Below are positions 1 through 64,000 of a DNA stretch of 64,000 nucleotides, piece by piece; the first letter of the stretch is position 1, and the number at the start of each line of letters is the position of its first letter. Source of the DNA: Eledone cirrhosa (Eukaryota); contig OZ024741.1 of NCBI GenBank assembly GCA_964016885.1, positions 223,696,001 through 223,760,000 of the forward strand, written 5' to 3'. The notes below the pieces were generated by a model that was not told the DNA's origin, did no database searches, and worked only from the letters and a program-made list of their open reading frames with translations. A program made the position numbers and the translations under genes.

Positions 1-79
1 TGCTGATTCTACTTTTTTCTGCAAGCTAAAAAATATAGAAATAACTGTCTGTATGTGTTTGTGTGAGTATATATATATG

Positions 80-168
<89 letters not shown>

Positions 169-281
169 CAGACTGCAATGCCAAGTGGTTTCAGCTTGTG
201 TGTTCAGCAAGCCTTTTCATACACACACACACACAAATATGTATATGTATATATATCTCTCTATATATATATGTGTGTGTG

Positions 282-370
<89 letters not shown>

Positions 371-391
371 GCATATGTATATATACATAAG

Positions 392-440
<49 letters not shown>

Positions 441-605
441 GTATATATATACATAAGTATATAAGTATATATACATATTTATATATACATATACATATAT
501 ATATACATATACATATATATATATATGTGTGTATATATACATATATAAATATACGTATTTATATATGCATATACATATATATACATATATGTATATATGA
601 ATATG

Positions 606-657
<52 letters not shown>

Positions 658-698
658 CACACACACATGTATATATACATATTCATATATATATATAT

Positions 699-813
699 GC
701 ATTGTGTGCAGAGGATCTGCGCAGACTGGAGAGGAACGAAGCATGCTCCTTTGGATTGTGTAATAGTAATATACGTGAACAGCAAAGCATGAATGAACTA
801 AGTGAGAAATTAG
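699..813 (+). mobile_element. RTE-clade LINE fragment (post-RT C-terminal region)
   Basis: Translates [16 protein letters not shown]; close match to 53999-54116 of the LINE in this window. Confidence 0.9.
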
Positions 814-876
814 TGTGTGTGTATGTAATGTATATACATCTGTATATATACATACGTATATATATACATACATATG

Positions 877-925
<49 letters not shown>

Positions 926-926
926 G

Positions 927-959
<33 letters not shown>

Positions 960-1011
960 GTATATATACATACATACATATATATACATACATACATATA
1001 TATACATACAT

Positions 1012-1074
<63 letters not shown>

Positions 1075-1230
1075 TATATACATATGTATATTCTATTTAT
1101 ATATGTATATATGTATACATATGTATATATCTATGTATATATATATAGATATATATATAGATATATACATATGTATACATACATATGTATATATATATAC
1201 ATAGATATATACATATGTATACATATATAC

Positions 1231-1240
1231 ATATATGTAC

Positions 1241-1282
<42 letters not shown>

Positions 1283-1658
1283 ATATATATATATATTATA
1301 TATATATATGTATGTATATATATATATATGTATATGTATATATGTATACATATGTATATATATATATATGTATATATACTTACATATGTATATATTTATG
1401 TATATATATATATGTATACATATGTATATATCTATGTATATATATGTATGTATATATATATATGTATATATGTATACATATATATATATACATACATATA
1501 TATACATAGATATATACATATGTATACATATATATATATACATAAATATATACATATGTAAGTATATATACATATATATATATATACATATGTATACATA
1601 TATACATATACATATATATATATATACATACATATATATATATAATATATATATATAT

Positions 1659-1700
<42 letters not shown>

Positions 1701-1710
1701 GTACATATAT
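1231..1710. repeat. ~480 bp near-perfect palindrome within the microsatellite
   Basis: 1231-1250 is the reverse complement of 1691-1710 and 1371-1390 of 1551-1570; centre 1470/1471; ORFs 1185+ and 1097- are nearly identical. Confidence 0.9.
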
Positions 1711-1850
1711 ATACATATGTATACATACATGCATATATATATATATACATACGTATACACATATATATATATACATAGATATATACATATCTATATATAT
1801 ATATACATACCTATATATATATACATACCTATATATACATACATATATAC

Positions 1851-1910
<60 letters not shown>

Positions 1911-2081
1911 TACATATACATACATGCATATATATATATATATATACATATACATACATATACATACATATACATACATGCATATACATATATACATATG
2001 TATATATATATACATAAATATACATATATATACATACATATACATATAAATATATATACATACATATACATATATATATAT

Positions 2082-2112
<31 letters not shown>

Positions 2113-2579
2113 CATATACCTACATATATATAGACATATATTCCATTTCAATAACAATAACACTGCCGGAATGAATTATGAAGTGGGTGGGAAAGAAAAC
2201 AAAGAATTTATATATTAAGCACCAATGCTTCGAGGATGATGATAAAAAGAAATGAAAAAAATAAATTTTTAGAAAATAAATATAATAAACACCAAAAAAC
2301 GAGTTATCGTATATAATCTGAGAAAAAAATACATCCTTCAAGACATTGATAGAAAAAAGGTAAATTAAAAACAAAAAACGAACATGATCAAATGAACAAA
2401 ACAGTAGCAGACAAACAAGAGAAATAATTTTTTAAAAGCAAACAAAATAAAACTGAGAGTTGAAAAATGAAGAATTCTTTCAGTATTTTTCAATTTTGCA
2501 TCCGAGATGAGGTTACCAAAATATAAGAATCCATGGCATAGGAAATCAGAAAATATAAAATGGAAAAAAAAATGCATAT

Positions 2580-3765
2580 ACATATATATATACAACACAC
2601 TGGCAACATATACATATATACACAACACACACACATATATATATATACACAACACACTGGCAACATATACATATATACACAACACACTGGCAAGACATAC
2701 ACATATACATATATACACAACACACTGGCAACACATACATATATACACAACACACTGGCAACATATACATATATACACATTGGTATGGTCACGTGATGCG
2801 CATGAAAGACGACAGCTGTATAAAAAAGTGCAGGGCGATAAAAATAGACGGTAGCCACGGAGTAGGCAGACCCAGAAAAACCTGGGACGACTTGATAAAT
2901 TCCGACCTCACACACTTACACCTCTCCAAGACAATGTCACTGGACCGAGACCTTTGGCGGTACTCAGTAACAGAGAAGACCCGCCTTGCCTAAGTACAAA
3001 GCGAAACTTACAGTCAGTAGGCACCTCTTAACCAAAATACACCCCCGTCCCACTACCCCCACCCCATCCACACCACCCCTTTCAATGTAAAGTTATGTTG
3101 GTACCACAACATCCAGTCCGAAACAAATGAAGTTGTGTAGGTGTCACGACAAAAACACACAGTCCACGCTGTAATGTAGCCGTGTAGGTAACACGGTAAA
3201 AACCTCCCAGTCCACACTGTAAACGTGGTTGGTGTTAGGAAGGGCATCCAGCCGTAGAAAACCCGCCAGACAGTCCTATACAAGCAAGTCAACCAATCTT
3301 GCCTCAAGTGGGAAAATTCCCGTCCAGACCCATGCTAGCGTGGAAGATGGACGTTAAACGATGATGATGATGATGATGACACAACACACTGGCAAGACAT
3401 ACACATATACATATATACACAACACACTGGCAAGACATACATATATACACAAGACACTGGCAAGACATACACATATACATATATACACAACACACTGGCA
3501 ACATATACACATATACATATATACACAACACACTGGCAACATATACACATATACATATATACACAACACACTGGCAACATATACATATATACACAACACA
3601 CTGGCAACATATACATATATACACAACACACTGGCAACACATACACATATATATATATACACAACACACTGGCAACATATACATATATACACAACACACT
3701 GGCAACATATACACATAAACATATATACACAACACACTGGCAACACATACACATATATACATCTA
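2580..3765. repeat. ~30 bp minisatellite (ACACAACACACTGGCAACATATACATATAT), interrupted by a LINE 3' end
   Basis: Repeated CACAACACACTGGCAA core on both sides of 2780-3378. Confidence 0.93.
2780..3378 (+). mobile_element. RTE-clade LINE 3' end (ORF end, 3' UTR, (GAT)n tail)
   Basis: WYGHVMRMKDDSCIKKC..GRPRKTW; collinear with 54160-54760; ends ACGTTAAACG(ATG)n. Confidence 0.93.
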
Positions 3766-4317
3766 TGCCAACATGCACATGTGCACAATTCCATACACAC
3801 ACCTGCACACACACACACACACATACATATACACATACACATATACATACACACATACCACATATATACATCCACACACACGTGTACATATTCATATACA
3901 TACCTGGAGATAAAAACAGTGAAGTGTGTGGATTATGACTGCTTGGATCAAATCATGGATTGGTGCCATTGAAATTTTGCAAGCAGATCCTGGTTTTACA
4001 GGAAGTAGCTTCTTTGGATAATGGTGAGGCTTTGTGTTTCACAAATATTGCCTCTTAGCATTGGCAGAAACTCAGAAATTTATGAGAAAGAGAGAGAGAG
4101 ATGAGAAAAAGATAGAGCATTCAATAGAAAGGAAAGAAAAAAAAGAAGGGTCCTTACTCCAAAAGGATTTGTAGAGGCGCCATCACGACACACAGCATGT
4201 CTTGTGCATTTTAAACTTGATAGAGCCCATCATCTCTCCAAGTTTGAATACGGCAGATTTCCTTCTAAGAAAGAAAGAATACATGATATGGAAGAAGAAT
4301 CATCTCTAGTATTGGGC

Positions 4318-4451
4318 TAGTACTATATTTATCAACCTTGAAAGGATGAAAGACAAAGATGACATCAGCGAGATTTAAACTGAGAGCACAGTGAGCCAAA
4401 ACAAATACCAAAGCTTTTAATCCAATGCCTTAACAAGTCTGCCAATTCGAC
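4318..4451 (-). mobile_element. Degenerate tRNA-type SINE, family B (Nin/Deu-like core)
   Basis: GAAAGGATGAAAGACAAAG..GAGATTTAAACTGAG resembles the copies at 24936-25442 and 51471-51656. Confidence 0.6.
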
Positions 4452-5004
4452 TTTATTTTTGGCTCTCTCTATATATTTTATATGTATACTATAGAAATGG
4501 AGATAGTCAGTCCATCGTTTTCCTTCTCCCTACCATGCCACTTTCTCTCTGTTTCTCTCTCTCTTTCTTTCTCTCTCCATCCCCCTTCTCTTCCCTTCTC
4601 TCTCCAATAGCCAGCATATTTTATTATTTGTTTCTGATATCCCCAAACCTCTGGGACCAATCTGCTGTCCCTTATAACCTATACCCCCCCTCCTAAATAC
4701 ATCCACATCTAGACACACCTGCTATAAACGACACTACATGATAAGCTTAAATCTTGAGAATTTATTCCTAATCTAATCCGATCAACCCACTCTGTTAATT
4801 CCAGTTTGTTATTCTTCCAAACTGCATTTCTATATTCTCCAGATAAAGATATTCGACTTATTGACCACAATAGCCATGATAGAGAAGTCTTTTAGTCTAT
4901 CCATTCCATACCATTTACAGCAGAAGGCCAAATCTTGTTTGTGTATCCAGGTTTTTAAAATAGATACACTGTATCCCTGCATGTCATGAGAGGAAACTAA
5001 AAGA

Positions 5005-5103
5005 CTAGCATCATGAAGGGCATCCAGCAGTAAAATATTGTTTCAAAATATCCCATCCAACCCATGGCAACATGGAATGGTGAACATAAAAATGATGATG
5101 ATG
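5005..5103 (+). mobile_element. Degenerate SINE/RTE 3' tail fragment
   Basis: GAAGGGCATCCAGC..CCAACCCATGGCAACATGGAA..(GAT)n. Confidence 0.6.
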
Positions 5104-6559
5104 TTTAACTCCAACACAACACTGATCTAGTTGTGTAAGACATTTCTACTTGAGTAAGACATTTCATTTCACTTTGCTTTTCATGATAGGACTAGTGCCA
5201 CTATCATTAAAACATCCCAAGAAACCTCCTATGAGATGCAACCTCATAGAAGACCAGCTAAACCAGCATAAGAGTGAGCTGTGAATTCCATTTTTTTTAT
5301 TTTCTTAGTCAAGTATTGCATGTTTTGCATGAATACTGGAAATGCCACTGTAGACAGTTGAGGTCTTGGTCATAGACACATTGCAGTGCCAATGATAGGT
5401 CATGAACCATTGATCACTTGGTTGTGTTGTCTGGTAATTCCATCAACTCACTCTTCTCCATTACACAAATTAATTGTGAAGAAAATGGAAAATAAAATTT
5501 AAAAAATGAAAAATAATTGAAAAATGTTTTGTGTTTCAGAGATATTCTTTATACCACCTACATTTATTTTATATTTTTATCCCCATTGTGCTTCAAGTCT
5601 TCTCAAGGAATTGATTCTATTTGTAAATATCACCAGATACGTTACAGAAAGAAGATTTTATAGTTTGAAGTTTAACTACCACAATTTCACTTAACCATCA
5701 GAATAAAACTTGTATTTATTTCAATGAAATCTCTTTTAAAATAAATAAAAAGCAAAATTCAAACAAAAGAAAACTGAAAGAATCATAAAATAAATAGATA
5801 AATAAAAAGAAAAAGCTGGAACATTTTTCAAGAATTCCAATATGGCTTACTTTTTCTTTGCATGCAGCTCCAAAAATATACATTTCACATTATATTCTGA
5901 AGAATAGTAACAAACTTTCAGTTTACATTTATAGACATGCTCTTTTTAAACCCCAAACCCACCTGCCCACTCACCTCCAATGCAATCATTTTTATTGAAA
6001 AGAATCAACTGTCTGTGTTCTTTAGAAATAGCCATTTTAAAGATATATGACTGCAGAAGTTAGGTTTGTCATTTTATCAAAGCCAAAAAAAATACAATAA
6101 ACGTTGAAGGAGTGCGTTTTTGCTTTTACGACATCTTTCTGTCTATCTCATGGACCTGAATGGGATAGAATTTCTTTTGGAAATGGGTCTATTTACCAAA
6201 AATTTAACCATAAATTCACATTTCAGTTATATGCTTATTTTTCCATCTACCCCCCTCCTCCCTCGCCGTTTACTATTAACCATCAGCAAAATTGAAAACA
6301 GGAATTGGAAGAGAAATTGAAGAAAATACATAAACAGAATAAAAAGCAATCTGTAGACTTTTACCAATAATTTATAGTATGAATCATTTGTAATGTGGCT
6401 GTCATTCATGAAGCAGAAATTACAACACCCTGTATGAGAATATAGTGTGTCTTTCACGTCATTTATTGACCATAGAATCAATTCAGACATTATGGTCCCC
6501 ACTTAACTCAGTTCAGCTTTACTCTGAAAATAAGAGTGGCTTGTTTATTATATTTTAGT

Positions 6560-6830
6560 TGTGTATGTGTGTGTGTGTTAGCATGTATGAGAGACTATAT
6601 CAATGTGTGTGCTGTTTGTAGACACAAGTGTGTACACATATGTATGTGTGCATGAAGTATGTATCTATGTATGTGTGTATGAAGTATGTATGTATGTATG
6701 TGTGTGTGCATACATGTGTACACACATCTTTACATATGCATATTTTATATGTAAGAGTGAGCTATCTGTGTGTATGTATGTGTAATATGTGTGAATGTTT
6801 GTATTCGTATGTGTATGTGTATGTAAATGT
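6560..6830. repeat. (TG/TATG) microsatellite
   Basis: Direct inspection. Confidence 0.8.
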
Positions 6831-6887
6831 GGATAATTTTGTTTACGTATTTAAAATTTATTTCTTTAAAATGATATTCTAGAAGAG

Positions 6888-9620
6888 ATGATGGTGATAT
6901 GTATGGTGGTGGTGGTGGTGGTGGTAATAATGGTATGTAAGGAGATGGTGGAGGTACCTGTAGTAGTGGTGGTGGTGGTGGTGGTAATAATGGTATGTGA
7001 GGAGATGGTGGAGGTACCTGTGGTGGTGGTAGTGGTGGTAATAATGGTATGTGAGGAGATGGTGGAGGTACCTGTAGTGGTGGTGGTGGTGGTGGTGGTA
7101 ATAATGGTATGTAAGGAGATGGTGGAGGTACCTGTAGTGGTGGTGGTGGTAGTGGTGGTAATAATGGTATGTAAGGAGATGGTGGAGGTACCTGTAGTGG
7201 TGGTGGTGGTAGTGGTGGTAATAATGGTATGTAAGGAGATGGTGGAGGTACCTGTAGTGGTGGTAATAATGGTATGTGAGGAGATGGTGGAGGTACCTGT
7301 AGTGGTGGTGGTGGTAGTGGTGGTAATAATGGTATGTAAGGAGATGGTGGAGGTACCTGTAGTGGTGGTAATAATGGTATGTAAGGAGATGGTGGAGGTA
7401 CCTGTAGTAGTGGTGGTGGTAATAATGGTATGTAAGGAGATGGAGGTACCTGTAGTGGTGGTGGTGGTAGTGGTGGTAATAATGGTATGTAAGGAGATGG
7501 TGGAGGTACCTGTGGTGGTGGTAGTGGTTGTGGTAATAACGGTATGTAAGGGGATGGTGGAGGAACCTGTAGTGGTGGTGGTGGTAGTGGTGGTAATAAT
7601 GGTATGTAAGGAGATGGTGGAGGTACCTGTAGTGGTGGTAATAATGGTATGTAAGGAGATGGAGGTACCTGTAGTGGTGGTGGTGGTAGTGGTGGTAATA
7701 ATGGTATGTAAGGAGATGGTGGAGGTACCTGTAGTGGTGGTGGTGGTGGTGGTGGTAATAATGGTATGTAAGGAGATGGTGGAGGTACCTGTAGTGGTGG
7801 TGGTGGTAGTGGTGGTAATAATGGTATGTAAGGAGATGGAGGTACCTGTAGTGGTGGTGGTGGTAGTGGTGGTAATAATGGTATGTAAGGAGATGGTGGA
7901 GGTACCTGTAGTGGTGGTAATAATGGTATGTAAGGAGATGGTGGAGGTACCTGTAGTGGTGGTGGTGGTAGTGGTGGTAATAATGGTATGTGAGGAGATG
8001 GTGGAGGTACCTGTAGTGGTGGTGGTGGTAGTGGTGGTAATAATGGTATGTAAGGAGATGGAGGTACCTGTGGTGGTGGTAGTGGTTGTGGTAATAATGG
8101 TATGTAAGGAGATGGTGGAGGTACCTGTAGTGGTGGTGGTGGTAGTGGTGGTAATAATGGTATGTAAGGAGATGGTGGAGGTACCTGTAGTGGTGGTAAT
8201 AATGGTATGTAAGGAGATGGTGGAGGTACCTGTAGTGGTGGTGGTAGTGGTTGTGGTAATAATGGTATGTAAGGAGATGGTGGAGGTACCTGTAGTGGTG
8301 GTGGTAGTGGTTGTGGTAATAATGGTATGTAAGGAGATGGTGGAGGTACCTGTAGTGGTGGTGGTGGTAGTGGTGGTAATAATGGTATGTAAGGAGATGG
8401 TGGAGGTACCTGTAGTGGTGGTGGTGGTAGTGGTTGTGGTAATAATGGTATGTAAGGAGATGGTGGAGGTACCTGTAGTGGTGGTGGTGGTGGTGGTGGT
8501 AATAATGGTATGTGAGGAGATGGTGGAGGTACCTGTAGTGGTGGTGGTGGTAGTGGTGGTAATAATGGTAAGTAAGGAGATGGTGGAGGTACCTGTAGTG
8601 GTGGTGGTGGTAGTGGTGGTAATAATGGTATGTGAGGAGATGGTGGAGGTACCTGTAGTGGTGGTGGTGGTAGTGGTGGTAATAATGTTATGTGAGGAGA
8701 TGGTGGAGGTACCTGTAGTGGTGGTGGTGGTAGTGGTGGTAATAATGGTATGTAAGGAGATGGTGGAGGTATCTGTAGTGGTGGTAGTAGTGGTGGTAAT
8801 AATGGTATGTAAGGAGATGGTGGAGGTACCTGTAGTGGTGGTGGTAGTGGTTGTGGTAATAATGGTATGTAAGGAGATGGTGGAGGTACCTGTAGTGGTG
8901 GTGGTGGTAGTGGTGGTAATAATGGTATGTAAGGAGATGGTGGAGGTACCTGTAGTGGTGGTGGTAGTGGTTGTGGTAATAACGGTATGTAAGGGGATGG
9001 TGGAGGTACCTGTAGTGGTGGTGGTGGTTGTGGTTGTGGTAATAATGGTATGTAAGGAGATGGTGGAGGTACCTGTAGTTGTGGTAATAATGGTATGTAA
9101 GGAGATGGTGGAGGTACCTGTAGTGGTGGTGGTGGTAGTGGTGGTAATAATGGTATGTAAGGAGATGGTGGAGGTACCTGTAGTGGTGGTAATAATGGTA
9201 TGTAAGGAGATGGTGGAGGTACCTGTAGTGGTGGTGGTGGTAGTGGTGGTAATAATGGTATGTAAGGAGATGGTGGAGATACCTGTAGTGGTGGTGGTGG
9301 TAGTGGTGGTAATAATGGTATGTAAGGAGATGGTGGAGGTACCTGTAGTGGTGGTGGTAGTGGTTGTGGTAATAATGGTATGTAAGGAGATGGTGGAGAT
9401 ACCTGTAGTGGTGGTGGTGGTAGTGGTGGTAATAATGGTATGTAAGGAGATGGTGGAGGTACCTGTAGTGGTGGTGGTAGTGGTTGTGGTAATAATGGTA
9501 TGTAAGGAGATGGTGGAGGTACCTGTAGTGGTGGTGGTGGTGGTGGTGGTAATAATGGTATGTATGGAAATGGTGGATGTCATGGTATGTATGGTGATGG
9601 TGGAGGTGCCTGTGGTGGTA
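6888..9620. repeat. Minisatellite A: GTAATAATGGTATGTAAGGAGATGGTGGAGGTACCTGTA(GTG)n, 45-63 bp units
   Basis: About 47 units; lengths vary in multiples of 3 through the GTG tract. Confidence 0.97.
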
Positions 9621-9639
9621 ATGGTGGTGATATTGGTTG

Positions 9640-12600
9640 TGGTGACAATGATGGTATATATATGGTGATATTGGTTGTGGTGACAATGATGGTTTATATA
9701 TGGTGATAGTGGAGGTGGTGGAGGTGGTGACAATGATGGTATGTATATGGTGATAGTGGAGGTGGTGGAGGTGGTGACAATGATGGTATATATATGGTGG
9801 TGGTGGTGGTGACAATGATGGTATGTATATGGTGATAGTGGAGATGGTGGAGGTGGTGACAATGATGGTATATATATGGTGATAGTGGAGGTGGTGGAGG
9901 TGGTGACAATGATGGTATATATATGGTGGTGGTGGAGGTGGTGGAGGTGGTGACAATGATGGTATGTATATGGTGATAGTGGAGGTGGTGGAGGTGGTGA
10001 CAATGATGGTATATATATGGTGATAGTGGAGGTGGTGGAGGTGGTGACAATGATGGTATATATATGGTGGTGGTGGTGGTGACAATGATGGTATGTATAT
10101 GGTGATAGTGGAGATGGTGGAGGTGGTGACAATGATGGTATATATATGGTGATAGTGGAGGTGGTGGAGGTGGTGACAATGATGGTATATATATGGTGGT
10201 GGTGGAGGTGGTGGAGGTGGTGACAATGATGGTATATATATGGTGGTAGTGGAGGTGGTGGAGGTGGTGACAATGATGGTATATATATGGTGATAGTGGA
10301 GGTGGTGGAGGTGGTGACAATGATGGTATATATATGGTGGTGGTGGAGGTGGTGGAGGTGGTGACAATGATGGTATATATATGGTGGTAGTGGAGGTGGT
10401 GACAATGATGGTATATATATGGTGATAGTGGAGGTGGTGGAGGTGGTGACAATGATGGTATATATATGGTGGTGGTGGAGGTGGTGGAGGTGGTGACAAT
10501 GATGGTATGTATATGGTGGTGGTGGAGGTGGTGGAGGTGGTGACAATGATGGTATATATATGGTGATAGTGGAGGTGGTGGAGGTGGTGACAATGATGGT
10601 ATATATATGGTGGTGGTGGAGGTGGTGGCAATGATGATATGTATATGGTGGAGGTGGTGGTGGTGGTGACAATGATGGTATATATATGGTGATAGTGGAG
10701 GTGGTGAAGGTGGTGACAATGATGGTATGTATATGGTGATAGTGGAGGTGGTGGAGGTGGTGACAATGATGGTATGTATATGGTGATAGTGGAGGTGGTG
10801 GTGGTGGTGACAATGATGGTATATATATGGTGATAGTGGAGGTGGTGGTGGTGGTGACAATGATGGTATGTATATGGTGATAGTGGAGGTGGTGGAGGTG
10901 GTGACAATGATGGTATATATATGGTGGTAGTGGAGGTGGTGACAATGATGGTATGTATATGGTGATAGTGGAGGTGGTGGAGGTGGTGACAATGATGGTA
11001 TATATATGGTGATAGTGGAGGTGGTGGAGGTGGTGACAATGATGGTATGTATATGGTGATAGTGGAGGTGGTGGTGGTGGTGACAATGATGGTATGTATA
11101 TGGTGATAGTGGAGGTGGTGGTGGTGGTGACAATGATGGTATGTATATGGTGGTGGTGGAGGTGGTGGTGGTGGTGACAATGATGGTATATATATGGTGA
11201 TAGTGGAGGTGGTGGTGGCGGTGGTGACAATGATGGTATGTATATGGTGATAGTGGAGGTGGTGGAGGTGGTGACAATGATGGTATATATATGGTGATAG
11301 TGGAGGTGGTGGAGGTGGTGGTGACAATGATGGTATATATATGGTGATAGTGGAGGTGGTGGTGGTGGTGGTGACAATGATGGTATGTATATGGTGGTGG
11401 TGGAGGTGGTGGTGGTGGGGACAATGATGGTATATATATGGTGATAGTGGAGGTGGTGGTGGCGGTGGTGACAATGATGGTATGTATATGGTGATAGTGG
11501 AGGTGGTGGAGGTGGTGACAATGATGGTATATATATGGTGATAGTGGAGGTGGTGGAGGTGGTGACAATGATGGTATATATATGGTGATAGTGGAGGTGG
11601 TGGAGGTGGTGACAATGATGGTATATATATGGTGGTGGTGGTGGTGACAATGATGGTATGTATATGGTGATAGTGGAGATGGTGGAGGTGGTGACAATGA
11701 TGGTATATATATGGTGATAGTGGAGGTGGTGGAGGTGGTGACAATGATGGTATATATATGGTGATAGTGGAGGTGGTGGAGGTGGTGACAATGATGGTAT
11801 GTATATGGTGATAGTGGAGGTGGTGGTGGTGGTGACAATGATGGTATGTATATGGTGATAGTGGAGGTGGTGGTGGTGGTGACAATGATGGTATGTATAT
11901 GGTGATAGTGGAGGCGGTGGTGGTGGTGACAATGATGGTAGTGGAGGTGGTGGTGGTGGTGACAATGATGGTATATATATGGTGGTGGTGGTGGTGGTGG
12001 TGACAATGATGGTATATATATGGTGGTGGTGGAGGTGGTGGTGGTGTTGACAATGATGGTATGTATATGGTGGTGGTGGTAGTGGTGACAATGATGGTAT
12101 ATATATGGTGATAGTGGAGGTGGTGGTGGTGGTGACAATGATGGTATGTATATGGTGATAGTGGAGGTGGTGGAGATGGTGGTGGTGGTGACAATGATGG
12201 TATGTATATGGTGATAGTGGAGGTGGTGGAGGTGGTGACATTGATGGTATGTATATGGTGATAGTGGAGGTGGTGGTGGTGGTGGTGGTGGTGACAATGA
12301 TGGTATATATATGGTGATAGTGGAGGTGGTGGTGGTGGTGACAATGATGGTATGTATATGGTGATAGTGGAGGTGGTGGTGGTGGTGACAATGATGGTAT
12401 ATATATGGTGGTGGTGGAGGTGGTGGAGGTGGTGACAATGATGGTATGTATATGGTGATAGTGGAGGTGGTGGAGATGGTGGTGGTGGTGACAATGATGG
12501 TATGTATATGGTGATAGTGGAGGTGGTGGAGGTGGTGACATTGATGGTATGTATATGGTGATAGTGGAGGTGGTGGAGGTGGTGACAATGATGGTATGTA

Positions 12601-15600
12601 TATGGTGGTGGTGGTGGTGGTGGTGGTGACAATGATGGTATATATATGGTGATAGTGGAGGTGGTGGTGGTGGTGACAATGATGGTATGTATATGGTGAT
12701 AGTGGAGGTGGTGGAGGTGGTGGTGACAATGATGGTATATATATGGTGATAGTGGAGGTGGTGGTGGTGGTGACAATGATGGTATATATATGGTGATAGT
12801 GGAGGTGGTGACAATGATGGTATATATATGGTGATAGTGGAGGTGGTGGAGGTGGTGACAATGATGGTATATATATGGTGGTGGTGGAGGTGGTGGTGGT
12901 GGTGACAATGATGGTTTATATATGGTGATAGTGGAGGTGGTGGAGGTGGTGACAATGATGGTATATATATGGTGGTGGTGGAGGTGGTGGAGGTGGTGAC
13001 AATGATGGTATATATATGGTGATAGTGGAGGTGGTGGTGGTGGTGACAATGATGGTATATATATGGTGGTGGTGGTGGTGGTGGTGGTGACAATGATGGT
13101 ATGTATATGGTGATAGTGGAGGTGGTGGTGGTGGTGACAATGATGGTATATATATGGTGGTGGTGGAGGTGGTGGTGGTGGTGACAATGATGGTTTATAT
13201 ATGGTGATAGTGGAGGTGGTGACAATGATGGTATATATATGGTGGTGGTGGAGGTGGTGACAATGATGGTATATATATGGTGATAGTGGAGGTAGTGGAG
13301 GTGGTGGTGACAATGATGGTATATATATGGTGATAGTGGAGGTGGTGGTGGTGGTGGTGACAATGATGGTATATATATGGTGATAGTGGAGGTGGTGGAG
13401 GTGGTGACAATGATGGTATATATATGGTGATAGTGGAGGTGGTGGAGGTGGTGACAATGATGGTATATATATGGTGGTGGTGGAGGTGGTGGAGGTGGTG
13501 ACAATGATGTTATGTATATGGTGGTGGTGGAGGTGGTGGTGGTGGTGACAATGATGGTATGTATATGGTGATAGTGGAGGTGGTGGAGGTGGTGACAATG
13601 ATGGTATGTATATGGTGATAGTGGAGGTGGTGGTGGAGGTGGTGACAATGATGGTATATATATGGTGATAGTGGAGGTGGTGGTGGTGGTGACAATCATG
13701 GTATGTATATGGTGGTGGTGGAGGTGGTGGCAATGATGATATGTATATGGTGGAGGTGGAGGTGGTGGAGGTGGTGACAATGATGGTATATATATGGTGA
13801 TAGTGGAGGTGGTGGTGGTGGTGACAATGATGGTATGTATATGGTGATAGTGGAGGTGGTGGAGGTGGTGACAATGATGGTATATATATGGTGATAGTGG
13901 AGGTGGTGGAGGTGGTGACAATGATGGTATATATATGGTGATAGTGGAGGTGGAGGTGGTGACAATCATGGTATATATATTGTGGTGGTGGTGGTGACAA
14001 TGATGGTATATATATGATGATAGTGGAGGTGGTGGTGGTGGTGACAATGATGGTATATATATGGTGATAGTGGAGGTGGTGTTGGTGACAATGATGGTAT
14101 ATATATGGTGATAGTGGAGGTGGTGGAGGTGGTGACAATGATGGTATATATATGGTGATAGTGGAGGTGGTGGTGGTGGTGACAATGATGGTATGTATAT
14201 GGTGATAGTGGAGGTGGTGGAGGTGGTGGTGGTGGTGACAATGATGGTATATATATGGTGGTGGTGGAGGTGGTGGTGACAATGATGGTATGTATATGGT
14301 GATAGTGGAGGTGGTGGAGGTGGTGACAATGATGGTATGTATATGGTGATAGTGGAGGTGGTGGAGGTGGTGACAATGATGGTATATATATGGTGGTAGT
14401 GGAGGTGGTGGTGGTGGTGACAATGATGGTATATATATGGTGATAGTGGAGGTGGTGGAGGTGGTGACAATGATGGTATGTATATGGTGATAGTGGAGGT
14501 GGTGGAGGTGGTGACAATGATGGTATGTATATGGTGATAGTGGAGGTGGTGGTGACAATGATGGTATATATATGGTGATAGTGGAGGTGGTAGAGGTGGT
14601 GACAATGATGGTATGTATATGGTGATAGTGGAGGTGGTGGTGGTGGTGACAATGATGGTATATATATGGTGATAGTGGAGGTGGTGGAGGTGGTGACAAT
14701 GATGGTATGTATATGGTGATAGTGGAGGTGGTGGTGGTGGTGACAATGATGGTATGTATATGGTGATAGTGGAGGTGGTGGAGGTGGTGACAATGATGGT
14801 ATATATATGGTGATAGTGGAGGTGGTGGTGGTGGTGGTGACAATGATGGTATATATATGGTGGTAGTGGAGGTGGTGGTGGTGGTGACAATGATGGTATA
14901 TATATGGTGGTAGTGGAGGTGGTGACAATGATGGTATATATATGGTGGTAGTGGAGGTGGTGACAATGATGGTATATATATGGTGGTAGTGGAGGTGGTG
15001 GTGGTGGTGACAATGATGGTATGTATATGGTGATAGTGGAGGTGGTGGAGGTGGTGACAATGATGGTATATATATGGTGGTAGTGGAGGTGGTGACAATG
15101 ATGGTATATATATGGTGATAGTGGAGGTGGTGGTGGTGGTGACAATGATGGTATATATATGGTGATAGTGGAGGTGGTGGTGGTGGTGACAATGATGGTA
15201 TATATATGGTGATAGTGGAGGTGGTGACAATGATGGTATATATATGGTGGTGGTGGAGGTGGTGGTGGTGGTGACAATGATGGTATATATATGGTGATAG
15301 TGGAGGTGGTGGAGGTGGTGACAATGATGGTATATATATGGTGGTGGTGGAGGTGGTGGTGGTGGTGACAATGATGGTTTATATATGGTGATAGTGGAGG
15401 TGGTGACAATGATGGTATATATATGGTGGTGGTGGAGGTGGTGACAATGATGGTATATATATGGTGATAGTGGAGGTGGTGGTGGTGGTGACAATGATGG
15501 TATATATATGGTGATAGTGGAGGTGGTGGTGGTGGTGGTGACAATGATGGTATATATATGGTGATAGTGGAGGTGGTGGAGGTGGTGACAATGATGGTAT

Positions 15601-18600
15601 ATATATGGTGATAGTGGAGGTGGTGGAGGTGGTGACAATGATGGTATATATATGGTGGTGGTGGAGGTGGTGGAGGTGGTGACAATGATGTTATGTATAT
15701 GGTGGTGGTGGAGGTGGTGGTGGTGGTGACAATGATGGTATGTATATGGTGATAGTGGAGGTGGTGGAGGTGGTGACAATGATGGTATGTATATGGTGAT
15801 AGTGGAGGTGGTGGTGGAGGTGGTGACAATGATGGTATATATATGGTGATAGTGGAGGTGGTGGTGGTGGTGACAATCATGGTATGTATATGGTGGTGGT
15901 GGAGGTGGTGGCAATGATGGTATGTATATGGTGGTGGTGGAGGTGGTGGAGGTGGTGACAATGATGGTATATATATGGTGATAGTGGAGGTGGTGGTGGT
16001 GGTGACAATGATGGTATGTATATGGTGATAGTGGAGGTGGTGGAGGTGGTGACAATGATGGTATATATATGGTGATAGTGGAGGTGGTGGAGGTGGTGAC
16101 AATGATGGTATATATATGGTGATAGTGGAGGTGGAGGTGGTGACAATCATGGTATATATATTGTGGTGGTGGTGGTGACAATGATGGTATATATATGATG
16201 ATAGTGGAGGTGGTGGTGGTGGTGACAATGATGGTATATATATGGTGATAGTGGAGGTGGTGTTGGTGACAATGATGGTATATATATGGTGATAGTGGAG
16301 GTGGTGGAGGTGGTGACAATGATGGTATATATATGGTGATAGTGGAGGTGGTGGTGGTGGTGACAATGATGGTATGTATATGGTGATAGTGGAGGTGGTG
16401 GAGGTGGTGGTGGTGGTGACAATGATGGTATATATATGGTGGTGGTGGAGGTGGTGGTGACAATGATGGTATGTATATGGTGATAGTGGAGGTGGTGGAG
16501 GTGGTGACAATGATGGTATGTATATGGTGATAGTGGAGGTGGTGGAGGTGGTGGTGGTGGTGACAATGATGGTATATATATGGTGATAGTGGAGGTGGTG
16601 GAGGTGGTGACAATGATGGTATATATATGGTGGTAGTGGAGGTGGTGGTGGTGGTGACAATGATGGTATATATATGGTGATAGTGGAGGTGGTGGAGGTG
16701 GTGACAATGATGGTATGTATATGGTGATAGTGGAGGTGGTGGAGGTGGTGACAATGATGGTATGTATATGGTGATAGTGGAGGTGGTGGTGACAATGATG
16801 GTATATATATGGTGATAGTGGAGGTGGTAGAGGTGGTGACAATGATGGTATGTATATGGTGATAGTGGAGGTGGTGGTGGTGGTGACAATGATGGTATAT
16901 ATATGGTGATAGTGGAGGTGGTGGAGGTGGTGACAATGATGGTATGTATATGGTGATAGTGGAGGTGGTGGTGGTGGTGACAATTATGGTATGTATATGG
17001 TGATAGTGGAGGTGGTGGAGGTGGTGACAATGATGGTATATATATGGTGATAGTGGAGGTGGTGGTGGTGGTGGTGACAATGATGGTATATATATGGTGG
17101 TAGTGGAGGTGGTGGTGGTGGTGACAATGATGGTATATATATGGTGGTAGTGGAGGTGGTGACAATGATGGTATATATATGGTGGTAGTGGAGGTGGTGA
17201 CAATGATGGTATATATATGGTGGTAGTGGAGGTGGTGGTGGTGGTGACAATGATGGTATGTATATGGTGATAGTGGAGGTGGTGGAGGTGGTGACAATGA
17301 TGGTATATATATGGTGGTAGTGGAGGTGGTGACAATGATGGTATATATATGGTGATAGTGGAGGTGGTGGTGGTGGTGACAATGATGGTATATATATGGT
17401 GATAGTGGAGGTGGTGGTGGTGGTGACAATGATGGTATATATATGGTGATAGTGGAGGTGGTGACAATGATGGTATATATATGGTGGTGGTGGAGGTGGT
17501 GGTGGTGGTGACAATGATGGTATATATATGGTGATAGTGGAGGTGGTGGTCGCGGTGGTGACAATGATGGTATGTATATGGTGATAGTGGAGGTGGTGGT
17601 GGTGGTGACAATGATGGTATATATATGGTGATAGTGGAGGTGGTGGAGGTGGTGACAATGATGGTATATATATGGTGATAGTGGAGGTGGTGGAGGTGGT
17701 GACAATGATGGTATGTATATGGTGATAGTGGAGGTGGTGGTGGTGGTGACAATGATGGTATGTATATGGTGATAGTGGAGGTGGTGGTGGTGGTGACAAT
17801 GATGGTATGTATATGGTGATAGTGGAGGCGGTGGTGGTGGTGACAATGATGGTAGTGGAGGTGGTGGTGGTGGTGACAATGATGGTATATATATGGTGGT
17901 GGTGGAGGTGGTGGTGGTGTTGACAATGATGGTATGTATATGGTGGTGGTGGTAGTGGTGACAATGATGGTATATATATGGTGATAGTGGAGGTGGTGGT
18001 GGTGGTGACAATGATGGTATATATATGGTGGTGGTGGAGGTGGTGGAGGTGGTGACAATGATGGTATATATATGGTGGTGGTGGAGGTGGTGGAGGTGGT
18101 GACAATGATGGTATGTATATGGTGATAGTGGAGGTGGTGGAGATGGTGGTGGTGGTGACAATGATGGTATGTATATGGTGATAGTGGAGGTGGTGGAGGT
18201 GGTGACATTGATGGTATGTATATGGTGATAGTGGAGGTGGTGACAATGATGGTATGTATATGGTGATAGTGGAGGTGGTGGTGGTGGTGGTGGTGGTGAC
18301 AATGATGGTATATATATGGTGATAGTGGAGGTGGTGGTGGTGGTGACAATGATGGTATGTATATGGTGATAGTGGAGGTGGTGGAGGTGGTGGTGACAAT
18401 GATGGTATATATATGGTGATAGTGGAGGTGGTGGTGGTGGTGACAATGATGGTATGTATATGGTGATAGTGGAGGTGGTGGAGGTGGTGGTGACAATGAT
18501 GGTATATATATGGTGATAGTGGAGGTGGTGGAGGTGGTGACAATGATGGTATATATATGGTGGTGGTGGAGGTGGTGGTGGTGGTGACAATGATGGTTTA

Positions 18601-21600
18601 TATATGGTGATAGTGGAGGTGGTGGAGGTGGTGACAATGATGGTATATATATGGTGGTGGTGGAGGTGGTGGAGGTGGTGACAATGATGGTATATATATG
18701 GTGGTGGTGGAGGTGGTGACAATGATGGTATATATATGGTGATAGTGGAGGTAGTGGAGGTGGTGGTGACAATGATGGTATATATATGGTGATAGTGGAG
18801 GTGGTGGTGGTGACAATGATGGTATATATATGGTGATAGTGGAGGTGGTGGAGGTGGTGACAATGATGGTATATATATGGTGATAGTGGAGGTGGTGGAG
18901 GTGGTGACAATGATGGTATATATATGGTGGTGGTGGAGGTGGTGGCGGTGGTGACAATGATGGTATATATATGGTGATAGTGGAGGTGGTGGTGGTGGTG
19001 ACAATGATGTTATGTATATGGTGGTGGTGGAGGTGGTGGTGGTGGTGACAATGATGGTATGTATATGGTGATAGTGGAGGTGGTGGAGGTGGTGGAGGTG
19101 GTGACAATGATGGTATGTATATGGTGATAGTGGAGGTGGTGGTGGAGGTGGTGACAATGATGGTATATATATGGTGATAGTGGAGGTGGTGGTGGTGGTG
19201 ACAATCATGGTATGTATATGGTGGTGGTGGAGGTGGTGGCAATGATGGTATGTATATGGTGGTGGTGGAGGTGGTGGAGGTGGTGACAATGATGGTATAT
19301 ATATGGTGATAGTGGAGGTGGTGGTGGTGGTGACAATGATGGTATGTATATGGTGATAGTGGAGGTGGTGGAGGTGGTGACAATGATGGTATATATATGG
19401 TGATAGTGGAGGTGGTGGAGGTGGTGACAATGATGGTATATATATGGTGATAGTGGAGGTGGAGGTGGTGACAATCATGGTATATATATTGTGGTGGTGG
19501 TGGTGATAATGATGGTATATATATGATGATAGTGGAGGTGGTGGTGGTGGTGACAATGATGGTATATATATGGTGATAGTGGAGGTGGTGGAGGTGGTGT
19601 TGGTGACAATGATGGTATATATATGGTGATAGTGGAGGTGGTGGAGGTGGTGACAATGATGGTATATATATGCTGATAGTGGAGGTGGTGGTGGTGGTGA
19701 CAATGATGGTATATATATGGTGGTGGTGGAGGTGGTGGTGGTGGTGACAATGATGGTATATATATGGTGATAGTGGAGGTGGTGGAGGTGGTGACAATGA
19801 TGGTATGTATATGGTGATAGTGGAGGTGGTGGAGGTGGTGGTGGTGGTGACAATGATGGTATATATATGGTGATAGTGGAGGTGGGGGAGGTGGTGACAA
19901 TGATGGTATATATATGGTGGTAGTGGAGGTGGTGGTGGTGGTGACAATGATGGTATATATATGGTGATAGTGGAGGTGGTGGAGGTGGTGATAATGATGG
20001 TATGTATATGGTGATAGTGGAGGTGGTGGAGGTGGTGACAATGATGGTATGTATATGGTGATAGTGGAGGTGGTGGAGGTGGTGGTGACAATGATGTTAT
20101 ATATATGGTGATAGTGGAGGTGGTGGAGGTGGTGACAATGATGGTATGTATATGGTGATAGTGGAGGTGGTGGTGGTGGTGACAATGATGGTATATATAT
20201 GGTGATAGTGGAGGTGGTGGAGGTGGTGACAATGATGGTATGTATATGGTGATAGTGGAGGTGGTGGTGGTGGTGACAATGATGGTATGTATATGGTGAT
20301 AGTGGAGGTGGTGGAGGTGGTGACAATGATGGTATATATATGGTGATAGTGGAGGTGGTGGTGGTGGTGGTGACAATGATGGTATATATATGGTGGTAGT
20401 GGAGGTGGTGGTGGTGGTGACAATGATGGTATATATATGGTGGTAGTGGAGGTGGTGACAATGATGGTATATATATGGTGGTAGTGGAGGTGGTGACAAT
20501 GATGGTATATATATGGTGGTAGTGGAGGTGGTGGTGGTGGTGACAATGATGGTATGTATATGGTGATAGTGGAGGTGGTGGAGGTGGTGACAATGATGGT
20601 ATATATATGGTGGTAGTGGAGGTGGTGACAATGATGGTATATATATGGTGATAGTGGAGGTGGTGGTGGTGGTGACAATGATGGTATATATATGGTGATA
20701 GTGGAGGTGGTGGTGGTGGTGACAATGATGGTATATATATGGTGATAGTGGAGGTGGTGGAGGTGGTGACAATGATGGTATATATATGGTGGTGGTGGAG
20801 GTGGTGGTGGTGGTGACAATGATGGTATATATATGGTGATAGTGGAGGTGGTGACAATGATGGTATGTATATGGTGATAGTGGAGGTGGTGGTGGTGGTG
20901 ACAATGATGGTATATATATGGTGATAGTGGAGGTGGTGGAGGTGGTGACAATGATGGTATATATATGGTGATAGTGGAGGTGGTGGAGGTGGTGACAATG
21001 ATGGTATGTATATGGTGATAGTGGAGGTGGTGGTGGTGGTGACAATGATGGTATGTATATGGTGATAGTGGAGGTGGTGGTGGTGGTGACAATGATGGTA
21101 TGTATATGGTGATAGTGGAGGCGGTGGTGGTGGTGACAATGATGGTAGTGGAGGTGGTGGTGGTGGTGACAATGATGGTATATATATGGTGGTGGTGGTG
21201 GTGGTGGTGACAATGATGGTATATATATGGTGGTGGTGGAGGTGGTGGTGGTGTTGACAATGATGGTATGTATATGGTGGTGGTGGTAGTGGTGACAATG
21301 ATGGTATATATATGGTGATAGTGGAGGTGGTGGTGGTGGTGACAATGATGGTATATATATATGGTGGTGGTGGAGGTAGTGGAGGTGGTGACAATGATGG
21401 TATGTATATGGTGATAGTGGAGGTGGTGGAGATGGTGGTGGTGGTGACAATGATGGTATGTATATGGTGATGGTGGAGGTGGTGACATTGATGGTATGTA
21501 TATGGTGATAGTGGAGGTGGTGGAGGTGGTGACAATGATGGTATGTATATGGTGATAGTGGAGGTGGTGGTGGTGGTGGTGGTGGTGACAATGATGGTAT

Positions 21601-24600
21601 ATATATGGTGATAGTGGAGGTGGTGGTGGTGGTGACAATGATGGTATGTATATGGTGATAGTGGAGGTGGTGGTGACAATGATGGTATATATATGGTGAT
21701 AGTGGAGGTGGTGGTGGTGGTGACAATGATGGTATGTATATGGTGATAGTGGAGGTGGTGGAGGTGGTGGTGACAATGATGGTATATATATGGTGATAGT
21801 GGAGGTGGTGGAGGTGGTGACAATGATGGTATATATATGGTGGTGGTGGAGGTGGTGGTGGTAGTGACAATGATGGTTTATATATGGTGATAGTGGAGGT
21901 GGTGGAGGTGGTGACAATGATGGTATATATATGGTGGTGGTGGAGGTGGTGGAGGTGGTGACAATGATGGTATATATATGGTGATAGTGGAGGTGGTGGT
22001 GGTGGTGACAATGATGGTATATATATGGTGGTGGTGGTGGTGGTGGTGGTGGTGACAATGATGGTATGTATATGGTGATAGTGGAGGTGGTGGTGGTGGT
22101 GGTGACAATGATGGTATATATATGGTGATAGTGGAGGTGGTGGAGGTGGTGACAATGATGGTATGTATATGGTGATAGTGGAGGTGGTGGAGGTGTTGAC
22201 AATGATGGTATGTATATGGTGATAGTGGAGGTGGTGGTGGTGGTGACAATGATGGTATGTATATGGTGATAGTGGAGATGGTGGAGGTGGTGACAATGAT
22301 GGTATGTATATGGTGGAGGTGGTGGTGGTGGTGACAATGATGGTATATATATGGTGATAGTGGAGGTGGTGGAGGTGGTGACAATGATGGTATATATATG
22401 GTGGTGGTGGAGGTGGTGGTGGTGGTGACAATGATGGTTTATATATGGTGATAGTGTAGGTGGTGACAATGATGGTATATATATGGTGGTGGTGGAGGTG
22501 GTGGTGGTGGTGACAATGATGGTATATATATGGTGGTGGTGGAGGTGGTGACAATGATGGTATATATATGGTGATAGTGGAGGTAGTGGAGGTGGTGGTG
22601 ACAATGATGGTATTTATATGGTGATAGTGGAGGTGGTGGTGGTGGTGGTGACAATGATGGTATATATATGGTGATAGTGGAGGTGGTGGAGGTGGTGACA
22701 ATGATGGTATATATATGGTGATAGTGGAGGTGGTGGAGGTGGTGACAATGATGGTATATATATGGTGGTGGTGGAGGTGGTGACAATGATGGTATATATA
22801 TGGTGATAGTGGAGGTGGTGGTGGTGGTGACAATGATGTTATGTATATGGTGGTGGTGGAGGTGGTGGTGGTGGTGACAATGGTGGTATGTATATGGTGA
22901 TAGTGGAGGTGGTGGAGGTGGTGACAATGATGGTATGTATATGGTGATAGTGGAGGTGGTGGTGGAGGTGGTGACAATGATGGTATATATATGGTGATAG
23001 TGGAGGTGGTGGTGGTGGTGACAATCATGGTATGTATATGGTGGTGGTGGAGGTGGTGGCAATGATGGTATGTATATGGTGGTGGTGGAGGTGGTGGAGG
23101 TGGTGACAATGATGGTATATATATGGTGATAGTGGAGGTGGTGGTGGTGGTGACAATGATGGTATGTATATGGTGATAGTGGAGGTGGTGACAATGATGG
23201 TATATATATGGTGATAGTGGAGGTGGTGGAGGTGGTGACAATGATGGTATATATATGGTGATAGTGGAGGTGGAGGTGGTGACAATCATGGTATATATAT
23301 GGTGGTGGTGGTGGTGACAATGATGGTATATATATGATGATAGTGGAGGTGGTGGTGGTGGTGACAATGATGGTATATATATGGTGATAGTGGAGGTGGT
23401 GGAGGTGGTGTTGGTGACAATGATGGTATATATATGGTGATAGTGGAGGTGGTGGAGGTGGTGACAATGATGGTATATATATGGTGATAGTGGAGGTGGT
23501 GGTGGTGGTGACAATGATGGTATGTATATGGTGATAGTGGAGGTGGTGGAGGTGGTGGTGGTGGTGACAATGATGGTATATATATGGTGGTGGTGACAAT
23601 GATGGTATGTATATGGTGATAGTGGAGGTGGTGGAGGTGGTGGTGGTGGTGACAATGATGGTATATATATGGTGATAGTGGAGGTGGTGGAGGTGGTGAC
23701 AATGATGGTATGTATATGGTGATAGTGGAGGTGGTGGTGGTGGTGACAATGATGGTATATATATGGTGGTGGTGGAGGTGGTGGTGGTGGTGACAATGAT
23801 GGTATGTATATGGTGATAGTGGAGGTGGTGGTGGTGGTGACAATGATGGTATATATATGGTGATAGTGGAGGTGGTGGAGGTGGTGACAATGATGGTATA
23901 TATATGGTGATAGTGGAGGTGGTGACAATGATGGTATATATATGGTGATAGTGGAGGTGGTGACAATGATGGTATGTATATGGTGATAGTGGAGGTGGTG
24001 GAGGTGGTGACAATGATGGTATATATATGGTGGTGGTGGTGGTGGTGACAATGATGGTATATATATGATGATAGTGGAGGTGGTGGTGGTGGTGACAATG
24101 ATGGTATATATATGGTGATAGTGGAGGTGGTGGAGGTGGTGACAATGATGGTATATATATGGTGATGGTGGAGGTGGTGGAGGTGATGACAATGATGGTA
24201 TATATATGGTGATAGTGGAGGTGGTGGAGGTGGTGACAATGATGGTATATATATGGTGATAGTGGAGGTGGTGGAGGTGGTGACAATGATGGTATATATA
24301 TGGTGATAGTGGAGGTGGTGGAGGTGGTGACAATGATGGTATATATATGGTGATAGTGGAGGTGGTGGAGGTGGTGACAATGATGGTATATATATGGTGA
24401 TAGTGGAGGTGGTGGTGGTGGTGACAATGATGGTATATATATGGTGGTGGTGGTGTTGACAATGACGGTATGTATATGGTGATTGTGGAGGTGGTGGAGG
24501 TGGTGACAATGATGGTATATATATGGTGATGGTGGAGGTGGTGGAGCTGGTGACAATGATGGTATATATATGGTGATAGTGGAGGTGGTGGAGGTGGTGA

Positions 24601-24765
24601 CAATGATGGTATGTATATGGTGATAGTGGAGGTGGTGGTGGTGGTGACAATGATGGTATATATATATATATGGTGGTGGTGGTGGAGGTGGTGGAGGTGG
24701 TGACAATGATGGTATATATATGGTGGTGGTGGAGGTGGTGGTGGTGGTGACAATGATGGTATGTA
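9640..24765. repeat. Minisatellite B: GACAATGATGGTATRTATATGGTGATAGTGGAG(GTG/GAG)n, mostly 40-58 bp units, ~15 kb
   Basis: Roughly 300 tandem units; variant markers recur in multi-kb blocks. Confidence 0.98.
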
Positions 24766-24935
24766 AGGAGATGTCTAAGAGAGATGTGACAGATCTGATA
24801 ATTCTGATATTGTTTTTGTTCTTACAGCTGGAAGTTGTTGGAGGTGGTGGTGGTGGTAGTATAGTAGATGAGGGCAATGGTAATGTGGCGAAGGAGGGGG
24901 ATGGTACTATTGGTGTTGATGTTGGTGGTAGTAGT

Positions 24936-25442
24936 GTTTCTACTTTTGGCACAAGGCCAGCAATTACCCCAGTGCATTACTGGTACTTTATTTTATCGAC
25001 CCCGTAAGGATGAAAGGCAAAGTTAACCTCAGCAGGACTTGAACGTAAAGTGCCGGAACTCAATGCCAATCTACCGCCTCAATCTAATAATTGTTTCTAC
25101 TTTTGGCACAAGGCCAGCAATTCCCCCAGTGCATTACTGGTACTTTATTTTATCGACCCCATAAGGATGAAAGGCAAGGTTAACCTCAGCAGGATTTGAA
25201 CTTAGAACGTAAAGTGCCGTAACTCAATGCCAATCTACCGCCTCAATCTAATAATTGTTTCTACTTTTGGCACAAGGCCAGCAATTACCCCAGTGCATTA
25301 CTGGTACTTTATTTTATCGACCTCGTAAGGATGAAAGGCAAAGTTATCCTTGGCGGGATTTGAACTCAGGTCATAAAGGGCCGTAACTCTATCTGCAAAA
25401 CATGGCGTCTGACTCTCTAACGATACTGCCAATCCACCGCCC
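24936..25442 (-). mobile_element. Three head-to-tail copies of tRNA-type SINE family B
   Basis: Units start at 24936, 25093 and 25257; minus strand has A/B-box-like GGCAGTATCGTTAG and GAGTTCAAATCC plus TTTGCCTTTCATCCTT..GGTCGATAAAATAAAGTACC core. Confidence 0.85.
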
Positions 25443-25537
25443 TGGTAGTATTAATGGTGGGTTTATTGGTGTTAATGATGATAGAGGTTGTATTGAAGCT
25501 GCACCTGCTTTTATGGTGGTGGTAGTAGTGGTGTTAA

Positions 25538-25754
25538 CCTTTTAGCATTTAAACCGGCCGTATCCGTCCAGAATTCTCTCACCTCTTTCTGTTCAACTTG
25601 GCCATAACCGGCCTGTCTTACTTATGTTAAGGTATTATTCTCAAAATAAATAATATCAAAATCTCATAGATTTGATATTATATGAGATATATGAGAGAAA
25701 GCCTTTACTATGGAAATACAATAGTAAATATAGAGTAATGTAAATGATAAAGGG
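25538..25754. mobile_element. piggyBac-type MITE, copy 1
   Basis: TTAA-CCTTTTAGCATTTA...TAAATGATAAAGGG-TAA; homologous to 26734-26941. Confidence 0.7.
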
Positions 25755-25839
25755 TAATGTTTATGATTGTTAATGGTGGTGGTGGTAGGGTTTAGAACTA
25801 TTAATGTTAAATTTATTTTTATTTTTTTTTATTGGTTTG

Positions 25840-26330
25840 ATCTGGAGGATGATGATGAGCAGGAGGAGGCGGAGTAGGATATAGATACGGGTGGTAGAGG
25901 GTATGGTGGTGGTGGTGTTGGAAGTGGCTTTTCTTTAAAATTTTCCTTTTCTCTCATGTTAAAGGTAGTTGTAATTGCGGTAATAGTAGTGGTGGTGGAA
26001 GTAGGGTAGTAATGACAGTGACAGTGATGGTGGTGGTAGCGGTGGTGGCGGTAGTAGTGATGGTGGTGGCGGTGGCGGTGGCGGTGATGGTGGTGGCGGC
26101 GGCCGCAGAGGTAGGGACGTTTACCAATATACAATAAATTTAGTAATGCTTAAAGTTGACAAGCAATTTATCTTCATTGTATTTTAAATAGACAGGTAGT
26201 GGTGGTAGTAGATGGGGGGGGGTGAAGTGTGGGAGGAGACACAAGATGGGGGTGAGGGAGAGATAGGAAGAGAAAGATGGATGAGAGGAAAAAAGGGTAG
26301 TGGTGGTGGTAGAAAGAGATAGAATATATA
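25840..26330. repeat. GGT/GGA-rich low-complexity tract
   Basis: Direct inspection. Confidence 0.7.
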
Positions 26331-26733
26331 TTTATATAAGAGAGAGAGGTGGGGAAATATTAAAGAAAAGTACCAGTGTTGCTACTACTACTACTGTTGC
26401 TAACATCTTTATTATGTCTTCCACACATCCCAATAGAATAACACAGCCACAAGTTTCTTCCCTTTGATTTTCACAAGCAATTTGTTTCCAACCCAAATTT
26501 CCCAATTCTCCAGTAGTTCATGGCTACTTCTGGCTGTTTGTTTGAATGTTTGACAAAATATTATAATGAAAGAAATTATTTTATTTATTTCAGTCATTAG
26601 ACTTCAGCCATGCTGGGGCTTCACTGTAATTTAGTTAATCATATCTGCCATAACCATGTGATTCACCTAAAAAATTTTAAACACATTCTATTGATATCTG
26701 CCATAAATTCTTGAACAAACTAAATTTGTTTAA

Positions 26734-26941
26734 CCCTTTAGTATTTAAACCAGCTGTATACAGTCAGAATTCTCTCACCTCTTCCTGTTCAAACTGGCCA
26801 TAACCGGCCCCTCATACTGATGTTATAGTATTGTTCTCAAAATAAATAACATCAAAATCTCATAGATTCAATATTATGTGAGGTAAAGCCTTTACTGTAA
26901 AAATACAATAGTAGATATAGAGTAATGTAAAAGCTAAAGGG
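26734..26941. mobile_element. piggyBac-type MITE, copy 2
   Basis: TIR CCCTTTAG/CTAAAGGG flanked by TTAA on both sides (26730-26733, 26942-26945). Confidence 0.78.
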
Positions 26942-26984
26942 TTAAGTCCATTGAAAACTTGCTCAAGAAAGGGTCGGAAGAATT

Positions 26985-27330
26985 TTTCAGTTGTGCCATA
27001 GACATGACAACCTTCTTAGCATTGAGGACGTACACAATAAACACACCCAGTACAATCTGTAAAGTGGTTGGTGATAGGAAGGACATCCATCTGTGAAAAC
27101 ATGTCAAACAAAGGGTCGGGAGGACTCATTAGTTGTGTTTAGTACATGACAACTTTCCTAGTGCTAATACCATGATAAAATGCACTCAGTAGAGTAGGAT
27201 CATATGTCGCCACCCTCGCCCACCCTCCAAGTAACTTGAAGGTCTGTGGCTCCACTTGACTCATTCTGTGATGACACATAACTCTTGCTAACAGGGAAAA
27301 TGGACATTAAATGATCATGATGATGGTGAT
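26985..27330 (+). mobile_element. Degenerate SINE/RTE-tail module with internal duplication
   Basis: GTGGTTGGTGATAGGAAGGACATCC; ends CTTGCTAACAGGGAAAATGGACATTAAATGATCATGATG; related to 32695-32950. Confidence 0.6.
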
Positions 27331-27554
27331 TGCATATCTCTTTGTTTCTCTGCTGTGACTGCCTGAACTAACTAAAATTCTTCAGACATACCTTACGCAC
27401 TATATATCGCCATTCTACTGATGTCTGTCACAATCATTTTTGTTTTTTTTAAATAATATAATTTTAGCACACAGTATCAAGCCTATACGGTGCATGTTGG
27501 AGATCAGCTTCCTACGAGTTAAGTAGCACCATGATATCTGCAAATTCCACTCAA

Positions 27555-27778
27555 CTGGAAAAAATTGCTGGATAGATTTTATGGGCAAAGCCAACTGATA
27601 GGAGACTCAGAGGTAAACTACAAGCAAGATGGTTGCATATCTATGAGCTTGGTTAGTCTTATTTTGGGATCCATTCGGATCAATTGGAAATAGTTGCTTC
27701 TGATAGGACTCTCTGGAAGGAGTGTCTGAGGATTCTTCCCCCATGACCTTCCCAGGAATAAGTGAGTGAAGAAGATAA
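27555..27778 (+). mobile_element. Decayed Expander/Rex3-like RTE 3' fragment
   Basis: ATTTTATGGGCAAAGCCAACTG..GAGCTTGGTTAGTC..GGATCAATTGGAAAT homologous to 42704-42990. Confidence 0.7.
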
Positions 27779-27862
27779 AATTTTATTGTACCTAAATACA
27801 ATTTATATCATGAATAAAATTATGTAAATATATACAATATTAAAAAAAGAAAAAAGGGGAAA

Positions 27863-27910
27863 TATCATCATCATCATCGTTTGTCGTCTATCTTCCACGC
27901 TAGCATGGGA
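27863..27910 (-). mobile_element. Short RTE 3' tail
   Basis: (ATC)n-GTTTGTCGTCTATCTTCCACGCTAGCATGGG, reverse complement of the LINE tail. Confidence 0.7.
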
Positions 27911-28939
27911 AATAATAAGGATGAAAAAAAAGGAGGGTAATAAAGAAGAAAAAATGGTGGGTGAAGACCTGCACACTCAATTACATAACACAACACAAGG
28001 GGCAAGCCAACACATTCACAGCATTGCAAGGCTAAGGCATTGTAATAACCAAGCACCAATGGCGAATCATCTCTTTATAATTAAATTTGTTCAAATATCT
28101 GCTTTGTTTGCTTCTCTTCTGCCAAAAACACTGAACAAATGAAATACTTTCACACAGACTCTTTGATTAGTCTTTATCACACATGCAATCATCAGAAGAA
28201 GCCTTGGTACAGTTGGTTGCCCATCACAATTGGAGCTTGCTGGCCTTGACCATGGTGATGGCTAATGCCCCAACAAGATAACCCTTTTCCTTTTCGAAGG
28301 AGGTAATTCTCTAATCTGGTACGCACATGCTATGATACATTCTCTGCCTCCAACCTTGTTGCTTCAGACACAAACCTGGGCACTGCTCCCTTTAACTTGA
28401 AGGAGAGGAAGATAGACAAATACTAGGATTTGACCAACTGCTTCCTTTTCGTGTCTGTCCTCAGTTCTTGAAATGCCGTCTTTCTCTGTAAAATTGAGAG
28501 GAGTGCATCCTGACCAAGGAGGGGGCCTTGTAAAGTTGAGTGGCTGATGCAGCAGGTGTCATTAGCTGTTCTCCGTGGTAATGTTTTTGCCATTTTGTCT
28601 GTGGTGAACACCACCTAGACAGGATGTAGTCTATTTCTTTCTCCCCTTTCCTTTCCCTTTCACCATTTAAATTCTTTTGTCTTTTTCATTTTTTACTGCA
28701 AACATAATTTAATTGAAATTTGTTGAATAAATCTTTATAATCTATATATTTCACAAATATTTACCAAAATAATTGGACAGTTCCAAACAAATTTCTTCAA
28801 ACACTGTATTCTCCACATCTTTCGCCACCTTAATAACTTAACCCTTTCTGGTCGTATTTCTTATGAAATACACCATATTTCAATTATTGAAGAATTTTGC
28901 GGGATTTACTAAAATAGTAAGTTAACATGTTGTTCTTAT

Positions 28940-29122
28940 ATAAAATTGTGTGTATGTGTGTAATTGTTTGTATGTGTGTTTGTGTGCTTGTGAGAGTGCG
29001 AATGTATGTTTATATGTGTGTGCATTGTGTGTATGTATGCAAGTTTGTATTTGAGTATATATGTGTATGAGTGTGTGTGTGGGAGGGTTATTCTATTTGT
29101 GTATGTGCATATATGTATGTAC
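28940..29122. repeat. Degenerate (TG)n microsatellite
   Basis: Direct inspection. Confidence 0.7.
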
Positions 29123-30511
29123 ATTAGGGTGTTTCATATTTAAAGGGAACATTTTTTGTGGGAATCACCTTATGTCGAATCCATTTTACATAAAAATTAT
29201 ACAAGGAGATATGAATATATTTAAGGGTTAAGTTTGGTGCATTTTTAATTCTATACCAAAAAATGCAAAAAGTTTACATTTGTTGATTGTAGCCAGGCTG
29301 CTGATTTTGTCTATTTTTCCCTGTGTACATGCAGGAGACATTTCTACCATTTATAGGATTCTAAATAAAAAAAGAAATGAACTATAAACGTCTTCAAGAT
29401 CTTTTTCCCATCATCTGGTCCCAGTATGCTAATGTTCAAAAAGTTCCAGGAATGTTGGGACTCATCGATAAATCTTATTATTAAACTATCTTGGCTGAAG
29501 ATGAGCCCATGGAAGATTTTTGCAGGAAAAAGAGGGAAGAGATGGTTGAATATCTATTGACTGTACTGTTTTCTGGAGATCATTTCTGAGAAGACTTTAT
29601 CTTGGTGGTTGGCCATCTCCTCAGTTTTCCTTGTTAATCCCAGAATACCACCAGGCTCATTGGATAGCTAAGATCATATATGTGATCAAGATAGTTCTGT
29701 TCAAAGAACAACTTAAGCTTACACTTCATGAGTTGAGCGATCTAGAAAAAGTCATTTCCGGTTCATTCATAAAAAGTGTTTCTCTATTGTGTATTTAGAA
29801 CATATTCCTCCTGCTTATTTTCATTTCATTGCATTCTGTTGTATGGTTTCCTCATTGGATTCAGTAAAGTGAACAGAATGACAATAATCCACTGGCCAGG
29901 TCCCAAAAGTACCATTATAACTAAAAGATGTGAAAGTGTGCAACCTTTTAAATATTACTCAATTGACCTATAATTCAGCATACATCGTTTATTATGCCCA
30001 TGTGTTGATAAATTGACATGAGATGATAGGCAAATATTTTGCAAAATGGAGCACCCTAGTGTGTGTAAAGGTGTGAAGTGGTGGTGATGGGGGGATATGT
30101 GTGTAGGTGTGTTTGTGTATAATATAAAGATGTGGGTGATGAGTGAAGTGTTGGAAACCTCCACTAAAGAAACTACAATTAAGTTACTCTTCTAAATGTA
30201 TCTGTTTTAATGTCTGTGTGACTGGGACGGGAGGGAGAAGGTATATTACTGTCTATTTTAAGAAACTGTGTTCTGTTTTTATAGTTAACTATGCAGTAAG
30301 TAGAGTGGAGTGTATTGCCTAAGGTGAGATTTTATAGTAATATCTATTTAGACAAAGATAAATGTTTGTTTATATATATATGTGTGTGTGTTCTTTTTTT
30401 TTTTCTGTGTTTTGTTACCTTTTAGCTGAGCCAACTAAATTAGAGAAACTTGCCTAAAGCAACATTATTTTCACAGTTGTTAAATTTAGTTTAGGTTTAT
30501 ATGTCAGTATA

Positions 30512-30847
30512 TCATCATCATTCATCATCATCATCATTTCATTTTAAGTCCGCTTTTCCCTGCTTGCAAGGGGGGGACTGGAACTGATTCTGGCTTGATT
30601 TCTACAGCTGGATGCCCTTCCTAACACCAACCTCATTTACAGTGAGTGCTGGGTGCTTTTTTGCCGTGGCACCTCCATGACCACTTTGCAGTGGAATGAT
30701 ATGGACCCCAGTCCCTATCATCTCATTTCTACAGCTGAGTAAACTGGAGCAATGTGAAATAAAGTGTCTTGCTCAAGGAAACAACACATCACCTGGTCTG
30801 AGAATTGAACTCACAACCTTTCAATTGCAAGGCCAATGCTCTAACCA

Positions 30848-30850
<3 letters not shown>
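30512..30850 (-). mobile_element. tRNA-derived SINE family A with RTE-type tail
   Basis: Reverse complement of 32285-32603. Confidence 0.9.
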
Positions 30851-30897
<47 letters not shown>

Positions 30898-31019
30898 GTA
30901 TGTATGTCAGGTCACCAGTTGGTATGTATGTATGTATGTATATACACACACACACATATATACACATATATATATACAAAGTGTTAAAACGATCAAATTT
31001 TAGTTTAGAACATTTATTT

Positions 31020-31064
31020 GCTGACAATTGTTTCTTCCAGAGGGAGGTCTGGAATCATCGGAGC
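31020..31064 (-). ncRNA. Minimal type I hammerhead ribozyme motif (U4C variant)
   Basis: Minus strand: GCU-CCGAUGA-UUCCAGA(ccuccc)UCUGGAA-GAAA-CAAUUG-UC-AGC; 7 bp stem II, palindromic stem III ACAAUUGU, GUC cleavage triplet, 3 bp stem I. Confidence 0.72.
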
Positions 31065-31159
31065 TTAGTACTTAGTACTACCCTCCATATTTATAGTTGT
31101 ATTAAACATATATGAATATAAATATTCTTATTACTATATATATATATATATATATATAT

Positions 31160-31649
31160 TTCGTTTCTGAATTTGTTTAGCAAGATTCTTTATCTGAAAT
31201 CGTGTGTTGAAACCGATATTGTTATACTTTGGGAAGGTCATGTTGCCAATAAGAAACACACGCACCAGTTGCTTTCACTTCAATTTATTATTATAATAAA
31301 TTTATAATAAATTTATAAATTTATAAATTTCTGGTTGGTTGGTTGGTTCCACAACCAGATAGTTGTTTATATATTGTCATATAAACAAAATGGCGTAGGA
31401 CAGAACAAAGGAGAGGCACAGAAACAAAGAAAGGAATCCCCAGTCACTGAAGAGGTCACAGAGTGTGTGACGAAAGAACTATGACAATATATAAACAACT
31501 ATCTGGTTGTGGAACCAACCAACCAACCAACCAGAAATTTATAAATTTATAAATTTATTATAAATTTATTATAATAATAAATTGAAGTGAAAGCAACTGG
31601 TGCATGTGTTTCTTATTGGCAACATGACCCTCCCAAAGTATAACAATAT
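31160..31649. mobile_element. TA-flanked fold-back element (Penelope-like pseudo-LTR remnant?)
   Basis: Arms 31216-31381 and 31480-31649 are near-perfect inverted repeats; the 98 bp spacer holds a hammerhead core. Confidence 0.7.
31443..31485 (+). ncRNA. Minimal type I hammerhead ribozyme motif
   Basis: GUCA-CUGAAGA-G-GUCACA(gagug)UGUGAC-GAAA-GAAC-UA-UGAC; stem I GUCA/UGAC, 6 bp stem II. Confidence 0.72.
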
Positions 31650-31675
31650 ATATATATATATATATATATATCTTA

Positions 31676-31903
31676 TGATCATAATGTTGTGGGTTCAATT
31701 CCTGGGCTAGGTTGCGTGTTGTGTTCTTGAGCAAAACACTTCATTTCACGTTGCTCCAGTATACTCAGCTGAAAATGAGTACCAGCAATAACAGGGAGTT
31801 TAACATTACGCTGGACTGGCGTCCTGTCCAGTGGGGAGTCTTGTACTCTCAGTCGCTTCACGCTATGAAACCGGGATAAGCACCAGCCTGATGAACCTCT
31901 GAC
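31676..31903 (+). mobile_element. tRNA-type SINE family C (CORE-like plus V-like domain)
   Basis: B box GGTTCAATTCC; GTGTTCTTGAGCAAAACACTT; GGACTGGCGTCCTGTCCAG..GTCGCTTCACGCTATGAAACCGGGATAAGC. Confidence 0.75.
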
Positions 31904-31922
31904 TATATATATATATATATAT

Positions 31923-32257
31923 GGAAAAAAGATGAAATCGAAAATACAACTGGAGTTTTTTTTTTTTAAATATATATTTATTTGGTTCCTTTACCGTTTT
32001 CGCAGTTCTTCTGCTTTTCAAAAGCAGAATTGAGATGGAGGGTTTGTGGTTTTTCTCGAGAAAAACCACAAACCCTCCGTCTCAATTCTGCTTTTGAAAA
32101 GCAGAAGAACTGCGAAAACGGTAAAGGAACCAAATAAATATATATTTAAAAAAAAAAAACTCCAGTTGTATTTTCGATTTCATCTTTAACCTTATACTTT
32201 CACTCGTGTAGGACATCTCGTTTTTTTTTCATTTTGTAAAAAAAACACCACTTTCTA
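31923..32257. mobile_element. TA-flanked element with a 260 bp spacer-less palindrome and a degenerate hammerhead
   Basis: 31928-32057 is the reverse complement of 32058-32187 (one mismatch), centred on CTCGAG; 32091-32127 reads CUU-UUGAAAA-GCAG(aagaa)CUGC-GAAA-ACGG-UA-AAG. Confidence 0.7.
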
Positions 32258-32271
32258 ATATATATATATAT

Positions 32272-32603
32272 GGAGGCACATGGCTTAGTGGTTAGAGCAT
32301 TGGCCTTGCAATCGAAGGGTTGTGAGTTCAATTCTCAGACCGGGTGATGTGTTGTTTCCTTGAACAAGACACTTTATTTCACATTGCTCCAGTTTACTCA
32401 GCTGTAGAAATGAGATGATAGGGACTGGGGTCCATATCATTCCACTGCAAAGTGGTCGTGGAGCTGCCACGGCAAAAAAGCACCCAGCACTCACTGTAAA
32501 TGAGGTTGGTGTTAGGAAGGGCATCCAGCTGTAGAAATCAAGCCAGAATCAGTTCCCGTCCCACCCTTGCAAGCAGGGAAAAGCGGACGTAAAATGATGA
32601 TGT
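32272..32603 (+). mobile_element. Apparently full-length tRNA-derived SINE family A with RTE-type tail
   Basis: A box TGGCTTAGTGG, B box GAGTTCAATTC, CORE-like TTCCTTGAACAAGACACTTTA; tail ACCCTTGCAAGCAGGGAAAAGCGGACGTAAAATGATGATG identical to the LINE end at 37091-37130. Confidence 0.92.
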
Positions 32604-32694
32604 TGATTTACTTTCTTCCACATCTGAGGAGCGTTTTGGTTATGGTAGTTTAATAAAATGTTTGGTGTCATGTTTATATGATAAAAAGGACTCT

Positions 32695-32950
32695 TCAGTT
32701 GTGCCAAGGAAATGACCACCTTCCTAGTGCTGGTGCCATGATAAAATGCACTTGGTACACTCTGTAAAATAGCTGGTGATAGGAAAGGTTTTCAGCTGTG
32801 GAAACCATGCCAAAGCCAGAACGTAGGTAAGCAAGATGGAGACACTGTTTCACTTGGGAGGACAGTAGGTCTGATTCAGTACTGATTTGGTCTGGGATGA
32901 CCTGTCCAACACATGTCAGCATAGAAAAAAATTGGACATTAAATTATCAT
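32695..32950 (+). mobile_element. Degenerate SINE/RTE-tail module
   Basis: GTGCTGGTGCCATGATAAAATGCAC..CTGTCCAACACATGTCAGCATAGAAA..GGACATTAAA. Confidence 0.6.
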
Positions 32951-33318
32951 GTGCGGTATCATGTCTATATGTTGTACCTTTTCCATATCTAAACTACAAG
33001 GTAATATAATATAGTGTGTAGCATTGTATGCGCTACTTTCTCCACATCTGAGGTATGTAGAGTGTCTTGCCTAAGGTGATATAATATTGTGTACAATATT
33101 GTATCTATAAATTTTATTTTCACCACATCTGTGTTAAGTAGAGTGTCTTGACTAAGGTGATATAATATAGTTAGTATTGTATCTATATAACCATGCCTGT
33201 ACTTATAGTCATGACTACCATCTGTAAAAGTTTATAGCCATGCTTGTGCCTCTAGCTGTACATATAAGTGCCATGGCTGTGCCTATTTAATGCAATTCCT
33301 TTATATGAATTTATATAA

Positions 33319-34679
33319 TACTAGCAGTGGTACGGGATAAGGTATTTTGGAACGCGGGCAGCCAACAGACCTAATCGTGGAAAAACTGCATGCCTGGACA
33401 ATATGTAAAGAAAATAAACCGAATACTCTGATGGCTGGATAATCTTTAAGATTTTCCTCGATGAAGCAGGAAAAATGCAGGTTTTCACCTAGGGGATCAA
33501 GAAAATAAAATTTTTTTATGTGCATAATATGCCTTGAAATTTCGGGAAAATCGGCTAGATGTAACGCCTCAAAAACCCTAAAAAGCTGAAAAAATGAAGT
33601 TTTTCACCTAATGTGGGCCCTAGTCCATAAAAAAGTTGGATTTTCTTTGCTTACGGTATGAAGAAGAGACTGACTAATACATAGTTACAATTTCAAGGAA
33701 GGGGTCTGACCTAACGCCTCAAAAAAACCCTAAAAAGCTGGGGAAAAAACGCAGTTTTTCACCTAATGCAGGCCCTAGGAGATCAAAAAGTTGAATTTTT
33801 TATGTGCATAACATAAGTAATATACATGTAAAGTTTGAAAAACGTCGGTTGGGTACTTCTCGAGTTTTAGGGATTCAAACTCACAGACACACACACACAC
33901 ACACAGACAGACATCCTCAGGGAAGTGACGTAATGCACAGACAGGCAGACATACAGACAGATATTATAAGGGCGCGACGTTATATGTATGTATCTATCTA
34001 AAAAGAGAAAGACTAAGAATTATAGAGAGAGATCGCCTAATGCGTTCCCTAGGGCATTGAAAATTTGAAATTCTTTTTGCTCAGAACACTCTCTGAAACA
34101 TAAGTATTACATGTGTAAAGTTTGAAAACAGTCGGTTGGGTACTTCTCTAGTTTTAGGGATTCAAACTCACACACACACACAGGCATCCTTACTTTTAAT
34201 ATCTCCTAGGACAAGCATTAGGTGAAAAACTGCGTTTTTTTAAGCTTTTTAGGTTTTTTTTGAGGCGTTACATCAGACTGATTTCCTTGAAATTGTAACT
34301 ATGTATTAGTCAGTCTCTTCTTCATTCCATGAGCAAAGAAAATCCAACTTTTTATGACCTAGGGCTCGCATTAGGTGAAAAACTTCATTTTTTCAGCTTT
34401 TTTGAGGCGTTACATCTAGCCGATTTTCCCGAAATTTCAAGGCATATTATGCATATAAAAAAAATTCATTTTCTTGATCCCCTAGGGCCCGCATTAGGTG
34501 AAAACCTGCATTTTTCCTACTTCGTCGAGTAAAATCTTAAAGATTATCCAGCGATCAGAGTATTAGGTTTATTTTCTTTACATATTGTCCAGGCATGCAG
34601 TTTTTCCACGATTAGGTCTGTTGGCGGCCCGTGTTCCAAAATACCTTATCCCGTGCAACGCCGGGTACCACTGCTAGTA
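33319..34679. mobile_element. Long fold-back non-autonomous DNA element (Helentron/DINE-1-like ends, or MITE with ~465 bp TIRs)
   Basis: Arms 33319-33783 and 34201-34679 are inverted; terminus TACTAGCAGTGGTACCCGGCGTTGCACGGG; spacer has two copies of AAAGTTTGAAAA..GTCGGTTGGGTACTTCT..GATTCAAACT(CA)n. Confidence 0.75.
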
Positions 34680-37132
34680 ACCTATAAATCAGGCGAGCAC
34701 ATAGGCCAAATTGACTTCCTGCTAGTTAGACAGCAAGACAGACAGATCGTGTCAAATACTAAGGCATACTCCACAGCATAAGTTAGTCATTAGTGACATC
34801 TCAGTAAGCAAGAGAAAGAATGAGACATACAGGAAGGTGTGAAAAAAAAGAAAGGTCTGGAAGCTAAAAGACCTTTCATTAAAATATAAATTTAGCAAAG
34901 CCCTTCAAGATGTGTATGACGAAAAAGAAGACGATTTAGAGTTGTATGACATAGATGATAACTGGAATTTCTTGCGTGACAACTTACTGCAGGCTACTGA
35001 AGAAACTTGTGGCTAGGGCAGAGCTTCAACCAGACAGAGAGTGACCTGGTGGTGGAACAGCACAGTAGATAGAGCCATTAGAGACAAAAGACTGGCATGG
35101 AAGGCTTGGAAAAATGGTGGGATTAGAGAAGGATACACAGCCGCTAAGAGAGAAGCTAGACGTCAGGTGTACTTAGCACGCAGGGAGGCTGAGAGTAGGA
35201 GGTTTGCCAATGTTCTGCGACGGGAAGATCAGAGGCGTGCGGTGTTCCACATTGCAAGGCAGTGTGTCAGTGCGAATCAGGATGTTGTTGGAGATAAATG
35301 TGTCCGGAATGATGCCGGTGTATTTAGTGCCACAAATGATCAAAAAAAGGAAGCCTGGAAATGTCATTATGAGAGGCTGATGAATGTGGAGAACGAATGA
35401 GAGAGAGAGAAATTACTCCCGGTAGACCCGACAGAGGGACCAGCTATTGAGATTGACGAATATAGGGTACAAGAGGCAATTAAGGAAATGAAGAATGGTA
35501 AGGCTGCTGGACCGTCGGGGATAGTTGCTAAGATGCTGAAGGCATCAGGAGAAGTAGGCACTAAACTGGTTGCAAGCATCATCAATCAAGCTATATATGG
35601 TAGTGTCATACCCAAAGACTGGTGCAGCAATATTCTCATAAATTGCTATAAAGGTAAAGGGGATGCTCTGGAGAGGAGCAATTATAGGGGCATAAAGCTG
35701 ATGGATCAGGTTATGAAAGTGGCAGAGAGAATATTAGCGCAACTCATTAGAGAAAGGGTCAAATTTGATGAGATGCAGTTTGGTTTTGTGCCTGGGAAAA
35801 GTACAACAGATGCCCTCTTCTTAGTGAGACAACTACAAGAGAGGTTCTTAGAGAAGAATAAGCCACTATACTTAGCTTTTGATGACCTAGGGAAGGCCTT
35901 TGACAGGGTACCCCAATCTGTCATCTGGTGGTCTCTAAGGAAACTAGGTGTAGAGGAATGGCTTGTGAGGGACAGTGCAAGCTATGTACAGAGGTACTGT
36001 CAGTAAAGTGAGAGTAGGAATGTAGTTTAGTGAGGAATTCCAGATACAAGTAGGTGTACATCAGGGTTCGGTCCTCAGCCCGCACTTGTTCATTATAGTC
36101 CTCCAAGCCATAACAGAGGAGTTTAAGACTGGATGCCCATGGGAACTTCTCTATGCTGATGATCTGGTTCTTATAGCAGAATCAGTAGAGGAGCTTAGAG
36201 AATAAATTCTGGCTATGGAAACAGCAGTTGGAATTAAGAGGACTGAGAGTGAACATAGCTAAGACAAAAGTGTTGATAAGTAGAAAAGAGGACAAAACTC
36301 TGATTCCATCAGGGAAATGGCCATATTCGATATGTAGAAAAGGAACTGGCATAAATTCCATAAAATGTCCCAATGCAGATCTTGGGTACACAAGAGATGT
36401 AGTGGGATAGCAGGCAAACTAACAGGTAGGGAAAACTAAGTATGCAGTAGATGTACAAGGAAAGTTGGCAGTAGTAATCGCAGTGATAGACACATTTTTC
36501 CAATGCAGGTGGGTTCTATAGAAGTTGTTGATAGCTTCTGGTACCTAGGTGATCAGATTAGCATGGGAAGGGGGCGGGGGTCCGAGGCCATAGTATCTAG
36601 AATAAGGACGGGTTGAAAGAAATTTAGGGAGCTGCTTCCTCTGTTGACAAAGAAGCGCTCCTCCCTGTGTACGAAAGGACGGTTGTATGATGCCTGTGTG
36701 AGATGCACGATGCTGCATGGTAGCGAGACATGGGCAGCAACTGCAGAGGATATGCAACGGCTGGAGAGAAATGAAACAAGCATGCTCCGTTGGATGTGCA
36801 ATGTCAATGTGCGTGAACGACCAAGCATAGACGAGTTGAGAAAGAAACTGGGTATAAGAGGGATAAGTTGTGGTGTGCAGGAGAGAAAACTGAGATGGTA
36901 TGGACATGTGATACGCATGGAGGATGACCACTGGGTAAAGAAGTGCCAAGAAATCCCAGTAGAAGGAAGACACAATAGAAAAACATGGGCGGAGGTGGTG
37001 AGAGCAGACTTCAGATCGCTGAAACTCACAGAGGAGATGACAAAGGAACGTAACAAGTGGAGAGATGCTGTGCTAAATAGGACCCATCCGACCCTTGCAA
37101 GCAGGGAAAAGCGGACGTAAAATGATGATGAG
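34680..37132 (+). mobile_element. 5'-truncated, decayed RTE-clade LINE (end of APE endonuclease, RT, PHD-like finger)
   Basis: YKSGEHIGQIDFLL; KAAGPSG; KGKGDALERSNYRGIKL; QFGF; DLGKAFDRV; YADD at 36152-36163; LRWYGHV; (GAT)n tail; several stops and frameshifts. Confidence 0.96.
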
Positions 37133-37202
37133 GATATTATCTCAGATGTTTAACCATGCCACATGCAACTACATCAGAGAGATAGTTTTGAGATTTATAA
37201 AA

Positions 37203-37330
37203 CGGCAAATTGGCAGAGTTGTTAGAAGTTTGGATAGAATGCTTTGTGGTATTTGTTCAGGCTCTCTGTTAAAATCCTTCCAAGGTTAACTCTGTCTATC
37301 ATACTTTCAGGGTTGATAAAAAAAACGTAC
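37203..37330 (+). mobile_element. Degenerate SINE family B
   Basis: GGCAAATTGGCAGAGTTGTTAGA..CATACTTTCAGGGTTGATAAAA. Confidence 0.55.
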
Positions 37331-38401
37331 CTCTCTTTCTCTCTCTCTGGCAGTAAACAAATATGTTCAAACCTGGAGAAAGTATGGGCTCCACCAAGTA
37401 TAAAATGCCCAAGTTATGCTGTATGTCACTAATGCACTCCCTCACTATGATTTCATCAGGAGTTATAGATCCATACAAACCCAAACTGTAAAAGTACATA
37501 TAGCAAACAGAGCTGAATGCTTTCTTCATTACTGCATTGATATCACATTGAATAATGGAGGTTAGAAGACACAACATTATCTAATGTCTGTTCAAATTGG
37601 AAAATAGCTGGATATTTGATCATGGATTGTATCTAGAAGGAAACAAAATGTTTGCATCATTAGAAAATATCAAAAATAGAATTGGTTCAGTATCTTCAAC
37701 ATTTGGTCTCTGTAATTGATGTTTGAAAAGAGTAGAACACCTCGTTACACACACAAAAATCTACATTTATCAATCATCTGTATTGCGTGTGTTGTTTTAT
37801 AGTAGTGAATCATAGACATTAACTTACAAGGTTACTTGAATATGTTCTCAGTCTCTCTTTCAAATGGGATACATACAGCAAATTATCAAAATATTACAGA
37901 TTAAACCTTTGTAGAATGATCTCACACAACAAATTTGTTTCTTGTCAGTTGATCATTTTTGCCAGAATGGAAGAGTGAATGTAAAATGTTGATGATGATG
38001 ATAATCTATTCACATAGAAACTATAATATGACAGCTGCAGCCTGATAACGTCAGTCTTCCTCATACCAGTAATTGGAATACGTTGGTTGTTGTTTTACTG
38101 GGAGGCTTTGGGGTATTCTTTTGAAGGACATGTTTGAATTTAATTTGACTTGTGCAGTATGTGTATGGTGGGTGGTGTTAATTGTAGGATTATGATTTGT
38201 ATTTGCTTGAGTTCGTGGATAGCATGGGTCTGGTTTAGATTTGTTTATGTTCTAGTTAAGGCAAATGATGATCCTAGTTATATATAATGTACTTGATTAT
38301 AAATTTGTACAAATCACAGCTGACTTTGACCTAAACAACAGCAGCAACAATAATTATACATATAAATTCTAAATCCCATATCTGTGTTGATCAGTGAAAT
38401 G

Positions 38402-38915
38402 TAACCCTTTAGATACAAACCCACTCACAATTGCTTCAGACTATGAAATAAAATACCAATTTTAAAGGTTTACTATTTAAAGTAAAACCTTCCAACATAA
38501 TTTCTTGTTTTATCTAAGAACATTTTTTATGTTACAAATGCCATCTTAATGAGGTAAATAGTTTGAGTAAATTTCTCTAAATCATTCATTAATTAATTAA
38601 AATACCAAGTATCAAATTAGAAATAATTTAATACTTGGTATCAAATTATAATATGGTCGTGTAGGTATCATGACAAAAAGCACCCAGTCCACACACACTG
38701 TGAAGTGGTCATGTAGGTGTCATGACTACAAGCACGCAGCACACACTGTAAATGTGGTTGGCATTAGGAAGGGCATCCAGCTGTAAAAATCTAGTCAGAA
38801 ACAGTTTCTGTATGGTCACCGAACTTTCCTCATATGGGACATCCTGTCTAACCTATGTTAGCGTGGAAAGTGGACATTAAACGATGATGATGATAATGAT
38901 TAACGAAAGGGTTAA
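38402..38915. mobile_element. Possible TTAA-type MITE carrying an RTE 3' tail insert (38655-38900, +)
   Basis: TAACCCTTT...AAAGGGTTAA ends; internal GTGGTTGGCATTAGGAAGGGCATCCAG..GGACATTAAACG(ATG)n. Confidence 0.5.
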
Positions 38916-39723
38916 AAAAAAGATTAGAAAGAAAATAGGGAAAATGCTAAAGCAGTTTTTGCAAGAAAATTAGTGGTTTCCACCATAATGATACACCAAG
39001 TGTATTTGTACAATAATTATATTTTTCTCCCCAAACTACCAAAACACATATATTTGTATGTGTTACAATTTATGTACGTTATGTTTATCACATATCAAAG
39101 TTTTTTGGTTGATATTTGATAATAACAGCTAAACTAATCACTACAACTAAATTGACCAAATTTGCCCCTCCCCTTCAGAAATGCTTCCACCACCCCTGTT
39201 ATGTATATATCTCCATCAGTAGCTCTTTAAAATTTACACACACAAACACATAATGCATTTCCTATATCAAGTCATGTGTTACAATAAATTCACTTTCTGT
39301 ATATCATTTGTACATGTGTGCAAATTTATGTAATTATATTTCAGAAATAAATTATTACAATATTATTTTTATCTTTAATCACTACCATGTGTCAGTAACT
39401 AACATAAACTATAGGGTTTTTCTTATGCAAACCATAAATTTATCAAAGCACAAATTTCCCAGTTTATATGATTGTTCATATATCCAGTAATCCTGACATA
39501 TGAATCCTGCACTTGAAAAATTAAATATATTCAACATTATTGCCTTCTTTATTGATAGCATGTGTCCACTAGTGTTATATAAAAACTATGTTAAGTTAGT
39601 AACTTAGCAATGAAATAATTAATGATATTAGTAAATCTCTGAAAATTACTCATAAATTAATTGAAATAGACTGTATTTCATTCAAAAATAAGTCATGGAA
39701 AGGCTTAAGAAGTTTGAGTGTTC

Positions 39724-39983
39724 CACAGATGGGGAATCTGTGGCTATAAGGCCACATGCAGCCTTCTATGCCATTCTGTGTGGCTTTTGAAAGATTAAAA
39801 AATTTCCAACAAATTTTTAATTTTTATTAATATGTTTTAATTTAAACCATAAGATGAACGTATTTTCAATACTAAAATAATGTAAATTTTAAGAATATAT
39901 AATTATGGTTTTTTGAATGCATCCTTATTATATTACAAGTAACTTAATGCAGCCTTTCAACATGAAAAGGTTCTCCACCTCTG
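39724..39983. mobile_element. hAT/Charlie-type MITE (old)
   Basis: Imperfect TIRs CACAGATGGGGAATCT / AGGTTCTCCACCTCTG (12 of 16 match); no TSD seen. Confidence 0.55.
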
Positions 39984-40116
39984 ATATAGCACTTTCAACA
40001 ACTATAACACTTTTGTTAACATATTTCTAATGACATACTCTGTATTTTAATTAATTAATTATTTCATTATTATGATAGTGTTTATAAAAGGGGTCGGCAA
40101 CCTTTTGGGGTGTGTG

Positions 40117-41780
40117 GGCCACATAGCTATGTAGTGTCTTGTCAGCAGGCCACACAGCTATGTAGTGTCTTGTCAGCAGGCCACATACCTATATAGTGTC
40201 TTGTCAGCAGGCCATATAGCTATGTAGTGTCTTGTCAGCAGGCCATATAGCTATGTAGTGTCTTGTCAGCAGGCCATATAGCTATGTAGTGTCTTGTCAG
40301 CAGGCCACATAGCTATGTAGTGTCTTGTCAGCAGGCCACACAGCTATGTAGTGTCTTGTCAGCAGGCCACACAGCTATGTAGTGTCTTGTCAGCAGGCCA
40401 CACAGCTATGTAGTGTCTTGTCAGCAGGCCACACAGCTATGTAGTGTCTTGTCAGCAGGCCACACAGCTATGTAGTGTCTTGTCAGCAGGCCACATAGCT
40501 ATGTAGTGTCTTGTCAGCAGGCCACACAGCTATGTAGTGTCTTGTCAGCAGGCCACATACCTATGTAGTGTCTTGTCAGCAGGCCATATAGCTATGTAGT
40601 CTTTTGTCAGCAGGCCACACAGCTATGTAGTGTCTTGTCAGCAGGCCATATAGCTATGTAGTGTCTTGTCAGCAGGCCACACAGCTATGTAGTGTCTTGT
40701 CAGCAGGCCATATAGCTATGTAGTGTCTTGTCAGCAGGCCATATAGCTATGTAGTGTCTTGTCAGCAGGCCATATAGCTATGTAGTGTCTTGTCAGCAGG
40801 CCACACAGCTATGTAGTGTCTTGTCAGCAGGCCACACAGCTATGTAGTGTCTTGTCAGCAGGCCATATAGCTATGTAGTGTCTTGTCAGCAGGCCACACA
40901 GCTATGTAGTGTCTTGTCAGCAGGCCATATAGCTATGTAGTGTCTTGTCAGCAGGCCATATAGCTATGTAGTGTCTTGTCAGCAGGCCATATAGCTATGT
41001 AGTGTTTTGTCAGCAGGCCACACAGCTATGTAGTGTCTTGTCAGCAGGCCACATAGCTATGTAGTGTCTTGTCAGCAGGCCACACAGCTATGTAGTGTCT
41101 TGTCAGCAGGCCACATACCTATGTAGTGTCTTGTCAGCAGGCCATATAGCTATGTAGTCTTTTGTCAGCAGGCCACACAGCTATGTAGTGTCTTGTCAGC
41201 AGGCCATATAGCTATGTAGTGTCTTGTCAGCAGGCCACACAGCTATGTAGTGTCTTGTCAGCAGGCCATATAGCTATGTAGTGTCTTGTCAGCAGGCCAT
41301 ATAGCTATGTAGTGTCTTGTCAGCAGGCCATATAGCTATGTAGTGTCTTGTCAGCAGGCCACACAGCTATGTAGTGTCTTGTCAGCAGGCCACACAGCTA
41401 TGTAGTGTCTTGTCAGCAGGCCATATAGCTATGTAGTGTCTTGTCAGCAGGCCACACAGCTATGTAGTGTCTTGTCAGCAGGCCATATAGCTATGTAGTG
41501 TCTTGTCAGCAGGCCATATAGCTATGTAGTGTCTTGTCAGCAGGCCATATAGCTATGTAGTGTTTTGTCAGCAGGCCACACAGCTATGTAGTGTCTTGTC
41601 AGCAGGCCACACAGCTATGTAGTGTCTTGTCAGCAGGCCATATAGCTATGTAGTGTCTTGACAGCAGGCCATATAGCTATGTAGTGTCTTGTCAGCAGGC
41701 CATATAGCTATGTAGTGTCTTGTCAGCAGGCCATATAGCTATGTAGTGTCTTGTCAGCAGGCCACATAGCTATGCAGTGT
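40117..41780. repeat. 31 bp minisatellite GGCCAYAYAGCTATGTAGTGTCTTGTCAGCA, ~53 copies, just inside a hAT-like terminus (40089-40106)
   Basis: Exact 31 bp period; preceded by AGGGGTCGGCAACCTTTT. Confidence 0.97.
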
Positions 41781-42465
41781 TTCGTTGGAGGGCCATGATA
41801 TCAAATAAGTAATGAGAACATATATAAAAACCAATACAGTAATATGATAAAATACTATGATATTTTTAATAAACTGTGACAAAACCACGATACCTGGCAG
41901 TGTATTTAGATCAGGGTTGCTATTTGTTTGATAAAAAAATTGACTTCTAATAATACTGAACACTATTTTAGACTAGTTTGTTTTTTTTGTTTTTTTTATT
42001 TTATAATTTTTCAGATTCCTGTATAATTCTATCTGCGCTTGCTTTCTAGCTAGCCTATTTCATCCACACTCCTTAGAATTTGCTGTATAGAATTTACTTT
42101 TAACGCTTGACCAGCTTCACCCACTCCCTCATTGTTCTACAGGCAAGTTCAGCTCCCCTCTATCCACCGACATGAAAGAGTTAACTGTGTTTACAAGAAA
42201 CTTCGACCAATCCTTTTGAAATACCTGATTATCGCATGCCCATATATGGAATTACCCCTTAAAAGCTCGGCTATTTCATTACCATGCTAAAAATTGAATT
42301 TAGTCAAGAAATAGCTGTCAAAACGGATTGAGCTCTGCCGTTGGGGTCCTGAACCTTTTCCTGTTACCCACTCAACTACCCAAAGTATTGAGTACTCTGG
42401 TGCATTATGGTTCACCTCATTCCTTACAACACTTTCTTTCTTATATATATATATGTATATATCAT

Positions 42466-42608
42466 TCCACGGCAAAAAAGCACCCAGCACTCACTGTAAA
42501 TGAGGTTGGTGTTAGGAAGGGCATCCAGCTGTAGAAATCAAGCCAGAAACAGTTCCCGTCCCACCCTTACAAGCAGGGAAAAGCAAATGTAAATTGATGA
42601 TTATGATG
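42466..42608 (+). mobile_element. 5'-truncated SINE family A
   Basis: CCACGGCAAAAAAGCACCCAGC..AAGCAGGGAAAAGC..(GAT)n. Confidence 0.88.
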
Positions 42609-42703
42609 ATATATATATATATATATATATATGCATACATACATTTGTAACATAACTTAAAAGGTTTTTATATAAAATTATGTTGGAAGGTTATAATTAA
42701 AAT

Positions 42704-42990
42704 TAGAGCCGCTACTTCTCCGAATTGACAGATCACAGCTCCAATCCTACGGGCATGTGGTTAGAATGTCTCAGGAAAGAATCACTGGACATATTTTATG
42801 GGCAAAACCAACCGGCAAGAGACCCAGGGGTAGACCCCAAGCAAGATAGTTGGATAACATCCATGAGCTTGGCTGGTCACGCTTGGGGATCCAGCCAGAT
42901 CAGTTGGAGATGATTGCTTTTGACAGGACCCACTGGTGTTTGAGGACTCTGTCCCCGGAACCCTCTCAGAAGTAAGTGCACGAAGAATAT
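42704..42990 (+). mobile_element. 5'-truncated Expander/Rex3-like RTE 3' end with 15 bp TSD
   Basis: EPLLLRIDRSQL..GHVVRM..KPTGKRPRGRP; GGTTATAATTAAAAT at 42689-42703 and 42991-43005. Confidence 0.88.
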
Positions 42991-43549
42991 GGTTATAATT
43001 AAAATAGGAACTCTTTAAAATGTGTTATTTTGTTTCATATAAAAAGAGCCAGTTTTGGCCAAATTGGTATCGAAAAGGGTTAACAATGAAATGAAATCAA
43101 AGACAATTGAAATCTTTAATATAATAAAGCAATGTTATAAATAAAGATCTATAAATTTATGCATGAAAATAGGAATAAGAATATTTATGAAATGTGGAAT
43201 TTCCACAATGACTGCCAATAAATAATAAAGGGAAAATATAATGTCAAGGTTATGTGTTGCTTTTAAAAATAAACAAAGCTAGCACCAGAATGAAAAATTG
43301 TCAAAAAAAAAAAATAGAAAAGAAAAGAAAAAAAACCTACACTTCCAATAGAAAAAAAAAAATTGTGCTTCCTTCCATTGTAAAGTAGTTCTAAGTAATT
43401 TGAAATAACCAAGCCAATTATTCGGATGATATTATTAAAAGAAAGAAAACAATGAAAAATAAATAATTATACAATAATAATAGTAATAATCATTATAATA
43501 ATAATACTTTGTTATTGATTATATTTGTCTTGTGTTCTTCAATTTTCAA

Positions 43550-44025
43550 TTTGTGTATGTATATGTGTGCTTTTGTGGAGGGGTGTTTATATGTGTGCTT
43601 TGGTGGAGGGGTGTGTATATGTGTGCTTTTGCGGAGGGCTGAGTGTATGTGTGCTTTTGTGGAGGGGTGTGTATGTGTGCTTTTATGGAGGGGTCGTGTA
43701 TGTGTGCTTTTGTGGAGGGGTGTGTATGTGTGCTTTTGTGGAGGGGTGTGTATATGTGTGCTTTTGCGGAGGGGTGTGTGTATGTGTGCTTTTGTGGAGG
43801 GGTGTGTATGTGTGCTTTTGTGGAGGGGTGTGTATGTGTGCTTTTATGGAGGGGTGTGTATGTGTGCTTTTGTGGAGGGGTGTGTATGTGTGTGTTTTGG
43901 TGGGGGGTGTATATGTGTGCTTTAGTGGAGGGGTGTGTATGTGTGCTTTTGTGGAGAGGTGTGTATGTGTGGTTTTGTGGAGGGGTGTGTATGTGTGTGC
44001 TTTCATGGAGGGGTGTGTATGTGTA
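43550..44025. repeat. ~27 bp minisatellite GTGTATGTGTGCTTTTGTGGAGGGGT
   Basis: About 17 tandem units. Confidence 0.92.
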
Positions 44026-44029
44026 TTTA

Positions 44030-47000
44030 CGTATGAATGTATGTATATATATCAATTTATTTATGTATGAGTCCATATTTGTGTGTGTATATATATCAAT
44101 GTATGTATGTATGTGTGTATATATATATCCATGTATTGTGTGCGTATATATATCAATGTATGTATGTGTATATATATATCCATGTATGTGTGTGTGTATA
44201 TACATTAATGTATGTATGTGTGTATATATATGCCCATGTATGTGTGTGTATATATATATCAATGTATGTATGTGTGTATATATATGCCCATGTATGTGTG
44301 TATATATATCCATGTATGTGTGTGTGTATATATCAATGTATGTATGTGTGTATATATATATATCAATGAATGTGAGTGTGTATATACATCAATGTATGTA
44401 TGTGTGTATATATATCCATGAATGTGTGTGTATATATACATCAATCTATGAGTGTGTATATATGTCAATGTATGTATGTGTGTATATATATGCCCATGTA
44501 TGTGTGTATATATATATCCATGTATGTGTGTGTATATATCAATGTATGTATGTGTGTATATATATATCCATGTATGTGTGTGTGTATATATATATATCAA
44601 TGTATGTATGTGTGTATATATATCAATGAATGTGAGTGTGTATATACATCAATGTATGTATGTGTGTATATATATACATCAATCTATGTATGTGTGTGTA
44701 TATATGTCAATGTATGTATGTGTGTATATATATCCATGAATGTGTGTATATATACATCAATCTATGAGTGTGTATATATGTCAATGTATGTATGTGTGTA
44801 TATATATGCCCATGTATGTGTGTATATATATATCCATGTATGTGTGTGTATATATCAATGTATGTATGTGTGTATATATATATCCATGTATGTGTGTGTG
44901 TATATATATATATCAATGTATGTATGTGTGTATATATATCAATGAATGTGAGTGTGTATATACATCAATGTATGTATGTGTGTATATATATCCATGAATG
45001 TGTGTATATATACATCAATCTATGTATGTGTGTGTATGTATGTGTGTATATATATCCATGAATGTGTGTATATATACATCAATCTATGTGTGTGTATATA
45101 TATCCATGAATGTGTGTATATATACATCAATCTATGTGTGTGTATATATACATCAATCTATGTGTGTGTATATATGTCAATGTATGCATGTGTGTATATA
45201 TATCCATGAATGTGTGTATATATACATCAATCTATGTATGTGTGTGTATATATGTCAATGTATGTATGTGTGTATATATACATCAATCTATGTGTGTGTA
45301 TATATGTCAATGTATGTATGTGTGTATATATATCCATGAACGTGTGTATATATACATCAATCTATGTGTGTGTATATATGTCAATGTATGCATGTGTGTA
45401 TATATATCCATGAATGTGTATGTATATATACATCAATCTATATATATGTGTGTGTATATATGTCAATGTATGCATGTGTGTATATATGTCAATGTATGCA
45501 TGTGTGTATATATATCCATGAATGTGTGTATATATACATCAATCTATGTGTGTGTATATATGTTAATGTATGTATGTGTGTATATATATCCATGAATGTG
45601 TGTGTATATATACATCAATCTATGTATGTGTGTGTATATATGTCAATGTATGTATGTGTGTATATATATCCATGAATGTGTGTGTATATATACATCAATC
45701 TATATATGTGTGTGTATATATGTCAATGTATGTATGTGTGTATATATATCCATGAATGTGTGTGTATATATACATCAATCTATGTATGTGTGTGTATATA
45801 TGTCAATGTATGTATGTATGTATGTATGTGTGTATATATATCCATGAATGTGTGTGTATATATACATCAATCTATATATGTGTGTGTATATATGTCAATG
45901 TATGTATGTGTGTATATATATCCATGAATGTGTGTATATATACATCAATCTATGTATGTGTGTATATATGTCAATGTATGTATGTATGTATGTGTGTATA
46001 TATATCCATGAATGTGTGTATATATACATCAATCTATGTATGTGTGTGTATATATATGTCAATGTATGTATGTGTGTATATATATCCATGAATGTGTGTA
46101 TATATACATCAATCTATGTGTGTGTATATATGCCAATGTATGTATGTGTGTATATATATCCATGAATGTGTGTGTATATATACATCAATCTATGTATGTG
46201 TGTGTATATATGTCATTGTATGTATGTGTGTATATATATCCATGAATGTGTGTATATATACATCAATCTATGTGTGTGTATATATGTCAATGTATGTATG
46301 TGTGTATATACATCAATCTATGTGTGTGTATATATGTCAATGTATGTATGTGTGTATATATACATCAATCTATGTATGTGTGTATATATATATACATCAA
46401 TCTATGTATGTGTGTGTATATATATACATCAATCTATGTATGTGTGTATATATATATACATCAATCTATGTATGTGTGTATATATACATCAATCTATGTA
46501 TGTGTGTATATATATATACATCAATGTATGTATGTGTGTATATATACATCAATCTATGTATGTGTGTATATATATATACATCAATCTATGTATGTGTGTA
46601 TATATACATCAATCTATGTATGTGTGTATATATATATACATCAATCTATGTATGTGTGTATATATATATACATCAATCTATGTATGTGTGTATATATATA
46701 TACATCAATCTATGTATGTGTGTGTATATATATACATCAATCTATGTATGTGTATATATATATACATCAATCTATGTATGTGTGTATATATACATCAATC
46801 TATGTATGTGTATATATATATACATCAATCTATGTATGTGTGTATATATATCCATATCAATCTATGTATGTGTGTATATATATATACATCAATCTATGTA
46901 TGTGTGTATATATATATACATCAATCTATGTATGTGTGTATATATATATACATCAAGCTATGTATGTGTGTGTATATATACATATCAATCTATGTATGTG

Positions 47001-48383
47001 TGTATATATATATACATCAATCTATGTATGTGTGTGTATATATATACATCAATCTATGTATGTGTGTATATATATACATCAATCTATGTATGTGTGTATA
47101 TATATATACATCAATCTATGTATGTGTGTATATATATATACATCAATCAATGTATGTGTGTATATATATATATACATCAATCTATGTATGTGTGTATATA
47201 TATATACATCAATCTATGTATGTGTGTATATATATATACATCAAGCTATGTATGTGTGTATATATATATACATCAATCTATGTATGTGTGTATATATATA
47301 TACATCAATCTATGTATGTGTGTATATATATATAAATCAATCTATGTATGTGTGTATATATATATACATCAATCTATGTATGTGTGTATATATATATACA
47401 TCAAGCTATGTATGTGTGTGTATATATATACATCAATCTATGTATGTGTGTATATATATATACATCAATCTATGTATGTGTGTATATATATATACATCAA
47501 TCTATGTTTGTGTGTATATATATATACATCAATCTATGTATGTGTGTATATATATATACATCAATCTATGTATGTGTGTATATATATATATACATCAATC
47601 TATGTATGTGTGTATATATATATACATCAATCTATGTATGTGTGTATATATATATACATCAATCAATGTATGTGTGTATATATATATATACATCAATCTA
47701 TGTATGTGTGTATATATATATACATCAATCTATGTATGTGTGTATATATATATACATCAAGCTATGTATGTGTGTATATATATATACATCAATCTATGTA
47801 TGTGTGTATATATATATACATCAATCTATGTATGTGTGTATATATATATAAATCAATCTATGTATGTGTGTATATATATATACATCAATCTATGTATGTG
47901 TGTATATATATATACATCAAGCTATGTATGTGTGTGTATATATATACATCAATCTATGTATGTGTGTATATATATATACATCAATCTATGTATGTGTGTA
48001 TATATATATACATCAATCTATGTTTGTGTGTATATATATATACGTCAATCTATGTATGTGTGTATATATATATACATCAATCTATGTATGTGTGTATATA
48101 TATATATACATCAATCTATGTATGTGTGTATATATATATACATCAATCTATGTATGTGTGTATATATATATACATCAATCTATGTTTGTGTGTATATATA
48201 TATACATCAATCTATGTATGTGTGTATATATATATACATCAATCTATGTATGTGTGTATATATATATACATCAATCTATGTATGTGTGTATATATATATA
48301 CATCAATCTATGTATGTGTGTATATATATACATATCAATCTATGTATGTGTGTATATATATATACATCAATCTATGTATGTGT
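44030..48383. repeat. Microsatellite-derived minisatellite, converging on a 28-34 bp unit CATCAATCTATGTATGTGTG(TA)n
   Basis: Direct inspection; 516 bp higher-order duplication (ORFs starting at 47348 and 47864). Confidence 0.95.
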
Positions 48384-48489
48384 GAGTTTTTCTCTTCTCA
48401 CAGATCCATCCAAGAATGTTTCTCTTTGTCCTTCTTTTATCGTCTGCAACCAATCTTGACTTCATTATCAGTCATTTGTCTCACCACCA

Positions 48490-48665
48490 GAACCACTAAA
48501 GGTAGCATGTATGTGGTTTCTCGACCTGCTAGAAATAGCAGCCAAATGTCTCTCAAATTTCACTAATCTGTCTTTAAAATAGGAAGGATATAATTGGCCT
48601 AGGCTGGAATGCCTTTTGTCATGTCTACTTTATCATGGTTGACCTGGAGCTGCAACATTAACATT
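48490..48665 (+). repeat. Unclassified interspersed repeat (GACCTGCTAGAAATAGCAGCCAAAT motif)
   Basis: Related motifs near 57112 (+), 58268-58290 (-) and 63867 (+). Confidence 0.55.
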
Positions 48666-48769
48666 CTTCTTCAAAATCATCATCATCATCATCAAAATTA
48701 CTATAAGCAGTACCATCATTGTCAATATCATCAGCATCATCAAAATTACTATAAGCATATATATATATA

Positions 48770-49105
48770 TGGCTTAGTGGATAGAGCATTGACCTTGCAA
48801 TCGAAAGGTTGTGAGTTCAATTCTCGGACCGGGTGATGTGTTGTTTCCTTGAGCAAGACACTTTATTTCACATTGCTCCAGTTTATCCAGCTGTAGAAAT
48901 GAGATGATAGGAACTGGGGTCCCTATCATTCCACTGCAAAGTGGTCGTGGAGGTGCCACGGCAAAAAAGCACCCAGCACTCACTGTAAATGAGGTTGGTG
49001 TTAGGAAGGGCATCCAGCTGTAGAAATCAAGCCAGAATCAGTTCCCGTCCCACCCTTGCAAGCAGGGAAAAAGCGGACGTAAAATGAAATGATGATGATG
49101 ATGAT
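48770..49105 (+). mobile_element. SINE family A, near full length
   Basis: Near-identical to 32281-32603. Confidence 0.92.
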
Positions 49106-49239
49106 GTGTGTATCCAAAATTGTGCCTGATTCTCCCCACCACTGTTAAAGATATATTTCTCATTCAATTAACTTACAATTGGTTTAATCGCATCAAAAGA
49201 TTAATAATAAAAAGATGAACAATACATCATTGACCCTCA

Positions 49240-49715
49240 GACCACCTCCTCAACCACCATCAACACCAATACAACTACCACCATCGCCACCACCAACACA
49301 ACAACCACCACCACTACAACCTTGTCTGCTATCAGAATCACCACCACCAACATAGCAATCACTGCCATCACAGCCACCACCATCACAATCACTAACACCA
49401 ACACAGCTACGACCATCAACACTAACATAACCATCACCACCATCACAATCAACACAACAACCACAACCATCATCAACACCAACACAACTACGACCATCAA
49501 CACCGATACAACTACCACCACCATCACCACCATCACCAACACAACAACCACCACCATCATCAACACCACCACTACAACCTTGTCTGCCACCAGAATCACC
49601 ACCGCCAACACAGCAATCACAGCCACTAACACCAACACAACTACCACCATTAATACCAACATAACCATCACCACCATCACAACCACCAGCACCACCACAG
49701 CCATCACAACCACTC
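49240..49715. repeat. Cryptic (CAC/CAA)n repeat with internal ~258 bp duplication
   Basis: ACTACAACCTTGTCTGC recurs near 49313 and 49571. Confidence 0.8.
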
Positions 49716-49992
49716 CAGTATTTATTTCATTCAGCAGTTATGGAGTGAGGTTTCAGATCTTAAGCAATATTTTCACCAACAGAAACCTCACTTATGCACT
49801 TTGGTGTTTCATAAAGACACTGTGGTTGAGGTTTCTCTCAGTTCTGGTTGTTGTCAATATGTTGTTTCACAAATTGGGAGGAGGAAAGTATTGAAAATAT
49901 AGACAGACAGACAGACAGATAGATAGATACACAGACAAATTGATGTATAGATAGAGTTGTGTTAGGAGTATTCTGTGAACATATATGAACAT

Positions 49993-50175
49993 AGGCATAG
50001 AATCGGTAGAGCATCAGACAACATGCTTAGCGTCACAGGGTTATGGCCCTTTACATTCTGAGTTAAAATTCTGCCGAGGTTAGCTTTGCCTTTCATCTTT
50101 ATGGGGTCGATAAAATAAAGTATTACTGGGGTCAATTTAATTGACTTTCTCCCTCCCTCCTCGGCTTTTGCCAAG
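49993..50175 (+). mobile_element. SINE family B
   Basis: TTCTGAGTTAAAATTCTGCCGAGGTTAGCTTTGCCTTTCATC..GGGGTCGATAAAATAAAGTA. Confidence 0.8.
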
Positions 50176-50244
50176 AATATGTGATATAGTCACTACTTTA
50201 AAACTCATAGCGAATGGTCTTCAAAATGTTTTTAATTACACATA

Positions 50245-50400
50245 CGTTTACCGTCTATCTTCCACGCTAGCATGGGTTAGGCGGGAATTGTCCCACTTGA
50301 CGCAAGATTGGTCGGGTGACCGTGTCTCACTCGTATAGGACTATCTGGCAGGTTTTCTACGGCTGGATGCCCTTCCTAACACCAACCACATTTACAGTGT
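50245..50400 (-). mobile_element. RTE 3' end (same family as 51760-54760)
   Basis: Reverse complement of about 54594-54748. Confidence 0.88.
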
Positions 50401-50639
50401 TTATATATATATATATTTAAACACTGTAAATGTTTATTCATATATATATATATACAAAACACTTCTCTTTCCTTTTACCCGTAGTTGACTCAATAAGCAG
50501 TGTTTTAAACTTCTATTTATGCCAGTCTAGAATTCAAATTCTGTTTTTCTCTCGGATTTTCAATTAATATTTTACATGTTTTTAATAATATGTCTCATTC
50601 TATTGGACCCTTCCTAAAAACTAACCTTCTAGTATTATT

Positions 50640-50762
50640 CTTTATGTTCTGAGTTCAAATTCCGCTGAGGTTAACTTTGCCTTTCATCCTTACGGGGTCG
50701 ATAAAATAAAGTACCTGTAATACACTGGGATAATTGCTGGCCTTGTGCCAAAAGTAGAAACA
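50640..50762 (+). mobile_element. 5'-truncated SINE family B inserted in unit 1
   Basis: Absent from unit 2; matches the reverse complement of 25257-25380. Confidence 0.85.
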
Positions 50763-51470
50763 ATTATTATTAATTAATTTTTCTAGAACCTTCCTGCATC
50801 TCGCTCGCTAACTTTGTGAACATTTTACCCCTTCTCTCGTTGTGCCCCCCACCCCGTCTGATCTCAAGTAAAAAATAAACTTTGCTGAGTTCCCAAGGAC
50901 AGGATTTATCTATCTATTTAATCTCTCTTATGGACGATATGTCGATTTTGAGAATGTAAGCAAAACACTTCTCTTTCCTTTTACCCGTAGTTGACTAAAT
51001 AAGCAATGTTTTAAATTTCTATTTATGCCAGTCTAGAACTCAAATTCTCTGTTTTTCTCTCAGATTTTCAATTAATATTTTACATGTTTTTAATAATATG
51101 TCTCATTCTATTGGACACTTCCTAAAAACTAACCTTCTAGTATTATTATTAATTAATTATTCTAGAACCTTCCGGCATCTTGCTCGCTAACTTTGTGAAC
51201 ATTTTGCTCCTTCTCTCATCCACCCCCCGCCTGATCGCAAGTATAAAATAAACCTTGCTGGGTTCCCAAGGACAGGATTTATCTATCTATCTAATCTCTC
51301 TTACGGACGATATGTCGATATTGAGAATGTAAGCAAAACACTTCTCTTTCCTTTTACCCTTTGTTGACGCAATAAGCAGTGTTTTAAACTTCTTTTTATG
51401 CCAGTCTAGAATTCAAATTCTCCGTTTTTCTCTTGGATTTTCAATTAATATTTTACATGTTTTTAATAAT

Positions 51471-51656
51471 GGTTTCTTATATAGGCATAAGACCAGCAAT
51501 TTTGGGGGAGGGGAAAGTCGATTAATTCGACCCAGTACGGATGAAAGGCGAAGTTAAACTCGGTGGGATTTGAACTCAGATCATAAAGGGCCGTAACTCT
51601 ATGCTGCAAAGCATGGCGTCCGAACCTCTAACGATACTGCCAATCCACTGCCCTTC
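51471..51656 (-). mobile_element. SINE family B inserted in unit 3 with 16 bp TSD
   Basis: ACATGTTTTTAATAAT at 51455-51470 and 51657-51672. Confidence 0.9.
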
Positions 51657-51759
51657 ACATGTTTTTAATAATGTCTCATTCTGTTGGACACTTCCTAAAA
51701 ACTAACCTTCTCCTAAAGTTACCCATTGCCCGCCCTCCCACCCCTACATACTACCTTCC

Positions 51760-54700
51760 AAATAACCAACAGCGACTACTTAATTATTGGTGGCGACCTA
51801 AACGGTCACGTTGGACAACATAGTGATGGCTATGATGGAATCCATGGAGGATATGGGGTTGGAAATAGAAATGAGGAGGGCTTCAGAATCTTGGAATTCT
51901 GTGACGCTAATAATCTATCTGTAACACAAACTTCAAAAAATGAGAAAACCACTTGATCGCTTATAGATCAGGGGAACAAGCCAGCCAGATAGATTATATC
52001 CTTACTAGAAGACGTGACAAAGTGTCTGTTGTAAACACTAAATCTCTCCCCCGTGAAGAATGCATCTCCCAACATAGCCTAGTAGTTGGTGACCTCATTG
52101 TCAGGAATAGACGTACTCGACGACAGAGGAGGCCTACCTTGAAGAGAAGAATATGGAAGTTGAAGGACCCCACAGCCAGTGACAAATTTAAAAGCTTATT
52201 ACTTGATGCCTTTGACAATAAGGAAGAGCAATTAAAGACGTGCAATATAGAGGAACAGTGGGAATTCTTGAAAGTGAACCTGCTGAAAGCAATAGATGAA
52301 ATCTGTGGCTGGAGCAGACCTATAGGCAGGAGGAGAGTAACTTGGTGGTGGAACAGTAAGGTGGAGGAGACAATCAAGGCCAAAAATCAGCCTTGGAAAG
52401 TATGGCAGGATGGGGGAAGTAGAGAGCACTATCAAGTGGCCAGGAGAGAAGCTACCTTGCAAAAAGGGAAGCAGAGGATGGAAAGTTCAAGCATGTTCTA
52501 CAACTTGAGGACCAAAAACGTGAGGTGTTCAGGATTGCTAGACAATGTGTCAAGGAAAACCGTGATATTGTCGGGGAGAAGTGTGTCCATAATGATAACG
52601 GTGTACTTGCCCTCACTCATACTGATAAGAAGATAGCCTGGAAGTGTCACTACAAGAGACTATTAAATGAGGAGAATAAATGGGAAAAAGATAGTCTGCC
52701 CCAAATCGATCCAATAGAAGGACCAGCGGTGCAAGTTAAAGGTAGTATAATAAGTAAGGCAATCAAAGATATGAAGACACGCAAGGCAGCTGGGCCTTCA
52801 GAGATAGTTGCTGAGATGTTGAAGGCATCTGGAATGGTGGAACATACTATGGTCACCCGTATAGTTAACCAAGTAATACAGAAGGGGTCATACCAAAAGA
52901 CTGGCGTAGCAGCATCATCATTAACTGCTACAAGGGTAAAGGGGATGCTCTAGATAGGGGAAACTATCGAGGCATTAAGTTAGTTGACCATGTCATGAAG
53001 GTCACAGAAAGAGTTATAGCGCAACTAATCAGAGAGCGAATTGATCTAGATGAAATGCAGTTTGGGTTTGTGTCAGGTAAAAGTACCAGACGCTCTTTTC
53101 CTTGTACGACAACGACAGGAGAAGTACCTAGCTAAAAGTAAACCCCTCTACTTAGCTTTTGTAGACCTGGAGAAAGCCTTTGACAGAGTCCCCCGCTCCA
53201 TTATCTGGTGGGCTCTTAGAAAACTAGGTGTAGATGAATGGCTTGTGAGAGCTATACAAGCTATGTATAAAGAAACAGTCAGTAAGGTTAGAATTAACAA
53301 TGAATATTGTGAAGAATTTAGTGTAAAAGTTGGTGTTCATCAAGGCTCTGTCCTTAGCCCCCTCCTATTTATTATTGCCCTTCAGGCTATAACAGAGGAG
53401 TTCAAGACCGGCTGCCCATGGGAACTCCTATACGCAGATGATCTAATGCTCATAGCTGAATCTATGGCTGAACTAGAGAAGAAATTCCAAACATGGAAGC
53501 ATGTCCTAGAATCAAAAGGCCTTAAAGTTAACTTGTCTAAGACTAAAGTTCTAGTGTGTAGAAAGGAAAATAGGGCACAGGTACCCTTAGGGAAATGGCC
53601 ATGCTCAGTGTGTAGGAAAGGAGTAGGCATAAATTCCATTTTATGTCCCAAATGCAAATAAAAGATGTAGTGGGATCACAGGTAAACTATCTAAGAACGT
53701 AGACTTTATATGTGGCCGATGCTCAGGTGCAATAAGTAGCAAGTGCCCACAGGATACTAGCTCCTTCTATTGTCCAGATGGTTCTATAGAAATAGTGGAC
53801 ACCTTCCGTTACCTGGGTGATGAAATCAGCAATGGTGGAGTGTGTTCTGAAAGTACAGTAGCTAGAGTCAGAACAGGATGGAAAAAGTTCAGAGAGCTTA
53901 TACCACTGTTAGCCACAAAAGGTTTCTCTCTAAAAATGAAAGGCAGATTGTATGATGCCTGTATACGAACAACAATGTTACATGGCAGTGAGACTTGGGC
54001 ATTGTGTGCAGAGGACCTGCATAGACTAGAAAGGAATGAAGCATGCATGCTCCGTTGGATGTGTAATAGTAATATACGTGAAGGGCAAAGCATAAATGAA
54101 CTAAGTGAGAAATTAGGAATAAGAGGGATCAGATGCTGTTTACTTGAGAGAAGACTACGTTGGTATGGCCACGTGATACGCATGAAAGACGACAGCTGTA
54201 TAAAAAAGTGCAGGGCAATCAAAATTGATGGTAGTTATGGAGTAGGTAGACCCAGAAAAACCTGGGACGATCTGATAAATTCCGACCTTACACACTTACA
54301 TCTCTCTAAGACAATGTCACTGGACCGAGATCTTTGGCGCTACGCAGTAATACAGAAGACTCGCCTTGCCTATGTACAAAGCGAAACCTACAGTCAGTAG
54401 GCACCTCTTAACCAAATATACACCCCCACCCTATCCTCCCACTTCCACCAAAACCACCCTCTCTCTGTAAAGTTGGTACCACAACATCCAGTCCAAATTA
54501 ATGAGATCAAGATCGTGTAGGTGTCACGACAAAAACACACAGTCCACGCTGTAATGTGGCCGTGTAGGTAACACGGTAAAAAGTTCCCAGTCCACACTGT
54601 AAATGTGGTTGGTGTTAGGAAGGGCATCCAGTCATAGAAAACCTGCCAGATAGTCCTATATGAGCAAGACACGGTCACCCGACCAACCTTGCCTCAAGTG

Positions 54701-54760
54701 GGACAACTCCCCTCTAACCTATGCTAGCGTGGAAGATGGATGTTAAACGATGATGATGAT
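51760..54760 (+). mobile_element. 5'-truncated, decayed RTE-clade LINE (APE, RT, PHD-like finger, ~360 bp 3' UTR)
   Basis: IIGGDLNGHVG; QIDYIL; SQHSLVV; DLEKAFDRV; GVHQGSVLSPLLF; YADD at 53431-53442; FRYLG; LRWYGHV; (GAT)n tail; multiple frameshifts. Confidence 0.97.
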
Positions 54761-54775
54761 ATATATATATATATA

Positions 54776-55110
54776 TAAATAGATACGACATACCTTTCAA
54801 TCACCTTGCATTTGGGAGGTTGATTTGGTAGTCAAATCAACCAAATCAACCTCCCAAATGCAAGGTGATTGAAAGGTATGTCGTATCTATTTATTTATAA
54901 GACTGTTTATATTGTATTTTGTCTGAAGATGGCATAACATATTGTTAATATGATATCCCTGAAATATATATAACGAAATAAATATGGTTTTATAAATATA
55001 GTTTCCATTTATTTAATATCATAAATATACTCCAAATACTTGTTGAGTGCTTTTATATCAGTTATAAATATTTACTCGTTGTTAACCCAACAATTTAAAT
55101 ATAACTTTCC
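54776..55110 (+). mobile_element. TA-flanked element with 5' hairpin and hammerhead (Penelope-like remnant?)
   Basis: Perfect 54 bp inverted arms 54776-54829 and 54840-54893; hammerhead motif downstream; (TA)n on both sides. Confidence 0.7.
54915..54980 (+). ncRNA. Type I hammerhead ribozyme motif
   Basis: UAUUUUGU-CUGAAGA-U-GGcAUAaCAUAUU(guu)AAUAUGaUAUcCC-U-GAAA-UAUAUA-UA-ACGAAAUA; 8 bp stem I with one G-U, palindromic stem III. Confidence 0.7.
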
Positions 55111-55361
55111 ATATATATATATATATATATATAATATATTTAGAAACACACAGATACATGCGGACACACACATATATACATGAATGCATCCGCACCCAAC
55201 TGTGAGTTAAGGGTGCCAACTTCACCGATGTTGCTCAATGAATGACTGGGACAGACCAATTCAGTTTGAACCAGACTGAACCAGTATCAGAGTTAAAAAT
55301 ACATTATGAAGAGAGAAGAAACATTTAGATATAATTAGTAATGAAATGTATCATACCTAAA

Positions 55362-55426
<65 letters not shown>

Positions 55427-56237
55427 ATTGGGTGTTTTTAAATTTATCAAGACGAAGCGTGAGTGTATTTGAAATTTATAGAAATAAGTTGGAAACTGGA
55501 ATGCAAGGACCAGCTGTTAAAATAGCCGAATGTTGTCAATGACAACAGCATATAAGTTGGGTAAAAATACCCCTAAGGACAAAAAACAGTGGCCAGTGAT
55601 CGCTATGGTGAGATGGTAAGTTGTGAGGTGAGTGAAAGGTAAATGAAATGTATAGATGATTGAGAAAGGAGTGTGTAGGCATTTACTCATGTGAAACTGC
55701 AAGCCAGTTGAGAACTGATGAGGTTTTGGATGCATCTGTGATTTTGTATGATGTCTGTGTAACCCATCTAACCTATGCGAGCGTGGAAAAATGGATATAA
55801 CAACGATGATGATGATGAGGAGGATAGTAATGAATTAAAAGGTAGTATGTTTGAATTTCATCACATTTTATTTATCACATAATCAGTTATATGTAATCCT
55901 CAGACACAATCTCATCAGACAATTTTTTCCTTGCATAAACATTAGTTATATAAGTTCTTATCTGAATTACCAGCTGGCAGGCTTAGGTGTTGTTTCTTCA
56001 CTGCTGTAGTGAAATTCAAACAGACTACCTTCTAAATCATTATTATAACAACACTCTGTCATACATGTATCTATGTGATAATATAATAGTAGAGCTATAT
56101 TACATTGAGTGATCAATCCTGCTTATATGAGTGTTTACTAATCTATACCTGAAAACTAATAATGAATTTATTAACATGGAATTACCACAATATATATATG
56201 CATGTTTGTGTGTGCATATATATGTATGTGTGGGTAT

Positions 56238-56315
56238 GAGTATTTTGTATATCTAGTGATATATGGTATGTTTATGAATAAACATACCGTATATCCCTAG
56301 ATATACAAAATACTC
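56238..56315. repeat. 78 bp hairpin (38 bp arms, 2 mismatches)
   Basis: GAGTATTTTGTATATCTAG..GGTATGTTTAT-GA-ATAAACATACC..CTAGATATACAAAATACTC. Confidence 0.85.
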
Positions 56316-56499
56316 TTGCTTATATGTGTACAGCTGTGTTAGAGCAAACGCTTTAATATATGTGTGTGTGTGCATTGGTGCGTGTGTGTGTACATATATA
56401 TTACTCTTTTACTCTTTTACCTGCTCCAACCATCCGGCTGAGGCCATGCTGGGCATCGCGCTTGGTATATATATATATATATCATGACTTTTCAGTTTC

Positions 56500-57175
56500 A
56501 CTTCTTTCAGTAAGCGACTTGTGAAGTAATTAGAATTGGTATTCTGCCAAAGAAAGCCATTCTGACTTTTTCTCTGTGCACTCTTCCTCTTTCTCCTCCT
56601 TCTCCTCATCTTCCTACTCTCCTCCTCTCTCCTAGTTTCTCATTGATATCCAGCTGTAACTCATGCTCTTGCACCTTTTTAAGAGGATTTACTCATGATT
56701 GCAGTCTAAGACACACTTTAGCTGATTGCCAGAATCTTACCAATTCTACATTCTACAGAATAACAGCAGCAATATCAACAACATCTTGCCAACTTTCATG
56801 TCTAAGCAATAATTCTGACTTCAGTATTGATTCGAATCATATTGTTAATGGCAACAAAGAATATATTTTGGTAGTCTACTCTACTCCTCTACCAATCTAG
56901 TGAGAAGGCAGCAGAGGAATTAACCTTTCAATGGTACCATGGTAGAATGGTAAACTCTTACTGGTTGAAGATGTATAAAATTGTGTGATTTCTAGCATCG
57001 GTAGACTATTGCTATTTGGCATCACTGAAATATATTGCACAGTTTAGATCTAATAAATGTCAAAGGCTAAACTGAAAGCTAGTGAAGTGAAGTGGGAAAT
57101 AGTGTTCATTTGACCTGCAAGAAATAACACCTAAATCACACTCTGCCTTCCTGTTATATCTTTAAATCTGATAGT
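56500..57175. repeat. Dispersed ~670 bp duplicated segment, copy 1
   Basis: Collinear with 63272-63940. Confidence 0.85.
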
Positions 57176-57311
57176 ACCTGAAAAAAAAAGTAAACAAAAG
57201 AAAAAAATATAAAAGATAAAAATAAGACTTCTTTTGTAGGAAATGCTGGAAGGAAGTTAGTGATTCTCCTGTTAGTATTTTATTCAGATAAGCATCCTAA
57301 TATCAAAAAGT

Positions 57312-57810
57312 AGTAGTGCTGGTGCCACAATAAAACCCACCCAGTCCAGCCTCTCAGGTGGTATTGGTGGTACCATGATAAAATGCACTCAGCCCACACT
57401 GGAAAGTGGAAGTGCTGGTGCCACAATAAAACGTCCTCCCCACACACTAGAAAGTGAAATTGCTGGTGCCACAATAGAATGCATTCCTTCCACACACACA
57501 CTGGAAAGTGTAACTGCTGGTGTCACAATAAAATGTACTCAGCCCACACTATGAAGGGATAGTGCTAGTGTCACGATAAAATGCACCCAGTCCATCTTGT
57601 CAAGGAGTAGTGGTGGTGTCACAAGAAAATGAACCTGGTACTCGCCATGAAGTGGTTGGCATTAGGAAGGACTTCCAGCTACAGAAACCATGCCAGAATG
57701 GAATGTATAAATGAGACACGGTATCTGACCAATCTAGCTCCTGAACGTGACAACCCATTTAACTCATGAAAGCATGTAAAATAGACGTAAAATGGTGATG
57801 ATGATAATGA
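57312..57810 (+). mobile_element. SINE/RTE-tail module with about 7 tandem ~48 bp subrepeats
   Basis: Repeated GTGCTGGTGCCACAATAAAA..CCCAGTCCACAC, then GTGGTTGGCATTAGGAAGG..GACGTAAAATGGTGATGATG. Confidence 0.75.
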
Positions 57811-57812
57811 TA

Positions 57813-57970
57813 GACATGACTGAATGGTTAAGAAGTTTGCTTCATAATCATAAGGTCCCAGGTTCAATCCCACTGTAGAGTAACTTGGGCAAGCACCTTT
57901 ACCATAGCCTTGGGTCAACCCAAGACTTGTCAAAGAAATTGGGTAAATGGAAACTCTGTAGAAGACTGCT
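57813..57970 (+). mobile_element. Degenerate tRNA/CORE-like SINE
   Basis: GAATGGTTAAGAAG..GGTTCAATCCCACTG..CTTGGGCAAG. Confidence 0.65.
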
Positions 57971-58519
57971 GGATCATTTGTACCTGTAATTCAAGGTGTA
58001 ATATTGTGTCATGCTGATTTGGTTTGGAAATTACATCCAGGGTTTATGTATCTGTGGAATACTCAACTACTTACACTATAAGATGGGTTGCACTTGTAAT
58101 TCAAAGGTCTATATTGTGTCATGCTGATTCAGCTTGGGAAATACATTGAATACACATCTTTCTTCAATACTCAACTACTTACATGCTAATTTATGTGCTG
58201 GATAAGGATTCATCATCATTTAATGTGTCCTTTTTTTTTAAGATAGTCTGGTATAATTCGAGATAGATTTGGCTGCTATTTCTAGCCAGTCAAAGGACCA
58301 CTGAGAGACTTTTCTCTTTGGTTCATCTCATTTGACTACTATTTCTAGCAAGTTCATCGACCATTTAGTGGCAGCTTTCTTTTACTCCTTTTGGCTGTTA
58401 TTTCCAAATAGAACTGTCACTCTTTGTAAAAAAACTGGTAAAGTTGAATAGGTCACATATGATAAGTAAGGGTCGGTTTGTAACATCCAACAAAGTATAG
58501 AACTTTGACTTTTTAAATA

Positions 58520-58965
58520 GTTCTGGCCATACTGGAGTACCACTGCACTTATAGGTTTATGACCATGCTGGAGTTGTGTAGTTCTTTACTATAAAACTTA
58601 CAACTATAACTGTTCTGAAGCATTACAGTCCTTTACCATGCAATCTGGCCATGCTGTATTTTATTCATAGATTTATGGCCATGCTGGAGCTGTATTGTAA
58701 ATGATACAGTTATAGCCATCTTATAGCATTGCAGTCCTTTATCATGCAGTCTGGCCATGCTGGAGCTGTGTAGTTCTTTACCCCCAAAAAACAATATATA
58801 TGGTTAAAGCAGTCCTTTACCATGCAGTCCTGCCATGCTGGAGTACTACTGTACTTTACTATAAGCTATACAGCTATAGCCATCCAGATGGACTGCAGAT
58901 TTTTATCATGCAGTGTGGTCATGCTGGATTTGTGTAGCTCTTTACTATAAACCATACTGGTATAG
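58520..58965. repeat. Degenerate tandem repeat (CTGGCCATGCTGGAG core)
   Basis: About 7 recurrences of CCATRCTG. Confidence 0.65.
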
Positions 58966-59639
58966 CTGTATAGTTTATAGTAAAAGGTACATGTGTCTGC
59001 AGAATACTCAACTGTTTACATGCTAATTCAGGAATTAGACATACAAATTAATTGAACAACTAAATGCTCATTATCAAAACCAATAAAGGAACCATTGCCA
59101 TCTGGTTTTCATTGCTGCAGTAATTTCTATTTATTTTATGTTAATGTCCTCTGTTAATGATTAATGATTATTGAACCTAGGTGTGTAAACACTCTTTTGT
59201 TGCCATATTTCTCATGAAATCCACTGTATTAGAATTAATTAATGAAGAATTTGAAGGTATTTACTAAAATTATGATTTCATTAATACAATACTATTTGTA
59301 ACATAATTTAATAAACGCTTTTTATATCAAGTTACGTTGGAAGAGTTTAATTTAAACAGGAAACCTTGAAAATAGGTGACTCCAGAGGTTTTTTTTTGGT
59401 GGTTTGGTATCAAAGGAGTTAATATATGTATATATGTAAGCTCTCCATATGTCTCATGAGACCATGGATTTGTAGTTGAAACATTGCACCTTTTGTGAAG
59501 ACCAGCATTAAGCCAAGCTTGGATATCTTCTCTCTCCATACCATCAATGTTGTCCAGAGCAAAGGCAAAGGCAGACCCCAAACAGATAAAAGGCAAAGAT
59601 AACCATGACATAATTGTAGTGCACTATATATGATGGACT

Positions 59640-61455
59640 CTCCTATTGCGAACACATTTAAATTATGTGCACCTTCAAACCCTAACCCTCCTCCTGAGAT
59701 TTTAGGTTTGCACACAACTGATCATGATGCTCAAAATCTATGAGCAGGCTGAAGCAAGTCAACCTTCATCCTCAGTGATCCACAACCTGTCCCTCCCATG
59801 ATTCAATATGCACACCACAACACCTCATTTTGTCCTTTAGCTTGACCTTAAACTAGAGGAAGAGGTGACCAATTCTGCGTTTCGCATTTGTTAGCTGACC
59901 AAACAACAACTGCTTTGGTAAACATGATTCAACCATTCTTACCAGGTGGCCAGCCCATCTCAGGTTTGTTTTGATTACGATTGCCTCCATACCGGTAATA
60001 TTGCAGCATTTAAAGACCTCATTGTTTCAGATCTTGTCAGATCGTTTGATGCCACAGATTCCTCGCAAACATCGCATGTGAAATGAATCTAATTGTCTAA
60101 TGTGTTTGTGATACATGGTCTATGCCTCTGCCCCAAAGATAAGTGTGGTGAGTACAACAACTTTATAAATTACAACCTTCACCCTCACAAACACATCACT
60201 ACAATCCCATAGCCTGTGATACAATTTACTAAATGCAAAGCTGGCCTTTGCAATTTGGTTCTCTACTTGCATTTTTGCATCACTAGTTATGACAGAGCCT
60301 ATTAAGGTGAAAATATCAACTGTCTTAAGCTGTTTTCCATCCACAAAAACTGTTGGTAGAGCAGGTGGCTATTGCTTGGGGATTGGTTGATAAAGGAGCT
60401 CAGTCTTTTTTATGCTGATTGTAAGTCCGAATGCTTTACATGCATCTGAAAAAGCATTTAGAATAGTTTGCATGTCTATCAAGTTGTGAACCATAAGAGC
60501 ACAATCATCCACAAACAGAATATCACAGGCTACTTGGACAAGAGTCTTTGGTTTTACATTAAACCGTTGCTGATTGTAAAGACCTGTTGTTTACAACTCA
60601 AAAGAAACTCCCTCATTGGTATCATGCTCCAGCATCACTGAGAAAAACAAAGTTTCAGTCTTTATTGAGAACACTTGAAACCTGTTCAGCACACATTTTG
60701 GTTATGTCATGTTTGTTGGTTAATAATTCGTTTTCAGAGAAAGGAATGGAACTGTTTGAAATAGAGCCAAAGACTTCTTTAAAGTTCTGATAAAAATATT
60801 TCAAATCAACTTTGTCAGCTGCTTCTTGGAGGACTTTTGCTTTTTCTTTCTACCAATTTTGTTTCATTTCACAAAGTTTGGCCTAAACACTATTCTTTGC
60901 TTGTTAAAAGCTTTATTTTTGGAAGTTAAGAATTCAAACACAGTGATGGATGTTTATGCATGTCCTTAAAAAGTTGGTTGTGGATCATTTGAGTCAAACT
61001 AACCCTGGTGCTAACAATAAACATAACCTAATATTTCTTTTACTGTCTCAAATAGTGTGTCACTCAGACTTGACCATGAGGCCGTAATTTCATCATTTAT
61101 AATAATTTGAGGTGGCTTTGCTTTAAAAAAGTCATTAAAGGATTGTGCAATGTTTTCATTCTTTAACCTGCTAACATCTAATTTTTGATGTGGAGCAATT
61201 CTTTGTGTCCAAAAAAGCCATTGAATTTTCATGGTTATGTGAGAATGAAGGACTTTATGATCAGACCATGCTTCACCTATTGAAAGAGTGAGATTTTCAT
61301 CATACTTGCTTGATTGACATGTAATTATATAATCAATTAAATGATAATGACCAGATCTTGAGTGTTTCCAACTAGTCTTCAAATGTATTTGTAATTAGAA
61401 GATTAAATTCTGTACAAAGTGAAAGCAAAAGGTCATTTCAATTAATCTTTCCAAT
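59640..61455 (-). mobile_element. Old BovB-like RTE LINE remnant with internal RT deletion
   Basis: KTSWKHSRSGHYHLIDYII (endonuclease); ILFVDDCAL near 60504-60515; ENQIAKASFAFSKL; LRWAGHLVRM; N-terminal RT motifs missing near 60600-60660. Confidence 0.85.
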
Positions 61456-61460
61456 GCTAT

Positions 61461-62445
61461 GCCTGCCTTAGATATTTGGCCATGTCATTTCCAAGCCTAC
61501 GATTGAACCAAAGGGTCTTCCTGCCATCCGGCACCACACCTAACCTCTTTCACCTGCAGCATTTTACAGCTGAAGCAGAAACTGTAGTGTTGAACAATCT
61601 CCACTCTATCTCAATGTCCTCCGTTTTCTCAGGGAGTTCTCTGAACTTGGATGCAATAGTATCTGCATACCTGGTCCTGACTTCCTTATCTACCAATGCA
61701 TCCCACTTTATCCTGTAGGTCGCCATGGACCTGCCAGTTTTGTGGGCTTCTTTGGCTTTAGGTAGTCTCAAGTTGCAGATAACTAGATGGTGATCAGTTG
61801 ACAGCTCAGCCCCTCTCCTAACACGAACATCCAGCACAGAATAAAAGAGATCAGAGACAATAACAAAATCAATTATTGATCTCTATCCCTGATTCCCTTT
61901 ATACCACGTATATTTATGGATGTCTCTGTGCTGGGTGTTCATAATAGAGAGTCCATTACTAGAACAGAAGTCAAATAAGGCCTCTCCATTCATATTTAGA
62001 TCGGGGGTTGCCATTCCTTCCAATCACTCCTTTCCTCCATGCCAGGTGGTCAGTGCCAACATGTGGATTGAAGTCTCCCATCAGGATATATGACTGTCTT
62101 AACTACATCTAATGCTACACTAACTTCATCAAGGAAGGACCTGTATTCAGACTCCTTGTTTGGTGCATAAACTTGCACCACCCTCAGAGACCTATCTCTC
62201 AGCCTAAACTTCTAATGGGATCCAGTCCATAACACATTGTGACAGCCGGGGGCTTGTGAGTATCCCCACTCCCACCTGCGCAGTCATTTCTGGTGACTCA
62301 CCTGAATAGTGCAGTTTCCATCCTCCATCCCAATCTACAGTATCAAAGCCATGAAACTTTGAGGAAACGCTGACTATATCTAGTCGGGAGCATCTGGCTT
62401 CTTCCACTAATTCCTACTCGTTACCTGTAAGAGTTATGATGTTCC
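61461..62445 (-). mobile_element. Expander/Rex3-like RTE endonuclease fragment
   Basis: GWKLHYSG..VGVGILTSPRL; VVQVYAPN; LDVRVRRGAELSTDHHLV. Confidence 0.88.
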
Positions 62446-62454
62446 TTTCCGGAC

Positions 62455-62960
62455 CCTCTTTAGAGTCTCTCAAAACACAATCTTTGTGTGTCCATCCCAC
62501 ACCTCTCAGGACAGGTCGCAGTCCCATTGCTAGTTTTTGCAACATGATATGGAGACTGCAATATATTTTTCAAACATGCCCCTCTACCTAAGGCTTGGAC
62601 GCATCTTTTGTTAACCCACACAAAGGACAATGCAGTATGGTTCTTTTTTGTTTTCCTCATTATATTGCAGTGTTGGTGGTCTTATTCACGCCAGTCGCCA
62701 CTCTGGTGCTTTGTTGAACCCACGAAGACTAGGCATTTTTAAAGGAGCCTTTACTCGCCTCATCATAGCTACGTCACTGGGTTGTGAGAGTTTTTTCTTG
62801 GGAACTACAGGTGTCACCCATTGCTCCATCTCCCTTAGTAGTTTACTGCTGATTGATCCAGGGTTGCTTATTTGTCTGGCAGTTGCTCACTTATATCGCA
62901 ACTTTCCATCATATCTGGTGGTCATATTGCTATCCGCCACCTGTGACCCGTTCTGTAGCA
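62455..62960 (-). mobile_element. Possible RTE 5' region
   Basis: More GC-rich non-repetitive segment next to the RTE remnants; recalled similarity to BovB-like 5' UTRs only. Confidence 0.35.
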
Positions 62961-63271
62961 GAAGAACTCTTTGGGGTCAATTTTTTCTCATTCTCTCTTT
63001 CTCTTCTCTAAAAGAAATTGGCTGTGTTAAGATCTGGAAAGAGGATGGGCTCAGTCAGGTTTAAAGTATGTCAAGATAGTGTCCCTACAACTCCTTCAAG
63101 AGTTACGGCAGCTCCATACATATATACTCATAATTTCTATGAAATCATGTACTTCGTGTTTTAATGTCTAACTTACACACTCACACTTATATGTGAATAT
63201 GCATTCATATATGCATATATATGTATATATGTGGATTTATCTATATGCATCTATAGTGATATTGGAATTAT

Positions 63272-63940
63272 ACTTCTTTCAGTAAGACACTTGTGAAGCA
63301 GTTGGAATTGGTATTCTGCCAAAGAAAACTATTCTGACTTTTCCTCATCCTCTTCATCCTGTTTTCCTCTAGCTCATCTTCCATTTCCTTCTCCTCCTCC
63401 TTCCCATCTATATTCTGCTGCAACTCATGGACTTGCACCTTTTTAAGAGGATTTACTCACGATTGCAATCTAAGACACACCATACAGAACAACAACACTA
63501 ACACCATCTTGCCAATTTTCATGTCTAAGCAATAATTCTGACTTCAGTATTGATTCAGATCATAGTATTAATGGCAACAAAGATTAAATTCTGATAGTCT
63601 TCTCCTCCATCATTCTCCTCTTCTTATTGGTAAAATGTCTGAATGGTATCATGGTAGAATGGTAAACTTTTAGAGAGTGATGCCATATAAAGTTGAGTGA
63701 TTTTTTTTTTTTTTTTTAGCATCAGTACACTATTGCTTTTTGGCATCAATTAAACATATGGCATTGTTCTCAGATTTTAACTGAATGTGAAGTAAAAGAC
63801 TATAAGAAGAAGATCTATATATATGATAATGGTCTCTTGCTATACTGACAGCCAATGAGGTCATTTGATCTGCTAGTTAAAGCAACTAAATCTCCCCTCA
63901 AATCACATCTATTTCCCTAACACATTTAGATCTGACAGCA
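63272..63940. repeat. Dispersed ~670 bp duplicated segment, copy 2
   Basis: Collinear with 56500-57175. Confidence 0.85.
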
Positions 63941-64000
63941 GATACACACAATTTAAAAGAAACTCAAAACTGATACAGGGTAGAAATTACCTTTAAGTCC

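Follow-up and report, generated by a model that had tools for sequence, protein, structure and literature searches.

Two-armed ends of Penelope-like elements with predicted hammerhead ribozymes at a (TA)n hotspot of Eledone cirrhosa

The islands analysed here lie in 64,000 nucleotides of Eledone cirrhosa DNA (contig OZ024741.1, positions 223,696,001 to 223,760,000 of the forward strand; hereafter the window), and they are very probably the 5'-truncated, two-armed pseudo-LTR ends of coding Penelope-like element (PLE) families, each ending in (TA)n and carrying a predicted hammerhead ribozyme. An earlier note on this DNA had taken them for non-coding mini-elements; each proved instead to be the truncated end of a coding PLE family. 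Since other copies continue upstream into sequence coding for reverse transcriptase (RT) and GIY-YIG endonuclease (EN), the islands are read as 5'-truncated, inverted PLE ends and not as non-coding retrozymes.

The four families, designated A-D, are new families of known PLE clades. Minimal hammerheads and the U3-A8 core have already been published, as have targeting of (TA)n, inversion of an arm and a tail that may or may not be present. The ribozyme finding is in itself ordinary, because PLE ends carry thousands of minimal hammerheads, and Hydra elements that target (TA)n and bear a hammerhead have already been listed for Octopus. What the present data add, of modest value, is a rule for the pairing of short (S) and long (L) ends, together with a single multi-turn insertion that has no ORF (L021/L192). 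The value is mechanistic, the transposition cycle of PLEs being still only partly worked out. The families are young and abundant here (family D has copies that are 100% identical, and family B an intact ORF), their S and L ends are sharply mapped, and the mapped ends give exact predictions for two-ended priming and for whether the hammerhead matters.

Structure of the islands

Every island is a head-to-head inverted pair bordered by (TA)n, the tracts that bound the arm ends lying at 30852-30895, 30967-30976, 31135-31158, 31647-31670, 31904-31921 and 32259-32270. Family A, a Hydra-type PLE, contributes an arm at 30977..31068 (-), which has the S end and holds the hammerhead, and an opposite arm at 31066..31134 (+), which consists of the distal part of the tail and has the L end. 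Family B, Nematis-like by the spacing of its EN linker, has an inverted arm (31159..31381, -) with the tail, the L end and the first 27 codons of the ORF, and a direct arm (31383..31646, +) with the S end and the ORF start codon (ATG) at 31624. Family C resembles Neptune by its motifs; its inverted arm (31923..32057, -) has the S end and a mirror hammerhead, and its direct arm (32058..32258, +) the tail, the L end and a hammerhead. Family D, again Hydra-type, lies elsewhere in the window, with a short inverted arm (54778..54836, -), whose end lies upstream of the hammerhead and coincides with neither S nor L, and a direct arm with tail and L end (54840..55111, +), of which there are many other copies that are 100% identical.

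The earlier note had proposed that several unrelated families with PLE-type minimal hammerheads, TA targeting and inverted 5' segments had gathered at one microsatellite, and the anatomy of arms and (TA)n tracts bore this out. The cluster is ordinary co-targeting, and the window is one of the denser cases of a common arrangement: among 117 fetched loci of 3 kb, 20 also contain an end from another of families A-D, and one contains ends from two others. An insertion would keep (TA)n on its two flanks, so that other families could later land in the same tract and stack there.

An unrelated piece lies between families B and C (31671..31903, +). It is 82% identical over 89 nt to the repeat that flanks the hotspot, had no second BLAST match in the window, and is, we assume, probably a SINE fragment. 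The flanking repeat itself forms an inverted pair around the TA hotspot (30539-30878 and 32258-32597, 95% identity), with its 5' ends towards the (TA)n; it is presumably a composite SINE-like element.

Full-length elements and clade assignment

BLAST of each island against the source genome (3.0 Gb) gave between 162 and 3114 first-look candidates per island, 40 of which were scored for each, so that every island is high-copy and not single-copy, in keeping with the element families proposed earlier. Copies reach variable points upstream, and the longest extend into coding sequence. The search upstream for an ORF with RT and GIY-YIG, which the earlier note had recommended, recovered the whole RT together with the EN for families B, C and D, and for family A the C-terminal part of the RT plus the EN. 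In family B, locus L227 holds a stop-free frame of 1240 codons (1229 from Met) that encodes RT, a CX4CxxC linker and GIY-YIG, and lies between two hammerhead ends 4.1 kb apart. The best relative of its protein is an RT-domain protein of Octopus vulgaris (68%), and some relatives carry Pfam RT or GIY-YIG marks. The tail leads straight into the 5' start in 22/22 family B copies fetched by that start, and an upstream hammerhead was found by exact pattern in 15 of the 22 copies that hold it. In family C, L138 has the RT, linker, EN, a UTR of about 1 kb and the hammerhead in one continuous stretch; among the matches listed, 16/19 have the hammerhead end downstream of the EN, and tandem units of ~4.3-4.5 kb occur in L216 and L218. 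A whole family D unit of 3.8 kb (L132; also L131) has the motifs RWR, DKT, CxCX5C, CxxC and CxH. The family C and D ORFs are interrupted by stops or frameshifts in the loci examined. Family A has a Hydra-type EN upstream in 8/30 loci, only this and the C-terminal part of the RT being recovered.

The full elements of B, C and D are arranged in tandem, with the 3' UTR, hammerhead and tail of one unit leading directly into the 5' end or the ORF of the unit that follows. A single ORF for RT and GIY-YIG, pseudo-LTRs in partial tandem, an inverted truncated arm, an optional tail and a hammerhead were all found, and this is the description of C-terminal EN+ PLEs. Pfam assigned no family to the B and D proteins, and RVT_1 to the C protein only below the cut-off. 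As to the window itself, the earlier statement that it has no RT or GIY-YIG ORF holds for the long ORFs near the cluster (25000-44000) and for tblastn of four PLE proteins against the window, which gave no match, but not for island B, which carries the first codons of the element's ORF.

The Hydra clade of C-terminal EN+ PLEs, which includes Hydra-1_Obim of Octopus bimaculoides, is marked by a CxCX5C linker, DKT, RWK, CxxC, CxH and a (TA)n target (Craig et al. 2021, PMC8557442). Families A and D share with it the CxCX5C linker, CxxC and CxH around E/N, insertion in (TA)n and a hammerhead; D also has DKT, with RWR in place of RWK, while for A the DKT/RWK region was not recovered. They differ in that the D unit is ~3.8 kb, against <3 kb for most of the listed families, that A has a long 3' UTR, and that their hammerhead sequences are not that of the listed Hydra-1_oBim motif, the proteins having been compared by motifs (PMC8557442). 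Neptune and Nematis have a CX2-5CxxC linker with a long or a reduced spacer, respectively, and their microsatellite bias has been attributed to the linker (PMC8557442). By eye, family C resembles the Neptune rows in Fig. S2 of that paper (DKG, CX4CxxC and a long spacer before GIY) and family B the Nematis rows (CX4CxxC and a short spacer), although B differs from both groups in having DKS and a 1229-aa ORF with an Asn-rich insert. Judged by these motifs, families A and D would be Hydra-type, C Neptune-like and B Nematis-like. The intact 1229-aa ORF of family B (L227 4086-7805, -) has its insert near the N-terminus, rich in Asn and Thr and resembling the Asn-rich inserts reported in rotifer PLEs.

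Retrozyme-like copies

A different reading would be that the islands are non-autonomous, non-coding elements akin to retrozymes, spread as short ribozyme RNAs or circles with PLE proteins supplied in trans. Many copies are indeed short, one derivative without an ORF exists (an internally deleted B unit of 498 nt, L021/L192), and animal retrozymes derived from PLE pseudo-LTRs are described in the available part of a 2026 preprint (Li, Clavereau and Pollet). However, the 5' boundaries of the short copies are scattered, as predicted by random truncation; the window arms are 88-100% identical to ORF-bearing copies; and the window islands are single or inverted ends, none of them a tandem of hammerhead units. 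The 498-nt deletion junction also occurs at one locus only, all three of the matches that have it among 40 scored (of 721 candidates) lying there. The retrozyme reading of the window islands is therefore largely refuted, and we consider it very improbable. Compared with the non-LTR retrozymes of that preprint, as far as its available text describes them, the islands have the same type I hammerhead of PLE origin but differ in not being tandem hammerhead units and in having coding parents.

The deleted B unit deserves a description of its own. L021 1-1762 and L192 (G000:C3, ~80.161-80.163 Mb) represent one insertion, with about two inverted and three direct turns of the 498-nt unit; there is a hammerhead motif in every turn (one with a core change), and the L and S ends lie in (TA)n. 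Non-coding tandem hammerhead units, by which retrozymes are recognized, are thus absent from the window islands and present in L021/L192, and this tandem fits the working definition in the available text of Li, Clavereau and Pollet (2026). It has the look of a rolling-circle product, or of a retrozyme in the making. That the 498-nt unit might form a dispersed B retrozyme family was considered and rejected, the junction having been found at this locus only. Another tandem array, with a 472-bp unit and partly inverted, occupies L139 1-3700; its unit has a minus-strand hammerhead motif with a palindromic stem III, which matches a motif cluster of seven matches, and it looks like a retrozyme.

Hammerhead ribozyme motifs

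The three motifs of the cluster, and a fourth near 54915, were recovered by sequence inspection and with descriptors exactly where the earlier note had placed them. Hammerhead A (31020..31065, -; core at 31061) has the core CCGAUGA (U4C) and a palindromic stem III, with the layout GCU-CCGAUGA-7-bp stem II-GAAA-CAAUUG-UC-AGC and a predicted cut at 31023/31022. Hammerhead B (31443..31485, +; core at 31447) has CUGAAGA and an unpaired G before stem II, the layout being GUCA-CUGAAGA-G-6-bp stem II-GAAA-GAAC-UA-UGAC and the predicted cut 31481/31482. Hammerhead C has the U3-A8 swap and the layout CUU-UUGAAAA-4-bp stem II-GAAA-ACGG-UA-AAG; it is present in the direct arm (32091-32126, +; core at 32094), with the stem III palindrome broken in the window copy, and as a mirror in the inverted arm (31989-32024, -; core at 32021). 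Hammerhead D (54915-54980, +; core at 54923) has an 8-bp stem I, a long irregular stem II and the stem III palindrome AUAUAUAU. All have a minimal type I core with stems I and II, the core being variant in A (U4C) and C (U3-A8). The core had been given earlier as CUGANGA or like it; a descriptor with strict CUGANGA finds B only. The claim of a palindromic stem III stands for A and D, where it is perfect, but not for the commonest form of B or for the window's copy of C.

Motifs so short call for comparison with shuffled sequence. A descriptor with a widened core (allowing U4C and U3-A8) gave 4 matches in the 64-kb window, all within 30900-32300. By comparison, 200 block shuffles of the window averaged 0.04 matches and never exceeded 2, and 2000 shuffles of the cluster produced a single match, in one shuffle. 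The descriptor was, however, broadened only after the U4C and U3-A8 cores had been seen, and strict CUGANGA retrieves B alone. With this post hoc descriptor, the excess over shuffled sequence that the earlier note had called for was found. Hammerhead D was detected with a looser descriptor, which recovers A, B and D but misses the window's C, and which, over 100 window shuffles, produced one or more matches in 32 and three or more in 1. A scan of 0.73 Mb of fetched loci, picked for holding families A-D, yielded 80 distinct matches, against 0-2 in three shuffles. A scan of the fetched loci (0.73 Mb) in which no palindrome was demanded gave 31 motif clusters, 14 of them in at least two loci, and among these 14 a Watson-Crick 3-8 pair is kept in 13 (11 C-G and 2 U-A) and a perfect stem III palindrome, varied in sequence, in 10. 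The covariation sought by the earlier note is accordingly present across families, in the 3-8 pair and in the varied palindromes; as a sequence pattern it points to selection on the hammerhead motif, and it fits the published model of cleavage as dimers.

It might be argued that AT-rich repeats match such motifs by chance, or that the palindromes are artefacts of assembly, given that the cores are degenerate, that the descriptor was broadened after the fact, and that an Rfam scan of the window returned no hammerhead family among the best 150 of 439 rows, only microRNA-type matches to repeats. Against this stand the shuffle counts for the window and, in loci chosen for these families, for the 0.73 Mb; the covarying 3-8 pairs and palindromes; and the arms, which are not identical in sequence and whose ends fall, in dozens of loci, at sites particular to each family. 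We regard this explanation as refuted and give it practically no credence.

Stem III is the least uniform part of the motifs. The palindrome is present in A, D and most copies of C (CCGG is kept in 31/39), and absent from B and from the window's C copy, so that stem III is weak or broken in two of the four window motifs. In the window's C copy two changes, carried by both arms, abolish the palindrome and are predicted to form a hairpin that buries the core, and for B the self-duplex of stem III is predicted to be unstable (+1.4 kcal/mol). Unconstrained co-folding of the motifs did not single out the stem III dimer in the predicted structures, except for A. Cleavage by the hammerheads of families A-D is a prediction. 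Since the inner end of the family B inverted arm lies at most 2 nt from the predicted cut, the arm boundaries were tested for a pile-up at cut sites; in a sample skewed by the queries, 3 of 130 5' boundaries (between -100 and +40 of the predicted cut) lay within 3 nt of it, and there was no pile-up.

The minimal hammerheads of metazoan PLE pseudo-LTRs have a short stem I, a long stem II, an unpaired base after A9 and a tiny palindromic stem III; the U3-A8 variant has been published, truncated copies mostly carry single motifs, and opposite-strand pairs occur 100-700 bp apart (Cervera and de la Pena 2014, PMC4209133, in its available text). The motifs studied here agree with that text in stem layout, in the U3-A8 variant, in the single motifs of truncated copies and in the opposite-strand pairs. 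They differ from what it describes in the U4C core of A, where the basal pair of stem II is U-A (A.G in a relative), in the long stem II of D-like families, whose fourth pair is repeatedly a C.Y mismatch, and in the missing stem III palindrome of B. A subtype with a long stem II was seen in at least eight clusters (L091, L160, L153, L167, L102, L052, L005 and L083); three variable pairs are followed by C opposite C or U and then a long helix, U always precedes GAAA, and stem III is a 6-nt palindrome or near-palindrome.

Terminal sites and the insertion mechanism

Two fixed 3' ends, S and L, characterize each family. They are separated by 128 nt in A, 60 nt in B, 68 nt in C and 90 nt in D, and the L end lies 137-220 nt downstream of the predicted hammerhead cut. 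(TA)n follows 212 of the 223 ends classed as S or L, 28 more ends being unclassed. When pairs were counted from classed ends followed by TA repeats, with re-fetched or duplicate loci merged, there were 64 two-armed insertions in which both ends were classed; 63 were L+S, one was L+L and none S+S. The selecting query touched neither end in 28 insertions, the window's own islands (3) among them, and 27 of these are L+S (p ~1e-7 versus 0.5). The tail-bearing arm may be either one, and the left arm of family D in the window is an unclassed exception to the rule of one S and one L. At all eight S and L sites TA, TTA or TGTA comes next in the native tandem unit, compared with 10-20% of positions, an overlap that is partly circular and post hoc because the ends were defined by where (TA)n begins. 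In L132 5530-5660 (family D), the sequences just after S and L are alike over ~35 nt, as if an RT start signal had been duplicated.

The two arms of an insertion also have minor letters in common: 61/109 in B (15.6 expected), 15/18 in D (1.8) and 15/45 in C (7.8), with 0/11 in A (0.5). This excess, seen in B, C and D but not in A, could also stem from gene conversion within the palindrome or from two RNAs of one source locus. With one S and one L end per insertion, and arms that share variants, the sequences suggest twin priming on one template, and the L+S pairing likely records how the enzyme starts copying.

It can be proposed that the GIY-YIG nuclease makes a cut in each strand of a (TA)n tract, by analogy with an Anolis PLE in vitro (PMC11167929, available text), and that the two free 3' ends would then prime reverse transcription internally on the element RNA, one at S and the other at L, probably aided by TA microhomology. 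Two prematurely ended cDNAs would join through microhomology to give the palindrome. The hammerhead would cut tandem transcripts to unit length, as a stem III dimer or with the help of protein, and seems dispensable for the insertion step itself.

The palindromes could alternatively arise without two primers, by fold-back self-priming (proposed in PMC3846280) or by later trimming by the EN at an internal TA site (PMC8557442), and in support of this the inversion junctions are palindromic or microhomologous, the arms have variants in common, and the S and L sites resemble the TA target, so that the nuclease could cut there. On the other side, the arms of small A insertions, the window's included, cover non-overlapping parts of the element (~1-95 and 140-220), which simple fold-back on one cDNA cannot produce, and in the available text of PMC11167929 the tail sits, in vitro, between two RT start sites. 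Fold-back alone is thereby ruled out for the small A insertions, and we judge this family of explanations unlikely overall, at perhaps one chance in a few.

For the Anolis Poseidon element PAc, the available text of Frangieh et al. (2024, PMC11167929) describes two internal RT start sites ~30-40 nt apart in vitro, not homologous to the target and with no strand difference, and a hammerhead that needed protein and was dispensable for insertion. Families A-D resemble PAc, as described there, in having an AT-rich target and a tail that is bounded by two internal start sites, proposed ones in A-D, and belongs to the 5' end or the ORF of the following unit; unlike those of PAc, their sites are separated by 60-128 nt and resemble TA, and each arm uses one of them. 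In the literature consulted, mostly open access, no counted L+S rule, no tails of 60-128 nt and no TA-like start sites were found. Returning to twin priming, its strongest form would be obligatory and asymmetric across three PLE clades: a protein dimer on one RNA would start at L for one strand and at S for the other, with TA microhomology, and leave exactly one tail, and small deleted units would be copied for several turns from a circle, as in L021/L192. We offer this tentatively and hold it somewhat less probable than its failure; if true, L021/L192 would be a retrozyme caught at birth.

Other repeats in the window

More inverted repeats lie by (TA)n tracts at 55824-56046, at 56238-56315, and at 50411-50454 with 55404-55447, and are possibly the ends of other PLE families. 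A foldback element of 1.3 kb (33327-34659) has long inverted arms (92-96%) made of internal subrepeats. Large satellites with units of 60, 47, 31 and 32 bp occupy 6900-24762, 40117-41780 and 44080-48384, and the satellites of the window show an extreme strand skew, with a GC skew of 0.9 over 8-24 kb. Broken fragments of a LINE-type reverse transcriptase, which we take to be RTE-like, are present at 35017-37120 (+) and are unrelated to the PLE ends.

Follow-up and report, generated by a model that had tools for sequence, protein, structure and literature searches.

The question raised by this locus is whether a hammerhead-like motif that departs from the canonical catalytic core at a single position can be the self-cutting site of a mobile element. 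The motif lies on the minus strand at 31064-31020 of the 64-kb stretch of DNA analyzed here (the window), where an initial annotation had described a compact hammerhead and treated the C at core position 4 (C4) as a deviation of this copy. We propose, with a probability of roughly 60%, that the locus is a shortened copy of an abundant family carrying C4, likely the 3′ end of a Hydra-type Penelope-like element (PLE) or a derivative of one, whose RNA is predicted to be a slow self-cutter working as a dimer. The parts discussed below are as follows.

30977-31134, minus strand: whole insert of ∼158 bp (part A joined to part B), between TA-rich microsatellites; an internally deleted derivative of a longer repeat
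31066-31134, unstranded: part A, a further repeated segment from the same element, containing a TATA-like word and a 6-bp hairpin; in the window copy, 31063-31060 is the predicted pairing partner of its GGAG
31135-31159, unstranded: (TA)n flank
31062-31064, minus strand: stem I 5′ strand, 3 nt remaining in the window copy; family copies differ upstream of it and gain one pair or more
31055-31061, minus strand: core C3 C4 G5 A6 N7 G8 A9 (CCGAUGA); position 4 (31060) is C family-wide, and N7 (31057) is U or A
31035-31054, minus strand: stem-loop II, six stable pairs plus an outer position that pairs in some copies only
31031-31034, minus strand: G12 A13 A14 A15.1 (GAAA)
31024-31031, minus strand: palindromic stem III, 8 nt, a perfect palindrome without a loop
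31023, minus strand: H17, with predicted cleavage 3′ of this base; C in the window copy, A in a subfamily
30977-31022, minus strand: stem I 3′ strand, AATAAA (31018-31013), and a ∼46-nt tail ending in (TA)n

Direct reading of the minus strand bore out the arrangement first proposed for it (stem I, the core, stem II with its loop, GAAA, stem III, and C17), which is a type I motif with block order C-G-S. Stem I is 3 bp in the window copy; stem II has 7 bp (31054-31048 with 31041-31035) and encloses a 6-nt loop that is variable across family copies; and stem III (ACAAUUGU, 31031-31024) is the perfect palindrome that had been claimed. The canonical core C3 U4 G5 A6 N7 G8 A9 fails at position 4 only, the other six positions fitting, and G12 A13 A14, A15.1-U16.1, and H17 (C or A) all fit type I hammerhead requirements. 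The closing pair G10.1-C11.1 is absent: 31054 is U, A, or C, 31035 is a nearly fixed A, and the next pair is U-A. The motif also shows the traits of minimal PLE hammerheads: stem II is long and stem I short, A9 is followed by an extra base, and stem III is palindromic. The intermolecular stem III duplex is predicted at −6.4 kcal/mol, and the dimer, at a predicted −24.4 kcal/mol, would be favored over two monomers at −20.4 kcal/mol. Directly after the motif lies AAATAAAT (31019-31012).

A descriptor scan that allowed one mismatch in the seven-letter core returned this motif as its sole match in 64 kb. As a null, we shuffled the window 200 times within 1-kb blocks, preserving dinucleotides, and again allowed one core mismatch. 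The loose descriptor found a match in 103 of the 200 shuffles, a stem II of at least 6 bp in 4, and such a stem II together with a palindromic stem III in 0; these thresholds were chosen after the motif had been seen. Taken by itself, the 45-mer is not folded more stably than shuffled sequence (z = −1.49), and Rfam searches of 30985-31135 with E values up to 10 gave no hammerhead family, the wider listing comprising the best 150 of 439 rows. Within the window, blastn with 30975-31140 found no second copy, and two short motifs from the family's other parts were absent. An exact 20-nt match in metagenome contigs (L001) was set aside as chance: only the pattern and a few bases match, and the contig is GC-richer and looks coding. 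Decisive support for the motif being real comes instead from copies of the family elsewhere.

These copies were found by aligning public sequencing runs to the stretch, using 7 of 13 candidate runs (X1, X4, X5, X6, X11, X12, and X13); no RNA run was among the candidates listed, which carries no information on expression. The first alignment comprised 691 contigs from X1, 6 from X4, and 1 from X5, plus 493 reads from X11; the second comprised 397 contigs from X1 and 6 from X6, plus 288 reads from X12 and 337 from X13. Runs X1, X4, X5, and X6 were picked by words in common with the window and may lean toward its sequence, while X11 to X13 were chosen by species label alone and are RAD libraries, where many of the reads derive from a few loci; X4 and X5 bear other organism labels than the remaining runs. 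Reads less than 80% alike were left out, and more distant U4 relatives would go unseen. The motif belongs to an abundant repeat family with C4 in nearly all copies, and the many copies support the earlier description of it as a repeat family's minimal hammerhead motif, of type I and dimer type. Summed contig depth of about 100,000, compared with 5 to 12 for single contigs, hints at a copy number in the thousands, although this depth is not usable as a copy number. Read starts and ends at 31026, 31029, and 30996 in X11 to X13 coincide with AATT words and are probably restriction cuts of the RAD libraries.

The implied view that C4 is a defect of the window copy finds no support, because C is the family letter in the aligned runs, occupying position 4 in 95 to 99% of reads or depth in X1, X12, and X13. 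The initial annotation had looked to a family consensus for U at this position; U occurs in only 15 of 529 raw reads (11 of 232 in X12 and 4 of 297 in X13), in 2.7% of contig depth at 31060 in X1 (278 of 10,142 depth units; 13 contigs), and in one of the four covering contigs of X6. It had also reckoned with there being no other copies, or a consensus without the core; copies proved abundant (691 contigs in one run), but the consensus core lacks the canonical U4. Depth is nearly flat across position 4 (246 to 240 in X12; 305 to 303 in X13), so U4 reads were not lost by clipping, which is thereby ruled out as the source of the C4 majority. In X4 records 11, 12, and 14, other sites account for every mismatch counted, and hence these too carry C4; record 9 has one unplaced difference. 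Because C4-G5 is a CpG, and the partner change of G5 to A also occurs (8 of 537 reads; 3 X1 contigs), the U4 minority may represent decay of the CpG, an older subfamily, or both.

The distribution of variants across the motif resembles that of a constrained ribozyme. At the 5% level, for which the table is complete, variants occurred at 1 of 11 core positions (A13, in one X5 contig at depth 2) and at 7 of 8 free positions, defined as N7, the six loop II bases, and H17; the contrast has a Fisher p of 0.001, which is indicative only, since the copies are related. At the 1% level, the rows listed fell at 2 of 11 core and 8 of 8 free positions, with 6 of 46 rows not among them; in the worst case, in which all 6 lie in the core, p rises to 0.23 and the contrast vanishes (two rows outside the motif were left out of this count). 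C3 and the stem I 5′ strand are near alignment ends and hence are covered less well. We also found a second subfamily in which 31049 and 31040 changed together, converting a stem II G-C pair to A-U. In X13 the 31049 change appears in 141 of 305 reads and the 31040 change in 139 of 305. Both are present in X4 record 11 and X6 record 10, where, in addition, N7 and H17 are A and the loop differs, yet C4 is kept. This is the only two-sided stem change seen across the family; stems I and III can pair, and no covariation was seen in them. C4 is common to source elements with at least 7 differences over 54 positions, and changes between subfamilies fall at N7, loop II, and H17 rather than at G5, A6, G8, A9, G12 to A15.1, or U16.1. 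Because the diverged sources share C4 and their differences sit at positions that hammerheads tolerate, we infer that selection probably acted on the hammerhead fold after C4 was fixed.

As for the window copy itself, most copies of the family part from it at 31064-31068 and carry other sequence upstream (229 and 82 reads in X11). By eye, stem I gains a fourth pair or more from this usual upstream sequence; the longer family stem I that the initial annotation had asked about is seen as at least 4 contiguous pairs in the loose-end consensus, the window copy having lost the extras by deletion. The same upstream sequence contains, also by eye, a short stretch complementary to the GAAAC region, which could block the core in an alternative fold. 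Part A mostly runs on into other DNA (41, 33, and 27 reads in X11 to X13); in four X1 contigs it is linked, over ∼27 nt, to the upstream of part B. Depth on part B is ∼10 times that on part A and falls off upstream, and a 1,529-nt X6 contig (record 14) carries part A with no piece of part B among the pieces listed. The simplest reading is that A and B are one element and that the window holds an internally deleted form between (TA)n runs; part A would be either the element's 5′ terminus or a second, inverted arm. In the window copy's context, the predicted pair probability of stem I is 0.0. The window copy is probably inert: it is single, its stem I has 3 bp, and the GGAG of part A upstream is predicted to pair with 31063-31060, which takes in the stem I strand as well as C3 and C4. 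A pseudoknot between loop II and part A GGAGG was considered and rejected, as loop II varies freely and part A is not the usual upstream neighbor. The TATA-like word in part A (31089-31096, minus strand), ∼25 to 30 nt before the motif, probably came to lie there by chance through the deletion.

Microsatellites and satellites abound in the AT-rich window, among them a 47-bp satellite of extreme GC skew (9677-24762; about 328 copies) and a 31-bp array (40117-41780; about 54 copies). At 31935-32190 lies a near-perfect ∼255-bp palindrome with arms of unequal length, each containing an outward-pointing hammerhead-like motif with a U3-A8 core (32094-32123, plus strand, and 32021-31992, minus strand) followed by AAATAAAT. 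Another hammerhead-like motif (54923-54972, plus strand; region 54760-55110) has a canonical core, an 8-bp stem I, and a decayed long stem II, and adjoins a palindrome at about 54760-54900. That AAATAAAT also follows the motifs placed near 32127 and 54980 was confirmed, the motifs being those at 32094-32123 and 54923-54972; both belong to other families, with only chance-level blastn matches to the insert (7 to 17 nt). Directly beside the insert, a fold-back (31245-31640) with arms of ∼140 bp gave no descriptor match. Inverted copies of a dispersed repeat (30539-30878 and 32258-32597; 340 nt, 95%) bracket this cluster of small inserts, and a third copy is at 48750-49071. We found no Penelope open reading frame (ORF) (reverse transcriptase, CxCX5C linker, and C-terminal GIY-YIG) in the insert or in the 22 of 93 window ORFs scanned; reverse transcriptase matches in 2 of the 22 were both to LINE-type proteins. 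Fragments of LINE-type reverse transcriptases lie at 35401-36003 and 53050-53658, and these may be RTE-like.

Whether C4 is compatible with cutting can be judged in part from other hammerheads. A viroid U4C variant is reported to show much less cleavage in vitro but to keep infectivity (Ambros and Flores 1998, as cited in the available part of Perreault et al., PMC3088659). In the portion available of a pairwise mutagenesis study of a type III hammerhead, every CUGA-region mutant, whether single or double, had low activity, the C3-G8 swap excepted (PMC9901934). Searching viral contigs with a single fixed stem II pattern in which position 4 was set to each of the four letters in turn, we obtained about 1,200 matches with U (an estimate; at least 120 loci), 57 with C, 9 with A, and 4 with G. 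A full three-stem fold was present in 112 of 122 for U, 44 of 57 for C (30 of 39 clusters), 1 of 9 for A, and 0 of 4 for G. By clusters with a full fold, C4 stands at 30 compared with 1 for A4 and 0 for G4; a share of 30 of 31 has p = 0.002 under a sixfold transition bias per transversion and p = 0.025 under a tenfold bias. In these comparisons C4 looks like a recurrent natural hammerhead variant. Phage ribozymes have stabilizing contacts that the minimal form here may lack. The C4 loci in viral contigs (L002-L058; n = 57, 44 with full fold, 30 clusters) show more than one strand order.

We do not place the family within the strict canonical class, whose core letter at position 4 it lacks, yet judge that it most likely works like a hammerhead. 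Under the proposed mechanism, two motifs, in tandem in one transcript or on two RNAs, would pair through the palindromic stem III; cleavage would follow the GUC or GUA at 31023, ∼46 nt before the 3′ end, so that read-through transcripts would yield unit-length RNA. This RNA would then be copied into TA repeats by a Hydra-type reverse transcriptase/endonuclease supplied in trans. C4 would lower cutting without abolishing it.

Against an active ribozyme, U4 is a defining core letter, G10.1-C11.1 is absent, and Penelope hammerheads are already slow even as dimers (PMC4209133). In the main rival, the ribozyme is catalytically dead in this family: C4 was fixed in a source copy, and the fold was kept only as a recognition or 3′-end signal for a helper reverse transcriptase, or simply by common descent. 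The departures at U4 and G10.1-C11.1 favor it. The low activity of CUGA mutants (PMC9901934, in part) fits such a dead ribozyme, as does the spread of Naiad elements without canonical hammerheads, described in the available part of Craig et al. 2021 (PMC8557442); furthermore, the U4 minority, with 13 X1 contigs compared with 3 for the partner CpG change, could be an older active form. However, variation that avoids G5, A6, G8, A9, G12 to A15.1, and U16.1 while striking N7, loop II, and H17 (from C to A, which is allowed) is the pattern of catalytic constraint, and among phage hammerheads C4 is far commoner than A4 or G4. We consider a dead ribozyme unlikely, though it deserves the most serious attention of the alternatives.

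A different possibility is that the family is not the end of a coding element but a non-LTR retrozyme, in which a short tandem monomer would be cut into units by its hammerhead, circularized, and copied into the genome by a Penelope-type enzyme. Short forms do exist in the four X1 contigs joining part B upstream to part A, and animal retrozymes carry type I hammerheads (Cervera and de la Peña 2020, PMC7229834, available in part). Set against this, the excess of part B depth that declines upstream is as expected for 5′-truncated ends, the 1,529-nt X6 contig has part A without part B among its listed pieces, and the window holds a single copy with no tandem unit; we regard the retrozyme as improbable. 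That the motif is a chance look-alike inside an ordinary repeat could be argued from the frequency of the loose descriptor in shuffles, the unexceptional fold of the 45-mer, and the Rfam result. This explanation is largely refuted, and we hold it to be very improbable indeed, because the family alignments show both copies and a variation pattern, including the stem II swap; the strict form was also absent from the shuffles, and the motif sits before AATAAA and (TA)n, as do three other hammerhead-like motifs in the window. A scrambled-order (type-SGC) hammerhead does not fit the motif: in the sequence covered, which takes in only ∼30 nt of native upstream sequence, the order is C-G-S and not the S-G-C of the definition (PMC10085705, available part).

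The reading we prefer remains a C4 family whose RNA is predicted to cut slowly as a dimer. Its strongest form, a high-copy Penelope-type family that passed through at least two rounds of expansion with an active C4 hammerhead lacking G10.1-C11.1 and working as a dimer, we put forward tentatively, at somewhat short of even odds. If it were true, the family would be a natural, family-wide U4C ribozyme, and further animal hammerhead families, including some Penelope families listed as having no hammerhead, would be hidden from CUGA-based searches. U4 has been treated as invariant and is built into descriptors that count Penelope hammerheads: in the available portions of Craig et al. 2021, all 26 Hydra rows have U4 and the descriptor used (cuganga) demands it (PMC8557442). 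A family that keeps all other constraints but has C4 thus points to a blind spot in such descriptor-based counts. The C4 majority and U4 minority in the same scaffold also make a clean natural pair for asking what cutting speed retroelements need. The hammerhead class itself is already known, and the window copy is a remnant. Among papers on CCGAUGA-type cores, judged by title or the start of the abstract, none concerned a repeat family. In the literature covered, which did not extend to Lünse et al. 2017 (small Penelope variants) or to part of the Cervera 2014 supplement, we found no family-wide C4 Penelope hammerhead, a result that does not establish absence from print.

We regard the family as probably representing the 3′ terminus of a Hydra-type PLE or its noncoding derivative. 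According to the parts available of Craig et al. 2021 (PMC8557442), Hydra-clade PLEs insert in (TA)n and carry a hammerhead near the 3′ end; in most of their motifs stem II carries an additional base on each side and stem III is 4 bp long, and in many rows the first stem II pair is other than G-C. The family resembles them in type I order, (TA)n target, near-3′-end position, stem II extra bases, and 4-bp stem III; Penelope-2_NV even has the same eight paired letters in stem III, but with a 2-nt loop. It differs in C4, in its loopless, perfectly palindromic stem III, and in the lack of an ORF in what we see here. The family sequence is not that of Hydra-1_Obim, in which the tail after the motif is 36 nt by our own count, compared with ∼46 nt here; the tails share 10 nt, a weak likeness of which ∼0.3 would be expected by chance over 25 families.

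Penelope hammerheads, as described in the available part of Cervera and de la Peña 2014 (PMC4209133), combine a long stem II with a short stem I and a palindromic stem III, carry G10.1-C11.1 and one additional base after A9, and are slow or weak even as dimers; U4 is present in 56 of 56 representatives, most with G10.1-C11.1, and the core variant reported there is U3-A8. The present family shares the long stem II, the short stem I, the extra base after A9, and a palindromic stem III implying dimers, as well as an AU-rich 3′ flank and mostly single, dispersed copies; it departs from them in having C4 rather than U4 and in lacking G10.1-C11.1. Like animal retrozymes, it is a noncoding repeat with a type I hammerhead, but unlike them it shows no tandem monomer array in the window. 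With the viroid U4C variant and the phage C4 hammerheads it has in common the same core change in an otherwise complete fold. Those are monomer-type motifs with real stem III hairpins, whereas here the carrier of the fixed C4 is an animal repeat of high copy number whose stem III is of the dimer type.
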